A stretch of DNA of 64,000 bases from NCBI GenBank assembly GCA_964507625.1, contig CAZDPR010000001.1, positions 81,499 through 145,498 on the forward strand, read 5' to 3'. The notes under the pieces are model-generated. The model worked only from the letters and a program-made list of their open reading frames with translations. It was not told where the DNA came from and did no database searches. The first letter of the stretch is position 1. The number at the start of each line of letters is the position of its first letter. Source of the stretch: an uncultured Candidatus Saccharibacteria bacterium (GTDB taxonomy: Bacteria; Patescibacteriota; Minisyncoccia; Phycocordibacterales; UBA1006). The position numbers were made by a program, and so were the translations under genes. Positions 1-64,000 of the stretch are shown piece after piece.

Positions 1-111
1 AGCAGATTCAAAATATTTGTCAAGTGTTTTCCTATATTGTCTAAAATCTCCAACAACGGTGCTCAATTTATTGAGGACTTTCGATAAAAATTAAATATTC
101 ATTTTGTCAAA

Positions 112-154
112 AATAAGTCTATTATGTTTAAAATAATAGACTTATTTATTTTTA
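112..154 (+). terminator. Intrinsic terminator-like hairpin (AATAAGTCTATTAT...ATAATAGACTTATT) followed by a T-run; it ends the transcript coming in from upstream of the window
   Basis: 14-bp inverted repeat followed by TATTTTT, read directly. Confidence 0.4.
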
Positions 155-223
155 AAAAATACTTATAAAATAATCTTATTTTTGTATTTATTCAAAATAC
201 TTGTCAATTTTTGTTGGAAATAC

Positions 224-252
224 TTGACAAATATTTTGAATTATGCTAACCT
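224..252 (+). promoter_or_regulatory. Extended -10 sigma70-like promoter P1: TTGACA (224-229), 17-nt spacer, TGcTAACCT (244-252). An upstream half-repeat AATACTTGTCAA lies at 196-207
   Basis: Motif read directly. Near-identical architecture recurs at 6598-6626 (TTGACA-17-TGaTAACAT). Confidence 0.5.
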
Positions 253-254
253 AT

Positions 255-660
255 GGGTACGAGCATGGGACAGATCATGTTCGGAGATCGCGAGAGAAAA
301 CAAAACTATCTGTCTCATTCAGGTAGTCACAATCTTCAAGTTAAGTTCCCCCGATATCAGCTCAGCGTACTGATATCAGGAATACTTAACTTGAACTCGA
401 TTTTGTTCTTTTGAGAGCCGGTTTATCGTTACGGCATGTAGGGTAAGTGGATCATAAAGGCTCCTCGAGGCCTCCGATCTGCGAATAGCTTGGGAATTAT
501 CACCCCAAGAGTTACAGGGTATGGTTCTGTGCGCACAGGATCATAAAGAACTCTGACCGACCACAACGATGAGGGGGCAAACGAGCTGATTACTCGTCTC
601 GTCTTGGTAACAAGACAAAATTGCTCCAATCGGAGAAGCGCCAATCGCGCGCTTCTCCTT
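255..660 (+). ncRNA. Candidate structured non-coding RNA (family unassigned), ~50% GC against ~33% background. Several nested hairpins, e.g. 343-391 GTTAAGTTCCCCCGATATCAG...CTGATATCAGGAATACTTAAC, 520-532 CTGTGCGCACAG, 601-616 GTCTTGGTAACAAGAC
   Basis: Sharp local GC jump in an AT-rich genome. Sits immediately downstream of promoter P1 and has no credible ORF. Flows directly into the first conserved cassette module. Confidence 0.35.
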
Positions 661-717
661 TCTATCAGGATCTCGAACTCTTTCGAGGTTCTGTAGAAAG
701 GTTGTTCTTTGAAAAAG
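632..717 (+). repeat. Cassette junction module copy 1: GC hairpin GGAGAAGCGCC...GGCGCTTCTCC plus T-run, conserved hairpin ATCTCGAA-CTCT-TTCGAGGT (670-689), CUGUAGAAA, GTTCTTTGAAAAAG (704-717)
   Basis: Recurrent module aligned by eye across 8 copies. Arms of the conserved hairpin show compensatory substitutions and position-conserved U-G wobbles on the + strand. Confidence 0.7.
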
Positions 718-768
718 TTTGGTTTGGTTATTTTAGTTTCTTTATGGAGATTAAAATAACCAAACCAG
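718..768 (+). repeat. Long perfect hairpin (17-bp stem TGGTTTGGTTATTTTAG/TTAAAATAACCAAACCA) directly 3' of GTTCTTTGAAAAAG. Homologous, with covariation, to the hairpin at 5683-5737
   Basis: Perfect inverted repeat. Compensatory changes relative to 5683-5737 (G->A paired with C->T; TTTTAG/TTAAAA -> TTTCAG/TTGAAA). Confidence 0.6.
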
Positions 769-982
769 AGACCTGATTGCTTTTTGCACAGGCCTCTCTC
801 TTCTCTTTTTTCTCATGCGTGCTTGGACAAACCCTAAGACTAGTCGTAGAACCTGAGGTCATATAAAACTTCATGATATCAGTGACTAGTATAGGAAGCC
901 GTAACTAGATTGATAAAATCTAGTGAAAACTAAATATATTTACTTGTTGAGTGAATACATTTAGATGTTTGTCCAAATCTTG

Positions 983-1095
983 CCAAGAATGAATTGTTAG
1001 TGTTTGTTAAACACGTATAATAACAGTTCATTCTTGGAAACAAGATTTTTTTATCAGGGTCTCAAATTTATTTGAGGTTCTGTAGAAAAATTCAT
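983..1095 (+). repeat. Cassette junction module copy 2 (divergent): hairpin CCAAGAATGAA...TTCATTCTTGG plus T-run, then conserved hairpin variant GTCTCAAAT-TTA-TTTGAGGT (1059-1077) and CUGUAGAAAAA
   Basis: The CGAA/TTCG to CAAA/TTTG double substitution preserves pairing, which is strong evidence for selection on RNA structure. Confidence 0.6.
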
Positions 1096-1119
1096 TTTCA
1101 AAAATTAAATAAACATAAA

Positions 1120-1398
1120 ATGAAAAACTTTAAAGGATTAACCGGTAGTGATGCAAAATTAGAGTTTGCATTGTGTGTATTACATGCAATACCTAATCAG
1201 AACACTGAGGAAATTACTCAGTTATGTCAAGAGGCTCGTGAAGCGGAGATTATTCCAGATCTTGATTTGGAAAAATTGAAAGCTGAAGCACTTGAGATTC
1301 TCCCAACTGCACAATTTTTTTACCCTACTGGTAAAGAAGCAGAAATGAGAAGGTTTCAAGATTTCCGAGACCGTATCCTTGCAATGGCAATGGAATAA
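1120..1398 (+). CDS. Hypothetical small cassette protein (93 aa from MKNFKGLTG...). The tracked ORF start at 1072 lies inside the conserved hairpin, so I moved the start to the ATG at 1120
   Basis: ORF track 1072..1398, internal ATG chosen. No recognisable domain. Confidence 0.4.
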   Translation: MKNFKGLTGSDAKLEFALCVLHAIPNQNTEEITQLCQEAREAEIIPDLDLEKLKAEALEILPTAQFFYPTGKEAEMRRFQDFRDRILAMAME

Positions 1399-1429
1399 AG
1401 GGTAGGTGATTCTAAAAAATCTACCCCTC

Positions 1430-1591
1430 ATACTCCGTTACCCCGTAAGGTAACTCCTCGCATTGGTGGCTAACAAAAATGTGGAGTATCTGTGGCACCT
1501 CTGATTACATCAGAAAAGCCACACCTGTCCTGGAATGTACTATTCCAGCTGATGAGTCCAAAAGGACGAAACAGGGTGTTCTTTGAAAAAG
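1430..1591 (+). repeat. Cassette junction module copy 3 (hammerhead variant): conserved stem UACUCC[GUUACC-CCGUAA-GGUAAC]...GGAGUA, hammerhead ribozyme, then GTTCTTTGAAAAAG (1578-1591)
   Basis: Block shared with 5540-5682. Same downstream motif and hairpin as the other modules. Confidence 0.7.
1520..1579 (+). ncRNA. Hammerhead ribozyme, type III topology. Stem III 5' strand CACCUGU, cleavage triplet GUC (1527-1529, predicted cut after 1529), stem I CUGGAAU-GUACU-AUUCCAG, core CUGAUGAG, stem II UCC-AAAA-GGA, then CGAAAC plus stem III 3' strand AGGGUG
   Basis: All invariant hammerhead core nucleotides (CUGAUGA, GAAA, GUC) are present in the correct order, with three helices of proper polarity. 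The second copy at 5610-5669 differs only in the stem I loop. Confidence 0.8.
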
Positions 1592-1593
1592 AG

Positions 1594-1647
1594 ATTGGTT
1601 TGATGAATTCAGTTTTTTCTGAAAATTGAATTCATCAAACCAAACGA
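1594..1647 (+). repeat. Long perfect hairpin (18-bp stem TTGGTTTGATGAATTCAG/TTGAATTCATCAAACCAA) immediately 5' of the next cassette ORF
   Basis: Perfect inverted repeat read directly. Same position as the hairpins at 718 and 5683. Confidence 0.55.
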
Positions 1648-1649
1648 TC

Positions 1650-1907
1650 ATGAAATATTTAATATTTGCAGCCTTGTCAACATTACTGTCTATCGGCGCT
1701 CTGATGACTTTTTCTCAAACAGATGAAAAATTCTCTCTGATATTTGGGGTTATATTTGGCGCAATGTCGATCAGTTGGTTGGTTAACTTTTATTACGACC
1801 GTAAAATAAATCGTCGTAATAAAAAAAGAATTAGCTTTGCTAATTCTTTTTTTATTGTGCTTGTTGCCAAAAATTTTCAAAAATCGTTACAAAAAATTCA
1901 TATATAG
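1650..1907 (+). CDS. Hypothetical small membrane protein (two predicted TM helices). Start moved to the MKYLIF ATG at 1650
   Basis: ORF track 1626..1907, hydrophobic stretches. The 3' end overlaps the convergent TrmB gene. Confidence 0.3.
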   Translation: MKYLIFAALSTLLSIGALMTFSQTDEKFSLIFGVIFGAMSISWLVNFYYDRKINRRNKKRISFANSFFIVLVAKNFQKSLQKIHI

Positions 1908-2628
1908 ATTTATTGGTAATAATAACAGATCTCAAACCTTTATCCCAAATGGTTATAGAAACATGATTTTTCCAAATTGAAATATTGAGGTTCGGGTTAA
2001 ATAGTGACTGGGGTAATGTACGGATCTCGCGTAACTTTGTTTTAGATCTCTTCTTCTCCTCCGCTGCTAATGGAGAATCTGACATAATCATACGAGCAGT
2101 AATATTCTTTTTTCTACGGAGATCGCCATAAGTCTTTAAACGTTCTCGAGCAACCGTAAATGTTTCTGTTGCCCCCGAAAAACGTAACACCTCGCCATAT
2201 TTTTCTTGTTCCAACGATCTAAAAAAAGTTTCTACAAAACCATCTTCACCTTCGAGATGTTCGACGTCAATTTGCTCGGAATTACCTCGTAAAGCAAAAA
2301 AGGCGCGCAGTTCAGGGAGAATGAGGTCAATCTCTAATTTCTTTTTAGTAACCAGGGCTTCCTCGTGTTCTATAAAATTTTTTAATTTTTCTGGCTTTTC
2401 AACATAAACCATTCGACGTTTACCAATAGTAGTTGTTCCCAGAACCCCTCGCTCAACGAGTTGCTCAATAGCAAGATGGATGGTAGACCGGGGAAGACCG
2501 GTTCCTTTTGCAATATCGGCAATATTTGAGAAACCATTTTTAAACAAGTAGAAAATACTTTGTTGTTCAGCAAAGTCAAAACCGATTTCTTTAAGAGAAT
2601 CTTTTAATTTTTTTGGTATTTCAATCAT
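1852..2628 (-). CDS. TrmB-family winged-HTH transcriptional regulator
   Basis: N-terminal HTH (FYLFKNGFSNIADIAKGTGLPRSTIHLAIEQLVERGVL) typical of the TrmB family. It is the only minus-strand gene inside the cassette array. Confidence 0.55.
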   Translation of the reverse strand: MIEIPKKLKDSLKEIGFDFAEQQSIFYLFKNGFSNIADIAKGTGLPRSTIHLAIEQLVERGVLGTTTIGKRRMVYVEKPEKLKNFIEHEEALVTKKKLEIDLILPELRAFFALRGNSEQIDVEHLEGEDGFVETFFRSLEQEKYGEVLRFSGATETFTVARERLKTYGDLRRKKNITARMIMSDSPLAAEEKKRSKTKLREIRTLPQSLFNPNLNISIWKNHVSITIWDKGLRSVIITNKSIYEFFVTIFENFWQQAQ

Positions 2629-2672
2629 GCTGTAAGTATAGCATTTTTATTTTAAAATGACAAATATTTTTG

Positions 2673-2704
2673 ACATTTATTAAAAATACATATAAATATC
2701 AATA
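2673..2704 (+). promoter_or_regulatory. Promoter-like TTGACA-17-TAAATA in the divergent AT-rich intergenic region between the TrmB gene and ORF 2750
   Basis: Motif read directly. Confidence 0.3.
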
Positions 2705-2749
2705 AAATAAATACTTTTTTAAAAAAGTATAACAAAAATCGTTGTTAAA

Positions 2750-2998
2750 ATGCTTGACTTATTAAAACTATTATGCTACAATGTTTTTAAGAAGATGAGG
2801 AATAACTATCCGCGAGATCCTGATTCTGTTGCTCTTTGTGAACTATTCGAAAGGAATATCCCCAGCATCATTTATAAAACGGAGATGGTGTTTGGAATAT
2901 TCCTTTCGAGGAGAAAGATTGGAAAGGCAGGTCCCTCTGCCGGTTCGGGAATTCCATGGACAGTTTTGAGCGTGCCACCGTTCAGACTCTTCGAGTAA
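2750..2998 (+). CDS. Hypothetical protein (82 aa)
   Basis: ORF track only. Confidence 0.25.
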   Translation: MLDLLKLLCYNVFKKMRNNYPRDPDSVALCELFERNIPSIIYKTEMVFGIFLSRRKIGKAGPSAGSGIPWTVLSVPPFRLFE

Positions 2999-3153
2999 TT
3001 ATTTGTTTTTACGAATAAGAACTTGATGTTGGTTTTTCAAACAAAATGGGCGGGTGAAGCAGTTCTGGTGGACGGAATCCTAGTATGGAAATTGGTAAAG
3101 GATTACGGTTAAGAAATCGTTCTCTTTTATTAAAGACCATAGTAAAGCTTCGG

Positions 3154-3244
3154 GAGAAGTGGGTGTTTTTAACAACCACTTCTCCTTTCTATCAGGATCT
3201 TAAATTTGTTTGAGGTTCTGTAGAAATATTTGTTCTTTGAAAAG
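3154..3244 (+). repeat. Cassette junction module copy 4: GGAGAAGTGG...CCACTTCTCC hairpin plus T-run, conserved hairpin ATCTTAAAT-TTG-TTTGAGGT (two U-G wobbles), CUGUAGAAA, GTTCTTTGAAAAG
   Basis: Alignment with the other copies. The arm substitutions here are tolerated only as RNA wobbles, which fixes the functional strand as +. Confidence 0.7.
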
Positions 3245-3317
3245 AGATGAAGTGAATATCTTGGATATTACCTTTTTAAACGTTTGTGTAGTATCCAGTA
3301 TATTCACTTCATCTTTA
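3241..3317 (+). repeat. Long hairpin (AGATGAAGTGAATAT...ATATTCACTTCATCT) 5' of the small ORF at 3330
   Basis: 15-bp perfect stem read directly. Confidence 0.5.
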
Positions 3318-3329
3318 AACCCATAAACT

Positions 3330-3488
3330 ATGTCCCAAAGGGAAGCACTTAAAGTAGCAGATATGTTGTTGGCCAAAAAAGGATTTAATCCTGACGGCAC
3401 CCCAAAAGGTAAGGGGCGGAAAAAGTCTCAGTCGTTCTTCGAAAGGAGGATGATCAAGACTGTCCCTATGGGTGGAAAGGTACGATAA
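3330..3488 (+). CDS. Small basic ORF (52 aa, MSQREALKVADMLLAKKGF...). Not in the ORF track because it is under 60 aa
   Basis: Correct cassette position just after the hairpin. Translated by hand. Confidence 0.2.
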   Translation: MSQREALKVADMLLAKKGFNPDGTPKGKGRKKSQSFFERRMIKTVPMGGKVR

Positions 3489-3695
3489 ACCTTTCCACCT
3501 GCATCCCTTGCAGGTTTTGACAGAGTCAAAGGGAAAATTCTAATCATCAGATCGATGTCGTTGTTGTCTATCCGTTTTACGAAAGTAAATGGTGAGCCAC
3601 AGGGAGCAGAACCTGATGAAATCATAACCAGTACGGTTGTGATCTTTATCCAAATCATGAAGCAGTTCGTGGTTTGGTAGAGAAACAGTCAAAAA

Positions 3696-3747
3696 ATGAG
3701 TTTGGTGAAATGAGGTAATTCTAGAAGCCTCACTTCACCAAACTCAC
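3696..3747 (+). repeat. Long perfect hairpin (ATGAGTTTGGTGAAATGAGG...CCTCACTTCACCAAACTCAC) ending 6 nt before the start codon at 3753
   Basis: 20-bp stem read directly. Confidence 0.5.
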
Positions 3748-3752
3748 TCACT

Positions 3753-4055
3753 ATGACTAATATGTTCGTTTCATTATCAGGATGGCAAACAGGTCGCGAA
3801 ATCGTGGAACACGATGGAAAACTGTATTTTGAGGTGGCAGAACAAGGCCACTGCAGTATCTGTCAGTCGAGGATTGATCACGTACGTGCCGTAGTTGCAC
3901 GCAAGAAATTGCAGGTAACTTATGGTCATTTACTAGATCGATTTCCGCGCGATGCACGCACCCTGTGGGTAGGATTAGAGAAACCGAAGTCAGAGATGAA
4001 TAGCGGGGAGGTGAAAGCCTTTTTCCGCGAAAACTTAGAACTTCCGATACTCTAA
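3753..4055 (+). CDS. Hypothetical cassette protein (100 aa). A C-x2-C motif suggests a possible small zinc-binding fold
   Basis: ORF track. Followed immediately by the conserved 3' element at 4070. Confidence 0.4.
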   Translation: MTNMFVSLSGWQTGREIVEHDGKLYFEVAEQGHCSICQSRIDHVRAVVARKKLQVTYGHLLDRFPRDARTLWVGLEKPKSEMNSGEVKAFFRENLELPIL

Positions 4056-4069
4056 CTTGTCGTATGTCT

Positions 4070-4260
4070 CCGGACCGGTTTCACACTACCCAATAGTACG
4101 GGTAGCCGGTTGGCAACAGAAAGTAAGTAATGCCTGCTGTGAAGCATGTATATACTGAAAAAGTGAAGCGGAGAAGTGAATGCTAAAACATTCACTTCTC
4201 ATTTTTATCAGGATCTCGAACTCATTCGAGGTTCTGTAGAAATATTTGTTCTTTGAAAAG
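4070..4260 (+). repeat. Cassette junction module copy 5, full length: 3' element CCGGACCGG..CTACCC-AATAGTAC-GGGTAG-CCGGTTGGCAACAG, terminator hairpin GAGAAGTGAATGC...TCACTTCTC plus T5, conserved hairpin ATCTCGAA-CTCA-TTCGAGGT, CUGUAGAAA, GTTCTTTGAAAAG
   Basis: Over 90% identical to 4684-4874. The 5' 55 nt also match 5404-5459. Confidence 0.75.
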
Positions 4261-4261
4261 A

Positions 4262-4312
4262 GTTTAATTGGTTACATAAGTTTTTTATGAAGATTTATGT
4301 AACCAATTAAAC
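4262..4312 (+). repeat. Long perfect hairpin (GTTTAATTGGTTACATAA...TTATGTAACCAATTAAAC) ending 10 nt before the ATG at 4323
   Basis: 18-bp stem read directly. Confidence 0.5.
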
Positions 4313-4322
4313 AAATAACACC

Positions 4323-4676
4323 ATGTCAGCTTTAAACATACATACACTGATTATTCTGAGAACACAATTTTCTAACCGATTTGAAGGTCCTAAGCCTGCG
4401 TCCCTTACCTATAGTGCAGTTTATTATGGAAATGATAGGGCATATGTTGAATATTACAATGAGAATCTTGTTGATGAAGTGGCTACACAGTGTGATTTTT
4501 GGGAGTGCGTAAACAGATATTGCGAAGAGTTTTTTATTAATGTTAAGGTTCTGGATGAGGTAGATGAAAAAGAAAAAATTGAAGAACATTTAACAAAATT
4601 AATAACTGACAAGATCGTGAAATTAGCCGGTAGACCACTCGGATCATCATTTCGAAATATTAATAAAGATTCTTAA
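4323..4676 (+). CDS. Hypothetical cassette protein (117 aa)
   Basis: ORF track. Flanked by modules on both sides. Confidence 0.4.
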   Translation: MSALNIHTLIILRTQFSNRFEGPKPASLTYSAVYYGNDRAYVEYYNENLVDEVATQCDFWECVNRYCEEFFINVKVLDEVDEKEKIEEHLTKLITDKIVKLAGRPLGSSFRNINKDS

Positions 4677-4683
4677 TACAATT

Positions 4684-4874
4684 CCGGACCGGTCTCACAC
4701 TACCCAATAGCAAGGGTAGCCGGTTGGCAACAGAAAGTAAGTAATACCTGCTGCGAAGCATGTATATACTGAAAAAGTGAAGCGGAGAAGTGAATGCTAA
4801 AGCACTCACTTCTCATTTTTATCAGGATCTCGAACTCATTCGAGGTTCTGTAGAAAGACTTGTTCCTTAAAAAG
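4684..4874 (+). repeat. Cassette junction module copy 6 (full length, near-identical to copy 5)
   Basis: Direct comparison with 4070-4260. Confidence 0.75.
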
Positions 4875-4963
4875 AGAACGAAAGCAGCTAGCAACTTATT
4901 AGATCCGGTTGATAAAACCCCACGATAAGGCGTGGAAAACTGGCATTCAGCTGGTCCGGAATT

Positions 4964-5395
4964 TTGCTTATGGAGAATATTATTCTTAATAAGACGGAGG
5001 ATTCTTCTTTCATCACTATCTCTAAAGACTTCATACCTCGATTGACTTACTTTGTTGTCAAAACATGGGACAGTTATTGGGGTGGTTATCATGAGGTCGG
5101 AGTGAAAACTCTTACCTTAATGGATAAGGATTGTGGTGTTACTCTAAAAGATCTCAAAAAGGCTATTTCGAGAAGAGGATTAGGTGCAAAGATTGTAAAA
5201 GAAAGTCATTCACATAATGGCGATGAACAATCTTTTTACTGGTCTCTTAAGGAGTGGTTCCCTGTCTATAAGATAGGTAATGAGTATTATGTCTATGCTT
5301 TTGACAAAGCTCAGTTTGGTGGTGTTGGAATTACTTTTCAACATGTAAACCATCGGGTAGCGGAAGAGCTGGATATTTTAGAGCAATTTTACTAG
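4964..5395 (+). CDS. Hypothetical cassette protein (143 aa)
   Basis: ORF track. Confidence 0.4.
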   Translation: MLMENIILNKTEDSSFITISKDFIPRLTYFVVKTWDSYWGGYHEVGVKTLTLMDKDCGVTLKDLKKAISRRGLGAKIVKESHSHNGDEQSFYWSLKEWFPVYKIGNEYYVYAFDKAQFGGVGITFQHVNHRVAEELDILEQFY

Positions 5396-5403
5396 AAGAT
5401 CCT

Positions 5404-5682
5404 CCGGACCGGTTTCACACTACCCAATAGCACGGGTAGCCGGTTGGCAACAGAAAGTACCTTGCTTGCGAGGGAAAAAGTGAAAAGGGAATCAGGTTGT
5501 GCCCTCAATAAGGAAAGACAACCACCATATATTGCTCCGTTACCCCGTAAGGTAACTCCTCGCATTGGTGACTAACAAAAATGTGGAGTAAGCGGACGTT
5601 GAACAACATCCGCACCTGTCCTGGAATGGAGTATTCCAGCTGATGAGTCCAAAAGGACGAAACAGGGTGTTCTTTGAAAAAG
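5404..5682 (+). repeat. Cassette junction module copy 7 (hammerhead variant): 3' element CCGGACCGG...GGCAACAG, then divergent linker, conserved UGCUCC[GUUACC-CCGUAA-GGUAAC]...GGAGUA block, hammerhead, GTTCTTTGAAAAAG (5669-5682)
   Basis: Shares its 5' part with copies 5 and 6 and its 3' part with copy 3. Confidence 0.7.
5610..5669 (+). ncRNA. Hammerhead ribozyme, type III, second copy. GUC at 5618-5620 (predicted cut after 5620), stem I CUGGAAU-GGAGU-AUUCCAG, CUGAUGAG, UCC-AAAA-GGA, CGAAAC-AGGGUG
   Basis: Identical core to 1520-1579. Only the stem I loop (GGAGU versus GUACU) and the distal stem III differ. Confidence 0.8.
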
Positions 5683-5737
5683 TTTGATTTGGTTATTTCA
5701 GTTTCTGTATGGAAATTGAAATAACCAAATCAAATGA
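5683..5737 (+). repeat. Long perfect hairpin (TTTGATTTGGTTATTTCAG...TTGAAATAACCAAATCAAA). A covarying homolog of the 718-768 hairpin
   Basis: 19-bp stem. Paired compensatory substitutions relative to copy 1. Confidence 0.6.
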
Positions 5738-6031
5738 ATATGAGTATTAAGCGCGCACGAGATCGTATTTGCCGAAAGGCATAGAGATTATCAAAAATCA
5801 CCCTTACACTCTTAAGGTTTTGTCATTGACATGAGTATTGGGTTTTGTCCCCATCTTACCTAAAAGATGGAGAGCCATGAAAAAGCAGATTTTCATATGA
5901 GTAAACATATTAAAAAATCCACCAAATTGTTGTGTACAGGCGTTTGGTTGGCAGGAGTTATTTTTTTATTTATTCCACGCGGAGCCAGAGTCTCTGTCGG
6001 GTTTATTTAAAAAAAAAGATGTTCTGTCATT

Positions 6032-6120
6032 GAGAAGTGTTTGCCTGGGTGAACACTTCTCTTTTCTATCAGGATCTCGAACCACTTCGAGGTTCTGCAG
6101 AAATAGTTGTTCTTTAAATC
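6032..6120 (+). repeat. Cassette junction module copy 8: GAGAAGTGTT...AACACTTCTC hairpin plus T-run, conserved hairpin ATCTCGAA-CCAC-TTCGAGGT, CUGCAGAAA, GTTCTTTAAATC
   Basis: Alignment with the other copies. Confidence 0.65.
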
Positions 6121-6597
6121 ACAAAAAACTTTAAAATGGAAACTAAAAAACCAAGGGATAGACTTCGAACTATCTAATGAGTTCTTACGCAGAACTCACC
6201 CTTTTAGTCGCTTATCAGTTCGATATTCCTGAAACGATATATGGAAGTGGCAACATCATGATGCTAGCTTAATTGTTAATTAGGTTAGAAGATTGGTGAG
6301 TTTTCGCCGGTTTAAGTGCCGGGATAGTCCCTCTCACTATAAATGTCTAGATCCGTCAAGGGTTGAGGACATAATGAGAGATGCCAAACTGATAGGGGTT
6401 ACGGAAATTAACCTCGCTCTATAAGTTTCCATGTACTGGGTTGTACAGTAAGCGAAATGAGTAAATTTTCCGTTTTTGTTCACTAAACCTTTTATTTGAT
6501 AGATTGGAAAGTTGTTAACTTTCCAATCATCATAAAAGTTTTATTAAATTCTCTAAAGAAGGCCTAATATAGGTTTTTTATTGTATTTATTTTGTAC

Positions 6598-6626
6598 TTG
6601 ACAAAAAAATTAAAATATGATAACAT
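6598..6626 (+). promoter_or_regulatory. Extended -10 promoter P2: TTGACA (6598-6603), 17-nt spacer, TGaTAACAT (6618-6626). A paralog of P1, including the shared TACTTGACAAA context
   Basis: Direct motif comparison with 221-252. Confidence 0.5.
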
Positions 6627-6633
6627 GTATTTA

Positions 6634-6755
6634 AGTCAGTGGTGGAATTTGTTATCAAAATGACAAACTATTCCTGTTAGGAGAAAAGTCCACACAAATC
6701 TCCCTGTTAGGGGGTAAAAACAAAATCTAAAACCACCCTTCCGGGTGGTTTTTTA
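6634..6755 (+). promoter_or_regulatory. ~120-nt leader transcript from P2 ending in an intrinsic terminator (ACCACCC-UUCC-GGGUGGU plus U6 at 6732-6755), 50 nt upstream of the 799-aa gene. Candidate attenuator, riboswitch-like leader or small RNA. Contains the repeated CCUGUUAGG(A/G)G motifs
   Basis: Promoter, leader, terminator and gene in sequence. Upstream GUGGUGG (6642-6648) could alternatively pair with the terminator 5' arm. Confidence 0.4.
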
Positions 6756-6806
6756 CTGATATTATTTTTTATAGGAATCCGTTTCTTATGATATAATAAA
6801 GTTATT

Positions 6807-9206
6807 ATGAAAGAATCGTTTCTACCTGCAAAAAAAACAAATAATAATGAAATATTAATTACTCTAGAATATATTCCTGGAATGCAACCACAAGAAATAA
6901 TATTGGAAAAGTTTACCCCTGAGGAGCAAAAGGTAATAGAAGATCGCAAGGAAATATTAAAAACAATCGTAGGGGCTGTTTCAGGTAATTACTCTATTCC
7001 CGTTGTATTAGGGTTGCCTGAAAGGGTGGGAGATTCAGGTTGGCGTCATGTAAAGTTAAAAGATGGACGTGAATTCATACAACTGAATGCTCATGATATT
7101 TTAACCAAAGAAATGGATTTTTTACGGTTTGTAACAGCTCATGAGGCTGGACATCAAGCAATCACTAAATGGGATTTTATCTTTGACGATCCGGAACTTA
7201 CAGAACTATATACAAATACAACAGGATTTGCATATTTATTAAATTGCACAGAAGATCCTCGGGATAATAATTATGTTGCAGAAGTTTATGAGCCGTTTAC
7301 AGAAGTAATGAAATTAGCATATCGTTTACAAGAAGAATACACAGAAGATATGTTAATTGAAATAAAAAAGAAAATGGGGTTTATTCCAAGACATATATTA
7401 GCAGGTATGGAATATATTCAGCAATGGTACCGTGAATCTCAAACATTACCTTTTGCGATTAATTCTGATTTACCAGGTGATGTGTATGAAGTAGTTCAAA
7501 AAACATTACCATACGCAAAAGATTCATGGTGGAGATTTCCATCCAAAGAAGAGGTTGTTCGTAATCCAGACATTATTCATAAATATGCTCGCATATATTT
7601 TGATATTAATTTAAAAAAAATTTGGCCAGAATTTGCAAAATTAGTAGAAAAAGATAAAAAAGATCAACAGGTACAACAAATGTTGAAAAAGATGAGTCGC
7701 GAACAAAAAGATCAAGAAATTGAGTTGCCTCCTTGGCTTCAAGAGATTTTAAACGAAGAGGATCAAGAGTTTTTAAAAAAAATTTTGCGTGAATATTTGA
7801 AAATGCTCAAAAAGGCAGAACAGGCAGATAAAGAAGAATTGTTGAGTGATCCTGAAAAAAAACAAGAAGATTCAGATTCAGATTTAGAAGAAGGAGAAGA
7901 GGGGGTGGAGACAGGCCCAAACAACAACCCTTCTCCAGAAGAGTCTGATACAGAGAATACAGAGAATACAGGGAATACAGAGAATACAGAGAATACAGAG
8001 AATACAGAGAATACAGAGAATACAGAGAATACAGAGAATACAAAGAATACAGAGAATACAGAGAATACAGATTTACAGAAGAAAGATATTCCGTTTGATT
8101 TAGATCAATTGCCAGATGATTTAAAAGATAAATTAAGTGAAGGTATAGATAAGAATATGGACCCAGGAGAACGTGAAGAGTTAGAAAAAGAGTCAGAAAA
8201 AGCAATAAAAGAGTTAGACGAAGAGATTATTAAAAAAATACAAGACCAAACGAAAAACGATACAAAGAATTATAATGAATCAAAAAAAAGTAATAATGAA
8301 GAGGTTAAAAAAGAAGTTGAACTAAAAGATAAAAGAAAAGAAATTGAAAAAAAACTAAAAACATTTGAAGAAGGACTTGATGAATTGTTCAAATTGAAAG
8401 AAGATTTCAAAAAACAAACTGAAGTGGTTCCTGATAATAAATACCAAAAAGCGCGTCAAGAAAACTTTGAAATAATAAAAAAACTAGAAAATGATTTACG
8501 TATGATTTTTAAGAGTAGACGAGAAGGGTTGACTCAAAAAAATCTTCCCTCTGGTTCACGTATTAACATGTTTAAAAGAATTCAAGAAAAAGCACGTGGG
8601 ATTAGTGTAGTGGAATCACGAGCGTATGAACGAAAAATTTTACCTCAAGAAAAAGATTATGCAATTACGTTATTAGTAGATCTTTCCGGTTCAATGAGCG
8701 ATAAAATAGAAGAAACATTTGCCGGAGTTGTTGCAGTTACTGAATCATTGCATCGACTAGGAATCAAAACAGAAATTTTAGGGTTTAACCATCTCATGTT
8801 TGAATTTAAGAAATTTAATGAAAAAATGACAAGTAAAATACAAGATAAGATGGGTGAAATGATTAATGCAGTAAGTCAACCGGGTGCAAATGGTAATAAT
8901 GATGGTTATGCAGTACTAATTGCATCAGAAAGATTAAAAAAGACTAATGAAAAAGAAAAGATTTTAATTGCTTTTTCAGATGGTCAACCCAATCCTTCTG
9001 GTGAGTATAGTGGTGATAAATATGAGCTAACTAATGTGATTAGAAAAACTAAAGCAGATAACACTATAAAATTAGTAGGAGTTGGTTTAGGAGAAGGAAC
9101 TGATCATGTGTCGCATTATTATCCAAAAAGTGCTGCAAATATTCCCATAAATGATTTATCGAAACAATTAGCAAGAGTGATACGTGAAGCAATTGAAGAA
9201 AATTAA
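6807..9206 (+). CDS. Three-part protein: N-terminal HExxH zinc metallopeptidase-like domain (HEAGH at 7140-7154), central acidic coiled-coil linker with an (ENT)n repeat, and C-terminal von Willebrand factor A domain with the MIDAS motif DLSGS (8679-8693) and the AFSDGQP motif
   Basis: Motifs read from the translation. This architecture (putative metallopeptidase plus vWA, as in DUF2201-type proteins) is the usual partner of MoxR AAA+ ATPases. Confidence 0.7.
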   Translation: MKESFLPAKKTNNNEILITLEYIPGMQPQEIILEKFTPEEQKVIEDRKEILKTIVGAVSGNYSIPVVLGLPERVGDSGWRHVKLKDGREFIQLNAHDILTKEMDFLRFVTAHEAGHQAITKWDFIFDDPELTELYTNTTGFAYLLNCTEDPRDNNYVAEVYEPFTEVMKLAYRLQEEYTEDMLIEIKKKMGFIPRHILAGMEYIQQWYRESQTLPFAINSDLPGDVYEVVQKTLPYAKDSWWRFPSKEEVVRNPDIIHKYARIYFDINLKKIWPEFAKLVEKDKKDQQVQQMLKKMSREQKDQEIELPPWLQEILNEEDQEFLKKILREYLKMLKKAEQADKEELLSDPEKKQEDSDSDLEEGEEGVETGPNNNPSPEESDTENTENTGNTENTENTENTENTENTENTENTKNTENTENTDLQKKDIPFDLDQLPDDLKDKLSEGIDKNMDPGEREELEKESEKAIKELDEEIIKKIQDQTKNDTKNYNESKKSNNEEVKKEVELKDKRKEIEKKLKTFEEGLDELFKLKEDFKKQTEVVPDNKYQKARQENFEIIKKLENDLRMIFKSRREGLTQKNLPSGSRINMFKRIQEKARGISVVESRAYERKILPQEKDYAITLLVDLSGSMSDKIEETFAGVVAVTESLHRLGIKTEILGFNHLMFEFKKFNEKMTSKIQDKMGEMINAVSQPGANGNNDGYAVLIASERLKKTNEKEKILIAFSDGQPNPSGEYSGDKYELTNVIRKTKADNTIKLVGVGLGEGTDHVSHYYPKSAANIPINDLSKQLARVIREAIEEN
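7950..8071 (+). repeat. In-frame 9-bp tandem repeat (GAGAATACA) of about 13.5 units encoding (E-N-T)n. One unit is GGGAATACA and one is AAGAATACA
   Basis: Read directly. The minus-strand ORF 7807..8205 is an artefact of this repeat. Confidence 0.85.
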
Positions 9207-9228
9207 CAGATTTTTAATTAACTATTTT

Positions 9229-9630
9229 ATGCAAAAAAAAGAATTTCTTGATTTTTTAGAGTACACATTATCTCAAGATACTGCATCATTAGCTGTTATG
9301 AATGATATTGATGAAGTGGTATCTTTTCAGACAATTCTAGAAAATAATGAATATATTTTAATACCAAATATGTATGATTTTTTACTTACCATAGATACTC
9401 ATGGAAAGTATTACGTAATTTTAAATGAGGAAAATATTAATCCAATGTATTCATTAGTAAAACAATTTGGATCTGGTCAGATATATAATCCTGAGAATGG
9501 AAAAGCGATTATTCCTAATAAAGAAGGGTCTTTAGTAATACTTATTTCAAAAAACCTATTAAGTAAATTTGAAAATGAGCAGAATGTTTCTTTTCGGTCG
9601 ATCTGCGGGCTCATCTATCAATTAATATAG
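9229..9630 (+). CDS. Hypothetical small protein (~133 aa) between the vWA and AAA+ genes. Start placed at MQKKEF. The tracked start at 9184 overlaps the upstream gene
   Basis: ORF track 9184..9630. Tight spacing suggests operon membership. No recognisable motif. Confidence 0.4.
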   Translation: MQKKEFLDFLEYTLSQDTASLAVMNDIDEVVSFQTILENNEYILIPNMYDFLLTIDTHGKYYVILNEENINPMYSLVKQFGSGQIYNPENGKAIIPNKEGSLVILISKNLLSKFENEQNVSFRSICGLIYQLI

Positions 9631-9634
9631 TCAT

Positions 9635-11500
9635 ATGGAAAAAATACCAAGTAAAAAAACAAATGAACCGATTATTGAGACGGATAAATCTGTTTCTTAT
9701 TTAGGAGTAAATCTGTTAAAAGCAAAAAATCGTGAAGGTGCAGTAGGTCCAGAAAAATATAAATTTTATATCAATGATAAATTTCGATTAGAGTTACAAC
9801 GTGATATTGCAACAGCGTGGGCACTTAATGAACCTTATTTGTTTATAGGTGGGACCTCTATTGGAAAAACAACAACAGTTAATAAAATGTGCGCAGAATT
9901 AGGTTATGAAATGCATTATTATAATTGTACAGGAAATACAGAAGAAATGGATTTATTAGGAAGATATATACCCAATGTTCATAAAAAAACCCCTGAAGAT
10001 CCTGAGTATATTTTCCAACCTGGTCCGGTTACTCGAGCCTTAATGCAAGAGTCAGATAAGGTGAAAGTGCTTTTTCTTGATGAAATTAATGTTTCTCAAC
10101 CAAAAGTTCTGTCACTTTTGCATGACGTTATGGATTCATTAAAAACAAACACTGAATATACACTCAACGTAAAAGATGGTGAAAAAATTCCTACAGACCG
10201 AGAAAAAACAAAAATAATTGCCGCTGCAAACCCGGTATCTGGAGACATGACACATGCAAGTCCACTTTCACTAGCAACTATTCGACGTTTTACTATGCAG
10301 CGAGTTCCAGATACCTTACCTGATGAGGCTTTAAAAAATACGATTTTTAGTAAGTGTGGATTTGGGTCAATTCATGCAATTCCAGCTCCTGAGTCAAGTT
10401 ATCGTTATTCAAACCAAAAAATATTAGATAGTCGTCAATTGTCCCGTATTCCAGGAATGTCATTTATTTTGGATAAATATTTTGAATTTCATAAACATGC
10501 CTCACTTTTGTTGGATAATGGTCAAATCGGGGAAGATGATCGAGTGCAACCATTTAAGTTTGATGCAAACGAAGATGTGGACAGGGTAATTAGATTTGTT
10601 AAACGCTTCTATAATGGTGACATTAATACGGTAATGCAGGATGCAATTAAATATATTTATTTAAATCGATTATCAAATCCTAAGGATCATACAAAATTAT
10701 TAGAAAAAGCTCGAGAAATATACTATGAACCGCCTAAGGGTCAACGAAAAGGGTTAGATGATCCTCTAGATTTAGAGAATATATTATCTCTGCATGAAAT
10801 TGAAACTCTCCTACCTGATAATTTTTACGGTCCTCGTGTTGTAGAAAAAATGCTTAAAACAAGATTAAAAAAAGAAGATATACCTCCAATTCATTTAACA
10901 ATGGAAGAAGTGTTAAAAATAAAAGAAACAAATGGATCATTGATATTAAAATATAATTTTGATGCAGAAGGTAAGCCGTTAACCATTAAAAATATGGAAG
11001 AATTAGACCTTATTAATTTTGCTCCTGGAGTTAGTCGGTTTCTTAAAAGAGATCCTTTTTATACTGATGATACAGAACTGAAAAAAAAGGCAACTTGGCA
11101 AATTGTTTGGGATGTTCCCGAATCAGCAGGATTAGATATTACAAAACAGTTCGAAGTTACTGGTCATTTATACGATAAAAATACAGAAGAAATTATAAAT
11201 TCAAGTGGTGACGAAGAACGGATTACAGAGCTTAAAGATATTCATAAAAACCAAGAAAGATCAGGTATTTTTGAAACTGCTCAAGAAGTACTGTATCGTA
11301 TGGCTTTGTTTAATAAAAAAAATGCGCCTAAAGTACTGTATCCAGACGTCTTTGTTACTACTCAAAATAGAAACGGACTAGGAAAGCCGGTAAATGTTGG
11401 CCATGGAGACAATGGTATTGTAGTTAATGGGTTTGATGAAAATACAGGTAGTCCAAAAAGAATTAGTACAGTAGTTTGGGAACTACCTCCTAATAGTTGA
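9635..11500 (+). CDS. MoxR-family (AAA_5 clade) AAA+ ATPase with a ~370-aa C-terminal extension of unknown function. Walker A GGTSIGKTT (9848-9874), Walker B LFLDE (DE at 10079-10084), box VII-like DEINVSQPKVLSLLHDVMD, sensor-1 IIAAANP, arginine TIRRF
   Basis: The motif string FLDEINxxxPKxxSxLLxxMxx followed by AxANP is diagnostic of MoxR/CbbQ/NorQ-type ATPases. Gene is adjacent to a vWA-MIDAS protein. Confidence 0.7.
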   Translation: MEKIPSKKTNEPIIETDKSVSYLGVNLLKAKNREGAVGPEKYKFYINDKFRLELQRDIATAWALNEPYLFIGGTSIGKTTTVNKMCAELGYEMHYYNCTGNTEEMDLLGRYIPNVHKKTPEDPEYIFQPGPVTRALMQESDKVKVLFLDEINVSQPKVLSLLHDVMDSLKTNTEYTLNVKDGEKIPTDREKTKIIAAANPVSGDMTHASPLSLATIRRFTMQRVPDTLPDEALKNTIFSKCGFGSIHAIPAPESSYRYSNQKILDSRQLSRIPGMSFILDKYFEFHKHASLLLDNGQIGEDDRVQPFKFDANEDVDRVIRFVKRFYNGDINTVMQDAIKYIYLNRLSNPKDHTKLLEKAREIYYEPPKGQRKGLDDPLDLENILSLHEIETLLPDNFYGPRVVEKMLKTRLKKEDIPPIHLTMEEVLKIKETNGSLILKYNFDAEGKPLTIKNMEELDLINFAPGVSRFLKRDPFYTDDTELKKKATWQIVWDVPESAGLDITKQFEVTGHLYDKNTEEIINSSGDEERITELKDIHKNQERSGIFETAQEVLYRMALFNKKNAPKVLYPDVFVTTQNRNGLGKPVNVGHGDNGIVVNGFDENTGSPKRISTVVWELPPNS

Positions 11501-11624
11501 CAAATTAAATATAAAGTATATTATATGTAATAATTCTGTTCTTAAGATCTTTGAACGAGCCACATCACTTGGCTTTATAAAATTACTGTTAGTGATTATG
11601 TGAAAAATACATACGTTCTATGTA

Positions 11625-11652
11625 AAAAACTCCCCGTTGGGGAGTTTTTTGT
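11625..11652. terminator. Bidirectional intrinsic terminator AAAAAACTCCCCGTTGGGGAGTTTTTT
   Basis: Perfect GC-rich hairpin flanked by A- and T-runs. Confidence 0.6.
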
Positions 11653-11670
11653 TGTTAGGGTTTACATAAT

Positions 11671-11701
11671 AAAAAAATACACCGTACGGTGTATTTTTTA
11701 T
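11671..11701. terminator. Bidirectional intrinsic terminator AAAAAAATACACCGTACGGTGTATTTTTT. Serves the convergent rny gene
   Basis: Hairpin plus flanking A/T runs. Confidence 0.6.
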
Positions 11702-13218
11702 CGTGCGTATTCAATAACTCGGTTTTCGCGAATGACGGTGATTTTAATTTCCCCTGGATAACGGAGATCGCGTTCAATTTTTACTGCCATATCACGCGCA
11801 ATGCGGCGTGCCTGGAGATCGTTTAATTGTTCTGGGTGAACAAATACTCTGATTTCTCGTCCTGCCTGGAGAGCATATGATTTGGTTACTCCTTGAAAGG
11901 TGTTTGCAAGTGCTTCGAGTTCGCGTAATCGTTTGAGGTAGTTTTCAAGGGTGTCACGTCGCGCACCAGGTCGTGCACCACTGATCATGTCACAGGTTTG
12001 TACAATGATTGCCTCTAATGATTCGTGTGGGTATTCATCATGGTGACTGCGCATACCAATAATTACCCGCTCATCTACTCCAAATTTTTGGAGAATTTTT
12101 ATTCCAATTTCTACATGGGTTCCTTCGAATTCGTGATCGAGCGCTTTTCCAATATCGTGAACCAATCCTGCAAATTTTGCGATATAAGGATCAGCGCCGA
12201 TTTCGCTTGCCACCATTTCACAGAGATGTGCTACCTCTAGGCTGTGTTTCAAAACATTTTGTCCATAGCTGGTACGGAAATGGAGTCGTCCAAGAATTGC
12301 AACGACCCGGGGATCGATTGTGAATATACCACATTCGTAGACGGCTTCCTCACCTTTTTTCTTCACAATTTCATTAACTTCAGATTGTGCTTTTTCTACA
12401 AATTCTTCAATGCGAGCAGGTTGGATTCTTCCATCCTTGATCAGATTTTCCAAAGCAACTTTTGCAATTTGTCGTCGAATTGGGTCAAAACAAGAAATAG
12501 TAATTTCGTTTGGAGCATCATCAATGATGAGTTCAACTCCCGCCATTCGTTCAAAAGTACGAATATTGCGACCTTCTTTTCCAATGATCTGGCCTTTAAT
12601 ATCATCGTTTTCGAGTTTTACAGTAGTTGTAGTGAGTTCTGTTGCGGTAGAAGAAGCGAGACGATTAACTGCATTAGCGAGGATTACCTTTGCTCGTTCT
12701 TTTAATCGTTCTTCTCCAAATAGTTCAAGTTTTTGCATGCGTGATTGGAGATCTTCATTGTTTTTTCTTTCAATATCATTAAAAAGATGTTCAAGTGCTT
12801 CTTGACTCGTCATGCCTGCAATTTTTTCTAACGTTTGTGTTCTAGTTTTTACGAGATCTTCATTCTTTTCTTTCAATATTCTTACTTCATCCATATGTAA
12901 TTTTAACTTTTCATAATCACGATCAAGGTCTGATTGTCGTTTATCGAGTAATTGTTCCTTACGTTCGATATGTTCTTTAGTTTTTGAGAATTCTTTTTCT
13001 CGTGTTTGTTCTAATTCTCGAGATTGAGCGAGGAGTTTTTCAGATTTTATCTCTGCTTCGGTAATAATTTTTTGCGCATCAGTTCGCGCCTGTAAGAGTA
13101 TTTCTTGCACATCGGTTTCCAGTGATTTTTTCTGAAAACGAGCAATGAATATTCTCATTACGTATCCAATTCCAATCCCAATAATTAGACACAAAACAAT
13201 GCTCAGTGTAAGTGTCAT
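11698..13218 (-). CDS. rny: Ribonuclease Y (N-terminal TM helix, coiled coil, KH domain, HD domain)
   Basis: KH motif IGKEGRNIRTFERMAGVELIID and HD motif HSLEVAHL...VHDIGK in the expected order. 506 aa. Confidence 0.85.
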   Translation of the reverse strand: MTLTLSIVLCLIIGIGIGYVMRIFIARFQKKSLETDVQEILLQARTDAQKIITEAEIKSEKLLAQSRELEQTREKEFSKTKEHIERKEQLLDKRQSDLDRDYEKLKLHMDEVRILKEKNEDLVKTRTQTLEKIAGMTSQEALEHLFNDIERKNNEDLQSRMQKLELFGEERLKERAKVILANAVNRLASSTATELTTTTVKLENDDIKGQIIGKEGRNIRTFERMAGVELIIDDAPNEITISCFDPIRRQIAKVALENLIKDGRIQPARIEEFVEKAQSEVNEIVKKKGEEAVYECGIFTIDPRVVAILGRLHFRTSYGQNVLKHSLEVAHLCEMVASEIGADPYIAKFAGLVHDIGKALDHEFEGTHVEIGIKILQKFGVDERVIIGMRSHHDEYPHESLEAIIVQTCDMISGARPGARRDTLENYLKRLRELEALANTFQGVTKSYALQAGREIRVFVHPEQLNDLQARRIARDMAVKIERDLRYPGEIKITVIRENRVIEYAR

Positions 13219-13335
13219 AGGTTTATAAATTTAAAAACAATAAAATAATACAAAGATTCATTCAACAGTAACAAGTATTTCTGTAATTGTATTATTTAGA
13301 ATATACCACAATCGTCCAGTTTTGCATAGAGTTTA

Positions 13336-13364
13336 TTGACAATATTTTAAAAAGTTGCTATATT
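13336..13364 (+). promoter_or_regulatory. Extended -10 promoter TTGACA-17-TGcTATATT upstream of the secreted-protein gene
   Basis: Motif read directly. Confidence 0.45.
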
Positions 13365-13390
13365 TTATTAAAATTTTTAAAACTTAACAA

Positions 13391-14911
13391 ATGAGAAACC
13401 AAAACACACTTTTCTTTTTCTTGATTATTTTTCTGTGCAGTACTCAGGTCTTTGCATCTGATGAATGTACATGCACCTATACCTATAACGGTATAGGAGG
13501 GAACTACAACCTGGGTACCAATGAGGTACTCTGTGTACAATCCGGTACACTGACTGGAAATGTGAATATCAATGGCAGCAATGTCACGATATGTATTGCC
13601 GAAGGGGCAAACTACAGTCCCAACAATTTCAATTTCATTCACGGCCTGAAAATCGTGAACCGGGGAACCTTTATTATCAATGGTGCCAATGTGAACCATA
13701 AAGGTTACATTGATAATTATGGAACTGTTGAAGTTCGGGGAAACTTGAACTATAACAATGACCTAGAGGTGAAAAATTTTGGGACGTGGATTAATATTCC
13801 CAATTTTGAATTCAAAAGGAATTCATTATTTATCAATGAGGGGTACGTGGAATGCAGGGCTGAATTTAGTTCTGAACCACAGACTTCTTTCGTGAATAAT
13901 GGGCGAATGAAAATTGTTCAGAATTTTAATCCAAACGGGGAATTTATGAATAATGGACCACTGATCACCAATGAATTCATTAACATTAATCCTCAGGCAA
14001 GACTCACAAATCAGTGCTTTCTGTATTCTGGCAAAGGGTTCAATAATAATTCGAACCACACGCAGAACATGGGATTGATTCAGACTTCACCGGGTATGCC
14101 TATACAGTTGAATAATCGGTACTGGCAAGGTGGTAGTGGAACGCTCTGCGGAGGATCACTCATTAATAATGCGGTGGTCACAGGCGATGGTTACTATTAT
14201 TTTACAGGTAATACGGTGAACCATTCCCAGTTTGGGAATGGTAATAGCAATATTCAATTCCACGATGTTTCAAACGGGGGAAATCCGTTTGATATTGAAA
14301 ATGGATTTAGTTACATTGTATCCCATCAGGAATTTGTTCCTATGGATACAATTGCAGTTAAACAGTCAATCTGTCCTGGGTTGGCCGAAATTTTACCAGT
14401 GGAGTTAGTTTCTTTCAGTGCTTCTCGTCAGGGAATGTTGATTGAAATAAGTTGGCAAACAGCTACTGAGTTCAACTCAAGTCACTTCATTGTTGAACGG
14501 TCATATGACGCGATCAATTTTGAAGAAATTGGGAGAGTAGATGGAGCAGGTACTACACTTGTTCCACACAGTTACCACATACTCGATATGGAATCAGTCG
14601 AGTCACTTGAATCGGTTGCATATTACCGATTACGACAAGTTGACTTCGATGGTCAACTTGAAGTATTTCATATCGTTGCGGTTGATTTGGGGGACGTGGG
14701 TGATTTTGAATTACCCATTAGATTTTTCCCTAATCCAACAACGGGAATGTTATATATTCCTGGTAACGATGCAGAAAAAAGACTTTTCTCAATCAATGGT
14801 TCTTTTATTATGATGACGAAAGATCCATTCATTGATATGACTGATTTTTTGCCAGGCTTATACCTCCTGGTAATAAAAAATAAAAAAGTCGAAAAGATTT
14901 TCAAAAAATAA
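13391..14911 (+). CDS. Secreted Asn/Gly-rich repeat protein (probable beta-helix) with a C-terminal T9SS-type (Por secretion tail-like) sorting domain
   Basis: Signal peptide MRNQNTLFFFLIIFLCSTQVFA. C-terminus FPNPTTGMLYIP...INGS...IDMTDFLPGLYLLVIKNKKVEKIFKK follows the Por_Secre_tail pattern (PNP, G-x-Y, terminal K-rich strand). Confidence 0.5.
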   Translation: MRNQNTLFFFLIIFLCSTQVFASDECTCTYTYNGIGGNYNLGTNEVLCVQSGTLTGNVNINGSNVTICIAEGANYSPNNFNFIHGLKIVNRGTFIINGANVNHKGYIDNYGTVEVRGNLNYNNDLEVKNFGTWINIPNFEFKRNSLFINEGYVECRAEFSSEPQTSFVNNGRMKIVQNFNPNGEFMNNGPLITNEFININPQARLTNQCFLYSGKGFNNNSNHTQNMGLIQTSPGMPIQLNNRYWQGGSGTLCGGSLINNAVVTGDGYYYFTGNTVNHSQFGNGNSNIQFHDVSNGGNPFDIENGFSYIVSHQEFVPMDTIAVKQSICPGLAEILPVELVSFSASRQGMLIEISWQTATEFNSSHFIVERSYDAINFEEIGRVDGAGTTLVPHSYHILDMESVESLESVAYYRLRQVDFDGQLEVFHIVAVDLGDVGDFELPIRFFPNPTTGMLYIPGNDAEKRLFSINGSFIMMTKDPFIDMTDFLPGLYLLVIKNKKVEKIFKK

Positions 14912-14930
14912 TTTGTGATTCATATCGCAA

Positions 14931-14957
14931 AAACCTCTCCGACCGGAGAGGTTTTTT
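14931..14957 (+). terminator. Intrinsic terminator AAACCTCTCCGACCGGAGAGGTTTTTT
   Basis: Hairpin plus T-run. Confidence 0.6.
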
Positions 14958-15022
14958 ATTCTATACAAATAATCAAGTAGTGCTATACTATAGTTATTAT
15001 TAGGCAATAATCATATAAATTC

Positions 15023-15337
15023 ATGTTTAATTTTTTCTCAAAGTCAAAAGACTCTACACCAAAATCTATAGAAACAGAAACTACTAACCCATTAGTTTCT
15101 ACAGAACATTCCTCAGAAAATGTTTCAATAGATAGTCAGTGGTATACTCACCTCTTTCCAGATGTGTTAGTTTTGAATTCTCATCAAGCAGAAGAAGCAA
15201 AAAATTTACTCGCTACCATTGAAAATTTACTTCCTGCAGAATATAACAACCTAAAAGAGCGAGCAGTTTCAGAAAAACTTTCTCCAGATGAAATAAAAGC
15301 TGAATTACTCAAATTAAAAGAACAAATTCCTGGATAA
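15023..15337 (+). CDS. Hypothetical protein (104 aa)
   Basis: ORF track. Terminator directly downstream. Confidence 0.35.
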   Translation: MFNFFSKSKDSTPKSIETETTNPLVSTEHSSENVSIDSQWYTHLFPDVLVLNSHQAEEAKNLLATIENLLPAEYNNLKERAVSEKLSPDEIKAELLKLKEQIPG

Positions 15338-15365
15338 CGATAAAAAACCACCTCAGGGTGGTTTT

Positions 15366-15950
15366 TTATCGTTTGGTAATAATTTTATCTACGATTCCGT
15401 ATTTCACTGCTTCTTCTGCTGACATGTAATAGTCTCGATCAGCATCCTTTTCAATTTGAGTAAGTGTTTTCCCGGTATTTTTTGCGAGCATTCTATACAA
15501 TACTTGTTTGGTTTTAAGGATGTGTTCTGCTGCAATTGCAATATCAGAAGCTTGACCTTCGGTTCCACCGAGAGGTTGATGAATCATAACTTCTGAATGA
15601 GGAAGTACGAATCGTTTTCCTTTTGCTCCTGATGATAAAATCATTGCCCCCATTGATGCAGCCATTCCCATACATACCACAGCAACGTCAGGTTTTACAA
15701 AATTCATAGCATCAATAATCGCAAGTCCTGCAGTAACATGTCCACCTGGGGAATTTACATAAATAGTGATATCTTTTTTACTATCTTCGTTTTCAAGGAA
15801 AATAAGCTGGGCAATAATAATGTTTGCAACATCTTCATTAATAGGTCCTGTAAGGAAAATAATTCGGTCTTTTAATAATCGTGAATAAATATCGTACGCA
15901 CGTTCACCCATAGGGGTTTTTTCGAGTACGGTTGGCACTAAGTATGACAT
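15366..15950 (-). CDS. clpP: ATP-dependent Clp protease proteolytic subunit
   Basis: Full-length ClpP signature including the catalytic Ser context GMAASMGA. Adjacent to tig. Confidence 0.9.
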
Positions 15951-16082
15951 AATAATTTCTTTAATTACAATAATTGTTTATAAACAAAGGTGATTTCAAA
16001 ATTTTCGTTTCAGTTTTTCAGAGGTTCACCTATCGCGACTCTAGCATATTTTACAAAAAAATAAAACAACCGTACGGTTGTT

Positions 16083-17147
16083 TTATTTTTGTGCATCAAG
16101 CCAATCAAACACGGCGGTATTGGTCATCATTTGGGTCACATAAGCAACAATATTTGATTCATCTGCTTGCCCTTGATACATTTCTTTTAATTGATTCACT
16201 TGCTCATTAATTTTTTCTTGATCAGGTTTGATAGAAAATTCTTCTGCAATTTTTTCAAGTGATAATTGAGTTTGCACACGTTTTTTAGCTTGCTCTTTCC
16301 ATTCAGTTCGGATATCTGCAATCGTTTTTCCAATATGTCCGAGATATTCATCTATTTTCATTCCAGACATTGCGAGATCGTGTTTAAATTGCTCTATCAT
16401 ACGATCAAGTTCAAAATCAATCATACTCACCGGAATATCAAATGTTCCTTCTGCAATAATTGATTCAATAAGAGCAATTTGTTTTTTTTCTTTTGCTCCG
16501 CGTTCTTTTTCTTTTATCAGATTTTCTTTAAATTTTGCAGTAAAATCTTCTACTGACGCAAAATCTCCAAATGTTTTTATGAATACATCATCTAATGCGG
16601 GGAGTTGATCATCAGGAATATTTTGATGGTTATGGTCATGATGATCTATTCCTTCTTCATGCATTTTATCATGAGCACGCATTTGACGAATTTCTTTGAT
16701 TGCTCGCTCGAGTTCTTCATCAGTTACGGTAATATCAATTTTTTCAGCATTATGTTTTTGAGCTAATTCTTTTACTCGAGCAATTTTTACTGTTGGTAGT
16801 ACATCGCTGGTAATGATAAATTCAACATCATTTTCTGGAGCCAGTTTTCCAAGAGTAATATCGGGTCGTCCAATAGGCTGAGTTTTTGATTCGATAATAA
16901 TTTCTGAATATTTGTCAGTAAGCGCTAGATCTGCCATTTCTGCTAAAAGTCCAAGTGTTCCAACTTTTTCTCGGAGCACTGATTCAGGAATGTGACCTGG
17001 TCGAAAACCATCAATTTTTACAGTTTCTCCTAATTTTTTCAGAGCTGCTTCTTGGTAATCAGTAATTATTTCATAGGGAATAATTGCTTTTATTTCGACT
17101 CGACTCTCTGGGAGATTGGTTACTGTGGTGATTATTTTTTTACTCAT
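16083..17147 (-). CDS. tig: Trigger factor (start at MSKKIITTV)
   Basis: N-terminal ribosome-binding signature GFRPGHIPESVLREKVG and PPIase region. Conserved tig-clpP synteny. Confidence 0.8.
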   Translation of the reverse strand: MSKKIITTVTNLPESRVEIKAIIPYEIITDYQEAALKKLGETVKIDGFRPGHIPESVLREKVGTLGLLAEMADLALTDKYSEIIIESKTQPIGRPDITLGKLAPENDVEFIITSDVLPTVKIARVKELAQKHNAEKIDITVTDEELERAIKEIRQMRAHDKMHEEGIDHHDHNHQNIPDDQLPALDDVFIKTFGDFASVEDFTAKFKENLIKEKERGAKEKKQIALIESIIAEGTFDIPVSMIDFELDRMIEQFKHDLAMSGMKIDEYLGHIGKTIADIRTEWKEQAKKRVQTQLSLEKIAEEFSIKPDQEKINEQVNQLKEMYQGQADESNIVAYVTQMMTNTAVFDWLDAQK

Positions 17148-17259
17148 ACGGTGCACTCTACCAGAAAAAAATGAAATAATCAATGTAGAGAGCATCTTGT
17201 GTTACCAGAAAAAAATTCGTATAATAGAATTATTATTCGCTAGTAATTAATTAACTATT

Positions 17260-17712
17260 ATGATAATACATCGATTGAATCGTTGGTGTTCAAAAATTCC
17301 TGGAACATTTATTCTCAGACTCACATTGGGGGGAGTATTTCTATTTCATGGAGTTACAAAATTAATGGATATGGAATCGACCATTGCCTTTTTTGGGACA
17401 ATTGGGATTTCTGCATTATTTACCTGGATCGTTGCTTTAGTGGAAACGATAGGTGGTGCATTAATTATTCTAGGTATTAAGGTTCGGTTTGCTGCGATAC
17501 TTCTCGCAATTATTATGGCGTATGTTATTTTGTTTGTAAAAAACGGACAAGGTTTTTATGCAATGGAATTAGATATCGTCCTTTTAGGACTTTCGCTGGG
17601 AATGGTATCTTTGGGTTGTGGTAGATATAGTATGTGTTCTGTAGGACATAAAAATTGTTCTGATTGTAGTATGGATGCTAATTGCGAATGTAATTGTAGT
17701 AAAAATAAATAA
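17260..17712 (+). CDS. DoxX-family membrane protein with a Cys-rich C-terminal tail
   Basis: RLTLGGVFLFHGVTKL motif and four TM segments. Confidence 0.55.
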   Translation: MIIHRLNRWCSKIPGTFILRLTLGGVFLFHGVTKLMDMESTIAFFGTIGISALFTWIVALVETIGGALIILGIKVRFAAILLAIIMAYVILFVKNGQGFYAMELDIVLLGLSLGMVSLGCGRYSMCSVGHKNCSDCSMDANCECNCSKNK

Positions 17713-17745
17713 CAAAAAACATCCTGAGTTCAGGATGTTTTTTGT
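17713..17745. terminator. Bidirectional terminator AAAAAACATCCTGAGTTCAGGATGTTTTTTG
   Basis: Hairpin plus A/T runs. Confidence 0.6.
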
Positions 17746-18278
17746 TATTGAAATGTTACCAGTATTGTTGCAGTTGTTTCTGATACTGGAATACTACTTT
17801 CCCCACCTGATGGATCATCACGTGTAAATACAATTTTTCCTGGTCCAGTGTAAGAGAGTGTTTCCGGGAGAGTAATTGTAAACGGAATAATATTAGAGGT
17901 CATCCAGTCTTCTGATGAGGTAGCGAGAACTGTTGCAAACACAACATTGTTGGCGTCTACTAAATCAACTGGGAAACTTCCTTCGAAAAACCAAAATCCT
18001 GGAACTGAACCATTAATCACTTGCTCGGCATTTACTGTTTCGTTTTGATTAACTGAAACAGTAAATGTTTCCGGGTTTACAGGAAAGGTTTCTAATTGAT
18101 TGTTTTGGGATACGTTTTCTTCGAATGATAATTGTTCTGAAGACGGCGCAGGGTAACTAATAATAAGACCAAAAAGAACAATAGCAATAATTATAATTAT
18201 AATACTTCCAATTGTGGTTATTTTTGACGATGTTTCATGCATACGATAAAAGTATACCATAGTATAAAAGCCCAGCAA
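17745..18278 (-). CDS. Hypothetical membrane-anchored extracellular protein
   Basis: ORF track. Single N-terminal TM segment (IGSIIIIIIAIVLFGLIISYP). Confidence 0.4.
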   Translation of the reverse strand: MLGFYTMVYFYRMHETSSKITTIGSIIIIIIAIVLFGLIISYPAPSSEQLSFEENVSQNNQLETFPVNPETFTVSVNQNETVNAEQVINGSVPGFWFFEGSFPVDLVDANNVVFATVLATSSEDWMTSNIIPFTITLPETLSYTGPGKIVFTRDDPSGGESSIPVSETTATILVTFQ

Positions 18279-18293
18279 CGGGCAATATATACA

Positions 18294-18830
18294 CTATTTT
18301 CCAAATTTTTGGTTATAAAGTTCTATTGATTTTTCAACCGCCTTGATTGCATCGAATCGTCCTTTAATAGCTTTGATTTCAACAATATTTTCTTTTCCTT
18401 TGAGCTCTTTGTAGGTTTCAAAAAAGTGGACCCATTCTTTAACATTATGTTTATTAAGGTGTTCTAAATCAGTTACATCATCCCATCGTTTATCATCAAC
18501 GGGGACTGCGATGACTTTAAAATCTGATTCACCGCCATCAATCATTTCCATCACTGCAACTGGTCGAACGCGTACTAAAATTCCAGTAGCTAACGGGAAT
18601 GTAGAAGGGATAATAATATCGAGCGCATCTCCATCTTCCCACAATGTTTGAGGAACAAAACCGTAATCAAACGGGTAGGGTGCAGAACTGTAGTTTGCAC
18701 GATCTAATGCAATGAGACCTGTTTCTTTATCAATTTCGTACTTATTAGGAGATCCTTTTGGGATTTCAACAATACAGTTTATTTCTTCGGGAATGTTATT
18801 TCCCCGAGATATATCGTGCCATAAATTCAT
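18294..18830 (-). CDS. ppa: Inorganic pyrophosphatase, family I
   Basis: DGDALDIII motif (corresponding to DGDPLDVLV) and overall colinearity. Confidence 0.85.
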   Translation of the reverse strand: MNLWHDISRGNNIPEEINCIVEIPKGSPNKYEIDKETGLIALDRANYSSAPYPFDYGFVPQTLWEDGDALDIIIPSTFPLATGILVRVRPVAVMEMIDGGESDFKVIAVPVDDKRWDDVTDLEHLNKHNVKEWVHFFETYKELKGKENIVEIKAIKGRFDAIKAVEKSIELYNQKFGK

Positions 18831-18859
18831 ATAAATGCATTTCAGGTTAACTTGTAAAA

Positions 18860-20107
18860 TTATTCTTCTTCTGAATACTCATCAGTGTTTAATGCTGATT
18901 CATTTTGAACGAGATCTGCGAGTGCAATAAAAGATTCTTCATCTGCAATAGGAGTTCCATCAGCTTGAACTTCTTCTCCTTGGATTCCTTTAATATCTAT
19001 TTTCCAATTTGTTAATCGTGCAGCTAACCGTACATTTTGTCCACTTTTTCCAATAGCTAAAGAAAGTTGATTTTCTGCTACCTCAACACGTGCAATATGA
19101 TCCTCTTCATTTATTTCAAGAGCAATTACTTTTGCTGGCGCGAGTGCGTTCGCAATAAATTCACGTGCGTCTGGTGACCAGGGAACAATATCGATATTTT
19201 CACCAGAAAGTTCTTCTTTTACAGTCTGTACACGAACTCCTCGTTGCCCAACACATGCTCCGATTGGGTCTACATTATCATCATGTGACCACACGGCGAT
19301 TTTTGATCGGGAACCTGGTTCTCGGGCAACTGATTTTATTTCAACAATTCCCGAAGCAACTTCAGGAGATTCTTGTTTAAAAAGTTCAACTACCATTTGA
19401 GGGTGTTTACGAGATAGTCGTAAGGTAATTCCTCGAGAACTTTCATCAATTTCATAAAGATATGCTTTTATGCGTTCTCCAACCTGAAATGTTTCTCCTT
19501 GGATTTGTTCAGAAGTATGAAGAATTCCGGTTGCTTTATTAAATTCGATATAGATATTTCCTCGTTCGATAGTTTGAATAATACCACTCACCAATGTTCC
19601 TTTACGGTCTTGATATTCATGAGCAATTACTCCTTTTTCCGCTTCTCGGAGTCGTTGCATAATTACTTGTTTCGCAGTTTGTGCAGCAATACGGCCAAAT
19701 TCTTTATCAGGTTGTTCCAGGGGGAATATTAATTCTTCACCAATGACCACGTCTGTTTTTATACGTCGAGCATCATTAATGTATAAGTGTTTTTCCTCAT
19801 CAAAACGAGGAAGAACTTCTTCACCTTCTATTGGTTCTGGATCGGTAACACCAGCTTCAATTTCTTCTGCGGTGAGCGCTGGTCGTACCATAGTTTCGTC
19901 AACAACAATTTTAACTTGATAAAATTCAGTGTCTCCTGTTTCCAAGTTAAAATGAGAACGAATAATTTGCCCTCGTTGTCCATAATCTCGTTTATAAGCA
20001 GCAGCAAGTGACTGCTCAATTGCTTCAATAATGGTTGCTTGGGGAATTTTTTTTTCAACCTCGATTTGTTCGAGTGTTGATTTTAATATTTTGAGATCAA
20101 AAAACAT
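18860..20107 (-). CDS. nusA: Transcription termination/antitermination factor NusA
   Basis: N-terminal domain, S1 domain and two KH domains in order. Confidence 0.85.
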   Translation of the reverse strand: MFFDLKILKSTLEQIEVEKKIPQATIIEAIEQSLAAAYKRDYGQRGQIIRSHFNLETGDTEFYQVKIVVDETMVRPALTAEEIEAGVTDPEPIEGEEVLPRFDEEKHLYINDARRIKTDVVIGEELIFPLEQPDKEFGRIAAQTAKQVIMQRLREAEKGVIAHEYQDRKGTLVSGIIQTIERGNIYIEFNKATGILHTSEQIQGETFQVGERIKAYLYEIDESSRGITLRLSRKHPQMVVELFKQESPEVASGIVEIKSVAREPGSRSKIAVWSHDDNVDPIGACVGQRGVRVQTVKEELSGENIDIVPWSPDAREFIANALAPAKVIALEINEEDHIARVEVAENQLSLAIGKSGQNVRLAARLTNWKIDIKGIQGEEVQADGTPIADEESFIALADLVQNESALNTDEYSEEE

Positions 20108-20275
20108 ATTTAATTATGAGTATTAATTTGTGATAATAAAAGCTCTCGGAAAAATGAGAGCTGAGATGAGTATAGCATACTTGTGGATAACTCGCAAAAA
20201 AATATTGCAGGTATTTTTTTTACTATGTTACAATGGAACTATTATTCTGTTAATTAATTTTTTTAAATTTTTTCT

Positions 20276-20617
20276 ATGAAATGGAGTGAAATTCGTACGA
20301 ACGTAAAAGAATCCGTTCGGAAAGTTGCAGAAATGCCACATCAAGTGCGTGAATCAGGGGATCTTCCTGTACAAGGAGTTGCTCAAGAGAAACAGCGTCG
20401 ATTTATGATTATTTCAGGAATATTTTTAGTGATTATTATCTCTGCAATTGTTTTATTTTTATTATTAAACAACCGTGAACAAGATCAAATATTTATTAAT
20501 CAAGAGCAAGTTCAGGTTGTAGAAAGTTTTCTTGAAGAAAACCCGCCAACTTCAGTAGTACCAGATCAGGAATTATTTCTCCAGGAACTCCTTATGTCTG
20601 ATTTTTCCCCTGAATAA
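20276..20617 (+). CDS. Hypothetical single-pass membrane protein
   Basis: ORF track. One TM segment. Confidence 0.35.
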   Translation: MKWSEIRTNVKESVRKVAEMPHQVRESGDLPVQGVAQEKQRRFMIISGIFLVIIISAIVLFLLLNNREQDQIFINQEQVQVVESFLEENPPTSVVPDQELFLQELLMSDFSPE

Positions 20618-20632
20618 TTTTCCATATTTCGT

Positions 20633-21757
20633 ATGAAAAAAATATCACTTTCAATTATTGGGTTAGGTATATTCGTAGCAACTATCATTATTCCTATGAT
20701 GGCTTTTGGTAATGAAAGTAATGTAACTGGCTGGGCATGGGCGTATATGCCAGATTATAATGACGAAAAATTCCCACCTGTAAATGATCGATGCAAACCA
20801 GTTCCTGATGATATTGATAAAAACCGTGAAGGTTGTGGACAGGGATTAGGATGGATTAAATTAAACAGTACTAATTACGGTGTTACCTTAAATAGTACCA
20901 CCGGATTGTTTGGTGGATATGGATGGAACAGTTGGGGAGGTGGTACTGGATCATATCTTAATTTTTCTGGTGCACGAGTAGATCCTGCATGTTTAGCATC
21001 TACTGCATCATGTCCTATTACCGGGAAAATTCAATTCACGAATACTGGTCCTGGTTGGGATGGATTAGTGAGTATGCAGGGTACTAATTATGGGGTAGTG
21101 CTCCAATCACCAGATACAAATGGTGTTCGAAAAATGACTGGATATGCATGGGGTGATCATGTCGCTGGCTGGATTGGGTTTAATGCAACAGTAACTGTTA
21201 CTATTCCTCCGGTACAGTGTACAAATATTCCTGGTTGGACCAGTTCGAGTCTTCCAACAGTAGGGGCTCCAAATATTATTTGGACTTCGGATAATAATCA
21301 ATGTATTCCTAATGCTTGTAAAGATGATAAAGCAAAAAATTATTATGCACCTAATACTGTCACGGTTTTAGAAACATCTCTTACTATTCGATCTAATAAT
21401 GGTTTGTGTGATTACGATAATTCAGGAGGTGATGATTACTGCTCAAACCTTAAGGGTATTCAAACAGAACTTCCTCCAAATAGAGGAGGTGTTGAGTGGA
21501 AATCAGAAACTTCTGGTCCTAAGAAATTATGTATCCCTATGGTATGCAAAGAAAGTTTTTTAATTGGCACTCTCTACAAAGGAGACCCAGCTCCGGAAGG
21601 TGAGGTGGTATATGAAAGCAATGGAAAATCTTGTGGAACTATAACAGTATGTGAGCCACCTAATGAAATAGATAGTCAAGGTAAGTGTTGTCAACCAGGA
21701 AGGAAAAACCCTATTACGAATATCTGTTTACCTGGTTATACCGTAGATGAAGTTTAG
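20633..21757 (+). CDS. Secreted Cys-rich hypothetical protein
   Basis: Signal peptide. Many Cys and Trp/Gly-rich segments. Confidence 0.45.
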   Translation: MKKISLSIIGLGIFVATIIIPMMAFGNESNVTGWAWAYMPDYNDEKFPPVNDRCKPVPDDIDKNREGCGQGLGWIKLNSTNYGVTLNSTTGLFGGYGWNSWGGGTGSYLNFSGARVDPACLASTASCPITGKIQFTNTGPGWDGLVSMQGTNYGVVLQSPDTNGVRKMTGYAWGDHVAGWIGFNATVTVTIPPVQCTNIPGWTSSSLPTVGAPNIIWTSDNNQCIPNACKDDKAKNYYAPNTVTVLETSLTIRSNNGLCDYDNSGGDDYCSNLKGIQTELPPNRGGVEWKSETSGPKKLCIPMVCKESFLIGTLYKGDPAPEGEVVYESNGKSCGTITVCEPPNEIDSQGKCCQPGRKNPITNICLPGYTVDEV

Positions 21758-21771
21758 TAACTTATCAAATT

Positions 21772-22479
21772 ATGAAAACAAACATTTTTAATTTCATACT
21801 CATCGGAACACTCCTAATGACAGGGGTTGTTTCTGCGTTTGAGGAACCATTATTTTTACCTGGGGCAACAGGACCGAGCCCAATTGATACTGGTGCAACT
21901 ACACAGATAAAACAAGGTAATTTTTGGGCGCGATCATTAAAAGCCGGTTTTAATCAGGTTCGCGCAGAACTCCCGGCAATACTTTCAGGTTTTATTATTG
22001 CTGATACGCGTGCAGTAGCACCATATGGATATTTTATAACAGCGGTCCTTCCAGGAAATAGTGGTCAGTTTCTTTCTCAGTTACGATTAGGGTCTCCGGT
22101 AAATAATTTATTTAATGCAGTTTTCACAAATCGTGCCCCTGCAACATTGGATTTAGTAGGTCGTGGTAGCGCTGGATCACAAAAATCTCGTGATGCAGTT
22201 GCTTTTCTTGCAGACCCTGCGGTTTGTACTGAACATGTAAACATGATCACCAATACCCCCGCATTTCATTTTTGGAGTGATTATAATAGTGATTCTGCAG
22301 ATATTTTGGCACGACAGATTCAATTGTCAGGAGGTAATCCTGGAGCAGGAAAAGTATTACTATCGGTTGATAATCAAGGAAATGCAACCTGGGGAACAGT
22401 AATAGTTGATTCATTAGGAAATCCTCAGTACCAAAAAAGTTCATCAATTGTAGCGACAGGTCAAACACTCTGTCCATAA
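21772..22479 (+). CDS. Secreted paralog family member A (signal peptide MKTNIFNFILIGTLLMTGVVSA)
   Basis: Shares its 5' ~80 bp and the conserved block ADILARQIQLSGGNPGAGKVLLSVDNQGNATWGT with the next two genes. Confidence 0.55.
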   Translation: MKTNIFNFILIGTLLMTGVVSAFEEPLFLPGATGPSPIDTGATTQIKQGNFWARSLKAGFNQVRAELPAILSGFIIADTRAVAPYGYFITAVLPGNSGQFLSQLRLGSPVNNLFNAVFTNRAPATLDLVGRGSAGSQKSRDAVAFLADPAVCTEHVNMITNTPAFHFWSDYNSDSADILARQIQLSGGNPGAGKVLLSVDNQGNATWGTVIVDSLGNPQYQKSSSIVATGQTLCP

Positions 22480-22485
22480 TGTATT

Positions 22486-23445
22486 ATGAAAACAAATATT
22501 TTTAATTTCATACTCATCGGAACACTCCTGACTACAGGGGTTGTTTCTGCGTATCAGCAACCACCATTTAACCCGCCGTCTGGAAATGTTGATTCCATAG
22601 TACAAAGTGGTCAAGCAGAACAAAAAAAACAGGGAGATTTATGGGCAAAAACTCTTAAGACTGGATTTAATACTATTTCAGGCGGTTCAGTAAGCTTATT
22701 AGGATATGTAATTGGTGATGTGTTAGGAATCACAAAAAATTCTTTTTTTACCCAATTAGTATTACCTGGTAGCAGTTCACAGTTGCGTATCGGTAATAAT
22801 GGAGGATCAATTGATACTAATAAAAAACTTTATGATTATGTATTTAATAGAAAAACAGAACTTGAAACATTGCTACAAAACAATCGAGCACCGCTCACAG
22901 TAGATCTTTCAGGTCGTGGCGCACAGGGAACAGATGCATCGCGTAATGCTGCAGCACTTTTCTCTAACAAGACAAATATTTGTACGACTAACACTACGAT
23001 TGTAGCAGCGAACACTCCCGCGGTTCGATTCGCAAGTGACTATAGAGACCAAACAACCGCAGATATTCTAGCCCGACAGATTCGATTAAAAGGAGGTAAT
23101 CCAGGAGAAAATAAAGTATTGGTTGCGGTAGATAACCAAGGAAATGCAACTTGGGGAACATTAGTATTTACACCAGTATTTGGAAATGAAATTGGTAGCG
23201 CCTGTGTTGATAATCCAGATTATGTAGGTCCTCCAAATCAAACAGCCTGTGGTGCACTTGGTGACGGGAGTGATTGTCCTCCATGTAACACTCTAAGTCA
23301 ATCAGTTTGTGGTATGGGAATTATGAATCATTGTCGTTGGGAAATTTCAAGAAGTTCAGGATCAGGAACTACGGTAGTTGGTATGAACGTTACCGTACAA
23401 TATGATCAATCCCCAGTAAAAATTTCACAAGCTATGTGTAATTAA
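22486..23445 (+). CDS. Secreted paralog family member B
   Basis: Same signal peptide and conserved blocks (ADILARQIRLKGGNPGENKVLVAVDNQGNATWGT). Confidence 0.55.
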   Translation: MKTNIFNFILIGTLLTTGVVSAYQQPPFNPPSGNVDSIVQSGQAEQKKQGDLWAKTLKTGFNTISGGSVSLLGYVIGDVLGITKNSFFTQLVLPGSSSQLRIGNNGGSIDTNKKLYDYVFNRKTELETLLQNNRAPLTVDLSGRGAQGTDASRNAAALFSNKTNICTTNTTIVAANTPAVRFASDYRDQTTADILARQIRLKGGNPGENKVLVAVDNQGNATWGTLVFTPVFGNEIGSACVDNPDYVGPPNQTACGALGDGSDCPPCNTLSQSVCGMGIMNHCRWEISRSSGSGTTVVGMNVTVQYDQSPVKISQAMCN

Positions 23446-23455
23446 TATGTGTATT

Positions 23456-25015
23456 ATGAAAACAAACATTTTTAATTTCATACTCATCGGAACACTCCTA
23501 ATGACAGGGGTTGTTTCTGCGTTTGAAGAACCATCAGCTGGTTTTCCAAAAGGTGAGGCAAATGCCCCGGTACATATCGGTTCTGTGCAACAGGCAAAAT
23601 CAGGTGAATTTTGGTCTCGTATTATGAAATCCGGACTATCTATAGTACTACCTTCATCTGCTGATGTGGTTGCAGGATTTTTTGCAGCTGATGAAGCACT
23701 GGTTTCACCTCAAGGATTTTTCACACGAATATTATTACCAGGCAATAAATCATTTTTACGGGTAGGAACTATAACAAATGGTCTCTATCAATCCCCTGCA
23801 TCACAAATCGCACCGTTTATGGTTGATCTTTCAGGGCGAGGTACCCAGGGATCTAATACCTCTCGTGATACTTTAGCAATTATGGCAGATTCTGCAGTTT
23901 GTACTCCACATGTGAATTTTATTACCAATACCCCTGCATTTAAATTAGTGAGCAATGTTAACAATGGAGGGAGTGCAGATATTTTGGCACGACAGATTCA
24001 ATTGTCAGGAGGTAATCCAGCACCAGGAAAAGTCCTCGTTTCTTTTGATGGGCAAGGGAATGCAGTTTGGGGAACTCCTAAAATGGTTAAAAATGGAAAT
24101 AATTGGGTTCTATCATTTGATTACAGCGAATCACCAGTTTTTGTCGGACAGAATATTTGTCAGGCCCCAGATGTGTGTCCAAACATTCCAGGTCTTCAAA
24201 CAACAGTACCAGCAGGATATAGTCTCCAAAATGGTCAGTGTATTCAGGATCCAGTTGATGTATGTCCAAATATTGACGGACTTCAAACCACTGTACCGTC
24301 TGGTTACATTCTCCAAAATGGTTTGTGTGTTCGAGAACCAAAAGGTTATTGGGAGCCTGTTACCCAAAACTTAAAAAATATAAATTGGTCTACTGGCCCT
24401 AACTTAGTCTATGCTCCAAAGAATTTTCAAGAATGTGCAGAATATTTGAAATCAGTAGGTGGATATGATCATCCATTGCGTGTTTCTCGATATACAAATA
24501 ACTATGCCAATATTGGTACGCTTAGTAAAAATATGAACTCCCGTGAACTTATGCTTCCTTTGGGAGGAGGAAATACAATTGCGACAAATAATATTGTAAC
24601 AAGTAGTACATCAACACTTAATAATTCACCTGAAGGATTTTGTCTCTATCGTGCCCAGGTGGTTTATACTCCAGGAGATCCGGCAAAACCAAATAATCCT
24701 ATTCCAGTAAATGGAATCTGGGACTCTGCAGTTCCAACAGTTGATTTTAATTCATATTGGAAAGTCGAATGTTTAGTTCTCCCTGTTGGGGAAAAACCTC
24801 CAACGAATGAAAAATGGTCTGATACAACATGGTGGATTAAAAATACCAATCAACCAAATAAGATAAAACAATGGAGGCCTTCAATTAGTTGTACTCCTAT
24901 TGATAAGGTACAAGGCGGGTTTTGTTCAGGAAATCCTCCACTGATGAATCCTTCTATGTGTGCAATTACTCCAAGAGAGAATCCATACCAACTTCAATAT
25001 TATCGAGAAGAATAG
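23456..25015 (+). CDS. Secreted paralog family member C, with a C-terminal Cys-rich extension and an internal tandem duplication (CPNIPGLQTTVPAGYSLQNGQC / CPNIDGLQTTVPSGYILQNGLC)
   Basis: Same signal peptide and blocks. Start moved to MKTN. Confidence 0.55.
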   Translation: MKTNIFNFILIGTLLMTGVVSAFEEPSAGFPKGEANAPVHIGSVQQAKSGEFWSRIMKSGLSIVLPSSADVVAGFFAADEALVSPQGFFTRILLPGNKSFLRVGTITNGLYQSPASQIAPFMVDLSGRGTQGSNTSRDTLAIMADSAVCTPHVNFITNTPAFKLVSNVNNGGSADILARQIQLSGGNPAPGKVLVSFDGQGNAVWGTPKMVKNGNNWVLSFDYSESPVFVGQNICQAPDVCPNIPGLQTTVPAGYSLQNGQCIQDPVDVCPNIDGLQTTVPSGYILQNGLCVREPKGYWEPVTQNLKNINWSTGPNLVYAPKNFQECAEYLKSVGGYDHPLRVSRYTNNYANIGTLSKNMNSRELMLPLGGGNTIATNNIVTSSTSTLNNSPEGFCLYRAQVVYTPGDPAKPNNPIPVNGIWDSAVPTVDFNSYWKVECLVLPVGEKPPTNEKWSDTTWWIKNTNQPNKIKQWRPSISCTPIDKVQGGFCSGNPPLMNPSMCAITPRENPYQLQYYREE

Positions 25016-25046
25016 TAAAAAAAAACCGCACCCGCGGTTTTTTGTT
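25016..25046 (+). terminator. Intrinsic terminator AAAAAACCGCACCCGCGGTTTTTTG
   Basis: Hairpin plus T-run. Confidence 0.6.
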
Positions 25047-25066
25047 TTATGTTATACTGTTAACAT

Positions 25067-25846
25067 ATGAAGTATCATCAGAAAAAAATTCTTATTGGAA
25101 ATTGGAAAATGAATCCAGTTGATGGAAAAACTGCGAATCAATTGTTTAAAAAAATTCAAACTACAGCTCTCAAAAATAAAAAACATGTAGAAACGGTAAT
25201 TTGTCCTCCATCAGTATATTTACAATCTTTGTATGAACTGATTACTGATCGTGCATGTGTATTAGGTGCACAGGATTGTTTTTATGAAACAAGCGGTTCG
25301 TTTACGGGTGAAATTTCTCCTGAAATGATTTTTAATGCAAAAGCGCGTTATGTTATCGTAGGGCATTCAGAGCGTCGTGCTTTAGGTGAAACAAATGAAA
25401 TAATTCACAAAAAAGTGGCAAAAATTTTACAGTACCCATTATCAGTAATTATCTGCGTCGGTGAAACAGAACGATTTGAAAATGGTGCACATATTAAGGA
25501 AATAAAAAAACAAATTACATCAGCATTAGTAGGTGTACCAGAAAACTTTCTCGATCGAGTGATTATTGCCTATGAGCCAGTATGGGCAATTGGCGTAAAT
25601 GCAAAACGAAGTGCAACTCCAGAAGAATGTTTTGAAATGATTACTAGTATTCGTGGAATAGTCAGTGATTTATATCAGAGCACTGCAGTAGGTCATGGAA
25701 TCACAGTGGTGTATGGAGGGTCAACTAATACTGAAAATACAAAAGCATTTCTCACAACGGGTGCAGCCGATGGTTTATTAATTGGTCGATCGAGTTTGGA
25801 TCCACAAGTTTTTTCAGATATGATCCGTATTGCAGCACAATCATAA
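25067..25846 (+). CDS. tpiA: Triosephosphate isomerase
   Basis: VIVGHSERR and AYEPVWAIG motifs. Confidence 0.85.
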   Translation: MKYHQKKILIGNWKMNPVDGKTANQLFKKIQTTALKNKKHVETVICPPSVYLQSLYELITDRACVLGAQDCFYETSGSFTGEISPEMIFNAKARYVIVGHSERRALGETNEIIHKKVAKILQYPLSVIICVGETERFENGAHIKEIKKQITSALVGVPENFLDRVIIAYEPVWAIGVNAKRSATPEECFEMITSIRGIVSDLYQSTAVGHGITVVYGGSTNTENTKAFLTTGAADGLLIGRSSLDPQVFSDMIRIAAQS

Positions 25847-25849
25847 TAT

Positions 25850-26977
25850 ATGAATTTTCTTTCTCAAAATAATTTACATGATTTTACTGGAAAACGAGTA
25901 ATTGTTCGTGTTGATTTTAATGTACCTATTCACGATGGAGTTGTTTCACCTGAAGAATCTTATCGTATTGCATCAGCAGCAAAAACAATTGAATGGTTAC
26001 AAAATGCTGACGCAAAAATAATTCTTTTGAGTCACATCGGAAGAAAAGGAGATACGCTTCGTCCTGTTGCTGATTATATTCACCGCTATTTCCCACAGTG
26101 GAATATGGAATTTATTCCGGCAATTGGAGGAAGTGAAGTATCTCAAAAAATAGAAAGTTTAGAAAATGGTGCATGTTTATTACTCGAAAATGTGAGATCG
26201 CATGCAGGTGAAGAATTAAATGATCTTGATTTTGCAGGACAATTGGCATCGTTTGGTGATTTTTATGTAAACGATGCATTCGGTGCCAGTCATCGAAATC
26301 ATGCCAGTATTGTTGGTATTCCAAAATTTCTCCCGAGTTTCGCTGGATTTTTGATTGAATCAGAACTCCACCAGTTACAACACGCGCTCCATCCTATTAA
26401 ACCTGCAATTCTTATTATGGGTGGAATAAAATTTGAAACAAAACTTCCATTAATTGAAAAATTTCTCCCTAAATATCAAAAGGTATTATTAGGAGGTGGA
26501 TTATTAAATACTTTTTTACATCAATCAGGTTATACGATTGGTAAATCGGTATATGATACAACTGCAAACTTGACATCAATTATCAATGATCGAAAAATTA
26601 TTATTCCTGATCAGGTGGTTGTCGAGCGAAATGAAAATTTAGTAATAACAATACCCGTACAGGAAGTACAAGAAAATGATGTTATTGTTGATATTATTAT
26701 TGATCATGATACTCATGAATATATTGAAAGTGCTCAAACAATTGTTTGGAATGGTCCGTTGGGTTGGTACGAACGTGGATATATTGAAAGTTCTCGAGAT
26801 ATTGCTTTTTCATTGGTGTCAGAAGATCAGATTTCACTTGTTGGTGGTGGTGATACGGTAACACTTTTAAAACAAGAAAAAATTGACGATCGGATTACTT
26901 TTCTATCTACTGGAGGAGGCGCAATGCTTGAATATTTGGAACAGGGGACATTACCAGGATTAGAAGTACTCAAATAA
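25850..26977 (+). CDS. pgk: Phosphoglycerate kinase
   Basis: N-terminal RVDFNVP motif and full-length colinearity. Confidence 0.85.
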   Translation: MNFLSQNNLHDFTGKRVIVRVDFNVPIHDGVVSPEESYRIASAAKTIEWLQNADAKIILLSHIGRKGDTLRPVADYIHRYFPQWNMEFIPAIGGSEVSQKIESLENGACLLLENVRSHAGEELNDLDFAGQLASFGDFYVNDAFGASHRNHASIVGIPKFLPSFAGFLIESELHQLQHALHPIKPAILIMGGIKFETKLPLIEKFLPKYQKVLLGGGLLNTFLHQSGYTIGKSVYDTTANLTSIINDRKIIIPDQVVVERNENLVITIPVQEVQENDVIVDIIIDHDTHEYIESAQTIVWNGPLGWYERGYIESSRDIAFSLVSEDQISLVGGGDTVTLLKQEKIDDRITFLSTGGGAMLEYLEQGTLPGLEVLK

Positions 26978-26984
26978 AAAAACG

Positions 26985-27392
26985 CTATAATGCGTTTTTT
27001 ATTTTTGCAATATATTCATTTTTTTCTTCAGTATTTTCATAGGGTTCGTGATGTCGCATTTCTGGTGGAACATCATCATGAGATGGGGTGATGTATCGGG
27101 GAATGAGGTGAATATGGAAATGAGGAACATCTTTGCCGATAACGCCAACCTGTACGTAATCACATTGAATACCTGATCGTATAGCAGTCATGAGTTTTTT
27201 TGCAACAATAAACATATGACCCACTGTTTCATCGGGTGCATCAATCATCCATGGGTGGGGTTGTTTGGAAACGAGGAGAGTATGCCCTTTGGTGACTGGG
27301 GAAATGTCTAAAAATGCTATACAAGTAGCATCTTCATACACAATGTCCGCAGGAATTTCTCGATCGATAATTTTTTCAAAAATGGTTTTCAT
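26985..27392 (-). CDS. HIT-family (histidine triad) nucleotide hydrolase
   Basis: HFHIHLIP histidine triad. Confidence 0.8.
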   Translation of the reverse strand: MKTIFEKIIDREIPADIVYEDATCIAFLDISPVTKGHTLLVSKQPHPWMIDAPDETVGHMFIVAKKLMTAIRSGIQCDYVQVGVIGKDVPHFHIHLIPRYITPSHDDVPPEMRHHEPYENTEEKNEYIAKIKNAL

Positions 27393-27484
27393 ATAATAAT
27401 GATTATAGCATAAAATTCATCTAACTTATGAAATACTTGACAAATATAAATAATAATGCTATTATTATTTCAAATTATTAAATA

Positions 27485-27988
27485 ATGAAAAAATTTATCT
27501 TCGCTGTAATGCTGGGAGTAGCGACCCTTTTATCTTTTACATCCTGCGAAAAGGATAAATTAGAACCAGAATCATTACCTGAACTCCAGGTGTTGCGTCA
27601 GTACTCGAGCTTGAGTACGAATGGGTTCGTACGGTTTTATTACGAAATTCGGATTCTCTCAGAATCAGGATTTGTTTTGCCAATTGAGTTCAATTTGGAT
27701 CAGGTATCGGTAAAAACAAGCAAGCCAACCACCGATTCAATTTTTAAACAGATTTATCTCCTAGAAATTACTGACGGCGTTAGAATGATGATGCCAGAAA
27801 AACAGGGATATTATCATATTCTCCCTGGAAAAGAGTATCGAATGCAGGTCCTTGTTGATGCACCGGTGATTTCTGCCTCTTTATATGAGGTTTCGGTAGG
27901 AGATTTCGTTTTTAAAAGAGATCTTTTCAAAATCTCTGAATCACTAAAATATCCCGGAGATATGAAAGTAACCTTCTTTCATCCGTAA
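27485..27988 (+). CDS. Hypothetical lipoprotein
   Basis: Signal peptide with lipobox-like LLSFTSC. Confidence 0.4.
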   Translation: MKKFIFAVMLGVATLLSFTSCEKDKLEPESLPELQVLRQYSSLSTNGFVRFYYEIRILSESGFVLPIEFNLDQVSVKTSKPTTDSIFKQIYLLEITDGVRMMMPEKQGYYHILPGKEYRMQVLVDAPVISASLYEVSVGDFVFKRDLFKISESLKYPGDMKVTFFHP

Positions 27989-28051
27989 AAAATATCAGCC
28001 CCGTAAGGCTGATTTTTTGTTACCTATTAATCTGTGCTATAGTACCAAGAT

Positions 28052-29857
28052 ATGAATTATGATGAGCTGATTGATTATTTATTGAAAAAACGTGGTTATG
28101 AAACACCAGAATCACAACACCAGTTTCTCAATCCAGATTATGAAAAACATACCTATGACCCATTTCTTATGTCAGATATGGAAATTGCAGTAGGGAGAAT
28201 TTTACAAGCAATACAAAATGATGAAAAAATTTGCGTATACAGTGATTATGACGCAGACGGAATTCCTGGCGCAACAGTAATGCATGATTTTTTTAAAAAG
28301 ATTGGGTATATTCACAATGTTTCTTTTTATATTCCTCATCGTCATAATGAGGGGTACGGACTCCATTTGGATGCAATTGAAAAAATAACACAAGGTGGTG
28401 CCACCCTACTCATTACCGTTGACTTAGGTATTACTGCAGTTGCTGAGGTTGATTTTGCAAATTCTCTAGGGATGCAAGTAATTATTACAGATCATCACGA
28501 ACCATTGGATGTATTACCGAACGCAGTTGCAATTGTGAATCCAAAAGTTCCTATTGCTGTCATGTCGGGCTTGATCCGGCATCCAAAATTAAATTCTGAT
28601 ACCCTAGATTCCGGATCGGAGTCCGGAATGACAATACAAAATTCAAAATTAAAGCATTACCCTGATACGATGCTTTGTGGGTGTGCTACAGCGTTTAAAT
28701 TAGTACAAGGAATACTTACAGTGATTCGAGGTGAAAAAAAATTAGCACATACTGGACTTGATTTTGAAAAAATTGCACAGAAAATTTCTGTTCCTATGAT
28801 CGGCTGGGAAAAGTGGTTGTTGGATATGGTAGGTATTGCAACATTGTCTGACATGGTTCCATTAGTAAATGAAAATCGCGTTTTTGCAACCTACGGATTA
28901 AAAGTGCTCCAAAAAACCAAACGACCAGGATTATTGGCTTTGTTTGAAATTATGCGTATTCGTCAGCAGTATCTTACCTCCGATGATGTTGTATTTTCAA
29001 TAACACCACGATTAAATGCAGCATCACGTATGGCACATCCAGAAGTTGCTTTTCAGTTATTGATTACCGACGATTGGTATCGTGCCAAAGAAATCGCGGG
29101 AGAACTTTCTCGACTCAACGATGAACGAAAATTAGAAGTTGCTCGTGCTATGAGAGAAGTGCATAAAAAAATGTCAGCACGAGAATCATTACCAAAAATT
29201 ATTGTAACTGGAGACCCGTCATGGAGTCCGGGAATCCTGGGATTAATTGCGTCAAAAGTAGTAGAGGAATATGATCGAACAGTGTTTGTATGGGGCGCAG
29301 AGGGTGATATGGTAAAAGGATCGTGCCGTGCCCGTAACGGTGATCATGTGGTTGATCTAATGACCGCAATTGCGGATCAGTTTACTCATTATGGTGGACA
29401 TGAGGGCGCAGGTGGTTTTTCCATGGAAAAAGAAAAGGTGCATTTTTTAGAGGAAAAATTAAATGCAGTTGCAGGTGAATTTATTCATAGTGATAATTCT
29501 GATCAAGAAACCGAATACGATATTAAACTCTATCCAGAACAGGTAACGCGAGATCTCCATACTAAACTCCAATGTTTGGCACCTTTTGGATTAGGGAATA
29601 GGGCGCCAGTGATTTATGTAGAAAACATTATTCCTGAAAAAGTTCAATCATTTGGAAAGGCAAAAGAACATCTAGAAATCATTCTATCATCAGGAACACA
29701 ACCACTGCGTGCGATTCAGTTTTTTACCAAGCCAGAAACCTATAGAATCAATAGTGAAGAAGTTTCAAAAATTTCACTATTTGGGAACTTGGAATATTCG
29801 TTTTTTATGGGGAAAGGGGAATTGCGATTGCGGATTGTGCATATTAATAAACAATAA
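28052..29857 (+). CDS. recJ: Single-stranded-DNA-specific exonuclease RecJ (DHH/DHHA1)
   Basis: DYDADGI (motif I) and ITDHHEP (DHH motif). Confidence 0.8.
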   Translation: MNYDELIDYLLKKRGYETPESQHQFLNPDYEKHTYDPFLMSDMEIAVGRILQAIQNDEKICVYSDYDADGIPGATVMHDFFKKIGYIHNVSFYIPHRHNEGYGLHLDAIEKITQGGATLLITVDLGITAVAEVDFANSLGMQVIITDHHEPLDVLPNAVAIVNPKVPIAVMSGLIRHPKLNSDTLDSGSESGMTIQNSKLKHYPDTMLCGCATAFKLVQGILTVIRGEKKLAHTGLDFEKIAQKISVPMIGWEKWLLDMVGIATLSDMVPLVNENRVFATYGLKVLQKTKRPGLLALFEIMRIRQQYLTSDDVVFSITPRLNAASRMAHPEVAFQLLITDDWYRAKEIAGELSRLNDERKLEVARAMREVHKKMSARESLPKIIVTGDPSWSPGILGLIASKVVEEYDRTVFVWGAEGDMVKGSCRARNGDHVVDLMTAIADQFTHYGGHEGAGGFSMEKEKVHFLEEKLNAVAGEFIHSDNSDQETEYDIKLYPEQVTRDLHTKLQCLAPFGLGNRAPVIYVENIIPEKVQSFGKAKEHLEIILSSGTQPLRAIQFFTKPETYRINSEEVSKISLFGNLEYSFFMGKGELRLRIVHINKQ

Positions 29858-30073
29858 AAAATAAAGCGTGTACAGCGCTTTTTTTTTGTTAAAATTTTCA
29901 GGAGTGATATACTTATAGGGTATGTCAAACGATGTTGTCCAAAAAACGAAAAATACATTACAAGAACTCGGCGCCAAAAAAAGAAGCATTGTTTCTGCTT
30001 ATATCAAGCGATTACAAGATGCAAAATTATCAGATATCCGTAAGTCGCTCGGATTATAATCTCTTTACCTACT

Positions 30074-31552
30074 ATGAGTCTTGAATCTTTAAAAAATCAA
30101 AAATCAGCATTAGAAACCGAAAAAGCTGAAATGGAAATGATGCAGGATACTACAGAGGTTGTTCGGTTAGAAAAAGAAATTAAAAGTATTGAAAAACAAA
30201 TTGCAGAAATTGAAGCTGCTGCAGAATCTGCAAAAGAAATTCCAGAATACCAATTACAACAAATTGAATCACATGGTGGAAATGTCGCAGAAATTTCAGC
30301 AGAATTATCAGCAGTAGATCAAGAGATTGAAAAAACTGCAGAAGAAGGAATTAAAGAAGTTGAAAATACTCAAATAGATGAACTAGAAGAAATTACAAAG
30401 GATTACAAAAAAATAGCCGAAGAAGATTTTAATTTTAATGATATAGATTATACAGATGAAGAAAAAGAAGCATTATATTTTGATACTGAAATTACAATTA
30501 AACTAAAAATTGCCTCTGAATTAGATAAAAAAATAGATTCTATTAGTGAGTTAATAAATAATACAACTTTAGAAGAAGTAAAGAAAGAGTTAAAAAATCA
30601 AAAAGGTGAAATTTTAAAAGAAAGAGATGAAAAATATGATGAAGCACAGCAAATGATGGATGATAGGAGAAAAAGTAATATTCCAGGTTTTAGACAAGAA
30701 GATATATTTAATGCTAAAAACAAATGGCACCGTTATAATGAAAAAATTAATTTTATTCAAATGAATGAAGATATTTTAGAAACCAAAGAAGCTGAAGGAA
30801 TTCAGGAAGTGCAGGTTGAAGATAGTGAGAATATTGAAAATAAAACAGGCAACACAGAAAAAACTGAAGCTGAAAAAACAGACAGTCAAATAGAAACAAT
30901 TGAAAAATCAGGAGAAGTTACTCCCGAGGAATACGCACAAAGTTTTGAGGATCAATTACAATATCTTGCAAAGAAAGAAGATCAAGCAAATCGATGGATA
31001 CAGGAAAGCAATAGACAATATAAAGAAACTCAGGAAGAATATAAAAAATTTCAAGAGGCAGGTGGAAGTCGTGTAAAACACGAACAGCTATTCTGGACGC
31101 AGGCAAATTTTGATGGCAGACTTAATAGTCTTGTTCGTGATGGAGAGCACGCATCTGAAATGATAAGATCAGTGAAAAAGGCTCGAGAGGATATCGATAA
31201 GTCTATTAAAAATTTTGAGCAAGATAAGAAACAGCTTTTGATTGAAATTAGTAACACTGAGCAAGAGATCAGTGCTATTGAAGCAAATATTAAAAAAAGT
31301 GAGGAAGAAATTGAAAATGCTAGAAAGTCTTACAGAGCATGGGAGAGAGGTGGTTATCTTGGTCCAGAACCTGTTGTTAGTCCAAAATCTATAGCAGAAA
31401 AAAACTCTCACCTTGTATATGATTTACAAAAAGCAAAACAACAACTTAACTCCCTACAGGATAACTACAATTATAAGTATGTTCATGGGTCAAGGAATGA
31501 TGAGAAATATAGAAATAGTGTTTACAATGCATTTCTCGATAAACATAGATAA
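30074..31552 (+). CDS. Hypothetical acidic coiled-coil protein
   Basis: E/K-rich heptad-like sequence throughout. Confidence 0.4.
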   Translation: MSLESLKNQKSALETEKAEMEMMQDTTEVVRLEKEIKSIEKQIAEIEAAAESAKEIPEYQLQQIESHGGNVAEISAELSAVDQEIEKTAEEGIKEVENTQIDELEEITKDYKKIAEEDFNFNDIDYTDEEKEALYFDTEITIKLKIASELDKKIDSISELINNTTLEEVKKELKNQKGEILKERDEKYDEAQQMMDDRRKSNIPGFRQEDIFNAKNKWHRYNEKINFIQMNEDILETKEAEGIQEVQVEDSENIENKTGNTEKTEAEKTDSQIETIEKSGEVTPEEYAQSFEDQLQYLAKKEDQANRWIQESNRQYKETQEEYKKFQEAGGSRVKHEQLFWTQANFDGRLNSLVRDGEHASEMIRSVKKAREDIDKSIKNFEQDKKQLLIEISNTEQEISAIEANIKKSEEEIENARKSYRAWERGGYLGPEPVVSPKSIAEKNSHLVYDLQKAKQQLNSLQDNYNYKYVHGSRNDEKYRNSVYNAFLDKHR

Positions 31553-31766
31553 TTTTTTACAAAAAACTCCAAGAGGATTTTTTTGTGCATTTTTTTTGAC
31601 AAAAACTCTCATCTGACAAGAGAACTTCAATCTGCAATTTCTGAAATTGATCAAAAGATTTATGAATTAAAATCAGATCATGAAAGATATTTTCCAGAAA
31701 AACAAAAACCACTAATGTGGTTTTTGTTTTATTTCAGAACAGTATGTTTCATGCTATACTCGTTTC

Positions 31767-32525
31767 ATGATACGAAAATCAGTACAAAAAAACACTCCAG
31801 ATATTATTATTTACACCGACGGGTCTTCCCTCGGGAATCCTGGTCCTGGTGGTTATGGGTGTGTGATTGTGTTTCAAGGGAAAAACAAAGTTATCGAACT
31901 GGGTGAATTTTCGCCAATGACTACTAATAATAAAATGGAACTGACGGCAATTATTAGATCACTCCAGTTGTTACAAAAAGAAAAAGTTTCATCTGATGCA
32001 ACGGTGGTTATTCGTACCGATTCATCCTATGCTATTAATGGAATTACCAAATGGATCCACGGGTGGAAGAAAAAGGATTGGGTAACGAGTACTAAAACTC
32101 CAGTATTGAACAGTGATTTATGGCAGGAACTTGATCAGGTTCGTTCATTATTTACCAATATTACCTATGACCATGTACGGGGACATGTAGGAATTTTTGG
32201 GAACGAACGGTGTGATACCATTGCAACCAGTTTTGCAAAAGGTGAGAACGTGCAATTATATAATGGAAATTTGAATGATTATGATCCGCGTATTTTAGAT
32301 TCAGGAAAAAGTGTTTCATCGAGCGAGAAAAAACAAAAATCAGTTTCATCAAAAAAATCTGGGAAAGCATATAGTTATGTATCATTAGTGGGTGGTGTAA
32401 TAGAAACGCATACCAATTGGGAAGAGTGTAACCGTCGGGTAACCGGAAAAAAGGCAAAATTTAAAAAAGTGTTTTCAGAAAAAGAAGAACAAGAGCTTAT
32501 CGCAGAATGGAACCGCTTACCATAA
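31767..32525 (+). CDS. rnhA: Ribonuclease HI with a Lys-rich C-terminal extension
   Basis: IYTDGSSLGNPGPGGYG, MELTA and TDSSY motifs. Confidence 0.75.
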   Translation: MIRKSVQKNTPDIIIYTDGSSLGNPGPGGYGCVIVFQGKNKVIELGEFSPMTTNNKMELTAIIRSLQLLQKEKVSSDATVVIRTDSSYAINGITKWIHGWKKKDWVTSTKTPVLNSDLWQELDQVRSLFTNITYDHVRGHVGIFGNERCDTIATSFAKGENVQLYNGNLNDYDPRILDSGKSVSSSEKKQKSVSSKKSGKAYSYVSLVGGVIETHTNWEECNRRVTGKKAKFKKVFSEKEEQELIAEWNRLP

Positions 32526-34027
32526 GCGGTTTTTTGTTTTACACTATTTCTATGCACATGGGAATTTTTTCCGGGGGAATGACTGGATTTTTCTCTGGAA
32601 TCATACTGGGAATGTTTTTTGTGTTTCCAGATATAATACATGAATGGAAATTAATTGGAATAGGAATAGTAATTGCAAGTTTTTTTATCATGCGAATAAC
32701 TCGCTATCAATTACTCATTCCAATAATTATTTCAATAATTATTGGTTTAGTTATTGGATTTTGGAGAACACATCAATTTCATGTACAGTACCCATTTGAA
32801 ACATTTACCGATTATCACAAAAGTAGTATTACGGTTGTAGGGGAAATTTATAAACCTCCAGATATAACTCCTAACCGACAAACTCTTTTAGTGATCCCAA
32901 TGAGTATTAACGAAAAACCAATACGAACAAAAATGATAATTACAGTTCGTGCAACTCCAATGCAGGCGTATCAGTCAGGAGATATTGTTCGCGTACGGGG
33001 ACAGTTTACATTACGTTCAGATTTTATGTCTGAAACAGGGAGACTGGTTCCCTACCGAATGATGAGTTATAGTAAAAAAATTTTAGGGGATATAAGTTTT
33101 CCTACATCGATTCGCTTGATAGGACATGATGCAAATATCTATACTTGGTTAAGTTCTGTAAAAAATATGTTTACCCAATCGCTCCACAGCATATTTACAC
33201 TTCCTGGCTCAGGGTTATTATCAGGGATGATGTTGGGAGATACTTCTGCCCTCGATAATTCAATTTTGGAAACATTTCGTATGGTGGGACTGATTCATAT
33301 TGTAGTATTGTCGGGTTATAACATCACCCTCATTACCAATGCGTTTGTAAAAATATTTGCATTTCGGGGATATTTTGGACGGATTCAATTCGCATTACTA
33401 TCATTAGTTTTATTTATTGGTATTGTTGGCATTTCTGCGACTGCATTGCGAGCAGGAATTATGGCGGCGTGTGTATTTTTAGCTCGGTATTTTATTCGAC
33501 CATCGATTACTACACGGATACTTTTAGTTACTTTGGCAGTAATGGTATTTTTATCACCATACGCACTATTATTTGACTTATCACTCCAGTTATCTTTTTT
33601 AGCGACAATCGGGATTATATATTTGTTTCCTTATGCACAGGAGAAATTTCCACGATTTTCTGAAGGTACATTTTCAGAAATTATATTACAAACTATCACA
33701 GTAAATATTTTAGTCCTGCCGTTGATTTTATATCAAATTGGAACGATTTCACCTATATTTTTACCAGTGAATGTGCTTGTCCTTGGTTTTATTCCTTTAC
33801 TTACTATTGGAGGTTTTATAGTAACTTTTTTAGGTATTTTCGCACCATCTCTTGCCATGATAGGTGCATATCCAATTCAAATACTTACCGACGGGATTAT
33901 TCGTTTTGCAGACTGGACGGCTCGTCACGATCCATTTTTTACTACTATCCCTCAATTTTCATTTATTTTTTTAATTGGCATATATGTGGTGATTTTTGGA
34001 TATATCATTTTTATCCAAAGAAAATAA
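32507..34027 (+). CDS. comEC: ComEC/Rec2-family DNA internalisation channel protein
   Basis: Polytopic membrane protein with the conserved competence-domain block LSGMMLGDTSALDNSILETFRMVGLIHIVVLSGYNITLI. Confidence 0.65.
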   Translation: MEPLTISGFLFYTISMHMGIFSGGMTGFFSGIILGMFFVFPDIIHEWKLIGIGIVIASFFIMRITRYQLLIPIIISIIIGLVIGFWRTHQFHVQYPFETFTDYHKSSITVVGEIYKPPDITPNRQTLLVIPMSINEKPIRTKMIITVRATPMQAYQSGDIVRVRGQFTLRSDFMSETGRLVPYRMMSYSKKILGDISFPTSIRLIGHDANIYTWLSSVKNMFTQSLHSIFTLPGSGLLSGMMLGDTSALDNSILETFRMVGLIHIVVLSGYNITLITNAFVKIFAFRGYFGRIQFALLSLVLFIGIVGISATALRAGIMAACVFLARYFIRPSITTRILLVTLAVMVFLSPYALLFDLSLQLSFLATIGIIYLFPYAQEKFPRFSEGTFSEIILQTITVNILVLPLILYQIGTISPIFLPVNVLVLGFIPLLTIGGFIVTFLGIFAPSLAMIGAYPIQILTDGIIRFADWTARHDPFFTTIPQFSFIFLIGIYVVIFGYIIFIQRK

Positions 34028-34061
34028 GTATATTATTTTTTTTGTGGTATACTATAGCCAT

Positions 34062-36887
34062 ATGGATCAATTAACTTCACGAACACCAAACCCGATGCTT
34101 GCTGAACAATTCCGTTCTGCAATTAAAGGAAAAACTGAATCAGGTAATCAATTTGCAAGTCCACAAGAAGAACTTGAATTTTTGCGTGCAGAACTTGCTC
34201 GAAAAGAGGCGCTCATGAAAGAGGGAAATATTGAAATACCACGAGAAGAAATTGTAACCACACTCGTAGAAACTTACAAGGAAGCTCCTGCAGAAAAAAT
34301 ATTAAAACCAGAAATGCATGTTTCTTCAGAAAAACAGGAAAGCATTGCGCTCGCATTAAAACCAGAACAACACGATTCAATTATGGAAGAACTCATGAGT
34401 TCGCTTATGACCAAGGGTATTCGTAATACCCTCGAAACTGTTCGTGCGATGGATAATCCACATATCGATGATGACTTTCACCGTTTTTTAGTACAATATC
34501 TCGCTGCGTATCATGGGATTCCCGGTCTCGCAAAAGATTCTGAAACATATAAAAATTTAGATACGACATTATTTGAAATTATGTTTCCAGAAGCAGAAGA
34601 AGGAAAAAGTTTCAAAGAATTCATTGGATTAATGGAACAGTTTTATGCAGTTATGCAAGTTGTTGGTCCTGGGAAAAATGAACAGAAACAATATTTTTCT
34701 TTAGAAATTGCACAAGGAAATAATAAGAGTGATGTGGTATTTTATGTTTCAGTACCAAACACTATTGCTCCGTTATTTGAAAAACAAGTATTAGGATTAT
34801 TTCATAAAGCTCAAATTAATACAGTTCCTGATGATTATAATATATTTAATCCAGAAGGGTATACTGCAGGATCATATGCTGTTCCTAAAAATTCTGATAT
34901 TTTGACCATTAAAACTCACGAACAGTTTGAACATGATCCATTAGATTTAATATTGGGTATTTTTGAAAAACTTAAAAAAGAAGGTGAGGGAGCTGCGATT
35001 CAGGTGGTTATCAAGCCGACAGGAGATGTGTTTACAAAACAGTTCGGTAAAATACTCGATCGACTTAATAAGGGTGATTCGTTTAAAAAAATTAAAGAAT
35101 CAATGGAATTTAATATTGGAAAAGAATTGCTTTCTGCAGGGAAAATGTTTATTGATCTTTTTGGTGATGCAAAACCAAAAGATAAAAAGGATGATCATTC
35201 AAAAACTGATGATAAAGCGGTGCAGTCAGTAACCAAAAAATTAGAATCAACAATTGTAGAAACTACTATTCGTATTATTACATCAGCAGAAACACAACAG
35301 CGTGCAAATGATATGTTGCGAGATTTTGAATCAGCTTTTTTACAATTTGAAGATATTCAAGCAAATGGGTTTTCTTTTAAAAAGCCTACCGGTTCAGATT
35401 TTAAAAAAATGATTCGAGATTTTAGTTACCGTCGGTTCGATGAAGCGAAGCGATTTCGTTTGAATTTTCGAGAACTTGCAACTGTGTTTCATTTTCCAAC
35501 TCATACTAAAGGTTCGTCACAACTCAAACAGGCTGGCGCTGCAACACACCCAGCTCCTGCGACTATGGGAACAGAAGGAGTTCTGCTCGGAATAAATAAT
35601 CACCGTGGAACTGCAACTCCTATTTATATGAAACCAGTGGATCGATTACGACACTTTTATACCATTGGGCAAACTGGGGTAGGTAAAACGCAAATTTTCT
35701 TAAAAATGATCATTCAAGATATTAAAAACGGTGACGGATGCTGCTTTATTGATCCTCACGGTACTGATATTAATACAATATTAGCGAATATCCCCCCAGA
35801 ACGGATCGACGATGTGATATTTTTTGATCCAGCATATACACCACGACCCATGGCACTGAATATGTTGGAGTTTGATGAGCGATTCCCGCAACAAAAATCA
35901 CTCGTAATTGGAGAATTGATGTCATTGTTTGATAAGTTGTTTGACATGAAAGCACAGGGAGGTGCGATGTTTGGTCAGTATTTTCGGAACTCGGCACTAC
36001 TTAACATGGAAGACCCTGCATCAGGGAATACGGTACTCGAAATTACTCGAGTGCTCGCCAATAAAGAATTCCGGGATATGAAATTGTCAAAAAATAAAAA
36101 TCCTATTATTGCTGAATTTTGGAAATCTGCAGAAGCAACAAGTGGTGACCAAGGGCTCGAAAACTTTGTGCCATATATTTCATCAAAATTCGATGATTTT
36201 ATTTCTAATGAGTTTTTACGACCAATCATTTTGCAGGAAAAATCAGCATTTAATTTCCGAGAGATCATTGATACGAAAAAAATCTTGATCGTAAACCTAT
36301 CAAAAGGGTTATTAGGAGAAAAGAATGCAAACTTGCTCGGTTTAATATTAATCATGAAGTTGCAAATGGCGGCCATGTCGCGTGCAGATTCGCTTGATCT
36401 GGATAAGTTTCCGCCATTTTATGTATATCTTGATGAGTTTCAAAACTTGGTAACAGAATCCATCTCAGCGATTTTGTCAGAAGCACGAAAATATAAGCTG
36501 TCACTGAATATGACACATCAATATATGGAACAGTTACCTGATTTTATTCGATCGGCAGTATTTGGAAACGTAGGAAATATGGCATTTTTCCGTATTAAAT
36601 CAGAAGATGCAGCTGTTGCTGAGCCACGAATTCTCCCGCGATTTACCAAGGATGATATTATCAAACAGGAAAACTTTAATTGTGTTGCTAGTATGTTGAT
36701 AAATGGAAAACCAGAAGCAGCTTTTAATATAAACACTTTTGAACCAGATGGATACATGGGCCCAGGTAGAGGTAATCCAGAACAAATAGAAAAAATTAAA
36801 CAATTATCCTATATGAAATATGGACGCGATCGTGCAGAAATAGAAGCAGAAATTAATGAAAAGTTTAGAATGATTGCAGGAGGGTAA
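34062..36887 (+). CDS. Large P-loop ATPase of the FtsK/TraD/VirD4-like (DUF87/HerA-type) class. Start at MDQLTSR
   Basis: Walker A GQTGVGKT, Walker B VYLDEFQNL. Large N-terminal non-ATPase region. Confidence 0.55.
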   Translation: MDQLTSRTPNPMLAEQFRSAIKGKTESGNQFASPQEELEFLRAELARKEALMKEGNIEIPREEIVTTLVETYKEAPAEKILKPEMHVSSEKQESIALALKPEQHDSIMEELMSSLMTKGIRNTLETVRAMDNPHIDDDFHRFLVQYLAAYHGIPGLAKDSETYKNLDTTLFEIMFPEAEEGKSFKEFIGLMEQFYAVMQVVGPGKNEQKQYFSLEIAQGNNKSDVVFYVSVPNTIAPLFEKQVLGLFHKAQINTVPDDYNIFNPEGYTAGSYAVPKNSDILTIKTHEQFEHDPLDLILGIFEKLKKEGEGAAIQVVIKPTGDVFTKQFGKILDRLNKGDSFKKIKESMEFNIGKELLSAGKMFIDLFGDAKPKDKKDDHSKTDDKAVQSVTKKLESTIVETTIRIITSAETQQRANDMLRDFESAFLQFEDIQANGFSFKKPTGSDFKKMIRDFSYRRFDEAKRFRLNFRELATVFHFPTHTKGSSQLKQAGAATHPAPATMGTEGVLLGINNHRGTATPIYMKPVDRLRHFYTIGQTGVGKTQIFLKMIIQDIKNGDGCCFIDPHGTDINTILANIPPERIDDVIFFDPAYTPRPMALNMLEFDERFPQQKSLVIGELMSLFDKLFDMKAQGGAMFGQYFRNSALLNMEDPASGNTVLEITRVLANKEFRDMKLSKNKNPIIAEFWKSAEATSGDQGLENFVPYISSKFDDFISNEFLRPIILQEKSAFNFREIIDTKKILIVNLSKGLLGEKNANLLGLILIMKLQMAAMSRADSLDLDKFPPFYVYLDEFQNLVTESISAILSEARKYKLSLNMTHQYMEQLPDFIRSAVFGNVGNMAFFRIKSEDAAVAEPRILPRFTKDDIIKQENFNCVASMLINGKPEAAFNINTFEPDGYMGPGRGNPEQIEKIKQLSYMKYGRDRAEIEAEINEKFRMIAGG

Positions 36888-36914
36888 AAATACACCAATC
36901 GGTGTGTTTTTTGT
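36886..36914 (+). terminator. Intrinsic terminator AAAAATACACCAATCGGTGTGTTTTTTG
   Basis: Hairpin plus T-run. Confidence 0.55.
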
Positions 36915-36949
36915 TGACTTTTCATGTTCAGGTGTTATTCTCTCAAGGT

Positions 36950-37417
36950 ATGCAAATAGAACGATCTTTGATCATTATTAAACCAGACGCGATTCAGCGA
37001 AATTTGGTAGGTGAAATTATTGGACGGTTTGAACGGAAGGGGTTAAAAATTATCGGAATGAAAATGATGCATTTGACTGATGTGTTGCTCGAGGAGCACT
37101 ATGCTCACGTTGCAGATAAACCATTTTTTCCAAGAATTCGGAAATTCATGAAAAGCGCTCCCGTAATCGTTATTGCGCTATCTGGTGTGGGAATTGTTTC
37201 TGCGATTCGTACTATTGTTGGTCCAACAAAATCATTTGAAGCAGATGCTGGAACAATTCGTGGAGACCTTGCAATGAGTATGCAGTCTAATGTGGTTCAT
37301 GCATCAGATTCAGTAGAAAATGGTGAAACTGAAATTAAGCGGTTTTTTGCAGAAGAAGAATTGTTAGATTACGAAAAACTCGGAGAACAGGTAGTGTATT
37401 CAGACTTATTTGAATAA
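36950..37417 (+). CDS. ndk: Nucleoside diphosphate kinase (start at MQIERSL)
   Basis: IIKPDA and NVVHASDS active-site motifs. Confidence 0.85.
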   Translation: MQIERSLIIIKPDAIQRNLVGEIIGRFERKGLKIIGMKMMHLTDVLLEEHYAHVADKPFFPRIRKFMKSAPVIVIALSGVGIVSAIRTIVGPTKSFEADAGTIRGDLAMSMQSNVVHASDSVENGETEIKRFFAEEELLDYEKLGEQVVYSDLFE

Positions 37418-37630
37418 TTTTTTAAAACTTGCTATACTTTGAGTACTGGACTCAGAAAAAAGATTTTTAAACATTTTTTTTCTAGGGAATCCGTGTAATG
37501 GTGCCTCGTGGGGTACTATTCAGGACAACCATTATTTTATATAAAGGTTGTAAATCTCTTTTTACTCTGGTTCAGTATCAAAAAACTCGACTTTGTCGAG
37601 TTTTTTGATACTTTATGATACCCTATTAAT

Positions 37631-38032
37631 ATGAAAATTATCCGTATTGATACATTTTTCTTTCAGTTATCACTATTATTGGGGATTATTTTTCTTTTGG
37701 GACATGTTTTTGCGGTTATGTTCGACTGGTATTATATTTTTCCCTGGTTTGATGCTCCGATTCATATATTGGGAGGAATGTTTTTAATAAGTAGTTTTTA
37801 CATGATTACCCCAGAAATGAATCTTCAAAAGAAGTTGATAGTCACCTTGTTTATTTTAGGTATTGTTGGGATTAGTGTTGAGGTGGGCGAATGGATAATT
37901 GATACCTATATTCGATCTCAATCATATTTAGTATTGCAACAGAATAATTGGGATACTATCACTGATATTATGCATAATTATATTGGGGGTATAACTATAT
38001 TTATTTTTGGATATTCTACTCATAAACTATAA
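37631..38032 (+). CDS. Hypothetical polytopic membrane protein
   Basis: ORF track. Hydrophobic segments. Confidence 0.35.
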   Translation: MKIIRIDTFFFQLSLLLGIIFLLGHVFAVMFDWYYIFPWFDAPIHILGGMFLISSFYMITPEMNLQKKLIVTLFILGIVGISVEVGEWIIDTYIRSQSYLVLQQNNWDTITDIMHNYIGGITIFIFGYSTHKL

Positions 38033-38089
38033 AAATCAACATTAATGGTTTTTTGGTTTATCTTACAAATTAAGGTATACTCAGTATAT

Positions 38090-39469
38090 ATGGAACAAAG
38101 AAAATTATTTGGGAAAATTACTTTTTATGGGGCAGCAGGCGAAGTAACAGGAGCAAACTTTTTACTTGAAATTAATGGGCGGAGAATATTAGTAGATTGT
38201 GGATTAGAACAAGGGATACAGGCTGATGAAAATCCAGAACGGAATTTTGGTGATTTTTATTATGATCCATCATCTATTGATGTCCTTATTGTAACTCATG
38301 CGCATACTGATCATATCGGAAGAATTCCCAAACTTGTTCGTGATGGGTTTAGCGGAATAATTTATTCAACTCCTCCTACTAAAGAAATTTCGGCACTTAT
38401 GTTTGATGACGCACTTGGTTTAATGGTTGCAGAAGCAGAAAAAAAACAAATTCCACCAATGTATAATGAACATGATATTCAGAAAACATTAGCGTTATGG
38501 AAAGTTATTTCATATCATAACCCGCTCGATTTAGGAAATGATATTATGGTTTCATTTTATGATGCTGGTCATGTATTAGGTTCTGCAATGGCTGAATTTT
38601 TTTATGCAGGAAAAAGTTTGTTGTGTACCGGAGATTTAGGAAATACTCCTACAACGCTTCTCAAAGATACAGAAGTGTTTATGACGCCAAATTTCCTTCT
38701 CATGGAATCAGTATACGGTGATCGAAACCATCCCAAAACAAATCGCCGGGAACATCTAGAACGGGTAATTGAAGATGTTGTACAAAAGGGTGGAGCACTC
38801 ATTATTCCTTCATTTTCATTAGAACGAACTCAGGAAGTATTATACGAATTAAATAGTCTCATCGAAGATGGACATGTTCCTAAAATTCCTGTTTATCTGG
38901 ATTCTCCACTTGCAATTAAAATAACTGATATATATCGAAAATCAAAAGAATATTTCAATTCCCAAGCTAAAAAAGAAATAGTGGAAGGTGATGATATTTT
39001 TCAATTTTCAGGATTGACTATTACCGAATCGACAGAAGAATCAAAAGCAATTTTTCAAAAACCAGATCCTAAAATTATTATTGCCGGTTCAGGAATGATG
39101 AATGGTGGACGGGTAGTGCACCATGCGCGACACTATTTACCAGACCCTAAAAACACTTTACTTTTGGTAGGATATCAGGCAGCAGGAACATTAGGGAGGA
39201 TTATTCAGGATGGAATTAATCCTGTAAAAATTTTTGGAGACGACGTTGTTGTTCGTGCTGATATTGATCAAATTACTGGATTTTCAGGTCACAAGGATTC
39301 CGATGAGTTGGTAAAATTTGTGGGATCGATTCAAAAAAATATTGAACAAGTGTTCGTAGTAATGGGTGATACTGAATCTTCTGAGTTTCTCGCAAAACGA
39401 TTGCGTGATAATTTTGCATTGCAAGCCATAACACCAAGTCAGGGACAAACAGTAGAATTATATATGTAA
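38090..39469 (+). CDS. Beta-CASP family MBL-fold RNA-metabolising hydrolase (RNase J / CPSF-like)
   Basis: HAHTDH motif and beta-CASP motif FSGHKD. Confidence 0.7.
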   Translation: MEQRKLFGKITFYGAAGEVTGANFLLEINGRRILVDCGLEQGIQADENPERNFGDFYYDPSSIDVLIVTHAHTDHIGRIPKLVRDGFSGIIYSTPPTKEISALMFDDALGLMVAEAEKKQIPPMYNEHDIQKTLALWKVISYHNPLDLGNDIMVSFYDAGHVLGSAMAEFFYAGKSLLCTGDLGNTPTTLLKDTEVFMTPNFLLMESVYGDRNHPKTNRREHLERVIEDVVQKGGALIIPSFSLERTQEVLYELNSLIEDGHVPKIPVYLDSPLAIKITDIYRKSKEYFNSQAKKEIVEGDDIFQFSGLTITESTEESKAIFQKPDPKIIIAGSGMMNGGRVVHHARHYLPDPKNTLLLVGYQAAGTLGRIIQDGINPVKIFGDDVVVRADIDQITGFSGHKDSDELVKFVGSIQKNIEQVFVVMGDTESSEFLAKRLRDNFALQAITPSQGQTVELYM

Positions 39470-39564
39470 GATAAAAACAACAGCACACACTGTTGTTTTT
39501 ATCTACAGTTTTGTACTAAAAAATTTCTTACTTTATTGTTTTGTTGGTATACTGGTAAGTAATT

Positions 39565-40122
39565 ATGAGCAATATTATTATTTCTGTTTCTGGTGCGCGT
39601 GAATCTGATGCGTGTGGACTAGAAGCGTTACAGCAAGGACAAAAAATTGGTGAAGTATTAGCATTTCACCACTGTACGGTTACCTGTGGTGCGGTAACTG
39701 GTTTTCCGCTGTGGGTTGCAAAAGGTGCAAAACGTAAAGAGGGTGTTGTGATTGCATTTTCTCCTGCGGCAAACTACGACGAACATCGAACGGTATACCA
39801 ATTACCAGAACCAGGAATCTATTTTAATTTAGTCGTATACACTGGGTTTGGCTTCGCAGGATCGGATTTACTGATGACTCGTTCTTCAGATGCGGTAATT
39901 TTTGGATGCGGAAGAACAGGAACAGTGCATGAGTTTACTCTTGCAGTAACAGAAGGTAAAATCATTGGGGTTCTTGAAGGAGATTGGAGCACAGATGATC
40001 TTATCAAAGATATTTTAAAAGCAGATATTACGAGAACGCACGATACGATTATTTTTGATACTGATCCACAAAGATTAGTTGATCGAGTAGTAAAAAAGGT
40101 AAAAGAATTAAAAAAAATATAG
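39565..40122 (+). CDS. LOG/TIGR00725-like Rossmann-fold protein
   Basis: GCGRTGTVHE resembles the LOG PGGxGTxxE motif. Confidence 0.4.
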   Translation: MSNIIISVSGARESDACGLEALQQGQKIGEVLAFHHCTVTCGAVTGFPLWVAKGAKRKEGVVIAFSPAANYDEHRTVYQLPEPGIYFNLVVYTGFGFAGSDLLMTRSSDAVIFGCGRTGTVHEFTLAVTEGKIIGVLEGDWSTDDLIKDILKADITRTHDTIIFDTDPQRLVDRVVKKVKELKKI

Positions 40123-40134
40123 AATAATTTTTAT

Positions 40135-41811
40135 TTGTTTGATATACTTAATATAACTATGAAAAATAATAATAACAATGTAATACTCGATGAACCAATT
40201 TCTATTGATGACTATAAACCTGAAATTAGTATACCTCATCATGGTTCACTCGAAGAACGTTTCGCAATGATGTCAGAAGAGCTTGAACAGAAAAGAAAAG
40301 AAGAACTCCACAGGAGAGAGCAGGAACGATTACGGCCATTTCGTGAAAAAATTGCACAATTAGAATCTCTCAAAAAAGATTTACAAAATATTCACGATAC
40401 AATTCTTCCTCCGAAAGGAAAAAGTAAACAGGAAATTTTAGATGATGCACTGTTTCGCAAACAACAACAAGAAGATCTTTTGGAAATATTAATTACTGAT
40501 AATTATGAAGTTCTTGCACTATCAGGCATTCGATCAATCCAAGATATTATTAACCATTCTGATTTTGCAACAACTCCAGAAGTGGTAACCTATCATGCTA
40601 TTCATGCAGAATTAGATCATATTTATCATGAACAAAAAAATCTTATTGAGAATTTAAAAAAATACAATATCATACTCGCCGACAAAGATTTTACTTATTC
40701 GGCAGTACTTGATGCTGTAGGAACTACCCTTAATACAGTCCACAGAGAGTTGATCACTGAAAAACAAAATACCCCAGAAGGAAGGCAGGAAGTTTCGAGA
40801 AATATTCAAAAACTATTTATTTCTGAACTTCCAGTAATAAAGGCAGAAATCTATTTTTCATCATTACCAAATGAAAAAAGAGTGTCATTTGAAATTCATG
40901 CCTATAATGGAGAATCTCGGGATATTGTTATCAGAAATGATATGTCTATTGCGTTTGATGATCCGACCCATATTTCTTTAATTCCTGTATCGTACACGGA
41001 AATAGAAAAAAATTTTTCAAGGGAAATTGCAGAACAGGCATTGTCAGATAGTTTTCAAGAATTGCTCAAACAATCGTTAATGGAAAATTACGATCTTGAC
41101 CATGAGTTACGATCAGAAATTATTGAAAAAGTTCTTATTATTTTAAATCAAACAGTAAAACTCCAAAGATCTCATGAAAAACTAAAAGAAGTTTCTCCTG
41201 ATGGAAATATTGATTTTTACATTCATCACAAAAATGAATCAAATCGGATAAATCAAGAGGTAAAAGATGTTTATGATCAATTAGAACATATACAAAACGA
41301 GGTTGAACCCAATGAAGTTGTATTTCTTGTAAAAACAGCATTTCGTTTTCCTGGAAAAACTGAATTATATAAACAAATTGTTGTTCAAACTGAATTAGTA
41401 GAAAAATCACTTGCAGAAATTGTAAAAACATTAGTTCGCATAGAACAAAACGAGCCATTTTTTGGAAAACAGATTTGGGAAAATAATATTGCAACCCTGA
41501 AGGCAAAAAAAGTAAGTCTTGAAAAAGAAATTCGAGATTTACAGGAAAAGCAACAACAAACATATGCAGGAAGTGAAGAATATTTACAGTTTAAAAATCA
41601 TTATTCGGAACTGAAAACATTTTTAGATCAGGATATGTTTGCTCAACCTCAAGAAGGAACAATAAGTGATTTGAAAAAAATTGTTCATGAACGCATAGAA
41701 CAATTTTTGGAACAATATGAATCTGAATTAGTTATTATGCAAGCTATTGAACCTTGGTATCAGGTATATAATACAGAAAAAAATAATTTACACCAATTAT
41801 TAGTAAAATAA
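40135..41811 (+). CDS. Hypothetical coiled-coil protein
   Basis: ORF track. E/K/Q-rich. Confidence 0.4.
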   Translation: MFDILNITMKNNNNNVILDEPISIDDYKPEISIPHHGSLEERFAMMSEELEQKRKEELHRREQERLRPFREKIAQLESLKKDLQNIHDTILPPKGKSKQEILDDALFRKQQQEDLLEILITDNYEVLALSGIRSIQDIINHSDFATTPEVVTYHAIHAELDHIYHEQKNLIENLKKYNIILADKDFTYSAVLDAVGTTLNTVHRELITEKQNTPEGRQEVSRNIQKLFISELPVIKAEIYFSSLPNEKRVSFEIHAYNGESRDIVIRNDMSIAFDDPTHISLIPVSYTEIEKNFSREIAEQALSDSFQELLKQSLMENYDLDHELRSEIIEKVLIILNQTVKLQRSHEKLKEVSPDGNIDFYIHHKNESNRINQEVKDVYDQLEHIQNEVEPNEVVFLVKTAFRFPGKTELYKQIVVQTELVEKSLAEIVKTLVRIEQNEPFFGKQIWENNIATLKAKKVSLEKEIRDLQEKQQQTYAGSEEYLQFKNHYSELKTFLDQDMFAQPQEGTISDLKKIVHERIEQFLEQYESELVIMQAIEPWYQVYNTEKNNLHQLLVK

Positions 41812-41836
41812 AAACCGCAGAAGCGGTTTTTATTTT
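41808..41836. terminator. Bidirectional terminator AAAAACCGCAGAAGCGGTTTTTATTTT
   Basis: Hairpin plus A/T runs. Confidence 0.6.
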
Positions 41837-42174
41837 ACTTGATTTACAATATCTTCAAATATTTTTGGTGATTGTTGTGCAATAGACGAAAGTACTTTTC
41901 GGTCAAGAGAAATATTTTTCACCTTGAGCATGTTGATGAATTTACTGTACGAAATTCCAAGTGGGCGAAGCGCTGCGTTCATACGAATAGTCCATAATCG
42001 TCGCATATCTGCTTTTTTATCTTTTCGATGAGCAAATGCATGTGCTCCTGCTTTTCGGAGTGCTACTTTTGCGCTAATTTCTTTACTCTTGCGACCATGG
42101 CGAAATCCTTTAGTTGCAGATAATACATTTTTTCGTCTTTTGAGAGAAGTGGTTCCTCGTTTAACTCGTGTCAT
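41830..42174 (-). CDS. rplT: 50S ribosomal protein L20 (start at MTRVKRG)
   Basis: Characteristic basic N-terminus (TRVKRG). Confidence 0.9.
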   Translation of the reverse strand: MTRVKRGTTSLKRRKNVLSATKGFRHGRKSKEISAKVALRKAGAHAFAHRKDKKADMRRLWTIRMNAALRPLGISYSKFINMLKVKNISLDRKVLSSIAQQSPKIFEDIVNQVK

Positions 42175-42253
42175 AGTATGATAGGTGATAGGGGGCAGCA
42201 AGTGAATGCTTTAAGGGGCCTCATATCATTAAAATTATAATGATTAATAAAAA

Positions 42254-42451
42254 TTATTTTGTTAACCCAGGCATAAATCGTCCTTTTGCTTTGTTATTCA
42301 TTGAAAAATTTGTTTCAACTTTTCCATTAAGCTGCTTTGAGCGACTTTGTTTTGCGTTAAAGTGGTTAAATCCTGGTTTTCGTGCTTTCAATTTTCCAGT
42401 AGAAGTAACTGAAAGTCGTTTGGTATAGGATTTGTTTGTTTTTTGACTCAT
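42254..42451 (-). CDS. rpmI: 50S ribosomal protein L35
   Basis: Size, composition and position in the infC-rpmI-rplT cluster. Confidence 0.85.
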   Translation of the reverse strand: MSQKTNKSYTKRLSVTSTGKLKARKPGFNHFNAKQSRSKQLNGKVETNFSMNNKAKGRFMPGLTK

Positions 42452-42459
42452 ACGATTAA

Positions 42460-42990
42460 TTATTTTTTAGATGAAGCACGTTCCAAGGTAACGACGATAC
42501 CTTTTGGACTTTCTTTGAAACCGTCGATTATTTTATAATCTCCAGTTACTTGATCAATAATTCTTTGGAGTCGATCTTGAAGGAATTGTTTATCCATCCC
42601 TTTTACACGACCACGTAAGAAAAGTTCAAGTTTTACTCGGTGACCATCAGCAAGCCATTCAGAAGCACGTTTTGCTTTGATAGCAATATCGTGATCTCCG
42701 GTACCTACCTTAATTTGAATGTTTTTTACTTCACTTGAGGCGGTATTTTGCTTGTTTTTGATTTCCTTCTGCTTTTTCTTTTGTGCATATTGGAATTTAC
42801 CATAATCTGTAATTTTTGCAACAGGTGGTTTTGCGTCAGGTGATATTTCCACTAAATCCATTCCAAGTTCATATGCTTTCAAAATAGCGTCTTTTGTTTT
42901 CATAACTCCCAAGTTTCCAAGTTCATCAGAAAGAACGCGGACCTCAGGAGATCGAATAGCATCGTTAATTTTTAAGGTTTCAAGTTTCAT
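42460..42990 (-). CDS. infC: Translation initiation factor IF-3 (the true start may be a non-ATG codon upstream)
   Basis: IF3 N- and C-domain signatures. Conserved operon order. Confidence 0.85.
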   Translation of the reverse strand: MKLETLKINDAIRSPEVRVLSDELGNLGVMKTKDAILKAYELGMDLVEISPDAKPPVAKITDYGKFQYAQKKKQKEIKNKQNTASSEVKNIQIKVGTGDHDIAIKAKRASEWLADGHRVKLELFLRGRVKGMDKQFLQDRLQRIIDQVTGDYKIIDGFKESPKGIVVTLERASSKK

Positions 42991-43100
42991 TCAAAATAAA
43001 GAGATTACGTGACTGATAATAGTTTTCAATATAACCTATTTTTCAAGAAAAATCAAGTAATTAACTTTCTTTTGCTTGTGAAATATGATTATATGAGAAC

Positions 43101-43916
43101 ATGGTTATTTTGGCATATAAAAAAAGAGGGGAAACCATGGGTCAGTGTATGCATAGGATAAAAAAAGATGCCTGTGTTTTAGATGATATTCCTATGACCT
43201 ACGCAGGAAGACTTGATCCAATGGCTGACGGGTTGGTTATTTTCCTTGGGAATGAAATGCGTTTTTATAAAGAAAAATTTTTAGGATTACAGAAAACATA
43301 TCAGGCAACTTTTTTCTTGGGTTGGGATACAGATACTTATGATATTTTAGGGATTGCACAAAAAAAATCTCATACTATTGATGTTTCTGATGAACAAGTG
43401 AAAAATACTATAACAACGCTTTATTCGACAGATGTTCCTGTTACCCAAACATTCCCACCTTTTTCGAGTAGAAAAGTATCAGGTAAACCACTTTTTGTTT
43501 TTGCAAAACAAAATATGTATATCCCTCCTGTTTCGCATGAAGTAGTGCTCGAAAAAATATCTCATATTACTTATGAAAAAATAGATCAAAAATTACTCTA
43601 TAAAAAAATTATTCATGACATTGATTTAGTTTCAGGGGATTTTCGTCAAAAGCTTTGCAAGGATTCTTGGAATTCGTTAGTAAATGAATTTCCAAGATTA
43701 ATACCTCTCTACTCTGTAGAATTAACTGTTTCCAGCGGTTTTTATGTTCGATCTTGGGTTCATGCAATTGGTCAAAAATTACACACAGGAGCCGTGACTT
43801 TTTCTATTACTCGTTCTATAATAGGTGTATTCACGTTGTCGATGTTGAATAATCAGTCATATCAATTATTTAAAAGCACTGATCCTTTTATTGGTGATAT
43901 TATTTCCAAAACATAA
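43101..43916 (+). CDS. truB: tRNA pseudouridine synthase, TruB-like
   Basis: AGRLDPMADGLV matches the catalytic GTLDPxAxGxL motif. Confidence 0.55.
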   Translation: MVILAYKKRGETMGQCMHRIKKDACVLDDIPMTYAGRLDPMADGLVIFLGNEMRFYKEKFLGLQKTYQATFFLGWDTDTYDILGIAQKKSHTIDVSDEQVKNTITTLYSTDVPVTQTFPPFSSRKVSGKPLFVFAKQNMYIPPVSHEVVLEKISHITYEKIDQKLLYKKIIHDIDLVSGDFRQKLCKDSWNSLVNEFPRLIPLYSVELTVSSGFYVRSWVHAIGQKLHTGAVTFSITRSIIGVFTLSMLNNQSYQLFKSTDPFIGDIISKT

Positions 43917-43920
43917 TTTT

Positions 43921-45030
43921 ATGAATATAAAACGTTTCCTTTCTATTTTCTCTTTAATTTCTCTTGTTTGTATTGGTGGATGGTTTGCTTTTGCGCAATC
44001 TCAACAAAGTTGTAGGGTTTATACATTAAATACCTGGAAAGGGTGTGCTCCTATTGTTGAAACAGCTGGGGTAATTAGCACTGATAAATATTCAGCAGTA
44101 GTTCAAGCATTTTTTAGTTCAAATGATGCAACTTTTACTATTTATGATTATCCAGAATTAGGTATTGAATTTAGTTCTGTTAAAGATGGTGACTTTAAAT
44201 ATGCTACAAAACTTGAAAAACAACAACCTGGTGTACGAAATCAATCCTTTCTTTTAAATGGACTAACTGAAGGAGAGGTTTATATATATCGAGCAGTACT
44301 TTATTGGACTGGTGGTGTTGAATATGGTACTACAAAAGAATTTGTTGTCGGTCAGAAAAAAATGGGTTCAGGTGGTTCAGTTACAGAAACTGTTACAGAT
44401 AGACCTATAACATCTTCTTCAAACTCAAACATCTCTCCTGATTCAGGGGTAAACCTTTCACCCTTCGGGAATCTTTTTGGAAACAAATCTACTCAACAAA
44501 CAAAAAAAACTATTTATCATCAAACAGATGAAAAATCAGGATTTACATTAGCTATTGATAACGGAGAATCATTGATTCGTCAGGGTGATACTGTAACTAC
44601 AAAAGTGCGTTATGAAAACAATAATACTCGTTCCTATAACAATGCAACGGTTGAAATATTTTTTCCAAAAGAATATTCTGTTGATTCAACAAACAAAGGA
44701 ATTGTTGACCGGGTGAGTAATAAAGTTATTGTAAGTATTGATCAATTTCCAGCGGGGGGATATGGGACAATTATTGCGACTGCCAGAGCTACAGGAAAAG
44801 TTGGAAACATTGATCAGGTATTAACTCAATCAACATTGACTGTGGGGAGTGTAAAACTTGCAGTAACTGATGCCGATGAATATGGGGAAGGTTCAGTGCG
44901 TAAAACTCAAAATTCTGTTTCAGGGATTGGATTTTTACCAGGAACATTAATTGGATGGATTGTTCTTCTTATCGTTCTTGCGCTCATTGTGGTTATCGGA
45001 CGACGGTATTTTATTAAAAAAGATTATTAA
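43921..45030 (+). CDS. Hypothetical secreted protein with a C-terminal TM anchor
   Basis: Signal peptide and terminal hydrophobic segment plus RRYFIKKDY. Confidence 0.45.
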   Translation: MNIKRFLSIFSLISLVCIGGWFAFAQSQQSCRVYTLNTWKGCAPIVETAGVISTDKYSAVVQAFFSSNDATFTIYDYPELGIEFSSVKDGDFKYATKLEKQQPGVRNQSFLLNGLTEGEVYIYRAVLYWTGGVEYGTTKEFVVGQKKMGSGGSVTETVTDRPITSSSNSNISPDSGVNLSPFGNLFGNKSTQQTKKTIYHQTDEKSGFTLAIDNGESLIRQGDTVTTKVRYENNNTRSYNNATVEIFFPKEYSVDSTNKGIVDRVSNKVIVSIDQFPAGGYGTIIATARATGKVGNIDQVLTQSTLTVGSVKLAVTDADEYGEGSVRKTQNSVSGIGFLPGTLIGWIVLLIVLALIVVIGRRYFIKKDY

Positions 45031-45133
45031 TAATATAAAAACAGTAATGTGTACACTTGCTGTTTTTTGTTTTTTTTGTTAGGATGTTCCTGTAGAAAAC
45101 AATATTGATTCTCCTGATGATATATTGTTTCTT

Positions 45134-45177
45134 ACATTCCCCTGTAGCTCTCTGCCGGCTGGCGGAGGTAGAGCAAA
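45134..45177 (+). repeat. Partial 5' copy of tRNA-Asn (ATTCCCCTGTAGCTC...TAGAGCAAACG) with a substituted D-loop
   Basis: 26 of 44 nt identical to the 5' half of the tRNA at 45440. Confidence 0.6.
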
Positions 45178-45194
45178 CGTTGTATACTTTTGTT

Positions 45195-45449
45195 ATGTTT
45201 TTTGTTTATTGTATTTTTAATAAAAACCATAACAAAATATACATTGGTCAAACAAGTGATATTCATGAACGAATAAAGTTACATAATAATCACGAATTTA
45301 AAAAAGGTTTTACCTCACGTTTTTCTGGCGAATGGAAACTTGTTTACTCAGAATCTTTTCAAACCCGACTAGATGCTTTGAAAAGAGAAAAGCAGCTAAA
45401 AAGTTTTCGTGGGAGAGAGTTTATTAAGAAAAATTATATTCCCCTGTAG
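45195..45449 (+). CDS. Stand-alone GIY-YIG nuclease domain protein
   Basis: KIYIGQTSDIHERIKLHN...REKQLK matches GIY-YIG motifs. The tracked N-terminal extension is just translation of the tRNA fragment. Confidence 0.6.
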   Translation: MFFVYCIFNKNHNKIYIGQTSDIHERIKLHNNHEFKKGFTSRFSGEWKLVYSESFQTRLDALKREKQLKSFRGREFIKKNYIPL

Positions 45450-45511
45450 CTCAGCGGTAGAGCAAACGACTGTTAATCGTAAGGTCGCAGGTTCGAATCC
45501 TGCCGGGGGAG
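45440..45511 (+). tRNA. tRNA-Asn (anticodon GUU), 72 nt, CCA not encoded
   Basis: Cloverleaf folded by hand: acceptor 7 bp, D stem GCTC/GAGC, anticodon loop CUGUUAA, T stem GCAGG/CCTGC, T loop TTCGAAT. Confidence 0.85.
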
Positions 45512-45566
45512 CAATATGCATTTTTAATGTATTTGAACTTATTATGTTTTTAGGTATACTGTATAT

Positions 45567-47663
45567 ATGGATGCATCTCAATTACATACACTCTTTTTAA
45601 TAATTCACTTATTAGGTGTCACCATTGGCGCAGGAGGTGCCTTTTTTTCAGATGGAGTATTTTTTACATCCATAAAAGACCGAAAAATATCAAAAGATGA
45701 ATTCGGTATTATTAAATATGCAAGCCAGATGACATGGGTTGGACTCACTTTATTACTTGTATCAGGAGCAGGACTATTCGGAATGAATACTGAAAGTTTA
45801 TCTAATTCTGTAAAGTTTCTTGTAAAGATGTCTATTGTTGGAGTACTACTCTTGAATGGGATTATTTTCCATATAGTCCACCTACCATTTATTGGGAAAC
45901 ATATTGGAGAATTTTTAGTCAAAAAAAACAAACCAAGTAGTTTTAAAGATGGGCCGTTTTTATTGTTCAGCGGGGTAATTTCTGTGACATCTTGGATTTT
46001 TGCATTAGTTTTAGGAGCGCTTGGATCCATACCTTTTTCTTATCTTGGAGCTATGAGTATATATATAGGAATAATCGCACTGGGAACATTGCTTTGTTAT
46101 CTCATGTTTTCCAAATTCCTTGACCATGATAATAAAAAAACATTAGTAAAAATTACCCTAATAAATATTATTGTGGTATTGATATTTTTTGGTAGTTCAT
46201 TATTAACCACTGGTTTTATTAGTAAAGCTCCCATAGTCGATGAAGCGAAAATAGAAGTTCCTGCAGATTCATATTCAAGAGATGACGTTGCGCTGCATAA
46301 CAATTCAGAGGATTGTTGGCTTATCGTAGACGAATTTGTTTTTAATGTAACAACAGCTTCTAAATTACACCCGGCATTGTTTAATTGTGGTTCCGATGCA
46401 AGTGAAAATTATCACAAGAATCATGGGACAGGTATACGGGATAAAATGATGGCTTTTAAAATAGGAACCTTGAATAATTTAAAAGGAGTTCATAATAGTG
46501 ATATTCCTTTTACAAAAGCCGAAAGTTTAAACCCAAAACCAGAACTATACGCTGTTGCAGGGTCTTGGGATAATAAAAACCTGATTGTTGTTGTAGAAAA
46601 GGATGCAGAAAAATTATTGTTTATAGACGGTACAACTCATGAGTCTATAGGCCGAATTCATGATATTGGATTTCAACCACATACTTCCGTATTTTCTCCT
46701 GATGAAAAGTATATGTATATTATTTCACGAGATGGATGGCTTACAAAGATCAATTTAAATAATCTTGATATTGAAAAAACAATTTCTGTTGGAGAAAATT
46801 CTCGGGGAACAGCACTGACTGAAGATGGTAAATATATTGCTATTGGAAATTACGAGCCCGGAAATGTAGTTATATTAGATGCGTATAGTATGGAGATTTT
46901 AAAAGTAATACCCTTAATTGGCGAGAAGGATGGGAAAAGTGTATCATCTCGGGCGGGAGCACTTGTTGAAAGTGGGCAAAAAATTATTGTTGCCTTAAAA
47001 GATTTAACAAGTGTATGGATTATAGACACCGATCAAGATTTTAAAGTTACGAATAAATTTGGAGGAATTGGAAATAATATTCCTGCTCTGCATGATGGAT
47101 ACTTAACGCCAAAAGGAAAACATTTTATCGTGTCATCTCAAGGATCAAAGACTGTCTGGGTATTGGATACAGAAACAATGAAGCCTATTGCAGAAATTGA
47201 AACAGGAGAAACGCCTCATACAGGACCTGGTGCGACATGGGGAGATACGACATATATTCCAGCTCTAGGCGAAGGACTCATTACCGCTATTGATATGAAT
47301 ACTTGGAAAGTGAAAGCCAAAATAAAAACAGGTGGGCCGGGATTGTTTATTAGAAGCTATTTAAAAGATCCATCATATCCCTATGTTTGGGCTGATACTG
47401 CCTTTGGGGATCATAATGATGAGATTTATGTAATTGATGCTCGAGTAAACAAAATAATAAAAACACTCAAACCTGTCGAAGGTGAAGGTTCTTGGCATCC
47501 AGAATTTACTTATGATGGTAAATTTGTATATATTGTTTCTCAAACTGCAAATGAAATAACTGTATATGATTCGTATACATTTGAAGTAGTAAAAAGAATC
47601 ACTGCAAATACTCCTTCTGCTGTTTCGAATGTAGGACTCAGGATTGAGGAACTTGGCTTGTAA
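45567..47663 (+). CDS. Membrane protein with N-terminal TM bundle, cytochrome b5-like heme-binding domain and C-terminal beta-propeller
   Basis: HNNSEDCWLIV...VT...LHP...CGSDASENY...H matches the cyt b5 fold pattern. Confidence 0.5.
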   Translation: MDASQLHTLFLIIHLLGVTIGAGGAFFSDGVFFTSIKDRKISKDEFGIIKYASQMTWVGLTLLLVSGAGLFGMNTESLSNSVKFLVKMSIVGVLLLNGIIFHIVHLPFIGKHIGEFLVKKNKPSSFKDGPFLLFSGVISVTSWIFALVLGALGSIPFSYLGAMSIYIGIIALGTLLCYLMFSKFLDHDNKKTLVKITLINIIVVLIFFGSSLLTTGFISKAPIVDEAKIEVPADSYSRDDVALHNNSEDCWLIVDEFVFNVTTASKLHPALFNCGSDASENYHKNHGTGIRDKMMAFKIGTLNNLKGVHNSDIPFTKAESLNPKPELYAVAGSWDNKNLIVVVEKDAEKLLFIDGTTHESIGRIHDIGFQPHTSVFSPDEKYMYIISRDGWLTKINLNNLDIEKTISVGENSRGTALTEDGKYIAIGNYEPGNVVILDAYSMEILKVIPLIGEKDGKSVSSRAGALVESGQKIIVALKDLTSVWIIDTDQDFKVTNKFGGIGNNIPALHDGYLTPKGKHFIVSSQGSKTVWVLDTETMKPIAEIETGETPHTGPGATWGDTTYIPALGEGLITAIDMNTWKVKAKIKTGGPGLFIRSYLKDPSYPYVWADTAFGDHNDEIYVIDARVNKIIKTLKPVEGEGSWHPEFTYDGKFVYIVSQTANEITVYDSYTFEVVKRITANTPSAVSNVGLRIEELGL

Positions 47664-47697
47664 CAAAAAACACCTAATTCATAGAGGTGTTTTTTGT
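47662..47697 (+). terminator. Intrinsic terminator AAAAAACACCTAATTCATAGAGGTGTTTTTTG
   Basis: Hairpin plus T-run. Confidence 0.6.
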
Positions 47698-47737
47698 TAC
47701 CGTTGGTAGGTAATCGAACCTGTGATAGAATTTTGGT

Positions 47738-48214
47738 ATGGAAAATAAAAATAATCATATTGTAAGATTAGATAATAATTTGACTGAAAACAAATCAGAA
47801 GGTCCAGTACGAAAATACCTAGAGATAATAAAAGCTTTTGAAAATTTACAATCTACTGAAAATAAGGAAAGAGAAAAGGATTTTCATGCTGTTTTAAGAA
47901 ATAATGAGCAAGCATATAGAATATTTAGAACACACAAACAAGGAAGTAATGATAAGGAAAAAATTGTTACCGATTCCATTAATGATAATGCATATGGTCA
48001 GAACAAGGAGTGTATAATCATGTATACCCTTAAAAAAAATATTAATGGAAACATAGGTGCGATAATCAGCAGTACGAGTGACAATATTGCTCAGGATCTT
48101 CCAGTTTTGGTTAAAAAAATTGAAAGTATTGTTAAACAAAAAGGTACAAAGATTATATTTATACCAGGTAAAACTTTTGAATTTGATGGTAGAGAGTGGA
48201 AAGAAATTACATAA
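47738..48214 (+). CDS. Hypothetical protein
   Basis: ORF track. Confidence 0.35.
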   Translation: MENKNNHIVRLDNNLTENKSEGPVRKYLEIIKAFENLQSTENKEREKDFHAVLRNNEQAYRIFRTHKQGSNDKEKIVTDSINDNAYGQNKECIIMYTLKKNINGNIGAIISSTSDNIAQDLPVLVKKIESIVKQKGTKIIFIPGKTFEFDGREWKEIT

Positions 48215-48483
48215 AGTAAAGGTGTTATATTGAATTGGAAATGTAAGTATTAGGACGAGGTAATTAATACTGAAATATCACCATTCTAACATAGTCTCAG
48301 GTTCGAAGTGTAACTGATAGTCTGAATATTGTAAACCAAAGTAAAGTGTTATTTGGTTTATATTTTTGGTATAATCAAAAAATGAAAACTCTCATTATTA
48401 ATAATTATTTATAACAATATTTTTTTATTTACAAGTAGTAGTCTATGACACAAAAAAACACCTTTCGGTGCTAATAAAAAATT

Positions 48484-48690
48484 TTAAGAAAACTGATCAT
48501 GTTCATCGCCTACTTCACGTTTAGATTGAGTAGGATGATTAATTAACTTACTCATCCTTGAAAGAATTTCAGCTTTAATTTGTTCAGTGTCAAAGGGGCT
48601 TTTTCCATCACTGAGTTCAATTGATCTCTGGAAAAACTTAAGCAAGTCTTCATCGCTGGTAAGTTTTAATTCTTCTGTTTTCATGCACAT
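48484..48690 (-). CDS. Hypothetical small protein
   Basis: ORF track. Terminator-like hairpin downstream on the minus strand. Confidence 0.3.
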   Translation of the reverse strand: MCMKTEELKLTSDEDLLKFFQRSIELSDGKSPFDTEQIKAEILSRMSKLINHPTQSKREVGDEHDQFS

Positions 48691-48945
48691 GTATTAAGAT
48701 TTTATTATATTTTAGCATACTAAAGTATTAATATTTGTCAAATGCCTACATGTTAATATTGAATTATAATTAATTACCATAGTTACCTTATATTGGCATA
48801 CATCTCATTAACCTCCGTATTTCCAATGAACAAGTTTTAAGTGTGATTAATAGTTGGAGTTGTATAAAAAGATATTCTTACACAAGGTCTTTTTATACGA
48901 CTCAAGCAAGGTTCAGAATTTTTTTAAATCTGATATACTATTTAT

Positions 48946-49401
48946 ATGAATACATTACATTTTTCAATTACTATTCATGCATCCAAAGAAAAAGTATGGC
49001 ATACCATGCTTGATGATGCTACATACCGAGAGTGGACGAAACCTTTTAATGAAGGTTCACGCTATGAAGGTGTATGGGAAACAGGATCAGAGATGAAATT
49101 TATTGGTTGTGACGAAAACGGAAAACAATCTGGTGGTATGTACAGCAGAATTGCAGAAGTTCGACCATATGCTTTTGTCTCTATTGAGCACCTTGGAATG
49201 ATTAATGAAAATGGTGAAATAGACACTACGAGTGAATCTGTAAAAAAATGGACACCTGCTTTTGAAAACTATACTTTTAAAGATGTAGATAGTGGAACTG
49301 AAGTATTGGTAGATATAGATATTTCTGACGAATGGAAAGATATGTTTAATGATATGTGGCCAAAAGCTTTGGCTAAATTGAAAGAAATTGCTGAGGAATA
49401 A
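48946..49401 (+). CDS. SRPBCC (START/AHSA1-like) domain protein
   Basis: N-terminal pattern typical of AHSA1/SRPBCC. Confidence 0.55.
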   Translation: MNTLHFSITIHASKEKVWHTMLDDATYREWTKPFNEGSRYEGVWETGSEMKFIGCDENGKQSGGMYSRIAEVRPYAFVSIEHLGMINENGEIDTTSESVKKWTPAFENYTFKDVDSGTEVLVDIDISDEWKDMFNDMWPKALAKLKEIAEE

Positions 49402-49660
49402 TATAGTAGATTCAGATTATTTATATGTGTTCAGGACGCGTCGATATGCTATACTAAAAGAATTATAAACTACCTTACTCTGTAACGAACTGAAAGTTCC
49501 GGTCTCGAGACGGGGAGCAAATTTGACAAAAAATAAAAGAACTGTATTATATTGAACAATACAGTTCTTTTATCCTTTGAGTTGTTATTGTATATTGCTC
49601 TGTAAACGTCATTTATTGGTTTTTATTGAGCAGTATTGCAAAACAATTAAATGTACAAAA

Positions 49661-50596
49661 ATGAAAAACTATCTAGACCTCTTCCAGCTCTTAAAAACCA
49701 ATGAAGATCAGTTTAAAGCTGCAGTTGAGTTAATTCCTGCCGAGAAGTTTGATTTTGAAGAACTTCTTAATTATTTTAATCACGGAGACAGTTATATTCA
49801 ACACGGATCCATTTGTATTTTATTAAAATATTTTTCTGAAAAACTTGATTACCAAACCTTATTGAAAGCAAATAACATCCTTTTTCTGGACGAGGGCGCA
49901 TTAAAAAAGACTCAAGATCTTTTAAGTAAAATTCCTGTTGAAAAGTTGAGCTATAAAACCTTGCTTGTTTTCACTAAGAGTAACAGTAAGAGTGTTCAAC
50001 AACCAGCAAAGTTACTTATCTTGAAACATTTTCCAGAAAAAATAACTTTTGACGACATGGTTCCATGGCTTAGAAAAAATAATATTGATGATTCGGTTGA
50101 CCGTGAGATTATGAATCAGGTGCGATTACTTATTCTAGAGTATTTTCCAAAAAAAGTTGACCAGCAAACACTTATTGAGTATCTTGGTTGTTCTGATAAT
50201 AAGGTTTATGAGAAAGTGTTTGCTTTACTTGAAAAGATTCCTTCCGAAGAACTTTGTCTTGAAGAAATACTTAAAAGTATTAACTTTAATTCACTGTCTA
50301 AAGATAATCAGGATAGGGTAAGTAATTTTCTGCATAGAATTCCTATTGAAAAGTTTGATCAAAAAAGAATCTTAAGTGGAAATATTTTTTTTCAGCCAGG
50401 TCAAAAAAAATTACAATTTCTAATCTTGAACATGATTCCTGTTGAGAGTCTTGATAAGGCAGAGATTGAGGAATATTTAAGAAGTCTTAGTTATAAAGAC
50501 TATGATAAAGACCGAAGAGAGTATATTGAAAACCTCCTCAACAAAATTAAAAAACATCCAACCAAGGAAACTTTAGAGATAGTTTCAAGGTTTTAA
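49661..50596 (+). CDS. Hypothetical alpha-helical repeat protein
   Basis: Recurrent ~40-aa units with an (I/L)P.EK(F/L) motif. Confidence 0.4.
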   Translation: MKNYLDLFQLLKTNEDQFKAAVELIPAEKFDFEELLNYFNHGDSYIQHGSICILLKYFSEKLDYQTLLKANNILFLDEGALKKTQDLLSKIPVEKLSYKTLLVFTKSNSKSVQQPAKLLILKHFPEKITFDDMVPWLRKNNIDDSVDREIMNQVRLLILEYFPKKVDQQTLIEYLGCSDNKVYEKVFALLEKIPSEELCLEEILKSINFNSLSKDNQDRVSNFLHRIPIEKFDQKRILSGNIFFQPGQKKLQFLILNMIPVESLDKAEIEEYLRSLSYKDYDKDRREYIENLLNKIKKHPTKETLEIVSRF

Positions 50597-50794
50597 ACCA
50601 AAACCAGTTCTTCATGTTTATGAACGAGCTGGTTTTTTATTTTACGTACTATTTAATTAGTGAAACTACTTCAAAAATCTGAGAAACTTCCAATTCTCTT
50701 TTAATTTGAAGCCAATTGAGAGTTCTGAACCTATACGAGGGAGCAACTTGACTTTTAATATATTTCATTATTTTATGTTTTAAAATCAAAAAAA

Positions 50795-51016
50795 ATGAAG
50801 GAATCAGATTCAAGATCCCAATTGCATACCTTGGTTGGGAATGAAATGAGGTTAAGAAAACGTGTTGATATGTATGGAGGAAAAGTTCCTCACCATGTCG
50901 AAGAGCACGAAAAAGCAAAGAAAGAACTTGAACAGTTTTTGAAAGACAATCCATCAATGGTGGAACACGTGGAAACTGTCGAGGATCACTTCTTAAAGAA
51001 GTTGTATTCGCAATAA
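50795..51016 (+). CDS. Hypothetical small protein (73 aa)
   Basis: ORF track. Intrinsic terminator immediately downstream favours this strand over the overlapping minus-strand ORF. Confidence 0.35.
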   Translation: MKESDSRSQLHTLVGNEMRLRKRVDMYGGKVPHHVEEHEKAKKELEQFLKDNPSMVEHVETVEDHFLKKLYSQ

Positions 51017-51052
51017 TTCGATTGCAAAAAACCGTCATCTGTGACGGTTTTT

Positions 51053-51481
51053 TTATTTACATAATTCCATAACACAAATTTTATATCCAAACATCGGTGC
51101 AAGGAAAAGATTAAACAATTTTTGTCGTAGCTGTATTATGGTAGGTGATTTTTCAGTAGTGCGGAAATTACATTTTTCATACAATGGTACTAGGTTAGGA
51201 TGGCAGAGGAGAAAGCAAGAATCGATGTTGTTCGTAATTTCTTTGATTAATGTTTCCGCGTATCCATGACCGCGGAATTCTGGATATACAAACACAGTTC
51301 CAAGTTCGATAGTATTGTTAAATTTTTTAATACTTGCAAAACCGACAATATGATTATTATTTTTTATTACATATACAACACTGTTCATAAGAATTACGAG
51401 AGGGTCGAGTGTCGGAGTGTTTTTAATAATGGTGGGAATAATTGATGGTTCTGACCATATAGTTGTTTTTAAGAGTTTCAT
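51053..51481 (-). CDS. GNAT-family N-acetyltransferase
   Basis: VFVYPEFRGHGYAETLI acetyl-CoA binding motif. Confidence 0.7.
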   Translation of the reverse strand: MKLLKTTIWSEPSIIPTIIKNTPTLDPLVILMNSVVYVIKNNNHIVGFASIKKFNNTIELGTVFVYPEFRGHGYAETLIKEITNNIDSCFLLCHPNLVPLYEKCNFRTTEKSPTIIQLRQKLFNLFLAPMFGYKICVMELCK

Positions 51482-51522
51482 GTGTAGTCTTAGTATAATT
51501 CTTTTTCAAAAAAAGTCCCGCT

Positions 51523-52113
51523 TTATGCGGGACGATATATGGTTTTATAAATAACAGCAGGTGCAATAATTGCAAAGGTAATGATAACTATTCTTGCAAT
51601 TGCAATATGATTCTCAATGGTAAAAAATATCTTTCCGAGAGTCATAAAATTTACCGCAAATGTTACTGCACTATAGAAACCAAAAAGGCCATAGGTCAAT
51701 ATTCTCTCTATTCTAGTGAATGTGTTTTGTTTCAAGAATAATATAAAACCAGTAATAAGCGCACTTTCAAAAGCAATAACTGGTAGAGTATAAAATGATA
51801 CTCGATGCCAAAATGATAAAGGAAGATCTATTGCGTAACTAAAATACTCTTCATTACCAAAGAAAACGCTTGCACTTATTAAAAATAATCCAACAATTAA
51901 TTTCACCAAAAACAAATCCGATACAGGTTTTCCTATCACCATAATGATAGTAGTAACACAAACAACCAATAATAATAAAATCATAATGATTACTTGTAAA
52001 TGGCTGATTAATGAAATGTTGGTGAAAAATTCAGGTGTTGTAAAAAAAGCTGTAATGACTAAACCAATAATAATGGTTCCGATTATTTTAAAGTTGTTCA
52101 TTATTTTTTTCAT
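51523..52113 (-). CDS. Hypothetical polytopic membrane protein
   Basis: ORF track. About 6 TM segments. Confidence 0.4.
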   Translation of the reverse strand: MKKIMNNFKIIGTIIIGLVITAFFTTPEFFTNISLISHLQVIIMILLLLVVCVTTIIMVIGKPVSDLFLVKLIVGLFLISASVFFGNEEYFSYAIDLPLSFWHRVSFYTLPVIAFESALITGFILFLKQNTFTRIERILTYGLFGFYSAVTFAVNFMTLGKIFFTIENHIAIARIVIITFAIIAPAVIYKTIYRPA

Positions 52114-52181
52114 TTTATATACGATATCATAAATAAAAAAAATAACTAGTAGTTAAAAAACTTTTTTGGTATACTCAATAT

Positions 52182-52925
52182 ATGAAACTTCGCCATTCAC
52201 CAATTAAAATTTTTTTACTCATACTGGTTATTGTAGTTATTATTGTCGGTGGTAGTGTTTTTCTCAATAAACGAAAGCAGTCATTCATTGTAGTTTCTGA
52301 AAAACCATATCAAGAAAGAATTACAGTAACGCTTCCTGATCCAGAAACAAAACTAATTGTTAAACAAGAAAAGACATACGAATATCGTATTGAATATCCA
52401 TTTTTTAATAATATTGTTGTTGACAGTGAAATTCAAAATTATATAGATACGGCGCATACGAATTTTGAAACAGATTTACAACAAGCTTATGTTCCTGAAT
52501 TATTAAGCGAATTTATTCCTATTGCAGAAATAGATTATCAGGTGAAACGGTCAGGGACTATCACTACAATTGTTTTTAATGGATATCAATACACAGGAGG
52601 GGCTCACCCAAATTCTTTCGTACATACGATGACTTTTCAGGGAGAGCAAAAAATTCTTTTAGATTCATTGTTTACGGTGTCACAATCGGAATATTTGATT
52701 CGGTTACAAGCAATCGCAACACTAGCTTTGGAGCAAAAATTAGGTAAAGAATCTTTGTTTTATGAAGGTCTTGAACCGAGAATTGAAAATTATCAACACT
52801 GGTATGTAATTGATAATGCATTGGTAATATTATTTTCACCTTATCAGGTAGGTCCTTATGCGATTGGTATGCCAGAGGTTACGATTCCATTTGCTCAGAT
52901 CCAAGATATTATCAAGGGACAATAA
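52182..52925 (+). CDS. Secreted DUF3298/DUF4163 (RsiV-like) domain protein
   Basis: N-terminal TM/signal segment. Weak family resemblance. Confidence 0.4.
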   Translation: MKLRHSPIKIFLLILVIVVIIVGGSVFLNKRKQSFIVVSEKPYQERITVTLPDPETKLIVKQEKTYEYRIEYPFFNNIVVDSEIQNYIDTAHTNFETDLQQAYVPELLSEFIPIAEIDYQVKRSGTITTIVFNGYQYTGGAHPNSFVHTMTFQGEQKILLDSLFTVSQSEYLIRLQAIATLALEQKLGKESLFYEGLEPRIENYQHWYVIDNALVILFSPYQVGPYAIGMPEVTIPFAQIQDIIKGQ

Positions 52926-52947
52926 AAACACTCAGTAAAGGGTGTTT

Positions 52948-53181
52948 TTATTCTAAAATTTCAATTATTTTTCCTTGTGCGTGATGTCCATGAATTATAC
53001 GAATTTTTGCAATAGGAACCCTATAGAATTCCGCGACTATGCGCGTGATTGCTTTATTTGCACGGTTATCTCGTGCTGGTTCTCGAGTAAAAATTCGCAA
53101 TTTCCCAGGAGAAATTTCCTCAATAAATTCTTTTTTGGCATTAGGGAATACTTTTAGTGAAATGTGTCGAAAAGGGTTCAT
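52948..53181 (-). CDS. DUF167/YggU-family small protein
   Basis: Size and conserved R..A.DN.AN pattern. Confidence 0.5.
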   Translation of the reverse strand: MNPFRHISLKVFPNAKKEFIEEISPGKLRIFTREPARDNRANKAITRIVAEFYRVPIAKIRIIHGHHAQGKIIEILE

Positions 53182-53284
53182 AAGAGGGTGTTTTTAAGAG
53201 GCGTTACTAAAACTGTGGATTCTAAAATATCCTTATTTTATAAGGTTATTTTTTGTTCATTCATCATTTTACCACAAAAAATGC

Positions 53285-54055
53285 TTGACAGCAAGACCAT
53301 ACTATGCTACCATATGGGTGTACCCAATTTTCGGGTTTTTTATTATCAAGGTTATCTTGGTGATAAGCAAAATATTCAAGACAAGGAGTTTGACGGAGCA
53401 CATACCGTCGATTATGCCCAAAAATATATTTGATATTTATTTCGCATCCAAAGCAATTACTAGTAATATTCATGTATTTATTCACTCTTTCTGGAGATCT
53501 ACAACCGCTTTCACTCTTGTGATCGCGCTTGTGATCACCACGCTTTGGGCGCATACTTCTCAAGCAGAAGCTCCATTTCTTGGAACCGATGAAGTAGTCG
53601 CAGAAAAAATCGTTGACGGTTTAACGACTACAGAACGGGCCCAGAAAATTGACGCCTTCTATATCGCAAAAGGAGATTTACCCCTTGCTGGTTACGGTCT
53701 TGCCATGGTGCAGGCTGCTGACGAGTATGGAGTCGACTGGCGATTAGTTGCTGCTATTGGATTCATTGAATCTACTGGTGGTAAATTTGCATGTAAAGGT
53801 GCAAGTTATAGTGCGTTCGGTTGGGGGTCATGTAAAATTAACTTTTCAAGTTATGAGGAATCAATTGATGTGATTACGAAAAACTTGGGAGGACATAACC
53901 CAAACACTGCGCGGTATTATAAAGACAAGACGCTTGGTCAAATTATTGATACATACAACCCTCCATATATTCGTCCAAACTACAAAAAATTAGTAACGAA
54001 AACAATGGATCAGATTGCAACGATTGATGCACCAACGATTCTTGCTAAAAAATAA
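53285..54055 (+). CDS. Secreted lysozyme-like (SLT/glucosaminidase-type) domain protein. The true start is probably internal
   Basis: FIESTGG Glu-Ser motif after a TM/signal segment. Confidence 0.35.
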   Translation: MTARPYYATIWVYPIFGFFIIKVILVISKIFKTRSLTEHIPSIMPKNIFDIYFASKAITSNIHVFIHSFWRSTTAFTLVIALVITTLWAHTSQAEAPFLGTDEVVAEKIVDGLTTTERAQKIDAFYIAKGDLPLAGYGLAMVQAADEYGVDWRLVAAIGFIESTGGKFACKGASYSAFGWGSCKINFSSYEESIDVITKNLGGHNPNTARYYKDKTLGQIIDTYNPPYIRPNYKKLVTKTMDQIATIDAPTILAKK

Positions 54056-54083
54056 CAAAAAACACCTCCGGGTGTTTTTTGTT
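54056..54083 (+). terminator. Intrinsic terminator AAAAAACACCTCCGGGTGTTTTTTG, followed by a second hairpin at 54087-54110
   Basis: Hairpin plus T-run. Confidence 0.6.
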
Positions 54084-54123
54084 ATAAAAAATCGCGACAA
54101 TTGTCGCGATTATAAACCAATTC

Positions 54124-54507
54124 TTATTTCTTTACCCAGCGACCTGCTGGCCAGTCAACTCGATCATCTTCTTCCCATTTATATTCTGGGTTATTCATTA
54201 ATTCTTGGAGAGAGGTTGTTTTTTTTAAACTATTCTCTACCTCTTTGTTTTTTATATTAATAAAAGACAACCAATCTCCAATGGAAATGTTGACTGGACG
54301 GTATTCTTTTATAATATTTATCCAAACATTTTGAAACTTCTCTCCAATAGGTTTACTGTTTTTGAGCTTGGAATATTTTTTTCTGATTTCCTCCAGTTTT
54401 TTTTTCCATTCTGGGACGTGTTGTTCCATGGCTTGCACCCAAGCCTCTCGTTCTAAATCTTCAGTTTTCATGGTTTTCGATTTTTTTGATAATACCTTTT
54501 CTATCAA
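54124..54507 (-). CDS. Hypothetical protein
   Basis: ORF track. Confidence 0.35.
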   Translation of the reverse strand: MIEKVLSKKSKTMKTEDLEREAWVQAMEQHVPEWKKKLEEIRKKYSKLKNSKPIGEKFQNVWINIIKEYRPVNISIGDWLSFINIKNKEVENSLKKTTSLQELMNNPEYKWEEDDRVDWPAGRWVKK

Positions 54508-54537
54508 TAATAGTCAAATAGTCACCTTTCCCAAAAT

Positions 54538-56109
54538 ATGCTTTTTATGTATAGTATGGATATGAATAAAAAACCGTTTTATCTCACCACAACACTACCC
54601 TACGTGAATGCACCGTTGCATATGGGGCATGCGTTAGAATTTGTACGTGCTGATATATTGGCTCGCTACAAAAAACTCATGGGGTATGAGGTATTTTTTA
54701 ATACTGGAACTGATGAACATGGGGTAAAAATTTATAACAAAGCACTTGAACAGGGTACAACTGCTCAAGCATTTGTTGATCAAGGATTTGCAATATTCCA
54801 AGAACAAATCAAACAATTCGGTATTGTTGATGATATTCATTTTATTCGTACCACTGATCCACATCACATTGCATTTGCACAAGCGTTCTGGAACAAGGTT
54901 GCTGAAAACGGATATATCTATAAGAAAAATTATCAAGCAAAATATTGTGTAGGATGTGAATCAGAAAAAACAGATTCTGATTTGGTAAATGGGGAATGTC
55001 CGAACCATCCAGGAATTCCACTGGAATTCATTGATGAAGAAAATTATTTTTTCAAATATTCTGCATTTACCGAAAAATTACTTGCACTCTATGAATCACG
55101 GCCAGATTTTGTGGTGCCAGATTTCCGATTGAATGAAGTTCGAGAATTTGTAAAACAAGGATTACAAGATTTTTCTATTTCACGAAAGGTGGAAAAAATG
55201 CCGTGGGGAATTCCCGTGCCAGGCGATGACGGTCAGGTAATGTATGTATGGTTTGATGCGCTTACTAATTACATTTCTACATTAATGAATCAAGCTGATA
55301 CTGAGTCAGTTTTCTCGTCTTCAATAATTCCCTCACAAGGTTCGGCTTCATCTGTTCACGCAGATTCGATTTTATCCTCGCAAACTGACTCAGTATCAGA
55401 TATGCATCAAAACCTATTTGAAAAGTTCTGGGTGAACGGAATGCCAACTCAATATTGTGGGAAAGATAATAACCGATTTCAGTCTGCAATGTGGCAAGCA
55501 ATGCTCATAGCAGCGGGATTACCGAATTCTCATCAGATTATCATCAATGGATTTATCACGGGTGATGGTGGAATCCGCATGTCTAAAACCCTTGGGAATG
55601 TGATTGATCCACGAGATGTAGTGAATGAATATGGAACTGACGCACTGCGTATGTTTTTAGCAAAAGAAATCAGTCCGTGGGATGATTCGCCGTTTACGAT
55701 GGAACGGTTTGCGGCAGCGTATAATGCAAACCTGGTAAACGGATTAGGGAATCTAGTTTCGCGAACGCTCACCATGGCAGAAAATTACGGCGTTGATGTT
55801 TCTGATGTCGTATTCCCAGTATTTGCTAACATTGCACATCCAGCATATGAACGATTTGATTATGCCGAGGTTACCGCAGATCTATGGCGAGAAATTGCAG
55901 ATTTAGATAAATATATTACTGATACGGAACCGTTTAAAATGTTTAAAGTAAATCCAGATCAGGCAAAATCAGACGTACATCATGTGGTCACAGGATTAGC
56001 ACGGATTTCGGTACTACTCCAGCCGATCATGCCAGGTACTGCAGAAAAAATGATGGAATTAATCAAGGCAGGTAAAAAACCAAGTGAGCCGTTGTTTGGA
56101 CGGAAATAA
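54538..56109 (+). CDS. metG: Methionyl-tRNA synthetase (short form) with a Ser-rich ~35-aa insertion
   Basis: HMGH (HIGH) and RMSKT (KMSKS) class I motifs. Confidence 0.85.
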   Translation: MLFMYSMDMNKKPFYLTTTLPYVNAPLHMGHALEFVRADILARYKKLMGYEVFFNTGTDEHGVKIYNKALEQGTTAQAFVDQGFAIFQEQIKQFGIVDDIHFIRTTDPHHIAFAQAFWNKVAENGYIYKKNYQAKYCVGCESEKTDSDLVNGECPNHPGIPLEFIDEENYFFKYSAFTEKLLALYESRPDFVVPDFRLNEVREFVKQGLQDFSISRKVEKMPWGIPVPGDDGQVMYVWFDALTNYISTLMNQADTESVFSSSIIPSQGSASSVHADSILSSQTDSVSDMHQNLFEKFWVNGMPTQYCGKDNNRFQSAMWQAMLIAAGLPNSHQIIINGFITGDGGIRMSKTLGNVIDPRDVVNEYGTDALRMFLAKEISPWDDSPFTMERFAAAYNANLVNGLGNLVSRTLTMAENYGVDVSDVVFPVFANIAHPAYERFDYAEVTADLWREIADLDKYITDTEPFKMFKVNPDQAKSDVHHVVTGLARISVLLQPIMPGTAEKMMELIKAGKKPSEPLFGRK

Positions 56110-56147
56110 AAGCGCGAAAGCGTTTTCTCTGTTATAATAATAGCTAT

Positions 56148-56705
56148 ATGGAAAATTCATTATTCAAGAAGAAAAATATACAAGAAGCAAAACAAGAAAT
56201 TCCAAAAATAAAAGAGGGGGTTGATTTTGTATTTGAGCAGAATCCTGAAATTTTATCTATTGGAACAAAAGAAGAATATTCTGAATATTTAGATACTATT
56301 TTTCCAAAGAGTTTATTAAAAGGAATAGCTTTTCATGGTACAGATGGAAATTTTGAAAATTTTAATAATAACTTTCTTGGGAAAAAAGATTCTGGTTACT
56401 ACGGTAAAGGTTTTTATTTTTGGATAGGAAAAAGTGCTCTTGAAGGGGCTCAACAGATTGTTTTCTCTTACACTAATAGGCAGCCTGTTCATAAAGATAT
56501 AAAAGCCGCTTTGCTTAATATACAAAATCCGCGACCTACTCAACAATTTGACTTTTCTTATACAGGTAAAAATTTTGATGATTATGATGGTGCAATAATA
56601 AAGAATCAAGTTGTTGTAAAATCATCAGAACAAATTCATGTTCTTGGTGCTCAATCAGATATTGAAAATTTCAAAAAATTTGTTGAAAATAAAAACACTG
56701 CATAA
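56148..56705 (+). CDS. Hypothetical protein
   Basis: ORF track. Confidence 0.35.
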   Translation: MENSLFKKKNIQEAKQEIPKIKEGVDFVFEQNPEILSIGTKEEYSEYLDTIFPKSLLKGIAFHGTDGNFENFNNNFLGKKDSGYYGKGFYFWIGKSALEGAQQIVFSYTNRQPVHKDIKAALLNIQNPRPTQQFDFSYTGKNFDDYDGAIIKNQVVVKSSEQIHVLGAQSDIENFKKFVENKNTA

Positions 56706-56733
56706 GTGTTTTTATTTTGGTATACTCTATGAT

Positions 56734-57141
56734 ATGCTCCAAAAACTCTTCCAAATCCCCAAACTTGCAAAATACGCAACCGCTTCAAAAAAGTGGTTAG
56801 ATTTGCTGGAATTCGATATTCGCAACATTTCTCTTGATAATGATCAGGTTACTTGCACCATTTCATTCCCAGAAAAACTGACGGGGAATGATGAAATTAT
56901 TCATGGAGGAATTACTTGTTTTATTATTGATTCGGTAGCAGGAATTCATGCGCAGATGTTTTTTGATAAAAATGGAATTGCACTTACCAAAAATCTTTCA
57001 GTTGATTTTTTACAACCTATCATTCCAAACGATGTGTATACGGTGACTTCTCGGACAGAAAATGAAAAGGTGGTGGTACTTTTCCAAAAGGATGAATCAG
57101 TATATGCACGGGGAACTGTAGAGATGGTGGTAAAAAATTGA
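56734..57141 (+). CDS. PaaI/hotdog-fold thioesterase (start at MLQKLF)
   Basis: HGGITCFIIDSVAG motif. Confidence 0.6.
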   Translation: MLQKLFQIPKLAKYATASKKWLDLLEFDIRNISLDNDQVTCTISFPEKLTGNDEIIHGGITCFIIDSVAGIHAQMFFDKNGIALTKNLSVDFLQPIIPNDVYTVTSRTENEKVVVLFQKDESVYARGTVEMVVKN

Positions 57142-57345
57142 TGAGTGTGATATACAATTTTAAGGCGAGATTGATCTTAGATCTAAAAAATCAAGACTGG
57201 GAAAATGCCGCGGGAGAAACACCTCCCGTCTCGGTTCACGAGACGGCCCTCTTGTTACCGTAGATATACCTATTACAAGGTTGGTAGCATCAGGGCTTTT
57301 TTTATGCTAAAATAAAGGTATTATTCGTTAATATAATAAAAATAT

Positions 57346-57735
57346 ATGATTACTCCTTATGTAAATAATATTGAAAATGAAACTCTGGAAAATGAATATT
57401 TCCGTAAAGAAGTATTCACGGGAGAACATCTCCAAATGACCGTAATGTCATTATTACCAGGTGAAGATATCGGTGCCGAAGTTCACCCTAACACTGATCA
57501 ATTTTTACGGATTGAACAAGGAACAGGGCGTGCCATTATTGGGGATCAAGAATATGATGTGCGTGACGATTTTGCAATTATTATTCCTGCTGGAATGCAT
57601 CATAATGTGATTAACACAGGAGATGTTGCAATGAAATTATATTCAATCTATACCCCCGTAGAACATCCAAAAGGAACCATTCACAAAGATAAAGCAGAAG
57701 CAATAGCAGCCGAAGCAGAACATCATCACAGTTAA
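57346..57735 (+). CDS. Cupin-domain protein
   Basis: Two-His cupin motifs (HPNTDQF...G, PAGMHHNV). Confidence 0.6.
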   Translation: MITPYVNNIENETLENEYFRKEVFTGEHLQMTVMSLLPGEDIGAEVHPNTDQFLRIEQGTGRAIIGDQEYDVRDDFAIIIPAGMHHNVINTGDVAMKLYSIYTPVEHPKGTIHKDKAEAIAAEAEHHHS

Positions 57736-57782
57736 TTATATAAAAAAGGTATCCAATGGATACCTTTTTATTACAATCGTAA

Positions 57783-58046
57783 TTAATTTGATTCTTCTAG
57801 GCTGTTTATTAATTTCTTACCTATTAAGGTAAGTTCGAAGTAAACAATTTGTGCCCCTTTCTTTATTTTAATAACATTTAAAATTAGGAGTCTTTTAATT
57901 TTTTCTCTCAAACCCTTTAATTCTGAGGGTTTACAAGATGTTCCTCCACCATCAAATTTGGACAGGAAAAGTACTTCTTCCATTTTTAATTTTAGGTCGA
58001 AAACCATACCAGGTTTTACTGTAAAAATAACATGTACTTTTTGCAT
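57783..58046 (-). CDS. Hypothetical small protein
   Basis: ORF track. Confidence 0.3.
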   Translation of the reverse strand: MQKVHVIFTVKPGMVFDLKLKMEEVLFLSKFDGGGTSCKPSELKGLREKIKRLLILNVIKIKKGAQIVYFELTLIGKKLINSLEESN

Positions 58047-58095
58047 GTGACTAATTTTTTACTATTATAATTTTTTTTATTACTATGTCAATAGC

Positions 58096-59502
58096 TTATA
58101 TTTTCTCTACAATCATCATATTCGTTGCACCCGTTTGCCGCATGGTACCACCACTCGCGATAATAACGATATCGTTTTTCTTGAGTTTGTGATATCCACT
58201 CGCTATTTTTTTGATTTCTTCTCGTGATTCTGCAATTTGTTCATGAGGTTCGTAGAGAGCTGGAGTAACACCACGGATAATGCTCAATTTTTGTGCCGTA
58301 GTGATATTGGGAGTAAGTGCCAATACTGGTTTGGTTCCGTGGAATTGTGAAATTGATTGGGCGGTTCGTCCTGTTTCTGTTAGGGCAATTATTAGCGATG
58401 CATCCAATCGTTCTGATGCTTCTTGGACACTGTGTGCAATGGCATGAGTAACAGGGAATTGGTTATCAGGAATAAATTGGAAATTACGTAATTCAGTGTC
58501 TTCTACTTGTTGTGCAATAGTCCCCATCATCAGCACGGTTTCAACTGGGTATTGTCCCAGCGATGTTTCTTCTGATGTCATTATTGCATCGGTCCCATCA
58601 AAAATTGCATTTGCAACATCAGAAACTTCTGCACGGGTTGGTTGCGGTGCATTAATCATTGATTCCATCATTTGCGTTGCTACGATAGTGTATTTACCTT
58701 TTGCAATTGATTTCCGGATGAGTTCTTTTTGATAGATTGGGGTTTTCTCTCGTGGAGTTTCTACTGACAGGTCACCACGTGCAATCATTATGCCGTGAAT
58801 CGTTTCGAGTATTGCATCAAAATGTTCGATCGCTTCTGCAGTTTCAATTTTTGCAATAATTTCTGGAAACTTGTTTTTCTTTTTCAAAATTTTATGGAGA
58901 TCGAGTACATCATTTGCAGTGCGTACAAATGATAACGCCACAAAATCAATTGGTTGTTCTAGTGCCCAGTCTAAATCTTTTTTATCTTTTGCAGTGAGTG
59001 AAGCAATAGACAAATTTCCGTTTGGAATATTTACCCCACGACGCGGTTTAATAATTCCTCCAATTTCAATCGTACAGTGAATTTCTTTTCCATCTACTTT
59101 GGTTACTACTAATTTCCGGCGCCCATCGTCGAGCATAATAATAGAACCTTTATGGACTTCTTCGGGTAGTTTTGGATAGGAAATAGAAATTCTTTTTTCA
59201 TCTCCGATAATAGTTTCTGTGGTCAGGATAATTTTTTTACCAGGAACCAAATCTATCATAGGAGTAATATAATCTCCTGTTCTAATTTTGGGTCCTGATA
59301 GATCAATTAAAATTCCGCAATGAATACCAAGTTCTGCTGATGCGGTGCGGAGATTGGTAATTCGCTCCTCGTGTTCGTTATAATTTCCATGACTCATATT
59401 AATACGGGCCACATTCATTCCTGCTTGGATCATTTTTTTAAGTATGGATATTTCTGTGGTTGCGGGTCCTAATGTACAGACGATTTTTGTTTTTTTCATA
59501 TT
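58096..59502 (-). CDS. pyk: Pyruvate kinase (start at MNMKKTKIVCT)
   Basis: N-terminal KIVCTLGPA motif and full-length colinearity. Confidence 0.85.
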   Translation of the reverse strand, partial: NMKKTKIVCTLGPATTEISILKKMIQAGMNVARINMSHGNYNEHEERITNLRTASAELGIHCGILIDLSGPKIRTGDYITPMIDLVPGKKIILTTETIIGDEKRISISYPKLPEEVHKGSIIMLDDGRRKLVVTKVDGKEIHCTIEIGGIIKPRRGVNIPNGNLSIASLTAKDKKDLDWALEQPIDFVALSFVRTANDVLDLHKILKKKNKFPEIIAKIETAEAIEHFDAILETIHGIMIARGDLSVETPREKTPIYQKELIRKSIAKGKYTIVATQMMESMINAPQPTRAEVSDVANAIFDGTDAIMTSEETSLGQYPVETVLMMGTIAQQVEDTELRNFQFIPDNQFPVTHAIAHSVQEASERLDASLIIALTETGRTAQSISQFHGTKPVLALTPNITTAQKLSIIRGVTPALYEPHEQIAESREEIKKIASGYHKLKKNDIVIIASGGTMRQTGATNMMIVEKI

Positions 59503-59577
59503 CATTACTATAGCACGGGTTATAAAAAAAGGAGAATAGGTCTGTTCAAAACGGTAAATCTGTGCTATATAGTCATT

Positions 59578-60483
59578 ATGAACACAGGAGTTAAAACAAC
59601 AACCGAACATAAAAACGCGCTCCAAAAAATTATTTTATTTTATAAATTTATTCCGGTTCCTGACCCAGAAACAATTATGTTCTGGCAACGGAATTTGGCA
59701 GAAAACTTAAACTTGAAAGGGCGAATTTTAATCAGTGAACATGGAATCAATGGGACATTGGGTGGTGGAATCGAGGATTTAAAGGCATATATCAAGGAAA
59801 TGAATAAACATTCACTGATGAAAAAAATCACTTATAAATGGAGTGATGGGGGGCGAGATAATTTTCCCAAGTTACGTGTAAAAGTAAAATCAGAAATTGT
59901 TGTATTCGGTGCACCTGATGAAATTACCGTGGATGAAAACGGGGTAACCAACGGAGGGATTCATTTAAAACCAGAACAAGTAAATGAATTGGTTGCGCAA
60001 TATGGAGACGAGGTAATTTTTTATGATGGACGGAATCAGTATGAGGCAAAAATTGGAAAATTTAAAAACGCGATTGTACCACCGATTAAAACCTCAAAAG
60101 AATTTATTAAAGATATCGAGGAAGGGGAAATTAGTAACTATAAAGACAGGCCAATTGTAACGTACTGCACTGGCGGAATCCGTTGTGAAATTTTATCAGC
60201 AATGATGAAAAATCGAGGATACAAAAATGTGTATCAAGTAGACGGGGGAATTGCAAAGTATGGTGAAAAATTTGGAAGTAAAGGATTATGGGAAGGGGAA
60301 ATGTTTGTGTTTGATGGGCGTATGAAAATGTCATTTGATGAAGATACGCAACAAATTGGAACCTGTGAAATATGTGGAAATAAAACAGGGAATGTAATCA
60401 ATAGTGGTGACATTCGTAGACATTTACATGTGATTTGTGAAAATTGTGTAGAACAAGGAAAACATATTGGGGTGATTCAATAA
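59578..60483 (+). CDS. trhO: Rhodanese-domain tRNA U34 hydroxylase TrhO (UPF0176/YceA)
   Basis: EGINGT motif, rhodanese active-site CTGGIRCE, C-terminal Cys cluster. Confidence 0.7.
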   Translation: MNTGVKTTTEHKNALQKIILFYKFIPVPDPETIMFWQRNLAENLNLKGRILISEHGINGTLGGGIEDLKAYIKEMNKHSLMKKITYKWSDGGRDNFPKLRVKVKSEIVVFGAPDEITVDENGVTNGGIHLKPEQVNELVAQYGDEVIFYDGRNQYEAKIGKFKNAIVPPIKTSKEFIKDIEEGEISNYKDRPIVTYCTGGIRCEILSAMMKNRGYKNVYQVDGGIAKYGEKFGSKGLWEGEMFVFDGRMKMSFDEDTQQIGTCEICGNKTGNVINSGDIRRHLHVICENCVEQGKHIGVIQ

Positions 60484-60508
60484 AACCGCGTACGCGGTTT
60501 TTTTATTG
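60482..60508 (+). terminator. Intrinsic terminator AAAACCGCGTACGCGGTTTTTTTATT
   Basis: Hairpin plus T-run. Confidence 0.6.
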
Positions 60509-60588
60509 AATCACTAGTATTCACGCTGATTGACCTTTTTAAGGGGTGGACGTATAATTACCATATTAATACTAAATAAATATGTTAT

Positions 60589-61131
60589 ATGGAAAATTTT
60601 AATACAAAAAAATATCGTGATAATTTAGCAGAAGACTTAAGAAATGTTCGTAAAAATGACCCTGAAAAAGCTCAGCAAATATTAAATGAGGAGCAGCAAA
60701 CTATTCGCTACAAAGAAGCAGATTTGGCTCACGATAAAGAAAATAGAAAGCCGTTGCAGGATGAGTATAAGGTAAAACAAGAACTAGAAAAAAACTTGGA
60801 AATTTTTAATGAATGGGAAAAAGAATTTGATTCATTTTTACAACAAATAAATTCTTTACCTGAAGATCAAAAAGAAGAATTCATTACAATTAAAAAAAAT
60901 ACACTTACTCATCAACTTCAAGTAGTTAAATTGATCCCATGGGAGCTATATCTAGAACTATCTAGAACTAGTAAAGAACTACGTCGTACCGCAGAAGATC
61001 TACCTCAAGGATATAGAGAAAAAGCATTAGATTTAATAAGTAAGTATTCAACTGAGCTTGATGAGTCAGGTATTTCTAAAGGCGGTTCTGTTATAAACTT
61101 AGAAACCTTTAATAAGTTAAAAAAAAACTAG
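60589..61131 (+). CDS. Hypothetical coiled-coil protein
   Basis: ORF track. E/K-rich. Confidence 0.35.
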   Translation: MENFNTKKYRDNLAEDLRNVRKNDPEKAQQILNEEQQTIRYKEADLAHDKENRKPLQDEYKVKQELEKNLEIFNEWEKEFDSFLQQINSLPEDQKEEFITIKKNTLTHQLQVVKLIPWELYLELSRTSKELRRTAEDLPQGYREKALDLISKYSTELDESGISKGGSVINLETFNKLKKN

Positions 61132-61183
61132 AGACTCTCTCGACGAAGAAAAACGTAATGAGAAAACAGAAAGTATAAAACCT

Positions 61184-62008
61184 GTGGATGGGTCTTTGAA
61201 TCAAAACTTTGAAAGTCAAGAATCTAAAGAAGAAAAATCAAAATTAGAAAAATGGAAAATACTTTTTCAACGATTAGTATTAGAAATAGATCGAATTTCT
61301 GATCCTAAAGAAAATAATAAAGTTAAAAATCCAATAAAATTTTTAGAAGAAATAATTGAAATTTTCATTATTCTTAAAACAAATGTTAAAAAACTACCGG
61401 CAAAAGATCAAGAAGAAGCATTAAAATTTATTGAATCATATGAAAAAAAGATAATAAAAATTCATAACGATGATCTTCCTAGGTTGCGTAGAGAAAAAAA
61501 AGAAGGTCTTCTTCTTGAAGAATCAAAAGAAAAAGTTAATAAAACTTTAAAGATGCTCACCGAGAATATTTACTTAGAATCTAAAAATTTACTTAATGCT
61601 TTAGATGAAAGATTAGAAAATCCTTTTATTACTCAGGTTCAAGATCGTGACTCTTTTTATGAAATGGTTTCTATTTTGAAAAAATTTGAACAATTAAAAG
61701 TAAGTATAGACAATGAAAATAGTGTATTAGAACTTTTAGATATTATTAAAAAAATAACAAATCTGTATAATGAGTTTAAAGCTAAGAATTGGGATGATTC
61801 AGATGTAGTAGAAGATTATAATGCAATTGAAATTTTCAAACAGTTATCATTCTTTAATAACTTTGTCTACGAAATTGGAACCAAACTTCGAATGGAAAAG
61901 AAAAATTACAATAAATTTACAGAAAAGCTTGAATTATTAGAGTTAGCTCTTAAAAAATTTAATGATGCAATAAATCATGCTCAGTATGAAATAAAAAAAA
62001 ATTACTAA
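61184..62008 (+). CDS. Hypothetical coiled-coil protein
   Basis: ORF track. E/K-rich. Confidence 0.35.
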   Translation: MDGSLNQNFESQESKEEKSKLEKWKILFQRLVLEIDRISDPKENNKVKNPIKFLEEIIEIFIILKTNVKKLPAKDQEEALKFIESYEKKIIKIHNDDLPRLRREKKEGLLLEESKEKVNKTLKMLTENIYLESKNLLNALDERLENPFITQVQDRDSFYEMVSILKKFEQLKVSIDNENSVLELLDIIKKITNLYNEFKAKNWDDSDVVEDYNAIEIFKQLSFFNNFVYEIGTKLRMEKKNYNKFTEKLELLELALKKFNDAINHAQYEIKKNY

Positions 62009-62057
62009 TAAAAAAATAACTTATATACAAGTTTCTTTTTTATGCTAGAGTGTATTC

Positions 62058-62867
62058 ATGAGACTCGATTATATTGATATTCATTCGCACTTGAACTTGT
62101 CTCCATTGTATGAACAAAGACAAGAAGTTCTATTGAGGATGAAGGAAAAAAACATTGGAACGATTACCGTTGGGATTGACTTAGAAACATCTCAAAAGTC
62201 AATTACTATTGCACAGGAAAATCCAGAACATTGTTGGGCTATTGTTGGGATTCATCCATTGAGTATTGATAGTGTTGAGCTTGATCAAGAGTTACAGGAT
62301 ATTGAAGCTTTGATAACTCATGAAAAGGTAGTTGCGATCGGGGAAACTGGTTTGGATTATTTCCGTGATCAATCACCAGAAACAAAAGCACGGCAGGGAG
62401 AAGTTTTTAAAAAACATATTGCATTTGCTCTACAATATCAAAAACCACTCATGCTCCATGTACGTGCCAGTCGGGGAACTGATGATGCATACTATGACGC
62501 ACTCCAAATATTGCAAGAAATGAATTATCAAGGGAAGGCAGATTTTCATTTTTTCAGTGGTTCAATGAAATGTATGCAGGATATTGTGAGTGCTGGGTAT
62601 ATGATTTCTGTTGATGGTCCAATTACATTTGTTTCTGAATACGATGACATGATTCGTGCATGTCCGATCGAAAAGCTCATGATTGAAACCGATGCGCCCT
62701 ATGCAGCGCCTGCGCCATATCGAGGATCTGTCAACCAGCGGACGTGTGAACCGTGGATGGTAGAAGAGGTTGCCAAGAAAATTGCCGAATTAAAAGGGTT
62801 GGATCTAGAAACTGTACGGGAACAAATGATGAAAAACACACAAGACTTTTTCGGATTAAATACCTAG
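62058..62867 (+). CDS. tatD: TatD-family metal-dependent DNase
   Basis: N-terminal IDIHSHL motif and TIM-barrel hydrolase layout. Confidence 0.8.
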   Translation: MRLDYIDIHSHLNLSPLYEQRQEVLLRMKEKNIGTITVGIDLETSQKSITIAQENPEHCWAIVGIHPLSIDSVELDQELQDIEALITHEKVVAIGETGLDYFRDQSPETKARQGEVFKKHIAFALQYQKPLMLHVRASRGTDDAYYDALQILQEMNYQGKADFHFFSGSMKCMQDIVSAGYMISVDGPITFVSEYDDMIRACPIEKLMIETDAPYAAPAPYRGSVNQRTCEPWMVEEVAKKIAELKGLDLETVREQMMKNTQDFFGLNT

Positions 62868-63073
62868 ACAATTTCCGTAAAATATGCTAGTTTGAAAGCA
62901 CTTTGGATTACATTCAAAGTGCTTTTTATTATTAATCGATAATCGTTAATTAGTGAGCAATAATAGAAATATTCTATTAAGCACTGATTATTGTTTATCA
63001 TCTTATGTTATATAATCGAATACGTGTAATTAATTGTTATTGATTATATGTTATTGATTATTATTTAATTATT

Positions 63074-63637
63074 ATGGCACGAAAAAAGGCAGTTACTACT
63101 CCTTCTTCTGAAGCACTGGAGCCACGAGTATATGAACTTGGCTTCCTATTGTCACCAGCTGTTCGCGAAGAAGATCTTGATGCGCGAGTTGCAGAACTCA
63201 AAGACATTATTACTGAAAAATCAGGAACAATTATTGCAGAAGGGCGACCTGAATTCATTGATATTGCATATGAAATGATTAAGGTTATTGAAAACAAAAA
63301 TATTCGATTCCGACAAGGATATTTCGGATGGTTAAAATTCAACCTTACCCCAGATGTATTAAAATCAATTACTGAATTGTTTGAAAAAAAACAATTTATC
63401 ATTCGATTTTTGATTACAAAAACAGTTTCAGAAAATACGGTGATCAGTAAAAAACCACTATCAAAAATTTTAAAAGCAACTGAACGAGAAGAAATTCTTG
63501 ATGAAGAAATTCTTGATGATATTGAAGATGATATTGATTTGGGAATTGCAGCAAACGAACTTCCTACGCCGATTAATGAATCTGCAGAAGAAGATATGGT
63601 CGATTCTTTAGAAATTGAATCAGAATCAGCTGAATAG
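63074..63637 (+). CDS. rpsF: 30S ribosomal protein S6 with an acidic C-terminal tail
   Basis: YELGFLLSP N-terminal signature. Followed by ssb as in the rpsF-ssb-rpsR operon. Confidence 0.7.
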   Translation: MARKKAVTTPSSEALEPRVYELGFLLSPAVREEDLDARVAELKDIITEKSGTIIAEGRPEFIDIAYEMIKVIENKNIRFRQGYFGWLKFNLTPDVLKSITELFEKKQFIIRFLITKTVSENTVISKKPLSKILKATEREEILDEEILDDIEDDIDLGIAANELPTPINESAEEDMVDSLEIESESAE

Positions 63638-63703
63638 TTCTTGCAAAGATAATCGCTTTCTTATACAATAGTATTGTTCTTATTAGTTAATGTAAGAGAA
63701 TTT

Positions 63704-64000
63704 ATGTATATCAACAAAGCAATTATTGCAGGAAATGTTACTCGAGATCCTGAATTGCGTGCGCTTCCATCAGGGGTGAAAGTTACTACTTTTTCAGTAG
63801 CAACTAACCGATTTTGGAAAGACGCAGCAACTGGTGAACGAAAAGAAATGGCAGAATATCATAATATTGTCGTGTTTGGACGCCAAGCGGAAAACTGCGC
63901 ACAATATGTTAAAAAGGGAAGTCAGATTTGTATCGAAGGACGCATTCAGACGCGTTCTTGGGAACAAGATGGACAAAAAAAATATAGAACCGAAATTATT
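63704..64000 (+). CDS. ssb: Single-stranded DNA-binding protein. The 3' end runs off the window
   Basis: OB-fold N-terminal signature NKAIIAGNVTRDPELR...RFW...HNIVVFG. Confidence 0.8.
   Translation, partial: MYINKAIIAGNVTRDPELRALPSGVKVTTFSVATNRFWKDAATGERKEMAEYHNIVVFGRQAENCAQYVKKGSQICIEGRIQTRSWEQDGQKKYRTEII

What the first reader, a model, noticed from the sequence alone, without database searches (positions are those of the whole stretch)
1520..5669. Two intact type III hammerhead ribozymes in the intergenic junctions of a cassette array
Positions 1520-1579 and 5610-5669 each contain the full invariant hammerhead core in the correct order. The order is a stem III 5' strand ending in the GUC cleavage triplet, a closed stem I (CUGGAAU/AUUCCAG), CUGAUGAG, a closed stem II (UCC-AAAA-GGA), then CGAAAC and the stem III 3' strand. 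The two copies differ only in the stem I loop and in distal stem III bases, so the helices are maintained, not the primary sequence. Both ribozymes sit inside the conserved intergenic modules that separate small ORFs, directly followed by GTTCTTTGAAAAAG and a long hairpin. This suggests a long + strand precursor, started at the promoter at 224, that self-cleaves into cassette mRNAs bearing 5'-OH ends and 5' hairpins. Bacterial hammerheads are known, mostly near phage genes, but this junction arrangement with a second hairpin-type module filling the same slot elsewhere is unusual.
Basis: partly seen in the sequence, partly recalled or inferred. Interest (0 to 1): 0.85.

Follow-up and report, generated by a model that had tools for sequence, protein, structure and literature searches.

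The report
Hammerhead ribozymes punctuating small-gene arrays
Two genuine self-cutting hammerhead RNAs sit between small genes in a Patescibacteria chromosome; this kind of element is already known, but here it is one interchangeable part of a conserved, undescribed junction design that also uses twister ribozymes and an unknown hairpin motif.

Summary
Positions 1522-1577 and 5613-5668 (+) are complete type III hammerheads, with predicted cleavage after C1529 and C5620. Rfam Hammerhead_3 scores both at 41.2 bits (E 1.7e-6), below the curated cutoff of 48.5. The orthologue of copy 2 in a related genome scores 49.5. Fifty-two distinct family members show 98.7% pairing, compensatory changes in 13 of 15 pairs, an invariant core, and C, U or A (never G) at the cleavage site.

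Self-cleavage of polycistronic RNA into single-gene pieces was proposed and demonstrated for bacterial hammerheads in 2011. The two copies lie in two separate transcription units, not one precursor from position 224.

The context appears to be new. In Patescibacteria a TrmB-like regulator is transcribed divergently from arrays of orphan small ORFs. The junctions follow a fixed grammar: P0 hairpin, then a slot, then a GUUCUUUGAA box, then a roughly 25-bp RNA hairpin, then the ORF. The slot holds a hammerhead, a twister-like element or an uncharacterised hairpin, "module A" (seven copies in this window). The box-plus-hairpin unit also follows promoters directly, so it marks RNA 5' ends. The layout resembles the synthetic RiboJ insulator. 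Cleavage was not tested.

The parts
224..252 (+). Promoter of transcription unit 1: TTGACA (224-229), 17-nt spacer, TGC-TAACCT extended -10
   Evidence: Read from the sequence. A near-identical promoter repeat lies at 27430-27461 (D19). The second hexamer is too weak for the consensus scan to list it.
632..717 (+). Junction 1: P0 hairpin 632-658, module A hairpin 660-698, box 704-717
   Evidence: Repeat family D2, structural census, P0 flagged terminator-like.
718..772 (+). Long hairpin after the box; no ORF follows (non-coding cassette 718-1030)
   Evidence: 90% identical to 5683-5732 (D10).
1049..1105 (+). Junction 2: module A 1049-1087 with a degenerate box, upstream of ORF 1120-1398
1433..1488 (+). 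D11 element, a conserved 3'-UTR module upstream of hammerhead 1
   Evidence: Repeat D11, 98% identical to 5535-5590. Also present in L164.
1492..1522 (+). P0 hairpin (GUGGC...GCCAC with an inner UCUGAU/AUCAGA stem) just 5' of hammerhead 1
   Evidence: Family-wide P0 statistics.
1522..1577 (+). Type III hammerhead ribozyme 1; predicted cleavage between C1529 and C1530
   Evidence: Rfam RF00008 41.2 bits, E 1.7e-6. Canonical minimum-energy fold. Family covariation.
1578..1591 (+). GUUCUUUGAAAAAG box
   Evidence: Conserved after 73-90% of family hammerheads.
1595..1643 (+). 23-bp hairpin ending 6 nt before the ATG of ORF 1650-1907
1852..2628 (-). TrmB-like winged-helix regulator, convergent with unit 1 and divergent from unit 2
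   Evidence: Pfam PF01978. 64 homologues, all in Patescibacteria, with the same divergent array layout.
2754..2782 (+). Promoter of transcription unit 2: TTGACT-17-TACAAT with TG
   Evidence: Conserved in L123 and L164.
2790..3152 (+). Non-coding leader of unit 2, with a degenerate box (2831-2840) and a 31-bp conserved hairpin (2843-2913)
   Evidence: Alignment with the L164 and L123 leaders, with compensatory changes in the hairpin.
3153..3312 (+). Junction: P0 3153-3185, module A 3187-3225, box 3232-3245, long hairpin 3246-3312, then ORF 3330-3488
3616..3750 (+). Junction with a diverged module A: P0 3616-3640, module A 3644-3682, degenerate box, hairpin 3697-3750, then ORF 3753-4055
   Evidence: Found by the structural census; missed by the repeat finder.
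4171..4312 (+). Junction: P0 4171-4200, module A 4203-4241, box 4248-4261, hairpin 4262-4312, then ORF 4323-4676
4785..4875 (+). Junction: P0 4785-4814, module A 4817-4855, box variant GTTCCTTAAAAAG 4862-4875, then ORF 4970-5395
5535..5590 (+). D11 element upstream of hammerhead 2
5592..5614 (+). P0 hairpin (GCGGA...UCCGC) 5' of hammerhead 2; covaries with the P0 of copy 1
5613..5668 (+). Type III hammerhead ribozyme 2; predicted cleavage between C5620 and C5621
   Evidence: Rfam 41.2 bits. Its orthologue in L164 scores 49.5 bits, above the cutoff, with two double compensatory changes in stem I.
5669..5735 (+). Box 5669-5682 and 25-bp hairpin 5683-5735
6032..6118 (+). Junction: P0 6032-6061, module A 6064-6102 (CAG variant), box GTTCTTTAAA 6109-6118
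6136..6177 (+). 13-codon micro-ORF METKKPRDRLRTI, conserved in L164, followed by a terminator-like hairpin at 6178-6198

Best explanation
Both elements are bona fide type III hammerhead ribozymes and are very probably active. They belong to a subfamily specific to Patescibacteria. Each lies in a polycistronic RNA made from a sigma-70-type promoter, and there are two such units here. Inferred: as the RNA is made, the hammerhead folds and cuts after C1529 or C5620. The upstream piece then ends in a P0 hairpin, a tail of about 6 nt and a 2',3'-cyclic phosphate. The downstream piece starts with a 5'-OH on the first base pair of stem I, so it has no single-stranded 5' end. It carries the ribozyme body, the single-stranded GUUCUUUGAA box, a hairpin of about 25 bp, and then the small ORF. 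Inferred: this insulates each cassette RNA and gives it structured, exonuclease-resistant ends, as the synthetic RiboJ insulator does. Decay and translation of each cassette would then be uncoupled from its neighbours. Shown here: sequence, fold, covariation, and conservation of the junction grammar across genomes. Not shown: cleavage, the nature of the RNA ends, and the effect on stability or translation.
For: Core and topology are read directly. Rfam RF00008 gives a full-length match at E 1.7e-6. Two exact cores occur against 0 expected. The fold in context is canonical, z -7.4 and -8.0. A metagenome scan returned 39 loci with the same hammerhead plus box. The alignment of 52 distinct copies shows 98.7% of cells paired and compensatory change in 13 of 15 pairs. 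The only invariant pairs are A15.1-U16.1 and G10.1-C11.1. Double-change cells number 210 against 62.6 in shuffles (0/500), and slid controls give 31-51% pairing. The cleavage-site base is C, U or A, never G. Six family members pass Rfam's curated cutoff, including the orthologue of copy 2. That orthologue keeps stem I through CUGGAAU/AUUCCAG to UCGGAAU/AUUCCGA. A P0 hairpin is present in 54 of 61 copies and ends a median 6 nt before the cut site. The box is followed by a hairpin with median 25-bp arms. These hairpins hold 108 G.U pairs against 21 A.C mismatches (p 3e-15), so they are selected as RNA on this strand. The box-plus-hairpin unit also follows promoters directly, so it is a 5'-proximal element. 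Loci reached only through the regulator protein also carry hammerheads and module A in the divergent array. Precedent: clustered bacterial hammerheads cleave polycistronic RNA in vitro and in vivo (PMC3088659). RiboJ is a hammerhead plus a 23-nt hairpin, and uncleaved mRNA decays faster (PMC7536230).
Against: No cleavage or RNA-end data exist for this organism. The window copies score below Rfam's gathering threshold. Their loop 1 (GUACU / GGAGU) departs by one inserted base from the family consensus UGUGUA, so the loop-loop tertiary contact could be weaker. Stem III is only 5 bp plus a bulged 3-bp extension. The genome encodes a beta-CASP/RMMBL nuclease of RNase J type (38045-39469). By established knowledge of the glmS ribozyme, RNase J1 degrades 5'-OH products, so cleavage could destabilise rather than protect the downstream RNA. 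Some 'cassettes' have no ORF (718-1030, 5736-6030), so 'mRNA' is not always the right word. The role of the box is unknown.
Confidence: 0.8

Rival explanations
1. Cleavage is a decay or regulatory switch rather than a protective one. The 5'-OH product is handed to an RNase J-type exonuclease, as with glmS, or cleavage is made conditional by alternative folding with P0 and the flanks. The ribozyme would then tune down or gate the downstream cassette.
For: A beta-CASP/RMMBL nuclease is encoded in the window. RNase Y is syntenic with the array in the window, L123, L164, L165 and L166. In copy 1 the P0 3' arm overlaps the stem III extension. The locus has a dedicated regulator.
Against: The 5' end of the product is fully paired in a 7-8 bp stem I and is followed by a 25-bp hairpin, which is a poor substrate for a 5' exonuclease. 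The minimum-energy fold in context is the active fold for both copies. No aptamer-like conserved domain adjoins the core.
Confidence: 0.12
2. Cassette RNAs released between two cleavage sites (5'-OH plus 2',3'-cyclic phosphate) are joined by an RtcB-type ligase into circular RNAs, or spliced to each other, in a retrozyme- or viroid-like way.
For: Ribozyme sites flank segments of 0.4-1 kb. The end chemistry is what RtcB needs (established knowledge). Perreault et al. raised this possibility.
Against: In this window the two hammerheads are in different transcription units, and the other junctions carry module A, whose end chemistry is unknown. Perreault et al. looked for circular or spliced products and found none. 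No ligase was identified here.
Confidence: 0.05
3. The array is a DNA-level cassette system (integron- or attC-like, or another hairpin-dependent recombination system). The long palindromes would be recombination sites and the hammerheads passengers.
For: The arrays are co-oriented small orphan ORFs separated by palindromes of unique sequence but conserved shape, next to a short conserved GTT... box. There is a cassette-sized indel bounded by boxes between the window and L164.
Against: The hairpins hold 108 G.U against 21 A.C under symmetric scoring, so they are strand-specific RNA structures. They lack R''/R' consensus and extrahelical bases. No integron integrase lies next to the arrays. The box lies outside the stem. 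The ribozymes show strong RNA-level constraint. The indel is explained by homologous recombination between repeated junctions.
Confidence: 0.02
4. Chance motif or decayed relic with no activity.
For: The score is below Rfam's gathering threshold.
Against: E 1.7e-6 and 0 expected by chance. The core is invariant and compensatory evolution is seen across 52 copies and in the direct orthologue.
Confidence: 0.01

Closest known systems
Type III hammerhead ribozymes (Rfam RF00008), and clustered bacterial/prophage hammerheads that flank genes in polycistronic RNAs (Perreault et al. 2011, PMC3088659)
   Same: Identical catalytic core, NUH cleavage site and three-helix junction with stems I and II capped. 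Several copies lie between co-oriented genes. The proposed role is processing into single-gene RNAs.
   Different: The locus is chromosomal and conserved in Patescibacteria, not a prophage (PHROG hits 1 of 40). It is linked to a divergent TrmB-like regulator. It has a fixed flanking grammar (P0, box, 25-bp hairpin) that is absent from 124 phage-contig hammerheads with the same stem II.
RiboJ synthetic insulator (type III sTRSV hammerhead plus a 23-nt hairpin upstream of the RBS)
   Same: The part order is the same: a type III hammerhead, then a hairpin, then the start of the gene. The ribozyme body stays on the 5' end of the mRNA after cleavage.
   Different: This version is natural. It has a conserved 10-nt single-stranded box between the ribozyme and the hairpin, a longer hairpin (about 25 bp) of unique sequence at each junction, and a P0 hairpin on the upstream product. 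The resemblance is functional, not by descent.
Ribozyme-rich gene neighbourhoods used to discover twister-sister, pistol and hatchet (Weinberg et al. 2015, as summarised in PMC4604424 and PMC6765202)
   Same: Hammerhead and twister occupy equivalent positions near the same kinds of small unknown genes. About 90% of hatchets have a non-conserved P0 hairpin a few nucleotides 5' of the cleavage site, as seen here.
   Different: The slot here is defined at nucleotide resolution by the downstream box and hairpin. It is also filled by module A, which matches no Rfam family. I could not read the 2015 paper (not held), so I cannot exclude that module A is one of its untested or negative candidate motifs.
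Phage T7 early-region RNase III sites (established knowledge)
   Same: Intergenic hairpins cut a polycistronic RNA into single-gene mRNAs whose terminal hairpins stabilise them.
   Different: There the cut is made by a protein enzyme in the hairpin. Here at least the hammerhead and twister junctions are self-cleaving. Whether module A or the 25-bp hairpins are RNase III substrates is unknown.

Membership tests
Hammerhead ribozyme, type III (RF00008) | Catalytic core C3-U4-G5-A6-N7-G8-A9 and G12-A13-A14 | tested here: met
   CUGAUGA and GAA are present in both copies and invariant in 52 family members except the permitted N7 U/C.
Hammerhead ribozyme, type III (RF00008) | Cleavage site N-U-H with H17 not G, and the A15.1-U16.1 and G10.1-C11.1 pairs adjoining the core | tested here: met
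   Both copies have GUC. Family members have GUC, GUU or GUA and never GUG. The two core-adjacent pairs are invariant, 52 of 52.
Hammerhead ribozyme, type III (RF00008) | Three helices supported by covariation | tested here: met
   98.7% paired and 13 of 15 pairs with compensatory change. Stem III 3 of 4, stem I 7 of 7 and stem II 3 of 4 pairs covary. 0 of 500 shuffles reach the observed values.
Hammerhead ribozyme, type III (RF00008) | Type III topology: stems I and II closed by loops, stem III open to the flanks | tested here: met
   Stem I is closed by a 5-nt loop, stem II by AAAA, and stem III by the flanking strands.
Hammerhead ribozyme, type III (RF00008) | Score at or above Rfam's curated gathering threshold (48.5 bits) | tested here: not met
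   Both window copies score 41.2 bits. The direct orthologue in L164 scores 49.5, and five other family members score 48.9-50.2. The shortfall comes from the longer stem I and loop and the short loop 2, not from the core.
Hammerhead ribozyme, type III (RF00008) | Loop 1 - loop 2 tertiary contact that gives fast cleavage at physiological Mg2+ | tested here: inconclusive
   Loop positions U16, G17 and the loop 2 adenines are at least 90% conserved in the family, which is consistent with a contact. The window copies carry a one-base insertion in loop 1.
Hammerhead ribozyme, type III (RF00008) | Site-specific self-cleavage giving a 2',3'-cyclic phosphate and a 5'-OH | not testable with these tools
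   Needs in vitro transcription or end-specific RNA-seq.
Known self-cleaving classes for module A (twister, twister-sister, pistol, hatchet, hairpin, HDV-like, VS, glmS, hovlinc) | Match to the family covariance model | tested here: not met
   No hit at E <= 10 in window 1-7000, nor at E <= 0.5 in loci rich in module A.
Integron attC cassette array | Imperfect DNA palindromes with R''/R' (RYYYAAC / GTTRRRY) boxes at the stem base, strand-neutral at the DNA level, and an IntI integrase nearby | tested here: not met
   The box GTTCTTT is not GTTRRRY and lies outside the stem. G.U to A.C is 108 to 21. No integrase adjoins the arrays.
Twister-P1 ribozyme (RF03160), slot-filler in related loci only | Covariance-model match | tested here: inconclusive
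   L133 63.5, L136 55.5 and 45.6 bits against a cutoff of 67.2, with E 3e-12 to 5e-7. None occurs in this window.

The most novel reading that the evidence does not exclude
Module A is P0, then CUUUA-[bulged U], then an 11-15 bp covarying stem, then UAGAG. It has seven copies here and occupies exactly the slot held elsewhere by hammerhead and twister ribozymes. It may be a new RNA-processing element: either a new small self-cleaving ribozyme class or the recognition site of a dedicated endonuclease. In that case the whole 'regulator + leader RNA + ribozyme-punctuated orphan-ORF array + 5' box/hairpin' locus would be a previously undescribed, Patescibacteria-wide RNA-processing system.
Probability: 0.3. 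Interest if true: 0.85.

Novelty: new variant of a known kind. Interest (0 to 1): 0.62.

Why it matters
What the many bacterial hammerhead and twister ribozymes do is still described as largely elusive (PMC6765202). This locus offers an unusually clean natural case. It is a conserved chromosomal system, not a prophage. Two unrelated ribozyme classes and an unknown hairpin are swapped at the same nucleotide-defined position. That position is always followed by a conserved 10-nt box and a roughly 25-bp RNA hairpin, and the same box-plus-hairpin also marks primary 5' ends. This points to a function tied to making a defined RNA 5' end, a natural counterpart of the engineered RiboJ insulator. It also supplies concrete constructs for testing that function. 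Module A, and at least two further unassigned slot-fillers in related loci, become candidates for new processing motifs by the same logic that led to twister-sister, pistol and hatchet. The hammerheads alone are ordinary new members of a well-known class.

Tried and rejected
- The default Rfam scan at gathering thresholds found only a tRNA. The hammerheads appear only in E-value mode.
- A first chance test used the wrong spacer (N11) and found nothing. It was corrected to N10.
- Viral-contig scans with the specific stem I pattern and the module A pattern gave 0 hits. The generic stem II core gave more than 120 phage hits, but none has the box, so the family is not a phage one.
- The genome scan for module A returned L122 (an Ignavibacteria MAG), which shows no array features and is treated as a chance match. 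Only L123 was informative.
Taxonomy rests on the names of homologues and on L123.
- Weinberg et al. 2015 (PMC4509812) is not held, so module A could not be compared with their candidate (RAGATH) motifs. A 'RAGATH' text search was uninformative.
- My first G.U versus A.C test used scoring that favoured G.U. It was redone with symmetric scoring.
- The box was considered as a -35 element, an SD or anti-SD partner, a pairing partner for upstream sequence, and an attC R' site. None fits the sequences.
- Module A was considered as a decayed hammerhead (CUG-UAGAAA versus CUGAUGA...GAAA). This was rejected because only UAGAG is conserved across loci.
- P0 was considered as a general intrinsic terminator. 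It is terminator-like only at module A junctions, where a U-rich tail follows, and not at hammerhead junctions.
- Pfam and PHROG scans of 40 cassette proteins were nearly empty.

Full report
**1. The observation**

Reading the window shows, at 1521-1577 and 5612-5668 on the + strand, the following order:
- a 5' strand CACCUGUC;
- a closed helix CUGGAAU-N5-AUUCCAG;
- CUGAUGAG;
- a closed helix (G)UCC-AAAA-GGA(C);
- CGAAAC-AGGGU.

This is the full hammerhead core (C3-A9, G12-A14, A15.1-U16.1, C17). Stems I and II are capped and stem III is open, which is type III.

The exact core CTGATGAG-N10-CGAAAC occurs twice in the window and never in 100 shuffles.

Rfam's default scan reports only a tRNA. 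In E-value mode both sites match Hammerhead_3 end to end at 41.2 bits and E 1.7e-6, below the curated 48.5 bits.

With 30-70 nt of flank, the minimum-energy fold of each copy has four parts:
- an upstream hairpin (P0);
- the canonical three-way junction;
- an unpaired GUUCUUUGAAAAAG;
- a 23-25 bp hairpin (z -7.4 and -8.0).

The two copies are 94% identical. They differ in loop 1 and in the P0 hairpin, so on their own they give no covariation evidence.

**2. Family evidence**

A metagenome scan for CTGATGAG-N9-13-CGAAAC-N4-8-GTTCTTTGAA returned 39 loci. A structural filter then found 59 distinct hammerheads in these loci and the window.

In an alignment of 52 distinct copies, a pair count on the hammerhead structure gave:
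- 98.7% of cells paired;
- compensatory change in 13 of 15 pairs;
- 210 double-change cells against 62.6 in shuffles (0/500);
- 31-51% pairing when partners are slid.

The two pairs that never vary are A15.1-U16.1 and G10.1-C11.1. The base before the cut is C, U or A, never G. Five family members pass Rfam's cutoff.

The sample of loci was selected through one hammerhead plus box each. The additional hammerheads in the same loci, and those reached by a different route (section 3), behave the same way.

**3. An independent route to the same elements**

The minus-strand gene 1852-2628 encodes a TrmB-like winged-helix protein. It has 64 homologues, and those that carry names are from Patescibacteria, Paceibacterota or Minisyncoccia MAGs.

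Neighbourhoods of five homologues (83-47% identity) all show the regulator, a gene-free gap of 450-2000 nt upstream, and then divergent small ORFs. Four of the five arrays contain hammerheads and/or module A:
- L164: one hammerhead and one module A;
- L165: module A;
- L166: a hammerhead and two module A copies;
- L168: two hammerheads and one module A.

The L164 hammerhead is the positional orthologue of window copy 2, with the same D6 and D11 flanks. It scores 49.5 bits, above the cutoff. It keeps stem I through two double substitutions, CUGGAAU/AUUCCAG to UCGGAAU/AUUCCGA.

**4. Context in the window**

The region 1-6200 is not one transcript.
- Unit 1 starts at the promoter at 224-252. It runs into the 3' end of the convergent regulator gene near 1850-1900.
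- Unit 2 starts at 2754-2782 (TTGACT-17-TACAAT with TG). It ends at a terminator-like hairpin at 6178-6198.

Hammerhead 1 is in unit 1 and hammerhead 2 is in unit 2. Each unit begins with a non-coding leader of about 400 nt. The unit 2 leader has a 31-bp hairpin (2843-2913) conserved with compensatory changes in L164 and L123.

There are nine junctions. Two carry hammerheads. Seven carry 'module A' at 660-698, 1049-1087, 3187-3225, 3644-3682, 4203-4241, 4817-4855 and 6064-6102.

The ORFs between junctions are small (13-141 codons). Across 40 cassette proteins from the family, Pfam hits 3 and PHROGs 1. Several small families recur between arrays.

The rest of the window is ordinary chromosome: RNase Y, NusA, RecJ, MetRS, pyruvate kinase, and a beta-CASP/RMMBL nuclease.

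**5. The junction grammar**

*The slot.* Across loci the order is P0 hairpin, then slot, then GUUCUUUGAA box, then long hairpin, then ORF.
- P0 is found in 54 of 61 hammerhead copies. It is at least 7 bp in 56% of copies against 12% of shuffles, and it ends a median 6 nt before the cut. The same feature is reported for about 90% of hatchet ribozymes (PMC4604424).
- The slot is filled by type III hammerheads.
- It is also filled by twister-P1-like elements: L133 63.5 bits, L136 55.5 and 45.6 bits, cutoff 67.2, E down to 3e-12.
- Module A fills it too, along with at least two other unassigned motifs, one in L131/L155/L145 and one in L129/L130.

*The box and hairpin.*
- Among hammerheads that did not serve as the search hit, about three quarters still have GUUCUUU within 8 nt of stem III.
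- None of 124 phage-contig hammerheads with the same stem II has the box.
- The box is followed, a median 4 nt later, by a hairpin with median 25-bp arms and a different sequence at each junction. The ATG follows a median 62 nt after the box.
- Under scoring that treats G.U and A.C alike, these hairpins hold 108 G.U against 21 A.C (p 3e-15). They are therefore RNA structures on the ribozyme strand, not DNA palindromes.
- Box-plus-hairpin units also occur directly after sigma-70-type promoters: the window unit 2 leader, L164, L167 (twice) and L168.

The common denominator is closeness to an RNA 5' end, whether primary or made by cleavage.

*Interchangeability.* A 13-codon micro-ORF conserved between the window (6136-6177) and L164 follows module A in the window but follows the hammerhead in L164. 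The window carries an extra box-bounded segment (5683-6118). So cassettes are gained or lost at junctions, and module A and the hammerhead are interchangeable in front of the same downstream unit.

**6. Module A**

Twenty-one distinct copies were aligned with the apical part removed. They give 99.4% pairing and compensatory change in 11 of 15 pairs.

Pairing of the inner stem was a selection criterion, so that figure is circular. The two outer base pairs were not selected for, and they covary cleanly (C-G 11 / U-A 10; U-A 16 / A-U 2 / C-G 2 / U-G 1).

The U-A and A-U pairs next to a bulged U, and the G of UAG, are invariant or nearly so.

No Rfam family matches.

At module A junctions P0 is followed by a U-rich tract, and three of the seven are flagged terminator-like. 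A role as a partial terminator plus hairpin therefore cannot be excluded. Whether module A self-cleaves, is cut by a protein, or does something else is open.

**7. Mechanism**

Shown:
- sequence, topology and covariation of the hammerheads;
- conservation of the flanking grammar;
- RNA-level selection on the hairpins;
- linkage to the regulator.

Inferred from established hammerhead chemistry:
- Cleavage gives an upstream RNA that ends in P0, about 6 nt and a 2',3'-cyclic phosphate.
- The downstream RNA has its 5'-OH nucleotide as the first pair of stem I, followed by the ribozyme body, the box and the 25-bp hairpin.

Inferred by analogy: this insulates the cassettes and gives them exonuclease-resistant ends.
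- Perreault et al. 2011 showed cleavage of clustered hammerheads in polycistronic RNAs and proposed processing to single-gene mRNAs.
- RiboJ is a hammerhead plus a 23-nt hairpin, and uncleaved RNA decays faster.

The main alternative is that the 5'-OH instead marks the RNA for an RNase J-type enzyme, as with glmS. Circularisation by a ligase is possible but has no support. A DNA-level cassette system is disfavoured by the G.U asymmetry and the lack of an integrase.

**8. Comparison and novelty**

As ribozymes, these are new members of a thoroughly known class, in a kind of context known since 2011 (gene-flanking, polycistronic). Text searches found no paper linking hammerheads with Patescibacteria or CPR bacteria.

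The following appear to be undescribed:
- the nucleotide-defined slot grammar;
- the box-plus-hairpin 5' unit;
- the link to a TrmB-like regulator and leader RNA;
- module A.

One caveat applies: I could not read Weinberg et al. 2015.

**9. Verdict**

Interest is moderate to high because of the system around the hammerheads, not because of the hammerheads themselves.

Noticed in passing
window 660-698, 1049-1087, 3187-3225, 3644-3682, 4203-4241, 4817-4855, 6064-6102 (+): Module A consists of a P0 hairpin, CUUUA-[bulged U], an 11-15 bp covarying stem, and UAGAG. It sits in the same slot as the hammerheads and matches no Rfam family. It is a candidate new processing motif, or a terminator-linked hairpin.
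   Followed up: partly
window 704-717, 1578-1591, 3232-3245, 4248-4261, 4862-4875, 5669-5682, 6109-6118, each with the following hairpin; also 2831-2913: A GUUCUUUGAA box plus a roughly 25-bp hairpin of unique sequence forms a unit that follows ribozymes, module A or promoters, so it is always close to an RNA 5' end. Its function is unknown. The hairpins are RNA-selected (G.U 108 against A.C 21).
   Followed up: partly
window 2790-3152 (+); L164 7640-7960 (-); L123 5130-5660: The non-coding leader of transcription unit 2 is about 400 nt long. It has a conserved 5' region and a 31-bp hairpin that shows compensatory changes between genomes. The rest of the leader varies in length. No Rfam match.
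   Followed up: partly
window 250-631 (+): Unit 1 has a different non-coding leader of about 380 nt. It contains a long hairpin (337-393) followed by GTTCTTTTGA (404-413). It was not compared with other genomes.
   Followed up: no
window 4068-4125, 4682-4739, 5402-5459 (+); L164 about 7215-7270 (-): The D6 element (CCGGACCGGUUUCACACUACCC...GGGUAGCCGGUUGG) begins 5-12 nt after the stop codon of three cassette ORFs. It is conserved in L164 and is probably a structured 3'-UTR module.
   Followed up: no
window 1433-1488 and 5535-5590 (+): The D11 element lies upstream of both hammerhead junctions, is 98% identical between them, and is also present in L164. It could be a 3'-UTR module or an accessory to the hammerhead junction.
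   Followed up: no
window 6136-6177 (+); L164 about 6904-6945 (-): A 13-codon micro-ORF, M(E/Q)TKKPRDR(L/I)RTI, is conserved between genomes. It follows module A here but follows the hammerhead in L164. The window carries an extra box-bounded segment (5683-6118).
   Followed up: partly
L133 4427-4485; L136 2138-2203 and 3275-3335; L161 about 1720-1783: Twister-P1-like elements (45.6-63.5 bits, below the cutoff of 67.2, E down to 3e-12) sit directly before the box in related arrays. L133 has about six hammerheads plus one twister in 6.5 kb.
   Followed up: partly
L131/L155 (three copies), L145 12715; L129 4896 and L130 254 (hammerhead-strand coordinates): Two more unassigned slot-fillers precede the box. 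One is hairpin + CUUCUACCAAAG...CUUUGG.GGAGCAAUCC. The other contains ...UAGGAGUCUGAA.... Neither has an Rfam match.
   Followed up: no
window 11698-13218 (-); L123, L164, L165, L166: The RNase Y gene lies within a few kb of the regulator and array locus in five genomes. This may be plain synteny or a functional link to RNA processing.
   Followed up: no
window 3330-3488 and 3753-4055 (+): Cassette proteins recur in other arrays. The 52-aa protein resembles L151_2714 (shared FFER..., TPMG motifs). The 100-aa protein, with a CSICQSRIDHV motif, resembles L159_298 and has an orthologue in L164. These are orphan families tied to such arrays.
   Followed up: partly
window 7921-8098 (+), inside ORF 6807-9206: A 9-nt tandem repeat with about 14 copies encodes an (E-N-T)n tract in a 799-aa VWA/CobT_C-domain protein. 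The next-but-one downstream gene encodes a MoxR-like AAA_5 ATPase (9635-11500).
   Followed up: no
window 21769-24085 (+): Three adjacent paralogous genes share a nearly identical N-terminal signal-peptide-like segment (repeat families D3 and D5).
   Followed up: no
window 27430-27461 (+): A promoter-like repeat 84% identical to the unit 1 promoter region (217-248) lies upstream of ORF 27485-27988.
   Followed up: no
L007 about 3140-3200 and other IMG/VR loci L002-L121: Some phage-contig hammerheads are type III with the same loop 1 (UGUGUG) and loop 2 (GAAA) as this family but lack the box. They may come from phages of Patescibacteria.
   Followed up: no

Follow-up and report, generated by a model that had tools for sequence, protein, structure and literature searches.

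A probable stand-alone small RNA gene beside a vWA–MoxR operon in the Patescibacteria

In attenuators and riboswitches (trp, pyr and bgl types, T-boxes and metabolite-sensing elements), a promoter, a leader, a terminator and a gene follow one another in that order, and an alternative pairing of a terminator arm is possible. In type III toxin–antitoxin systems (ToxIN, CptIN and TenpIN), a terminator stands between a repeat RNA and the gene of the protein which that RNA neutralises. The protein-titrating RNAs CsrB and RsmZ carry near-identical small hairpins repeated in a short terminated RNA, and independent bacterial small RNA genes have their own sigma-70 promoter and an intrinsic terminator, but no ORF. 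To our knowledge, experimentally described regulatory RNAs are scarce in the Patescibacteria (Candidate Phyla Radiation).

The locus analysed here belongs to a 64-kb stretch of DNA (the window, meaning the whole stretch that was analysed) and occupies positions 6596–6806, directly in front of a vWA–MoxR operon. It shares the linear order of attenuators and riboswitches, as well as the possible alternative pairing of a terminator arm, but differs from them in having a separate promoter past the terminator and in matching no aptamer family, while a leader peptide and a convincing antiterminator are both missing. As in type III toxin–antitoxin systems, a repeat-containing RNA, a terminator and a protein gene lie on the same strand; unlike in those systems, the repeats are two and imperfect, the HExxH/vWA protein is not an endoribonuclease, its gene has a promoter of its own and no defence-library model matches. 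The repeated small hairpins recall CsrB and RsmZ, although there are only two of them and their motif, CCUGUUAGG, presents a GUU loop instead of GGA in the loop.

The likeness to independent small RNA genes extends to the sigma-70 promoter, an RNA of ~120 nt, a terminator with a U tail and the lack of a conserved ORF, and also to the combination of conserved single-stranded blocks with structured hairpins. In contrast to described small RNA families, this RNA matches no Rfam family and is known from two genomes only. The original prediction had read the interval as an attenuator or riboswitch, with an independent small RNA as its fallback. It is the fallback that is favoured by the analysis, given a promoter and a terminator that belong to the RNA, a unit conserved in a related contig (L001) and the lack of an ORF. 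The interval would probably consist of two separate transcription units, one being a stand-alone small RNA gene and the other the operon under a promoter of its own, a reading that we hold with somewhat more than even confidence.

Promoter, parts and fold of the predicted small RNA

The predicted small RNA promoter (6598–6626, plus strand) comprises the −35 box TTGACA at 6598–6603, a 17-nt spacer, a TG at 6618–6619 and the −10 box TAACAT at 6621–6626, scoring 10/12 plus an extended −10 in a consensus scan. This near-consensus promoter had been pointed out by the original prediction, and all the features described there are present at their positions. Transcription from this sigma-70-type promoter would start near A6633, counted as 7 nt from the −10 box. 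The firing of this promoter, as well as that of the operon promoter described below, is predicted from the sequence.

It had been proposed that the promoter is a paralogue of the one at 221–252. The likeness is real (80% identity over 30 nt), but the two do not form a special pair, as they share a genome-wide consensus: a third promoter, at 2754–2782, aligns equally well with those at 221–252 and 6595–6626. The pattern TTGAC-N13-TATGNTA occurs four times in the 64-kb window, against 0.35 expected, and the broader TTGAC-N(13-17)-TGNTANNNT has seven matches where 1.4 would be expected; the 6598 promoter is one of the seven. The remaining sites of the latter pattern precede ordinary genes, at 13336 and 27437. 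Furthermore, the promoters that head the RNA units of L001 and L002, two related contigs, share this architecture. As judged from these motif counts and alignments, the likeness between the 6598 and 221–252 promoters is the strong-promoter consensus of the organism, a full −35 box combined with an extended −10 box.

Promoters of the 6598 type also stand before at least two other non-coding units of the adjoining island, at 224 and 2754, so that the 6598 unit fits as another RNA gene of that island. In our judgement, the small RNA is a lineage-restricted, unclassified gene and the last unit of an upstream non-coding RNA island. The 6.5 kb upstream of the small RNA contain one solid protein gene, encoding a TrmB-like regulator on the minus strand (1852–2628). 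The remaining sequence of the island is dense in structured RNAs under promoters, in small ORFs and in repeated modules, and it carries two type III hammerhead ribozymes. A two-hairpin module lying beside the hammerheads (for example 3150–3245) is among those repeated.

This neighbourhood raises another reading, in which the 6598 promoter is unused and the terminator forms the 3´ end of a long upstream transcript, containing a conserved micro-ORF (6137–6178) and, behind it, a conserved RNA of ~380 nt. The whole 6060–6830 interval is 82% identical to L001, and the upstream RNA has only a weak terminator-like hairpin and T-run (~6553–6575), as this reading would have it. Nevertheless, the 6598 promoter combines a perfect TTGACA with an extended −10 box across a 17-nt spacer, conforms to the pattern enriched in the window and, with 29/32 positions identical (91%) in L001, is the best-conserved block of the interval. 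Hence an unused promoter is considered extremely doubtful.

The small RNA predicted from the 6598 promoter extends over ~122 nt (6633–6754, plus strand), with its ends placed according to the −10 box and the U-run of the terminator. The original description of a short, terminated leader transcript thus stands, except for its length, which had been put at about 100 nt. The fold of the predicted RNA has an energy of −37.4 kcal/mol (z = −3.4 against shuffles). Its parts, all on the plus strand, begin with a G-rich 5´ segment, UCAGUGGUGG (6636–6645), which is identical in L001. It is followed by a variable hairpin, P1 (6648–6667), with 8 bp here and 13 bp in L001; P1 folds into a hairpin in both, at −4.2 and −10.6 kcal/mol, respectively. 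Hairpin 2 (6671–6683), UCCU-GUU-AGGA, holds the first CCUGUUAGG, and its ATTCCTGTTAGG is identical in L001.

The linker AGUCCACACAAA (6687–6698), with 11/12 positions kept in L001, separates hairpin 2 from hairpin 3 (6700–6714), CUCCCU-GUU-AGGGGG, which holds the second CCUGUUAGG. In L001, hairpin 3 reads UUCCU-GUU-AGGAA, its fourth pair having changed from C-G to U-A. In the RNAalifold consensus of the window and L001, the linker is the partner of the 5´ G-rich segment, which pairs with UCCACAC at 6689–6695. An A-rich linker, AAAAACAAAAUC (6716–6727), identical in L001, leads to the terminator. From 5´ to 3´, the RNA would therefore present a G-rich segment, a variable hairpin, two YCCU-GUU-AGGR hairpins around a conserved linker, an A-rich linker and a terminator with its U tail.

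The intrinsic terminator (6729–6754, plus strand) has a 10-bp stem (6729–6738 / 6743–6752), a UUCC loop and a U-run of six U at 6749–6754; ACCACCC/GGGUGGU accounts for 7 of the 10 stem pairs. Its energy (−14.9 kcal/mol here, −15.1 kcal/mol in L001) bears out the canonical terminator that had been described after the leader. The stem has 11 bp in L001, where one U-A pair has been inserted and pairing is kept. RNA polymerase would be expected to stop efficiently at this terminator and to release the RNA of ~122 nt.

The repeated motif of the leader was found as first described: the 64-kb window has exactly two copies of CCTGTTAGG, one at 6673–6681 and one at 6703–6711. The small RNA itself is single-copy, with no extra copy in the window or in any fetched locus. 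No ORF within it is conserved between the window and L001. A coding reading was discarded, since the sole ATG ORF (MTNYSC) is missing from L001. A tRNA-like fold was also rejected: P1 has a 4-nt loop on a stem of 8–13 bp, and ARAGORN detected neither tRNA nor tmRNA at 6596–6806. The CUGUUAG of each hairpin agrees in 6/7 bases with the anticodon loop of tRNA-Asn, CUGUUAA (45472–45478), a post hoc observation to which no weight was given.

Homologue searches and conservation in related genomes

The comparison with riboswitch families that the original prediction had called for was made by cmscan, and no riboswitch or leader family reached threshold at 6596–6806 (Rfam gathering thresholds on the whole window; E ≤ 10 on positions 1–7000). 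The best overlapping Rfam matches are noise, all with E > 0.5: Phe_leader (22.7/55 bits, E = 2.7), Gut-1 (22.9/50) and csRNA (26.6/57). Pattern searches for the two-hairpin core gave similarly negative results. CCTGTTAGG-N(1-12)-AGTCCA-N(4-18)-CTGTTAGG had no match in species genomes (596 Gb) or in JGI metagenomes, and CCTGTTAGG-N(1-12)-AGTCCANACAAA had none in metagenomes or in viral contigs. A looser two-hairpin pattern matched species genomes at 83 loci, roughly as many as chance alone would give; most were Poribacteria repeats, and just those in L074 and L078 were of interest.

Some of the motif copies elsewhere bear on the reading of the TCCTGTTAGGA repeats as DNA operators, bound by a transcription factor such as the TrmB-like regulator (1852–2628) and controlling nearby promoters. 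Each element is an inverted repeat, TCCT-N3-AGGA. One Patescibacteria contig (L074) has three copies of TTCCTGTTAGGAA with a 21-bp spacing beside a TTGACA box, and another (L078) has two motif copies, 22 bp apart, directly upstream of a promoter. Both cases may be coincidence, as the 83 loci of the scan are close to the chance expectation. Moreover, the spacings of 30 bp here and 27 bp in L001 do not fit helical phasing, and the window has no further motif copies near other promoters. Both sites also fall within the transcribed RNA, with 97 and 127 bp, and the terminator, separating them from the predicted start of the operon downstream, and the flanking changes between the two genomes preserve RNA pairing. 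The operator reading is thus very doubtful.

In all the collections searched, the small RNA has a single homologue, in L001. This contig is syntenic with the window, its vWA protein being 74–79% identical and its ATPase 87% identical, and the same RNA unit is present. The next relatives, L002–L004, show protein identities of 51–53%. Within the indexed collection, the vWA protein has only seven real homologues; the ATPase has many, of which only two exceed 53% identity. Because close protein homologues are so few, the comparative set cannot be enlarged.

Conservation between the window and L001 is distributed in blocks. Apart from the promoter, the 5´ segment with UCAGUGGUGG is 89% identical (17/19), and the 20 nt from the −10 box of the operon promoter to the ATG are 85% identical (17/20). 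Identity reaches 81% in the terminator, including the inserted U-A pair, and 78% in the RNA core, formed by both CCUGUUAGG hairpins and their linkers. The spacer past the terminator is 63% identical. Hairpin P1 is the most divergent part, with 47% identity, a 10-nt length difference and three pairs changed on both sides. Compensatory changes are found in P1, hairpin 3 and the terminator, this covariation resting on two sequences.

As a yardstick, identity to L001 at four-fold sites is 0.70–0.72 in the vWA and ATPase genes and 0.49–0.52 in the RNase Y and TrmB genes. The 78% of the RNA core is not far above the former, although well above the latter, and the overall level of conservation is not dramatic. 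It is the block pattern, the kept pairing and the conserved promoter that argue for a functional RNA gene, as far as two related sequences allow.

Among the genomes searched, the RNA was found in this pair only. In L002, the same place is occupied by a non-homologous RNA of ~350 nt, followed by a terminator and by the operon's own TGGTATAAT promoter. Homology between the small RNA and two RNAs upstream of the L002 operon was considered and rejected, because local alignment scores do not exceed those of shuffled controls (p = 0.1–0.5). The small RNA is also absent before the more distant operons L005/L006, L008, L009 and L010, the vWA gene of L008 beginning 30 nt after IleRS. Altogether, five more distant vWA–MoxR operons, L002 included, have no such RNA, which suggests that operons of this type can do without the leader.

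Antitermination and the operon's own promoter

The attenuator reading holds that the operon is started at the 6598 promoter and gated by the terminator, with GUGGUGG acting as an antiterminator upon binding of a protein, an RNA or a ligand. The order of the elements speaks for it: promoter, leader, terminator and gene lie on one strand, and the order is kept in L001. The gene begins about 50 nt past the terminator, as originally noted (the ATG at 6807 is 52 nt beyond the U-run). The duplicated hairpins could, in addition, bind a regulator. Furthermore, small RNA and operon share one orientation and are immediate neighbours in both genomes, an arrangement that counts against two separate units.

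The pairing proposed for the antiterminator is possible, as the original prediction had it, but it is short. GUGGUGG (6639–6645) and the 5´ arm of the terminator can form 5–7 bp, with an energy of −9.6 kcal/mol here and −8.7 kcal/mol in L001, values that come from two sequences. In the window as well as in L001, blocking the 3´ arm yields a minimum-energy fold that joins the 5´ G-rich segment to the terminator 5´ arm. However, a loop of ~90 nt has to be closed for this short duplex to form, the duplex is weaker than the local terminator hairpin with its approximately −15 kcal/mol, and the 5´ G-rich segment has a nearer, conserved and competing partner in CCACAC. Since the pairing is available to both genomes, weak conditional read-through past the terminator is possible, although it is not indicated.

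An attenuator would have no promoter between its terminator and its gene. Here, a predicted proximal promoter of the 799-aa gene (6768–6797, plus strand) lies precisely there, with TTTATA, an 18-nt spacer, a TG at 6789–6790 and TATAAT at 6792–6797, scoring 10/12 plus TG in the consensus scan. Its extended −10 box, TGATATAAT (6789–6797), stops 9 nt short of the ATG of the 799-aa gene.

This spacing is common in the window. Of 40 ATG-start genes, 14 have a TGNTANNNT that ends 6–11 nt ahead of the start codon, where the density of the motif would predict 0.4, and no convincing Shine–Dalgarno site was found among ~50 ORFs when the 40 nt upstream were inspected. Given the virtual absence of Shine–Dalgarno sites and the frequency of extended −10 boxes close to the start codon, the source genome is predicted to rely as a rule on leaderless or nearly leaderless mRNAs. 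The operon, encoding the 799-aa protein, a protein of ~133–148 aa and the MoxR-type ATPase, would therefore be transcribed from TGATATAAT as a leaderless or nearly leaderless mRNA. Against two separate units, it should be noted that genes inside operons also lack Shine–Dalgarno sites, so that a read-through transcript could still be translated.

The attenuator reading was not borne out, even though the linear order is present. It is unsupported because the operon has its own promoter, conserved and at the standard leaderless spacing between terminator and ATG, because no Rfam riboswitch, T-box or leader matches, because there is no conserved leader peptide and because the leader is missing from five vWA–MoxR operons of more distant relatives. 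It is also unsupported because the terminator is strong and the proposed antiterminator short. Overall, terminator-gated control in cis is unlikely. Under the preferred reading of two transcription units, the main effect of the terminator would be to insulate the operon, both from the strong promoter of the RNA and from the upstream RNA island.

The downstream operon and possible roles of the RNA

The operon begins with the 799-aa ORF (6807–9206, plus strand), followed by a 148-aa ORF and by a 621-aa ORF. The 799-aa protein comprises an N-terminal HExxH domain, an acidic repeat linker and a C-terminal CobT-like vWA domain. Pfam matches at its C-terminus are CobT_C and VWA (CobT_C, 5.3e-11), and NCBIfam provides weak CobT matches. 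Its HExxH motif reads HEAGH, with the residues H112, E113 and H116 unchanged across 8 homologues. The best solved-structure matches of the AF2 model of its N-terminal domain (pLDDT 83) are minigluzincin peptidases, with a probability of 0.85 and a weak E-value of 0.24.

The product of the 148-aa ORF is ~133 aa long in the gene calls of identical and related contigs, and the 148-aa protein matches no family in Pfam, NCBIfam or PADLOC. The 621-aa protein is a Pfam AAA_5 ATPase of the MoxR type, whose closest named homologues belong to Woesebacteria, Zambryskibacteria, Magasanikbacteria and the "Patescibacteria group", in keeping with a Patescibacteria (CPR)-like source of the window. Overall, the designation vWA-metallopeptidase / MoxR operon is reasonable, its peptidase part being the weakly supported one.

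The vWA–MoxR ternary conflict systems combine a MoxR ATPase and a vWA protein with a VMAP, iSTAND, FtsH or beta-propeller third component, and the vWA domain is followed, on its C-terminal side, by effector domains (Kaur et al. 2020, PMC7159879). The operon described here likewise has a MoxR-type AAA_5 ATPase and a vWA protein. Unlike in those systems, its vWA domain is itself C-terminal and CobT-like, and its third protein matches no family. No PADLOC model matches the 799-aa or the 148-aa protein, and the ATPase yields only a weak mad8 match. Homologous operons are widespread in Patescibacteria, where they adjoin housekeeping genes. The suggestion of a potentially toxic conflict system in need of tight gating is thus not supported, in view of the PADLOC results, the different architecture and the housekeeping neighbours of homologous operons. 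The window itself also contains housekeeping genes, namely those for RNase Y, trigger factor, NusA, MetRS, RecJ and pyruvate kinase.

The adjacency of RNA and operon, which is kept in L001, could alternatively reflect a partnership after the type III toxin–antitoxin pattern, in which two repeats of ~30 nt bind or titrate the HExxH/vWA–MoxR proteins. Two imperfect direct repeats (CCUGUUAGGRG ... ACAAAUC) are indeed followed by a terminator and then by a protein gene. However, the downstream proteins are not endoribonucleases of the ToxN, AbiQ or CptN type, PADLOC offers nothing beyond the weak mad8 match of the ATPase, the protein gene has its own promoter and there are just two repeats. In addition, homologous operons are common in Patescibacteria beside housekeeping genes and without the small RNA. 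A partnership of this type is decidedly improbable. A more general version, in which the small RNA is the dedicated partner of the HExxH/vWA–MoxR machine, either as an RNA that is bound or remodelled or as a decoy, both forming one RNA–protein system, is given equally little credence. The decoy idea comes from the resemblance of the hairpin sequence CUGUUAG to the tRNA-Asn anticodon loop CUGUUAA.

For an independent small RNA, action in trans would be the most likely role. The duplicated hairpins may serve as a two-site protein platform, an idea that stems from the two near-identical YCCU-GUU-AGGR hairpins, or the single-stranded segments may act by base pairing. Neither the window nor L001 was found to contain a conserved site complementary to any of the three conserved single-stranded blocks.

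Taken alone, the small RNA is another unclassified bacterial small RNA, and the hammerhead-bearing, 6.5-kb non-coding RNA island is a more unusual feature of the window. The locus also carries a lesson for annotation: the order promoter, leader, terminator and gene is insufficient to call an attenuator, as leaderless genomes can hide a promoter within 20 nt of the start codon. Finally, with its clear boundaries, its length of ~122 nt and its duplicated hairpin motif, the RNA would be an easy target for checks in metatranscriptomes.

Hammerhead ribozymes and associated structured elements

The plus strand of the window carries two copies of a type III hammerhead ribozyme (1522-1577 and 5613-5668), each with a complete core (GUC, CUGAUGA, GAAA). 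Both copies are missed by the default Rfam scan because their score, 41.2 bits, falls slightly below the threshold of 48.5. A further copy, scoring 49.5 bits, is found at 2424-2479 of L001, the only close relative with the small RNA unit. The surroundings of the ribozyme are the same at every hammerhead: a small ORF and then a conserved structured element lie upstream, while GUUCUUUGAAAAAG, a long hairpin and the next small ORF follow downstream.

Two other repeated structured elements are located directly 3' of small ORFs. The first, CCGGACCGGUUUCACACUACCC...GGGUAGCCGGUUGGCAACAGAAAGUA, occurs in three copies in the window (4068-4125, 4682-4739 and 5402-5459), and the second, CUCCGUUACCCCGUAAGGUAAC...GUGGAGUA, in two (1433-1488 and 5535-5590), with a hammerhead about 35 nt downstream of the latter in every case. 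No Rfam match was obtained for either of them.

A two-hairpin module is present in six window copies (644-727, 1033-1116, 3171-3254, 4187-4270, 4801-4884 and 6048-6131) and in the relative L001 at about 1728-1822. Its first hairpin, GGAGAAG...CUUCUCC, is variable and directly adjoins a second, conserved one of about 18 bp, UUUCUAUCAGGAUCUCGAA-NNNN-UUCGAGGUUCUGUAGAAA. The fold z-scores of the module range from -3.5 to -6.8, and the comparison of seven copies revealed compensatory change at five pairs. The module matches no Rfam family at E <= 10 and nothing in viral contigs. It is placed as the hammerheads are, with GUUCUUUGAAAAG, a hairpin and then a small ORF downstream, and this equivalent position suggests that it may be an RNA-processing site, for instance a substrate of an RNase III-type enzyme or a self-cleaving RNA not described before.

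Promoters and predicted transcripts

Two transcripts of about 380-400 nt are predicted in the window, one at about 253-630 (promoter 224-252) and the other at about 2790-3150 (promoter 2754-2782). They share one strong promoter type, end in the two-hairpin module and have a GC content of 0.41-0.45, compared with ~0.30 in their flanks. Both are apparently non-coding and without a match in Rfam. The interval 53285-53345 holds a fourth promoter of the TTGAC-N13-TATGCTA type; ATGGGTGT stands immediately behind it, together with a short hairpin that carries a T-run (ACCCAATTTTCGGGTTTTTT). This arrangement could give rise to a very short terminated transcript or represent a 5' regulatory hairpin.

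Repeats of TTCCTGTTAGGAA immediately precede a promoter in two further Patescibacteria contigs: L074 (3180-3260) has three copies spaced 21 bp apart, and the minus strand of L078 (4100-4140) has two spaced 22 bp apart. These repeats may be a group-wide transcription-factor operator or a coincidence.

A conserved micro-ORF upstream of the vWA-MoxR operon

A conserved micro-ORF is found at 6137-6178 of the window, at 2506-2547 of L001, at about 8252-8287 of L002, and also in L003 and L004, the last three being loci with more diverged operons. It is single-copy in each locus and lies upstream of the vWA-MoxR operon every time. Its product reads M(E/Q)TKKPRDR(L/I)RTI-stop, shortened in L002 to MKRPRDRLRTI-stop, and the window and L001 versions differ at synonymous sites (AGG/AGA, ATC/ATT) and by a single conservative Leu/Ile substitution. 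Of the whole intergenic island, only this micro-ORF stays recognisable at 51% protein identity. A conserved RNA of ~380 nt lies 3' of it (6180-6560), within a longer interval that is 82% identical to L001.

In the operon itself, a TENTEN... hexanucleotide-type repeat (about 8040-8130) lies within the acidic linker of the 799-aa protein; this repeat may be length-variable or an obstacle to assembly. The Logan contig with identical sequence (L011) ends within this gene, and no recorded gene has exactly the 799-aa product. In the more distant locus L005, the interval 15132-17573, located 3' of the vWA-MoxR operon, bears the signature of a diversity-generating retroelement: genes for a bAvd accessory protein and an RVT_1 reverse transcriptase, together with a 342-aa ORF.

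Predicted leaderless gene expression

Shine-Dalgarno sequences are essentially absent from the genes of the window. An extended -10 box ends 6-11 nt upstream of the ATG in 14 of 40 genes, versus 0.4 expected, as exemplified by the sites at 25067, 28052, 31767, 39565, 45567, 48946, 52182, 56148 and 59578, and by 26985-27392 on the minus strand. The near absence of Shine-Dalgarno sites, combined with -10 boxes so near the ATG, implies that the mRNAs of this Patescibacteria-like host would be mostly leaderless.

Follow-up and report, generated by a model that had tools for sequence, protein, structure and literature searches.

Three co-directional genes on the forward strand occupy positions 6807–11500 of the window, as we call the whole 64-kb stretch that was analysed. 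Gene 1 (6807–9206) encodes a 799-aa protein in which a linker joins a zincin domain to a MIDAS-containing vWA domain, as delimited by the ORF list, Pfam CobT_C/VWA matches and the family alignment A2. Gene 2 (9229–9630) encodes a 133-aa cytoplasmic protein of unknown fold (alignment A4), and gene 3 (9635–11500) a 621-aa AAA_5 ATPase of the MoxR/midasin clade with a C-terminal C-type-lectin-fold domain. The intergenic gaps are 22 nt (genes 1 and 2) and 4 nt (genes 2 and 3); the mechanical ORF start of gene 2 is a GTG at 9184, and its 133 aa are counted from the ATG. The ORF list and a motif check bear out the three genes, their positions and their motifs as given in the preliminary description.

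A pattern scan found a terminator-like G+C hairpin 5′ of the operon (AAAACCACCC-TTCC-GGGTGGTTTT, 6729–6752, unstranded), flanked by T runs on both sides so that termination is possible in either direction. The same kind of scan found a promoter-like site on the forward strand (6768–6797; TTTATA and TATAAT separated by 18 nt, the −10 being extended by a TG), whose 3′ end lies 10 nt before the gene 1 ATG. It is a candidate only, because the region shows no enrichment of such sites (22 observed versus 28.6 expected in the pattern scan). Both elements of the ‘terminator-gated promoter’ proposed earlier do exist, as pattern matches only. Downstream, the converging ATPase and RNase Y genes share a terminator-like hairpin (11672–11699, unstranded, pattern scan); the space between them is 197 nt in total, so neither a template repeat nor an Avd gene can fit there. 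The neighbours of the cassette in the window are housekeeping genes (RNase Y, ClpP, trigger factor and NusA). PADLOC detected no known defence system, and the terminator, microsatellite and neighbouring array once put forward as arguments for defence carry little weight.

The zincin domain of gene 1 (minigluzincin/M48-like; aa 1–290, 6807–7676, + strand) contains HEAGH at aa 112–116 (7140–7154), and E149 (codon 7251–7253) is likely the third zinc ligand. The N-terminal structure model has a pLDDT of 91.7, and its top matches are zincins. The Pfam search gave no match for this domain, for the small protein or for the ATPase C-terminus; the suggested DUF2201_N membership of the peptidase was not upheld, with no Pfam match at E ≤ 1. 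The closest known proteins are the minigluzincins (projannalysin, proabylysin, selecase) and the M48/M56 peptidases (BepA, HtpX, Ste24, BlaR1), but membership fails at the sequence level, with no Pfam M48 or DUF2201_N match, and the gene 1 domain differs in being soluble, in having extra C-terminal helices and in being always fused to a linker and vWA domain. HExxH is present in 64/66 gene 1 homologues. Matches to the domain number only 170 out of 1.84 billion cluster representatives, almost all of them 650–850 aa long.

The linker (aa 291–560, 7677–8486, + strand) is acidic and of low complexity (D+E 29%, net charge −32). Its length differs widely between homologues, the corresponding A2 columns are gap-rich, and its dN/dS of 0.30 is the highest within gene 1. 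TRF located here an in-frame 9-bp tandem repeat of 13.8 copies (7948–8071, + strand) that encodes (TEN)n; the microsatellite noted previously is therefore real, but it lies within the vWA gene rather than adjoining the operon. The 87% relative (L081) lacks the repeat, and its gene 1 protein is 773 aa long versus 799 aa. A short-read contig with the same sequence (L001) ends 5′ of the vWA domain, with the repeat-containing part of the gene missing from it.

The vWA domain (8604–9203, + strand) matches Pfam VWA_2 and CobT_C, itself a vWA domain (43 bits versus a cut-off of 21), and CobT is its nearest solved relative by PDB sequence comparison (E 1.2e-9). DLSGS lies at aa 625–629 (8679–8693) and SDG at aa 724–726 (8976–8984). 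MIDAS residues D625, S629 and D725 are invariant in A2, S627 is at least 90% conserved, and DxSxS occurs in 66/66 homologues. The motif search thus recovered in one protein the HEAGH zincin, acidic linker and vWA partner with intact MIDAS that had been predicted.

Gene 2 likewise answers to its description as a protein of about 133 aa and unknown fold: Pfam, PDB and hhalign all gave no match, and alignment A4 (53 sequences) shows a QYPTGQ-like motif. The conserved position of the gene suggests an adaptor or regulator, but the fold is not assignable, so any role is a guess.

The AAA_5 core of gene 3 (aa 69–219, 9839–10291, + strand) scores 55 bits against a Pfam cut-off of 22. It has Walker A GGTSIGKTT (aa 72–80, 9848–9874), Walker B VLFLDE (aa 145–150, DE at 10079–10084), AAANP (aa 196–200) with sensor-1 N199, and RRF (aa 217–219) with the arginine pair R217/R218. 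Walker A, the Walker B DE, N199 and R217/R218 are invariant in the ATPase alignment A1; among 62 homologues Walker A is found in 59 and Walker B in 60. The nearest solved relatives by sequence in the PDB are midasin (E 1.7e-26) and NorQ (E 3.7e-5), and the earlier assignment to the MoxR type stands. A conserved helical region follows the core (aa 220–375, 10292–10759, + strand), many of its columns being invariant as far as R371; probably this region comprises the lid and an extension specific to the family. Alignments to homologues with only 56–60% query coverage run up to this region.

The preliminary description gave this ATPase an extension of about 370 aa, motif-less and possibly an effector or sensor. 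Some 145 aa of it (aa 230–375) belong to the conserved helical ATPase part, and only aa 376–621 (10760–11497, + strand) are separate. This tail combines three long helices with a small alpha/beta part and a beta-sheet at its end; it is not an effector and not featureless, but a C-type-lectin/FGE-like-fold domain homologous to the variable region of the targets of diversity-generating retroelements (DGRs). When aligned with relatives' variable and template repeats, the tail has its variable region (VR) equivalent at about aa 575–616 (11357–11482, + strand), where several template-like Asn codons are kept (PVNVGHGDNGIVVNG).

About 75 genomes of candidate-phyla-radiation (CPR, Patescibacteria) bacteria keep the vWA–small–ATPase cassette; nearly all full-length ATPase homologues belong to CPR bacteria and a few to DPANN archaea. 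Of 75 loci, 72 have a vWA homologue upstream of the ATPase and 73 a small-protein homologue between the two, so the ‘reversed’ gene order is what the family as a whole conserves and not a local peculiarity. Where at least 3 kb of downstream sequence was available (51 loci), Avd and a reverse transcriptase follow the ATPase in 36, and the retroelement is missing in the remaining 15. In 34 loci an intergenic copy of the final ~120 nt of the ATPase gene lies just upstream of Avd (35 repeat pairs). Across these pairs 548 of the 569 mismatches (96%) fall on adenines of the template copy; the template copies encode Asn-rich peptides and the gene copies are diversified. In most relatives, then, the cassette ATPase is a DGR target in which adenine-specific retro-mutagenesis rewrites the ligand-facing end of the lectin-fold domain.

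That an AAA–lectin protein is a retroelement target in CPR bacteria is already in the literature. AAA ATPase–CLec variable proteins are known CPR DGR targets (Paul et al. 2017, in the summary given by PMC10907252), and CPR targets of the UVR4 class give a match to midasin's AAA domain (Wu et al. 2018, PMC5758913). The papers examined cover the target protein only, and we found in them no account of the conserved zincin–vWA gene or the 133-aa gene. The window ATPase belongs to the same family as these targets: full-length homologues are 33–37% identical over 95% of the length and share the AAA_5 N-terminus and C-terminal lectin-fold domain. The two also appear to share a lineage: among named NusA proteins the nearest, at 59% identity, is from a Patescibacteria group bacterium.

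In contrast to those targets, no reverse transcriptase, Avd or template repeat lies near the window copy or either of its two closest relatives. None of these, nor a second copy of the ATPase 3′ end, lies within the 64-kb window, and all are likewise absent in the 87% and 53% relatives from the sequence available, which extends 7.6 kb (in L082/L083) to 10 kb (in L081 and L084) beyond the ATPase on its downstream side and up to 10 kb upstream. The VR equivalent also evolves normally, again unlike the known targets, with 74.5% amino acid identity to L081 and a dN/dS of 0.31. A retroelement outside the window could act in trans on this ATPase, but such ordinary divergence makes this less likely.

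Loss of the retroelement might mean that the cassette has lost its function and is a pseudogene in the making. Besides that absence, the microsatellite expansion inside gene 1 and a dN/dS four to five times that of the adjacent housekeeping genes would fit a decaying relic. Yet all three reading frames are open and every catalytic motif is kept; dN/dS against the 87% relative is far under 1 (0.22 for the vWA gene, 0.18 for the small gene, 0.14 for the ATPase); the repeat is in frame, within a linker of family-wide variable length; and the 53%-identical relative has the same retroelement-less arrangement in a different genomic context. We give decay almost no credence. The window cassette and its closest relatives are without a nearby retroelement, yet selection keeps their genes intact.

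The pairing of an AAA_5 motor with a MIDAS/vWA partner is shared with midasin/Rea1, NorQ-NorD, CbbQ-CbbO and CobS-CobT; the MIDAS motif is intact as in that group, and midasin and CobT also have an acidic linker ahead of the MIDAS domain. A housekeeping chaperone of the CobS-CobT, NorQ-NorD or CbbQ-CbbO type, inserting metal into or otherwise maturing a metalloenzyme, would account for CobT being the best Pfam and PDB match of the vWA domain, for the weak ATPase match to NorQ, and for the cobalamin-pathway name that one homologue (P0024) bears in one source. Against it, the CobT equivalog model scores 26.6 bits versus a cut-off of 759. As the preliminary description held, no substrate enzyme is nearby: CobN, Nor, Cox and RuBisCO genes are absent beside the cassette in the window and the examined orthologous loci, and no maturation client is conserved beside orthologues whose gene tables were examined. 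The cassette differs from these systems in having no ribosome-assembly, nitric-oxide-reductase, RuBisCO or cobalt-chelatase client, in placing the vWA gene first, and in its additional fused zincin and its lectin-fold domain, neither of which belongs to a known chelatase or maturase. The conserved neighbour is instead a retroelement that hypermutates the ATPase tail, which makes no sense for a chaperone with a single fixed client. A metal-insertion chaperone is largely refuted by these context data, and we rate it as very improbable.

Host attachment is the role usually proposed for DGR-diversified CPR proteins, the lectin domain binding structures on the host cell surface. DGR targets are generally tied to the binding of cells to cells and to particles, and CPR bacteria live as episymbionts (bioRxiv 10.1101/2020.04.01.020958). 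In this cassette, though, no signal peptide or transmembrane segment was found in any of the three proteins (19-residue Kyte-Doolittle hydropathy maximum at most 1.38), which places them in the cytoplasm, and an ATP-dependent motor, which requires cytosolic ATP, is joined to the lectin domain. We give attachment a slim chance.

Comparable assemblies are the ‘ternary’ conflict systems built on vWA and MoxR (Kaur et al. 2020, PMC7159879), in which, too, a MoxR-clade ATPase and a vWA protein are accompanied by a third conserved component, and which also use peptidase effectors. In some vWA-MoxR systems of multicellular bacteria a lectin-fold sensor is DGR-diversified (Dore et al. 2024, PMC10907252). 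The differences are several. The third component is VMAP, iSTAND, FtsH or a beta-propeller in the ternary systems and none of these here; their lectin domain is on the vWA protein, ours on the ATPase; their peptidase is a trypsin or caspase on VMAP, ours a zincin fused to the vWA domain. The hosts are multicellular bacteria for the DGR-diversified ternary systems and ultra-small CPR bacteria for the cassette, and the reverse transcriptases of CPR bacteria make up a separate clade.

We think it somewhat probable, taking the reading as a whole, that the cassette is a retroelement-less member of a CPR DGR-linked family that couples a lectin sensor, an ATP-driven transducer and a vWA-docked zincin effector for surveillance or conflict. 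The functional steps beyond domain identity we infer for the entire family. The lectin domain would be a ligand sensor on every subunit of a ring-forming ATPase, and the gene 1 vWA(MIDAS) domain, by comparison with midasin, NorQ-NorD, CbbQ-CbbO and CobS-CobT, would dock on the ring or on a client while tethering the minigluzincin/M48-like zincin through the long acidic linker. Ligand binding would then be linked to an ATP-driven remodelling step in which the zincin is activated or positioned for cleavage of a target, much as ligand sensing, ATP-dependent remodelling and effector release have been proposed for the ternary systems. The 133-aa protein might, at a guess from its conserved position, be an adaptor, an inhibitor or a MIDAS ligand.

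The same parts list would serve a substrate-selective AAA+ protease acting on the cell's own proteome, an analogue of FtsH or Lon with no conflict role, in which the lectin domain picks substrates, the ring unfolds them and the tethered zincin degrades them. Its setting here amid RNase Y, ClpP, trigger factor and NusA, and purifying selection without a retroelement, are in keeping with such a role. To our knowledge, though, MoxR/midasin-clade ATPases are remodellers, none of them a processive unfoldase; hypermutation of the substrate selector in most relatives better fits a changing, foreign ligand; and in other genomes the cassette adjoins relaxase, resolvase, HNH and PLD genes. We regard a proteome protease as unlikely, with a minor but real chance. 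By analogy with DGR-diversified NTPase sensor systems, surveillance or conflict, in which a molecule from a phage, a mobile element or the host is recognised, would be the most likely role. The window VR equivalent is fixed and evolves normally, so this copy would recognise a constant ligand. Against a direct tie to phage, only 3 among 2.9 million viral contigs contain a relative.

The cassette consists of three ORFs on the + strand, which our ORF call places where the preliminary description had put them: gene 1 (6807-9206, 799 aa), gene 2 (9229-9630, 133 aa counted from an ATG at 9229 that agrees with the public gene call) and gene 3 (9635-11500, 621 aa). Genes 1 and 2 are separated by 22 nt, genes 2 and 3 by 4 nt. 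Every motif quoted in that description was found in the sequence: HEAGH (aa 112-116) and the MIDAS elements DLSGS (aa 625-629) and SDG (aa 724-726) in gene 1, and Walker A (GGTSIGKTT), Walker B (VLFLDE), AAANP and the RR pair in gene 3. The assignment of gene 3 to the MoxR/AAA_5 clade of ATPases holds, with Pfam AAA_5 at 55 bits (curated cut-off 22) and Walker A and B, sensor-1 and arginine finger present. The neighbouring gene likewise encodes a vWA domain with a MIDAS (DxSxS...D), its CobT-type vWA match (CobT_C/VWA) reaching 43 bits against a cut-off of 21. By sequence, the solved structures nearest to the ATPase core are midasin (E 1.7e-26) and then NorQ (E 3.7e-5), and the one nearest to the vWA domain is CobT. 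Residues G73, S75, G77, K78, T79, T80, D149, E150, N199, R217 and R218 are invariant in A1, our alignment of the ATPase family, as are D625, S629 and D725 in the vWA protein family. Among homologues the HExxH motif is conserved in 64/66 and the MIDAS in 66/66 vWA proteins, Walker A in 59/62 and Walker B in 60/62 ATPases.

Pfam is silent on three regions of the window proteins, namely the first 290 aa of gene 1, all of gene 2 and the last ~400 aa of gene 3, and NCBIfam and PADLOC likewise recognised neither the HExxH domain nor the small protein nor the C-terminus of the ATPase. When family alignments of these regions were used as profiles against PDB sequences, only noise came back, and Pfam scans over all alignment members produced no consistent family for them. 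HMM searches thus bore out the AAA_5 and vWA parts of the preliminary description and failed for its DUF2201_N-type peptidase: neither the window protein nor 38 homologues had an M48 or DUF2201_N Pfam match at E<=1, and the PDB profile search with this domain was empty. Gene 1 does carry predicted features of a gluzincin: its HExxH lies on a helix and is followed by a Glu ligand, within a zincin fold. An exhaustive phmmer search with the HExxH domain against 1.84 billion cluster representatives gave 170 matches, almost all 650-850 aa long, and found the domain almost only in fusion with the linker-vWA architecture; a word-indexed search for homologues of the 290-aa N-terminal domain gave just 2 matches. 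The small protein has no Pfam, PDB-profile or hhalign match, and hhalign detected no relation of its family to the ATPase and vWA families.

The gene 1 linker is acidic (D+E 29%, net charge -32) and contains a tandem repeat of a 9-bp unit (7948-8071, 13.8 copies) that encodes (TEN)n. This is the in-frame microsatellite that had been placed beside the operon; it exists, inside the gene. We dropped it as a phase-variation switch because the 9-bp unit preserves the reading frame, so that a change in copy number would alter linker length only. Upstream of the operon, patterns matching the proposed terminator-gated promoter are present as a hairpin of terminator type (6729-6752) and a site resembling a promoter (6768-6797), and both stand as candidates only, since promoter-like matches are not enriched in the region. 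All three proteins lack a hydrophobic segment fit for export or membrane insertion, and all three are predicted to be cytoplasmic.

Full-length ATPase homologues, with 33-37% identity across ~95% of the length, come almost entirely from bacteria that belong to the candidate phyla radiation (CPR, Patescibacteria), plus a few DPANN archaea. A scan of one genome per species yielded 75 loci, almost all in CPR genome bins, in which ORFs were called and compared with the window proteins. A vWA-protein homologue lies upstream of the ATPase gene in 72/75 loci and a small-protein homologue between the two in 73/75. The order vWA, small, ATPase is therefore the family norm, and not the reversed peculiarity for which it had been taken. 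In other genomes the cassette is found beside relaxase, resolvase, HNH and PLD genes, and two loci (L015 and L076) have a second pair of small gene and ATPase gene.

The first gene contexts of relatives revealed an Avd gene and a reverse transcriptase (RT) after the ATPase gene, and a 160-nt repeat joining three sites: the 3′ ends of the ATPase gene and of a short paralogue, and an intergenic copy. Across the family, Avd and/or RT occur in 36/51 loci that have at least 3 kb of downstream sequence, usually starting 400-600 nt past the stop codon of the ATPase gene. The final ~120 nt of the ATPase ORF have a copy in the intergenic space directly upstream of Avd in 34 loci (35 repeat pairs), and 548 of the 569 mismatches summed over these pairs (96%) fall on adenines of the intergenic copy. 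Read in frame, the template copies give Asn-rich peptides such as RSSDGNLVNVGNFDANGVNVN..., and at precisely these positions the gene copies have been diversified. Adenine-biased mismatches, template copies and Avd/RT together are the signature of a diversity-generating retroelement (DGR), and show that the C-terminus of the ATPase family is a DGR variable region.

As befits a DGR target, this variable region lies in a C-terminal domain of the C-type-lectin fold. Structure comparison gave scores of 8.4 to the C-terminal domain of Bd2740, 7.4 to PvdO and 7.1 to SUMF2, and of 7.0, 6.0 and 5.7 to the solved DGR variable proteins TvpA, Mtd and TaqVP. Many relatives have an extra gene of ~280-365 aa beside the cassette, a stand-alone paralogue of this lectin domain (L017 (=L003), L020, L023, L025, L031, L035, L038, L041, L072, L074, L079 and others); in L003, where this was checked, the paralogue is a second target of the ATPase gene's own template repeat. 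The 64 kb of the window contain no such paralogue.

The ATPase-lectin protein is thus not the unrecognised system that the preliminary description assumed. An AAA-lectin target protein of CPR DGRs is on record in the summary of Paul et al. given by Dore et al. 2024 (PMC10907252), Wu et al. 2018 (PMC5758913) matched the 'UVR4' class of CPR targets to the AAA domain of midasin, and AAA-lectin proteins diversified by retroelements are reported to be more common than any other DGR target in CPR bacteria. What is new here is that the target sits in a conserved unit of three genes, together with a zincin-vWA protein and a small partner, and that it has a retroelement-less, selectively maintained lineage. 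A description of the conserved zincin-vWA and small partners was not found in the literature searched, a search that Paul et al. 2017 lay outside.

The window belongs to the retroelement-less lineage. No second copy of the ATPase 3′ region (10700-11560), that is, no template repeat, occurs in its 64 kb, tblastn with 25 RT and 25 Avd queries gave only noise in the window, and a convergent RNase Y gene ends 197 nt beyond the ATPase stop. The closest relatives are L081, syntenic and 87% identical, and a 53% identical copy set in another context (L082-L084); their examined flanks, up to 10 kb upstream and 7.6-10 kb downstream of the ATPase gene, contain no retroelement either, nor do 15/51 other loci with at least 3 kb downstream. 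The window's equivalent of the variable region, aa ~575-616 (PVNVGHGDNGIVVNGFDENTG...), retains template-like Asn residues, and its divergence from L081 is ordinary (74.5% amino-acid identity, dN/dS 0.31). On this comparison specificity appears to be fixed in the window copy.

All three cassette genes are under purifying selection. Against L081, dN/dS is 0.22 for the whole vWA gene and 0.15 for its zincin part, 0.18 for the small gene, and 0.14 for the whole ATPase gene and 0.07 for its AAA part, with 0.04 for the flanking RNase Y and NusA. Since this selection acts with no retroelement nearby, the cassette is, to judge from its sequence, functional without ongoing diversification. That loss of the retroelement left a decaying relic or pseudogene is hardly credible, with dN/dS well under 1 and the motifs intact. 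The setting is chromosomal (trigger factor, ClpP, NusA, RecJ, MetRS and pyruvate kinase are present), and the nearest named relative of the window NusA, at 59% identity, is from a 'Patescibacteria group bacterium'. We also observed that dS against L081 is ~0.5 in the cassette genes (6807-11500) and 1.0-1.3 in the flanking RNase Y (11698-13218) and NusA (18860-20107). The window and L081 lineages may have exchanged the cassette at a later date than its flanks, or the AT-rich codon usage of the cassette may bias its dS estimate.

Among named systems, the cassette resembles the vWA-MoxR ternary systems of Kaur et al. 2020 (PMC7159879) and does not belong to them. In those systems a VMAP, an inactive STAND NTPase, an FtsH or a beta-propeller-fused vWA makes up the third component, whereas the cassette's small protein has no Pfam match; no VMAP family rose above noise, with one of 38 vWA N-termini giving VMAP-M5 at E 0.18. 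Those systems are strongly enriched in multicellular bacteria, while cassette homologues are from CPR bacteria and a few DPANN archaea. The other comparison is with the CobS-CobT aerobic cobaltochelatase, of which only the vWA domain of gene 1 is reminiscent. A chelatase or maturase of the cobaltochelatase or NorQD type would need a client, and none was found near the cassette, as the preliminary description had remarked in noting no substrate enzyme nearby; CobN is absent from the scanned window ORFs and from the gene tables of relatives. With 26.6 bits, the match to the CobT equivalog TIGR01651 stays far below its cut-off of 759, and the family is linked to retroelements. We regard such a function as highly improbable.

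What the cassette does provide is a complete AAA_5 motor, a C-terminal lectin-fold domain that is hypermutated in relatives, a conserved small partner, and a MIDAS-bearing vWA that a long acidic linker connects to an intact predicted zincin, all encoded with tight operon spacing. For midasin, NorQ-NorD, CbbQ-CbbO and CobS-CobT, docking between ATPase and vWA and ATP-driven remodelling are established. By analogy, the vWA/MIDAS domain would dock either to the ring of the ATPase or to a client, and the bound partner would be remodelled through ATP hydrolysis; DGR biology would make the lectin domain the ligand-binding, specificity-determining part. From these analogies we propose a coupling in which ligand bound to the lectin domains would, by way of the ATPase ring and vWA tether, activate or position the zincin, which would then cleave its target. 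The small protein is probably an adaptor, inhibitor or MIDAS ligand.

Of the biologies that such a coupling could serve, a role in conflict or surveillance seems the most likely, because a hypermutated cytoplasmic sensor suits a changing foreign ligand; the relaxase, resolvase, HNH and PLD neighbours in other genomes point the same way. A direct connection with phages is argued against by PADLOC, which recognises nothing as a system (in PADLOC-DB v2 genes 1 and 2 have no match and the ATPase only a weak generic AAA match, mad8, E 3e-4), and by the viral contigs, 3 of 2.9 million of which hold a relative; tblastn against the GenBank phage collection gave generic AAA matches only. The same parts could also make up a 'programmable AAA+ protease' with a housekeeping role, acting on proteins of the cell itself; we consider this unlikely. 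Lectin folds might instead suggest a surface-attachment factor or adhesin, which is very unlikely here, the cassette proteins having no export signals and the lectin domain being fused to an ATP-dependent motor.

A further-reaching reading, which we regard as less likely than not, is that the vWA-zincin, small and AAA-lectin cassette may serve CPR bacteria as a retroelement-reprogrammable machine for recognition and proteolysis in the cytoplasm, functionally a somatically diversified receptor coupled to a protease as its effector, whose specificity in the window and its relatives would have been 'germ-line fixed' after loss of the retroelement. If so, the commonest CPR retroelement target would act as the sensor in a conflict or surveillance system of three parts and not as an attachment factor. 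Whichever reading holds, the place of the target in a conserved three-gene unit gives the family a concrete candidate mechanism of sensor, motor and protease, and narrows the distance between CPR retroelements and the NTPase 'antigen sensor' systems of multicellular bacteria. Retroelement-less copies such as that of the window are natural experiments with an apparently fixed ligand-binding surface, for which the ligand should be easier to find.

Several other features of the window deserve mention. Upstream of the operon, an 'accessory array' (644-6131) has small ORFs among several repeat families: an 84-nt unit in six copies with a conserved hairpin (GATCTCGAAC...TTCGAGGTTC), a 58-nt unit in three (4068, 4682, 5402) and a 194-nt unit in two. 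These families match no Rfam family at E<=0.1 and could be structured RNAs of a new type or mobile-element ends. Two motifs resembling type III hammerhead ribozymes (1522-1577 and 5613-5668, +; CUGAUGAG...CGAAAC, stems I and II closed) score 41.2 bits (E 1.7e-6) with Rfam RF00008, under its gathering score of 48.5, and each lies within a longer duplicated module (1433-1591 and 5535-5682).

Downstream, a 506-aa protein (13391-14911, +), whose gene is conserved in the 87% relative, has an N-terminal signal-like segment and a weak match, under cut-off, to Por_Secre_tail (E 8.4e-5), a type IX secretion C-terminal sorting domain that is unexpected in a probable Patescibacteria genome. Three tandem paralogues (21772-25015, +) share near-identical signal-peptide-like N-termini (MKTNIFNFILIGTLL...) and 90-99% DNA identity, with further internal repeats (families D3, D5, D8 and D10). 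A 698-aa protein (45567-47663, +) combines a cytochrome cd1-type beta-propeller (E 3.8e-73) with a cytochrome b5-like domain; this is a haem protein of respiratory type, unusual in a reduced CPR-like genome. Its gene is 34 kb away from the operon, and orthologous cassettes do not have it as a conserved neighbour. A 963-aa protein (33996-36887, +) has a TraG/TraD coupling-protein C-terminal domain at threshold (E 1.4e-4), which suggests a conjugative or type IV secretion-like region at ~30-41 kb.
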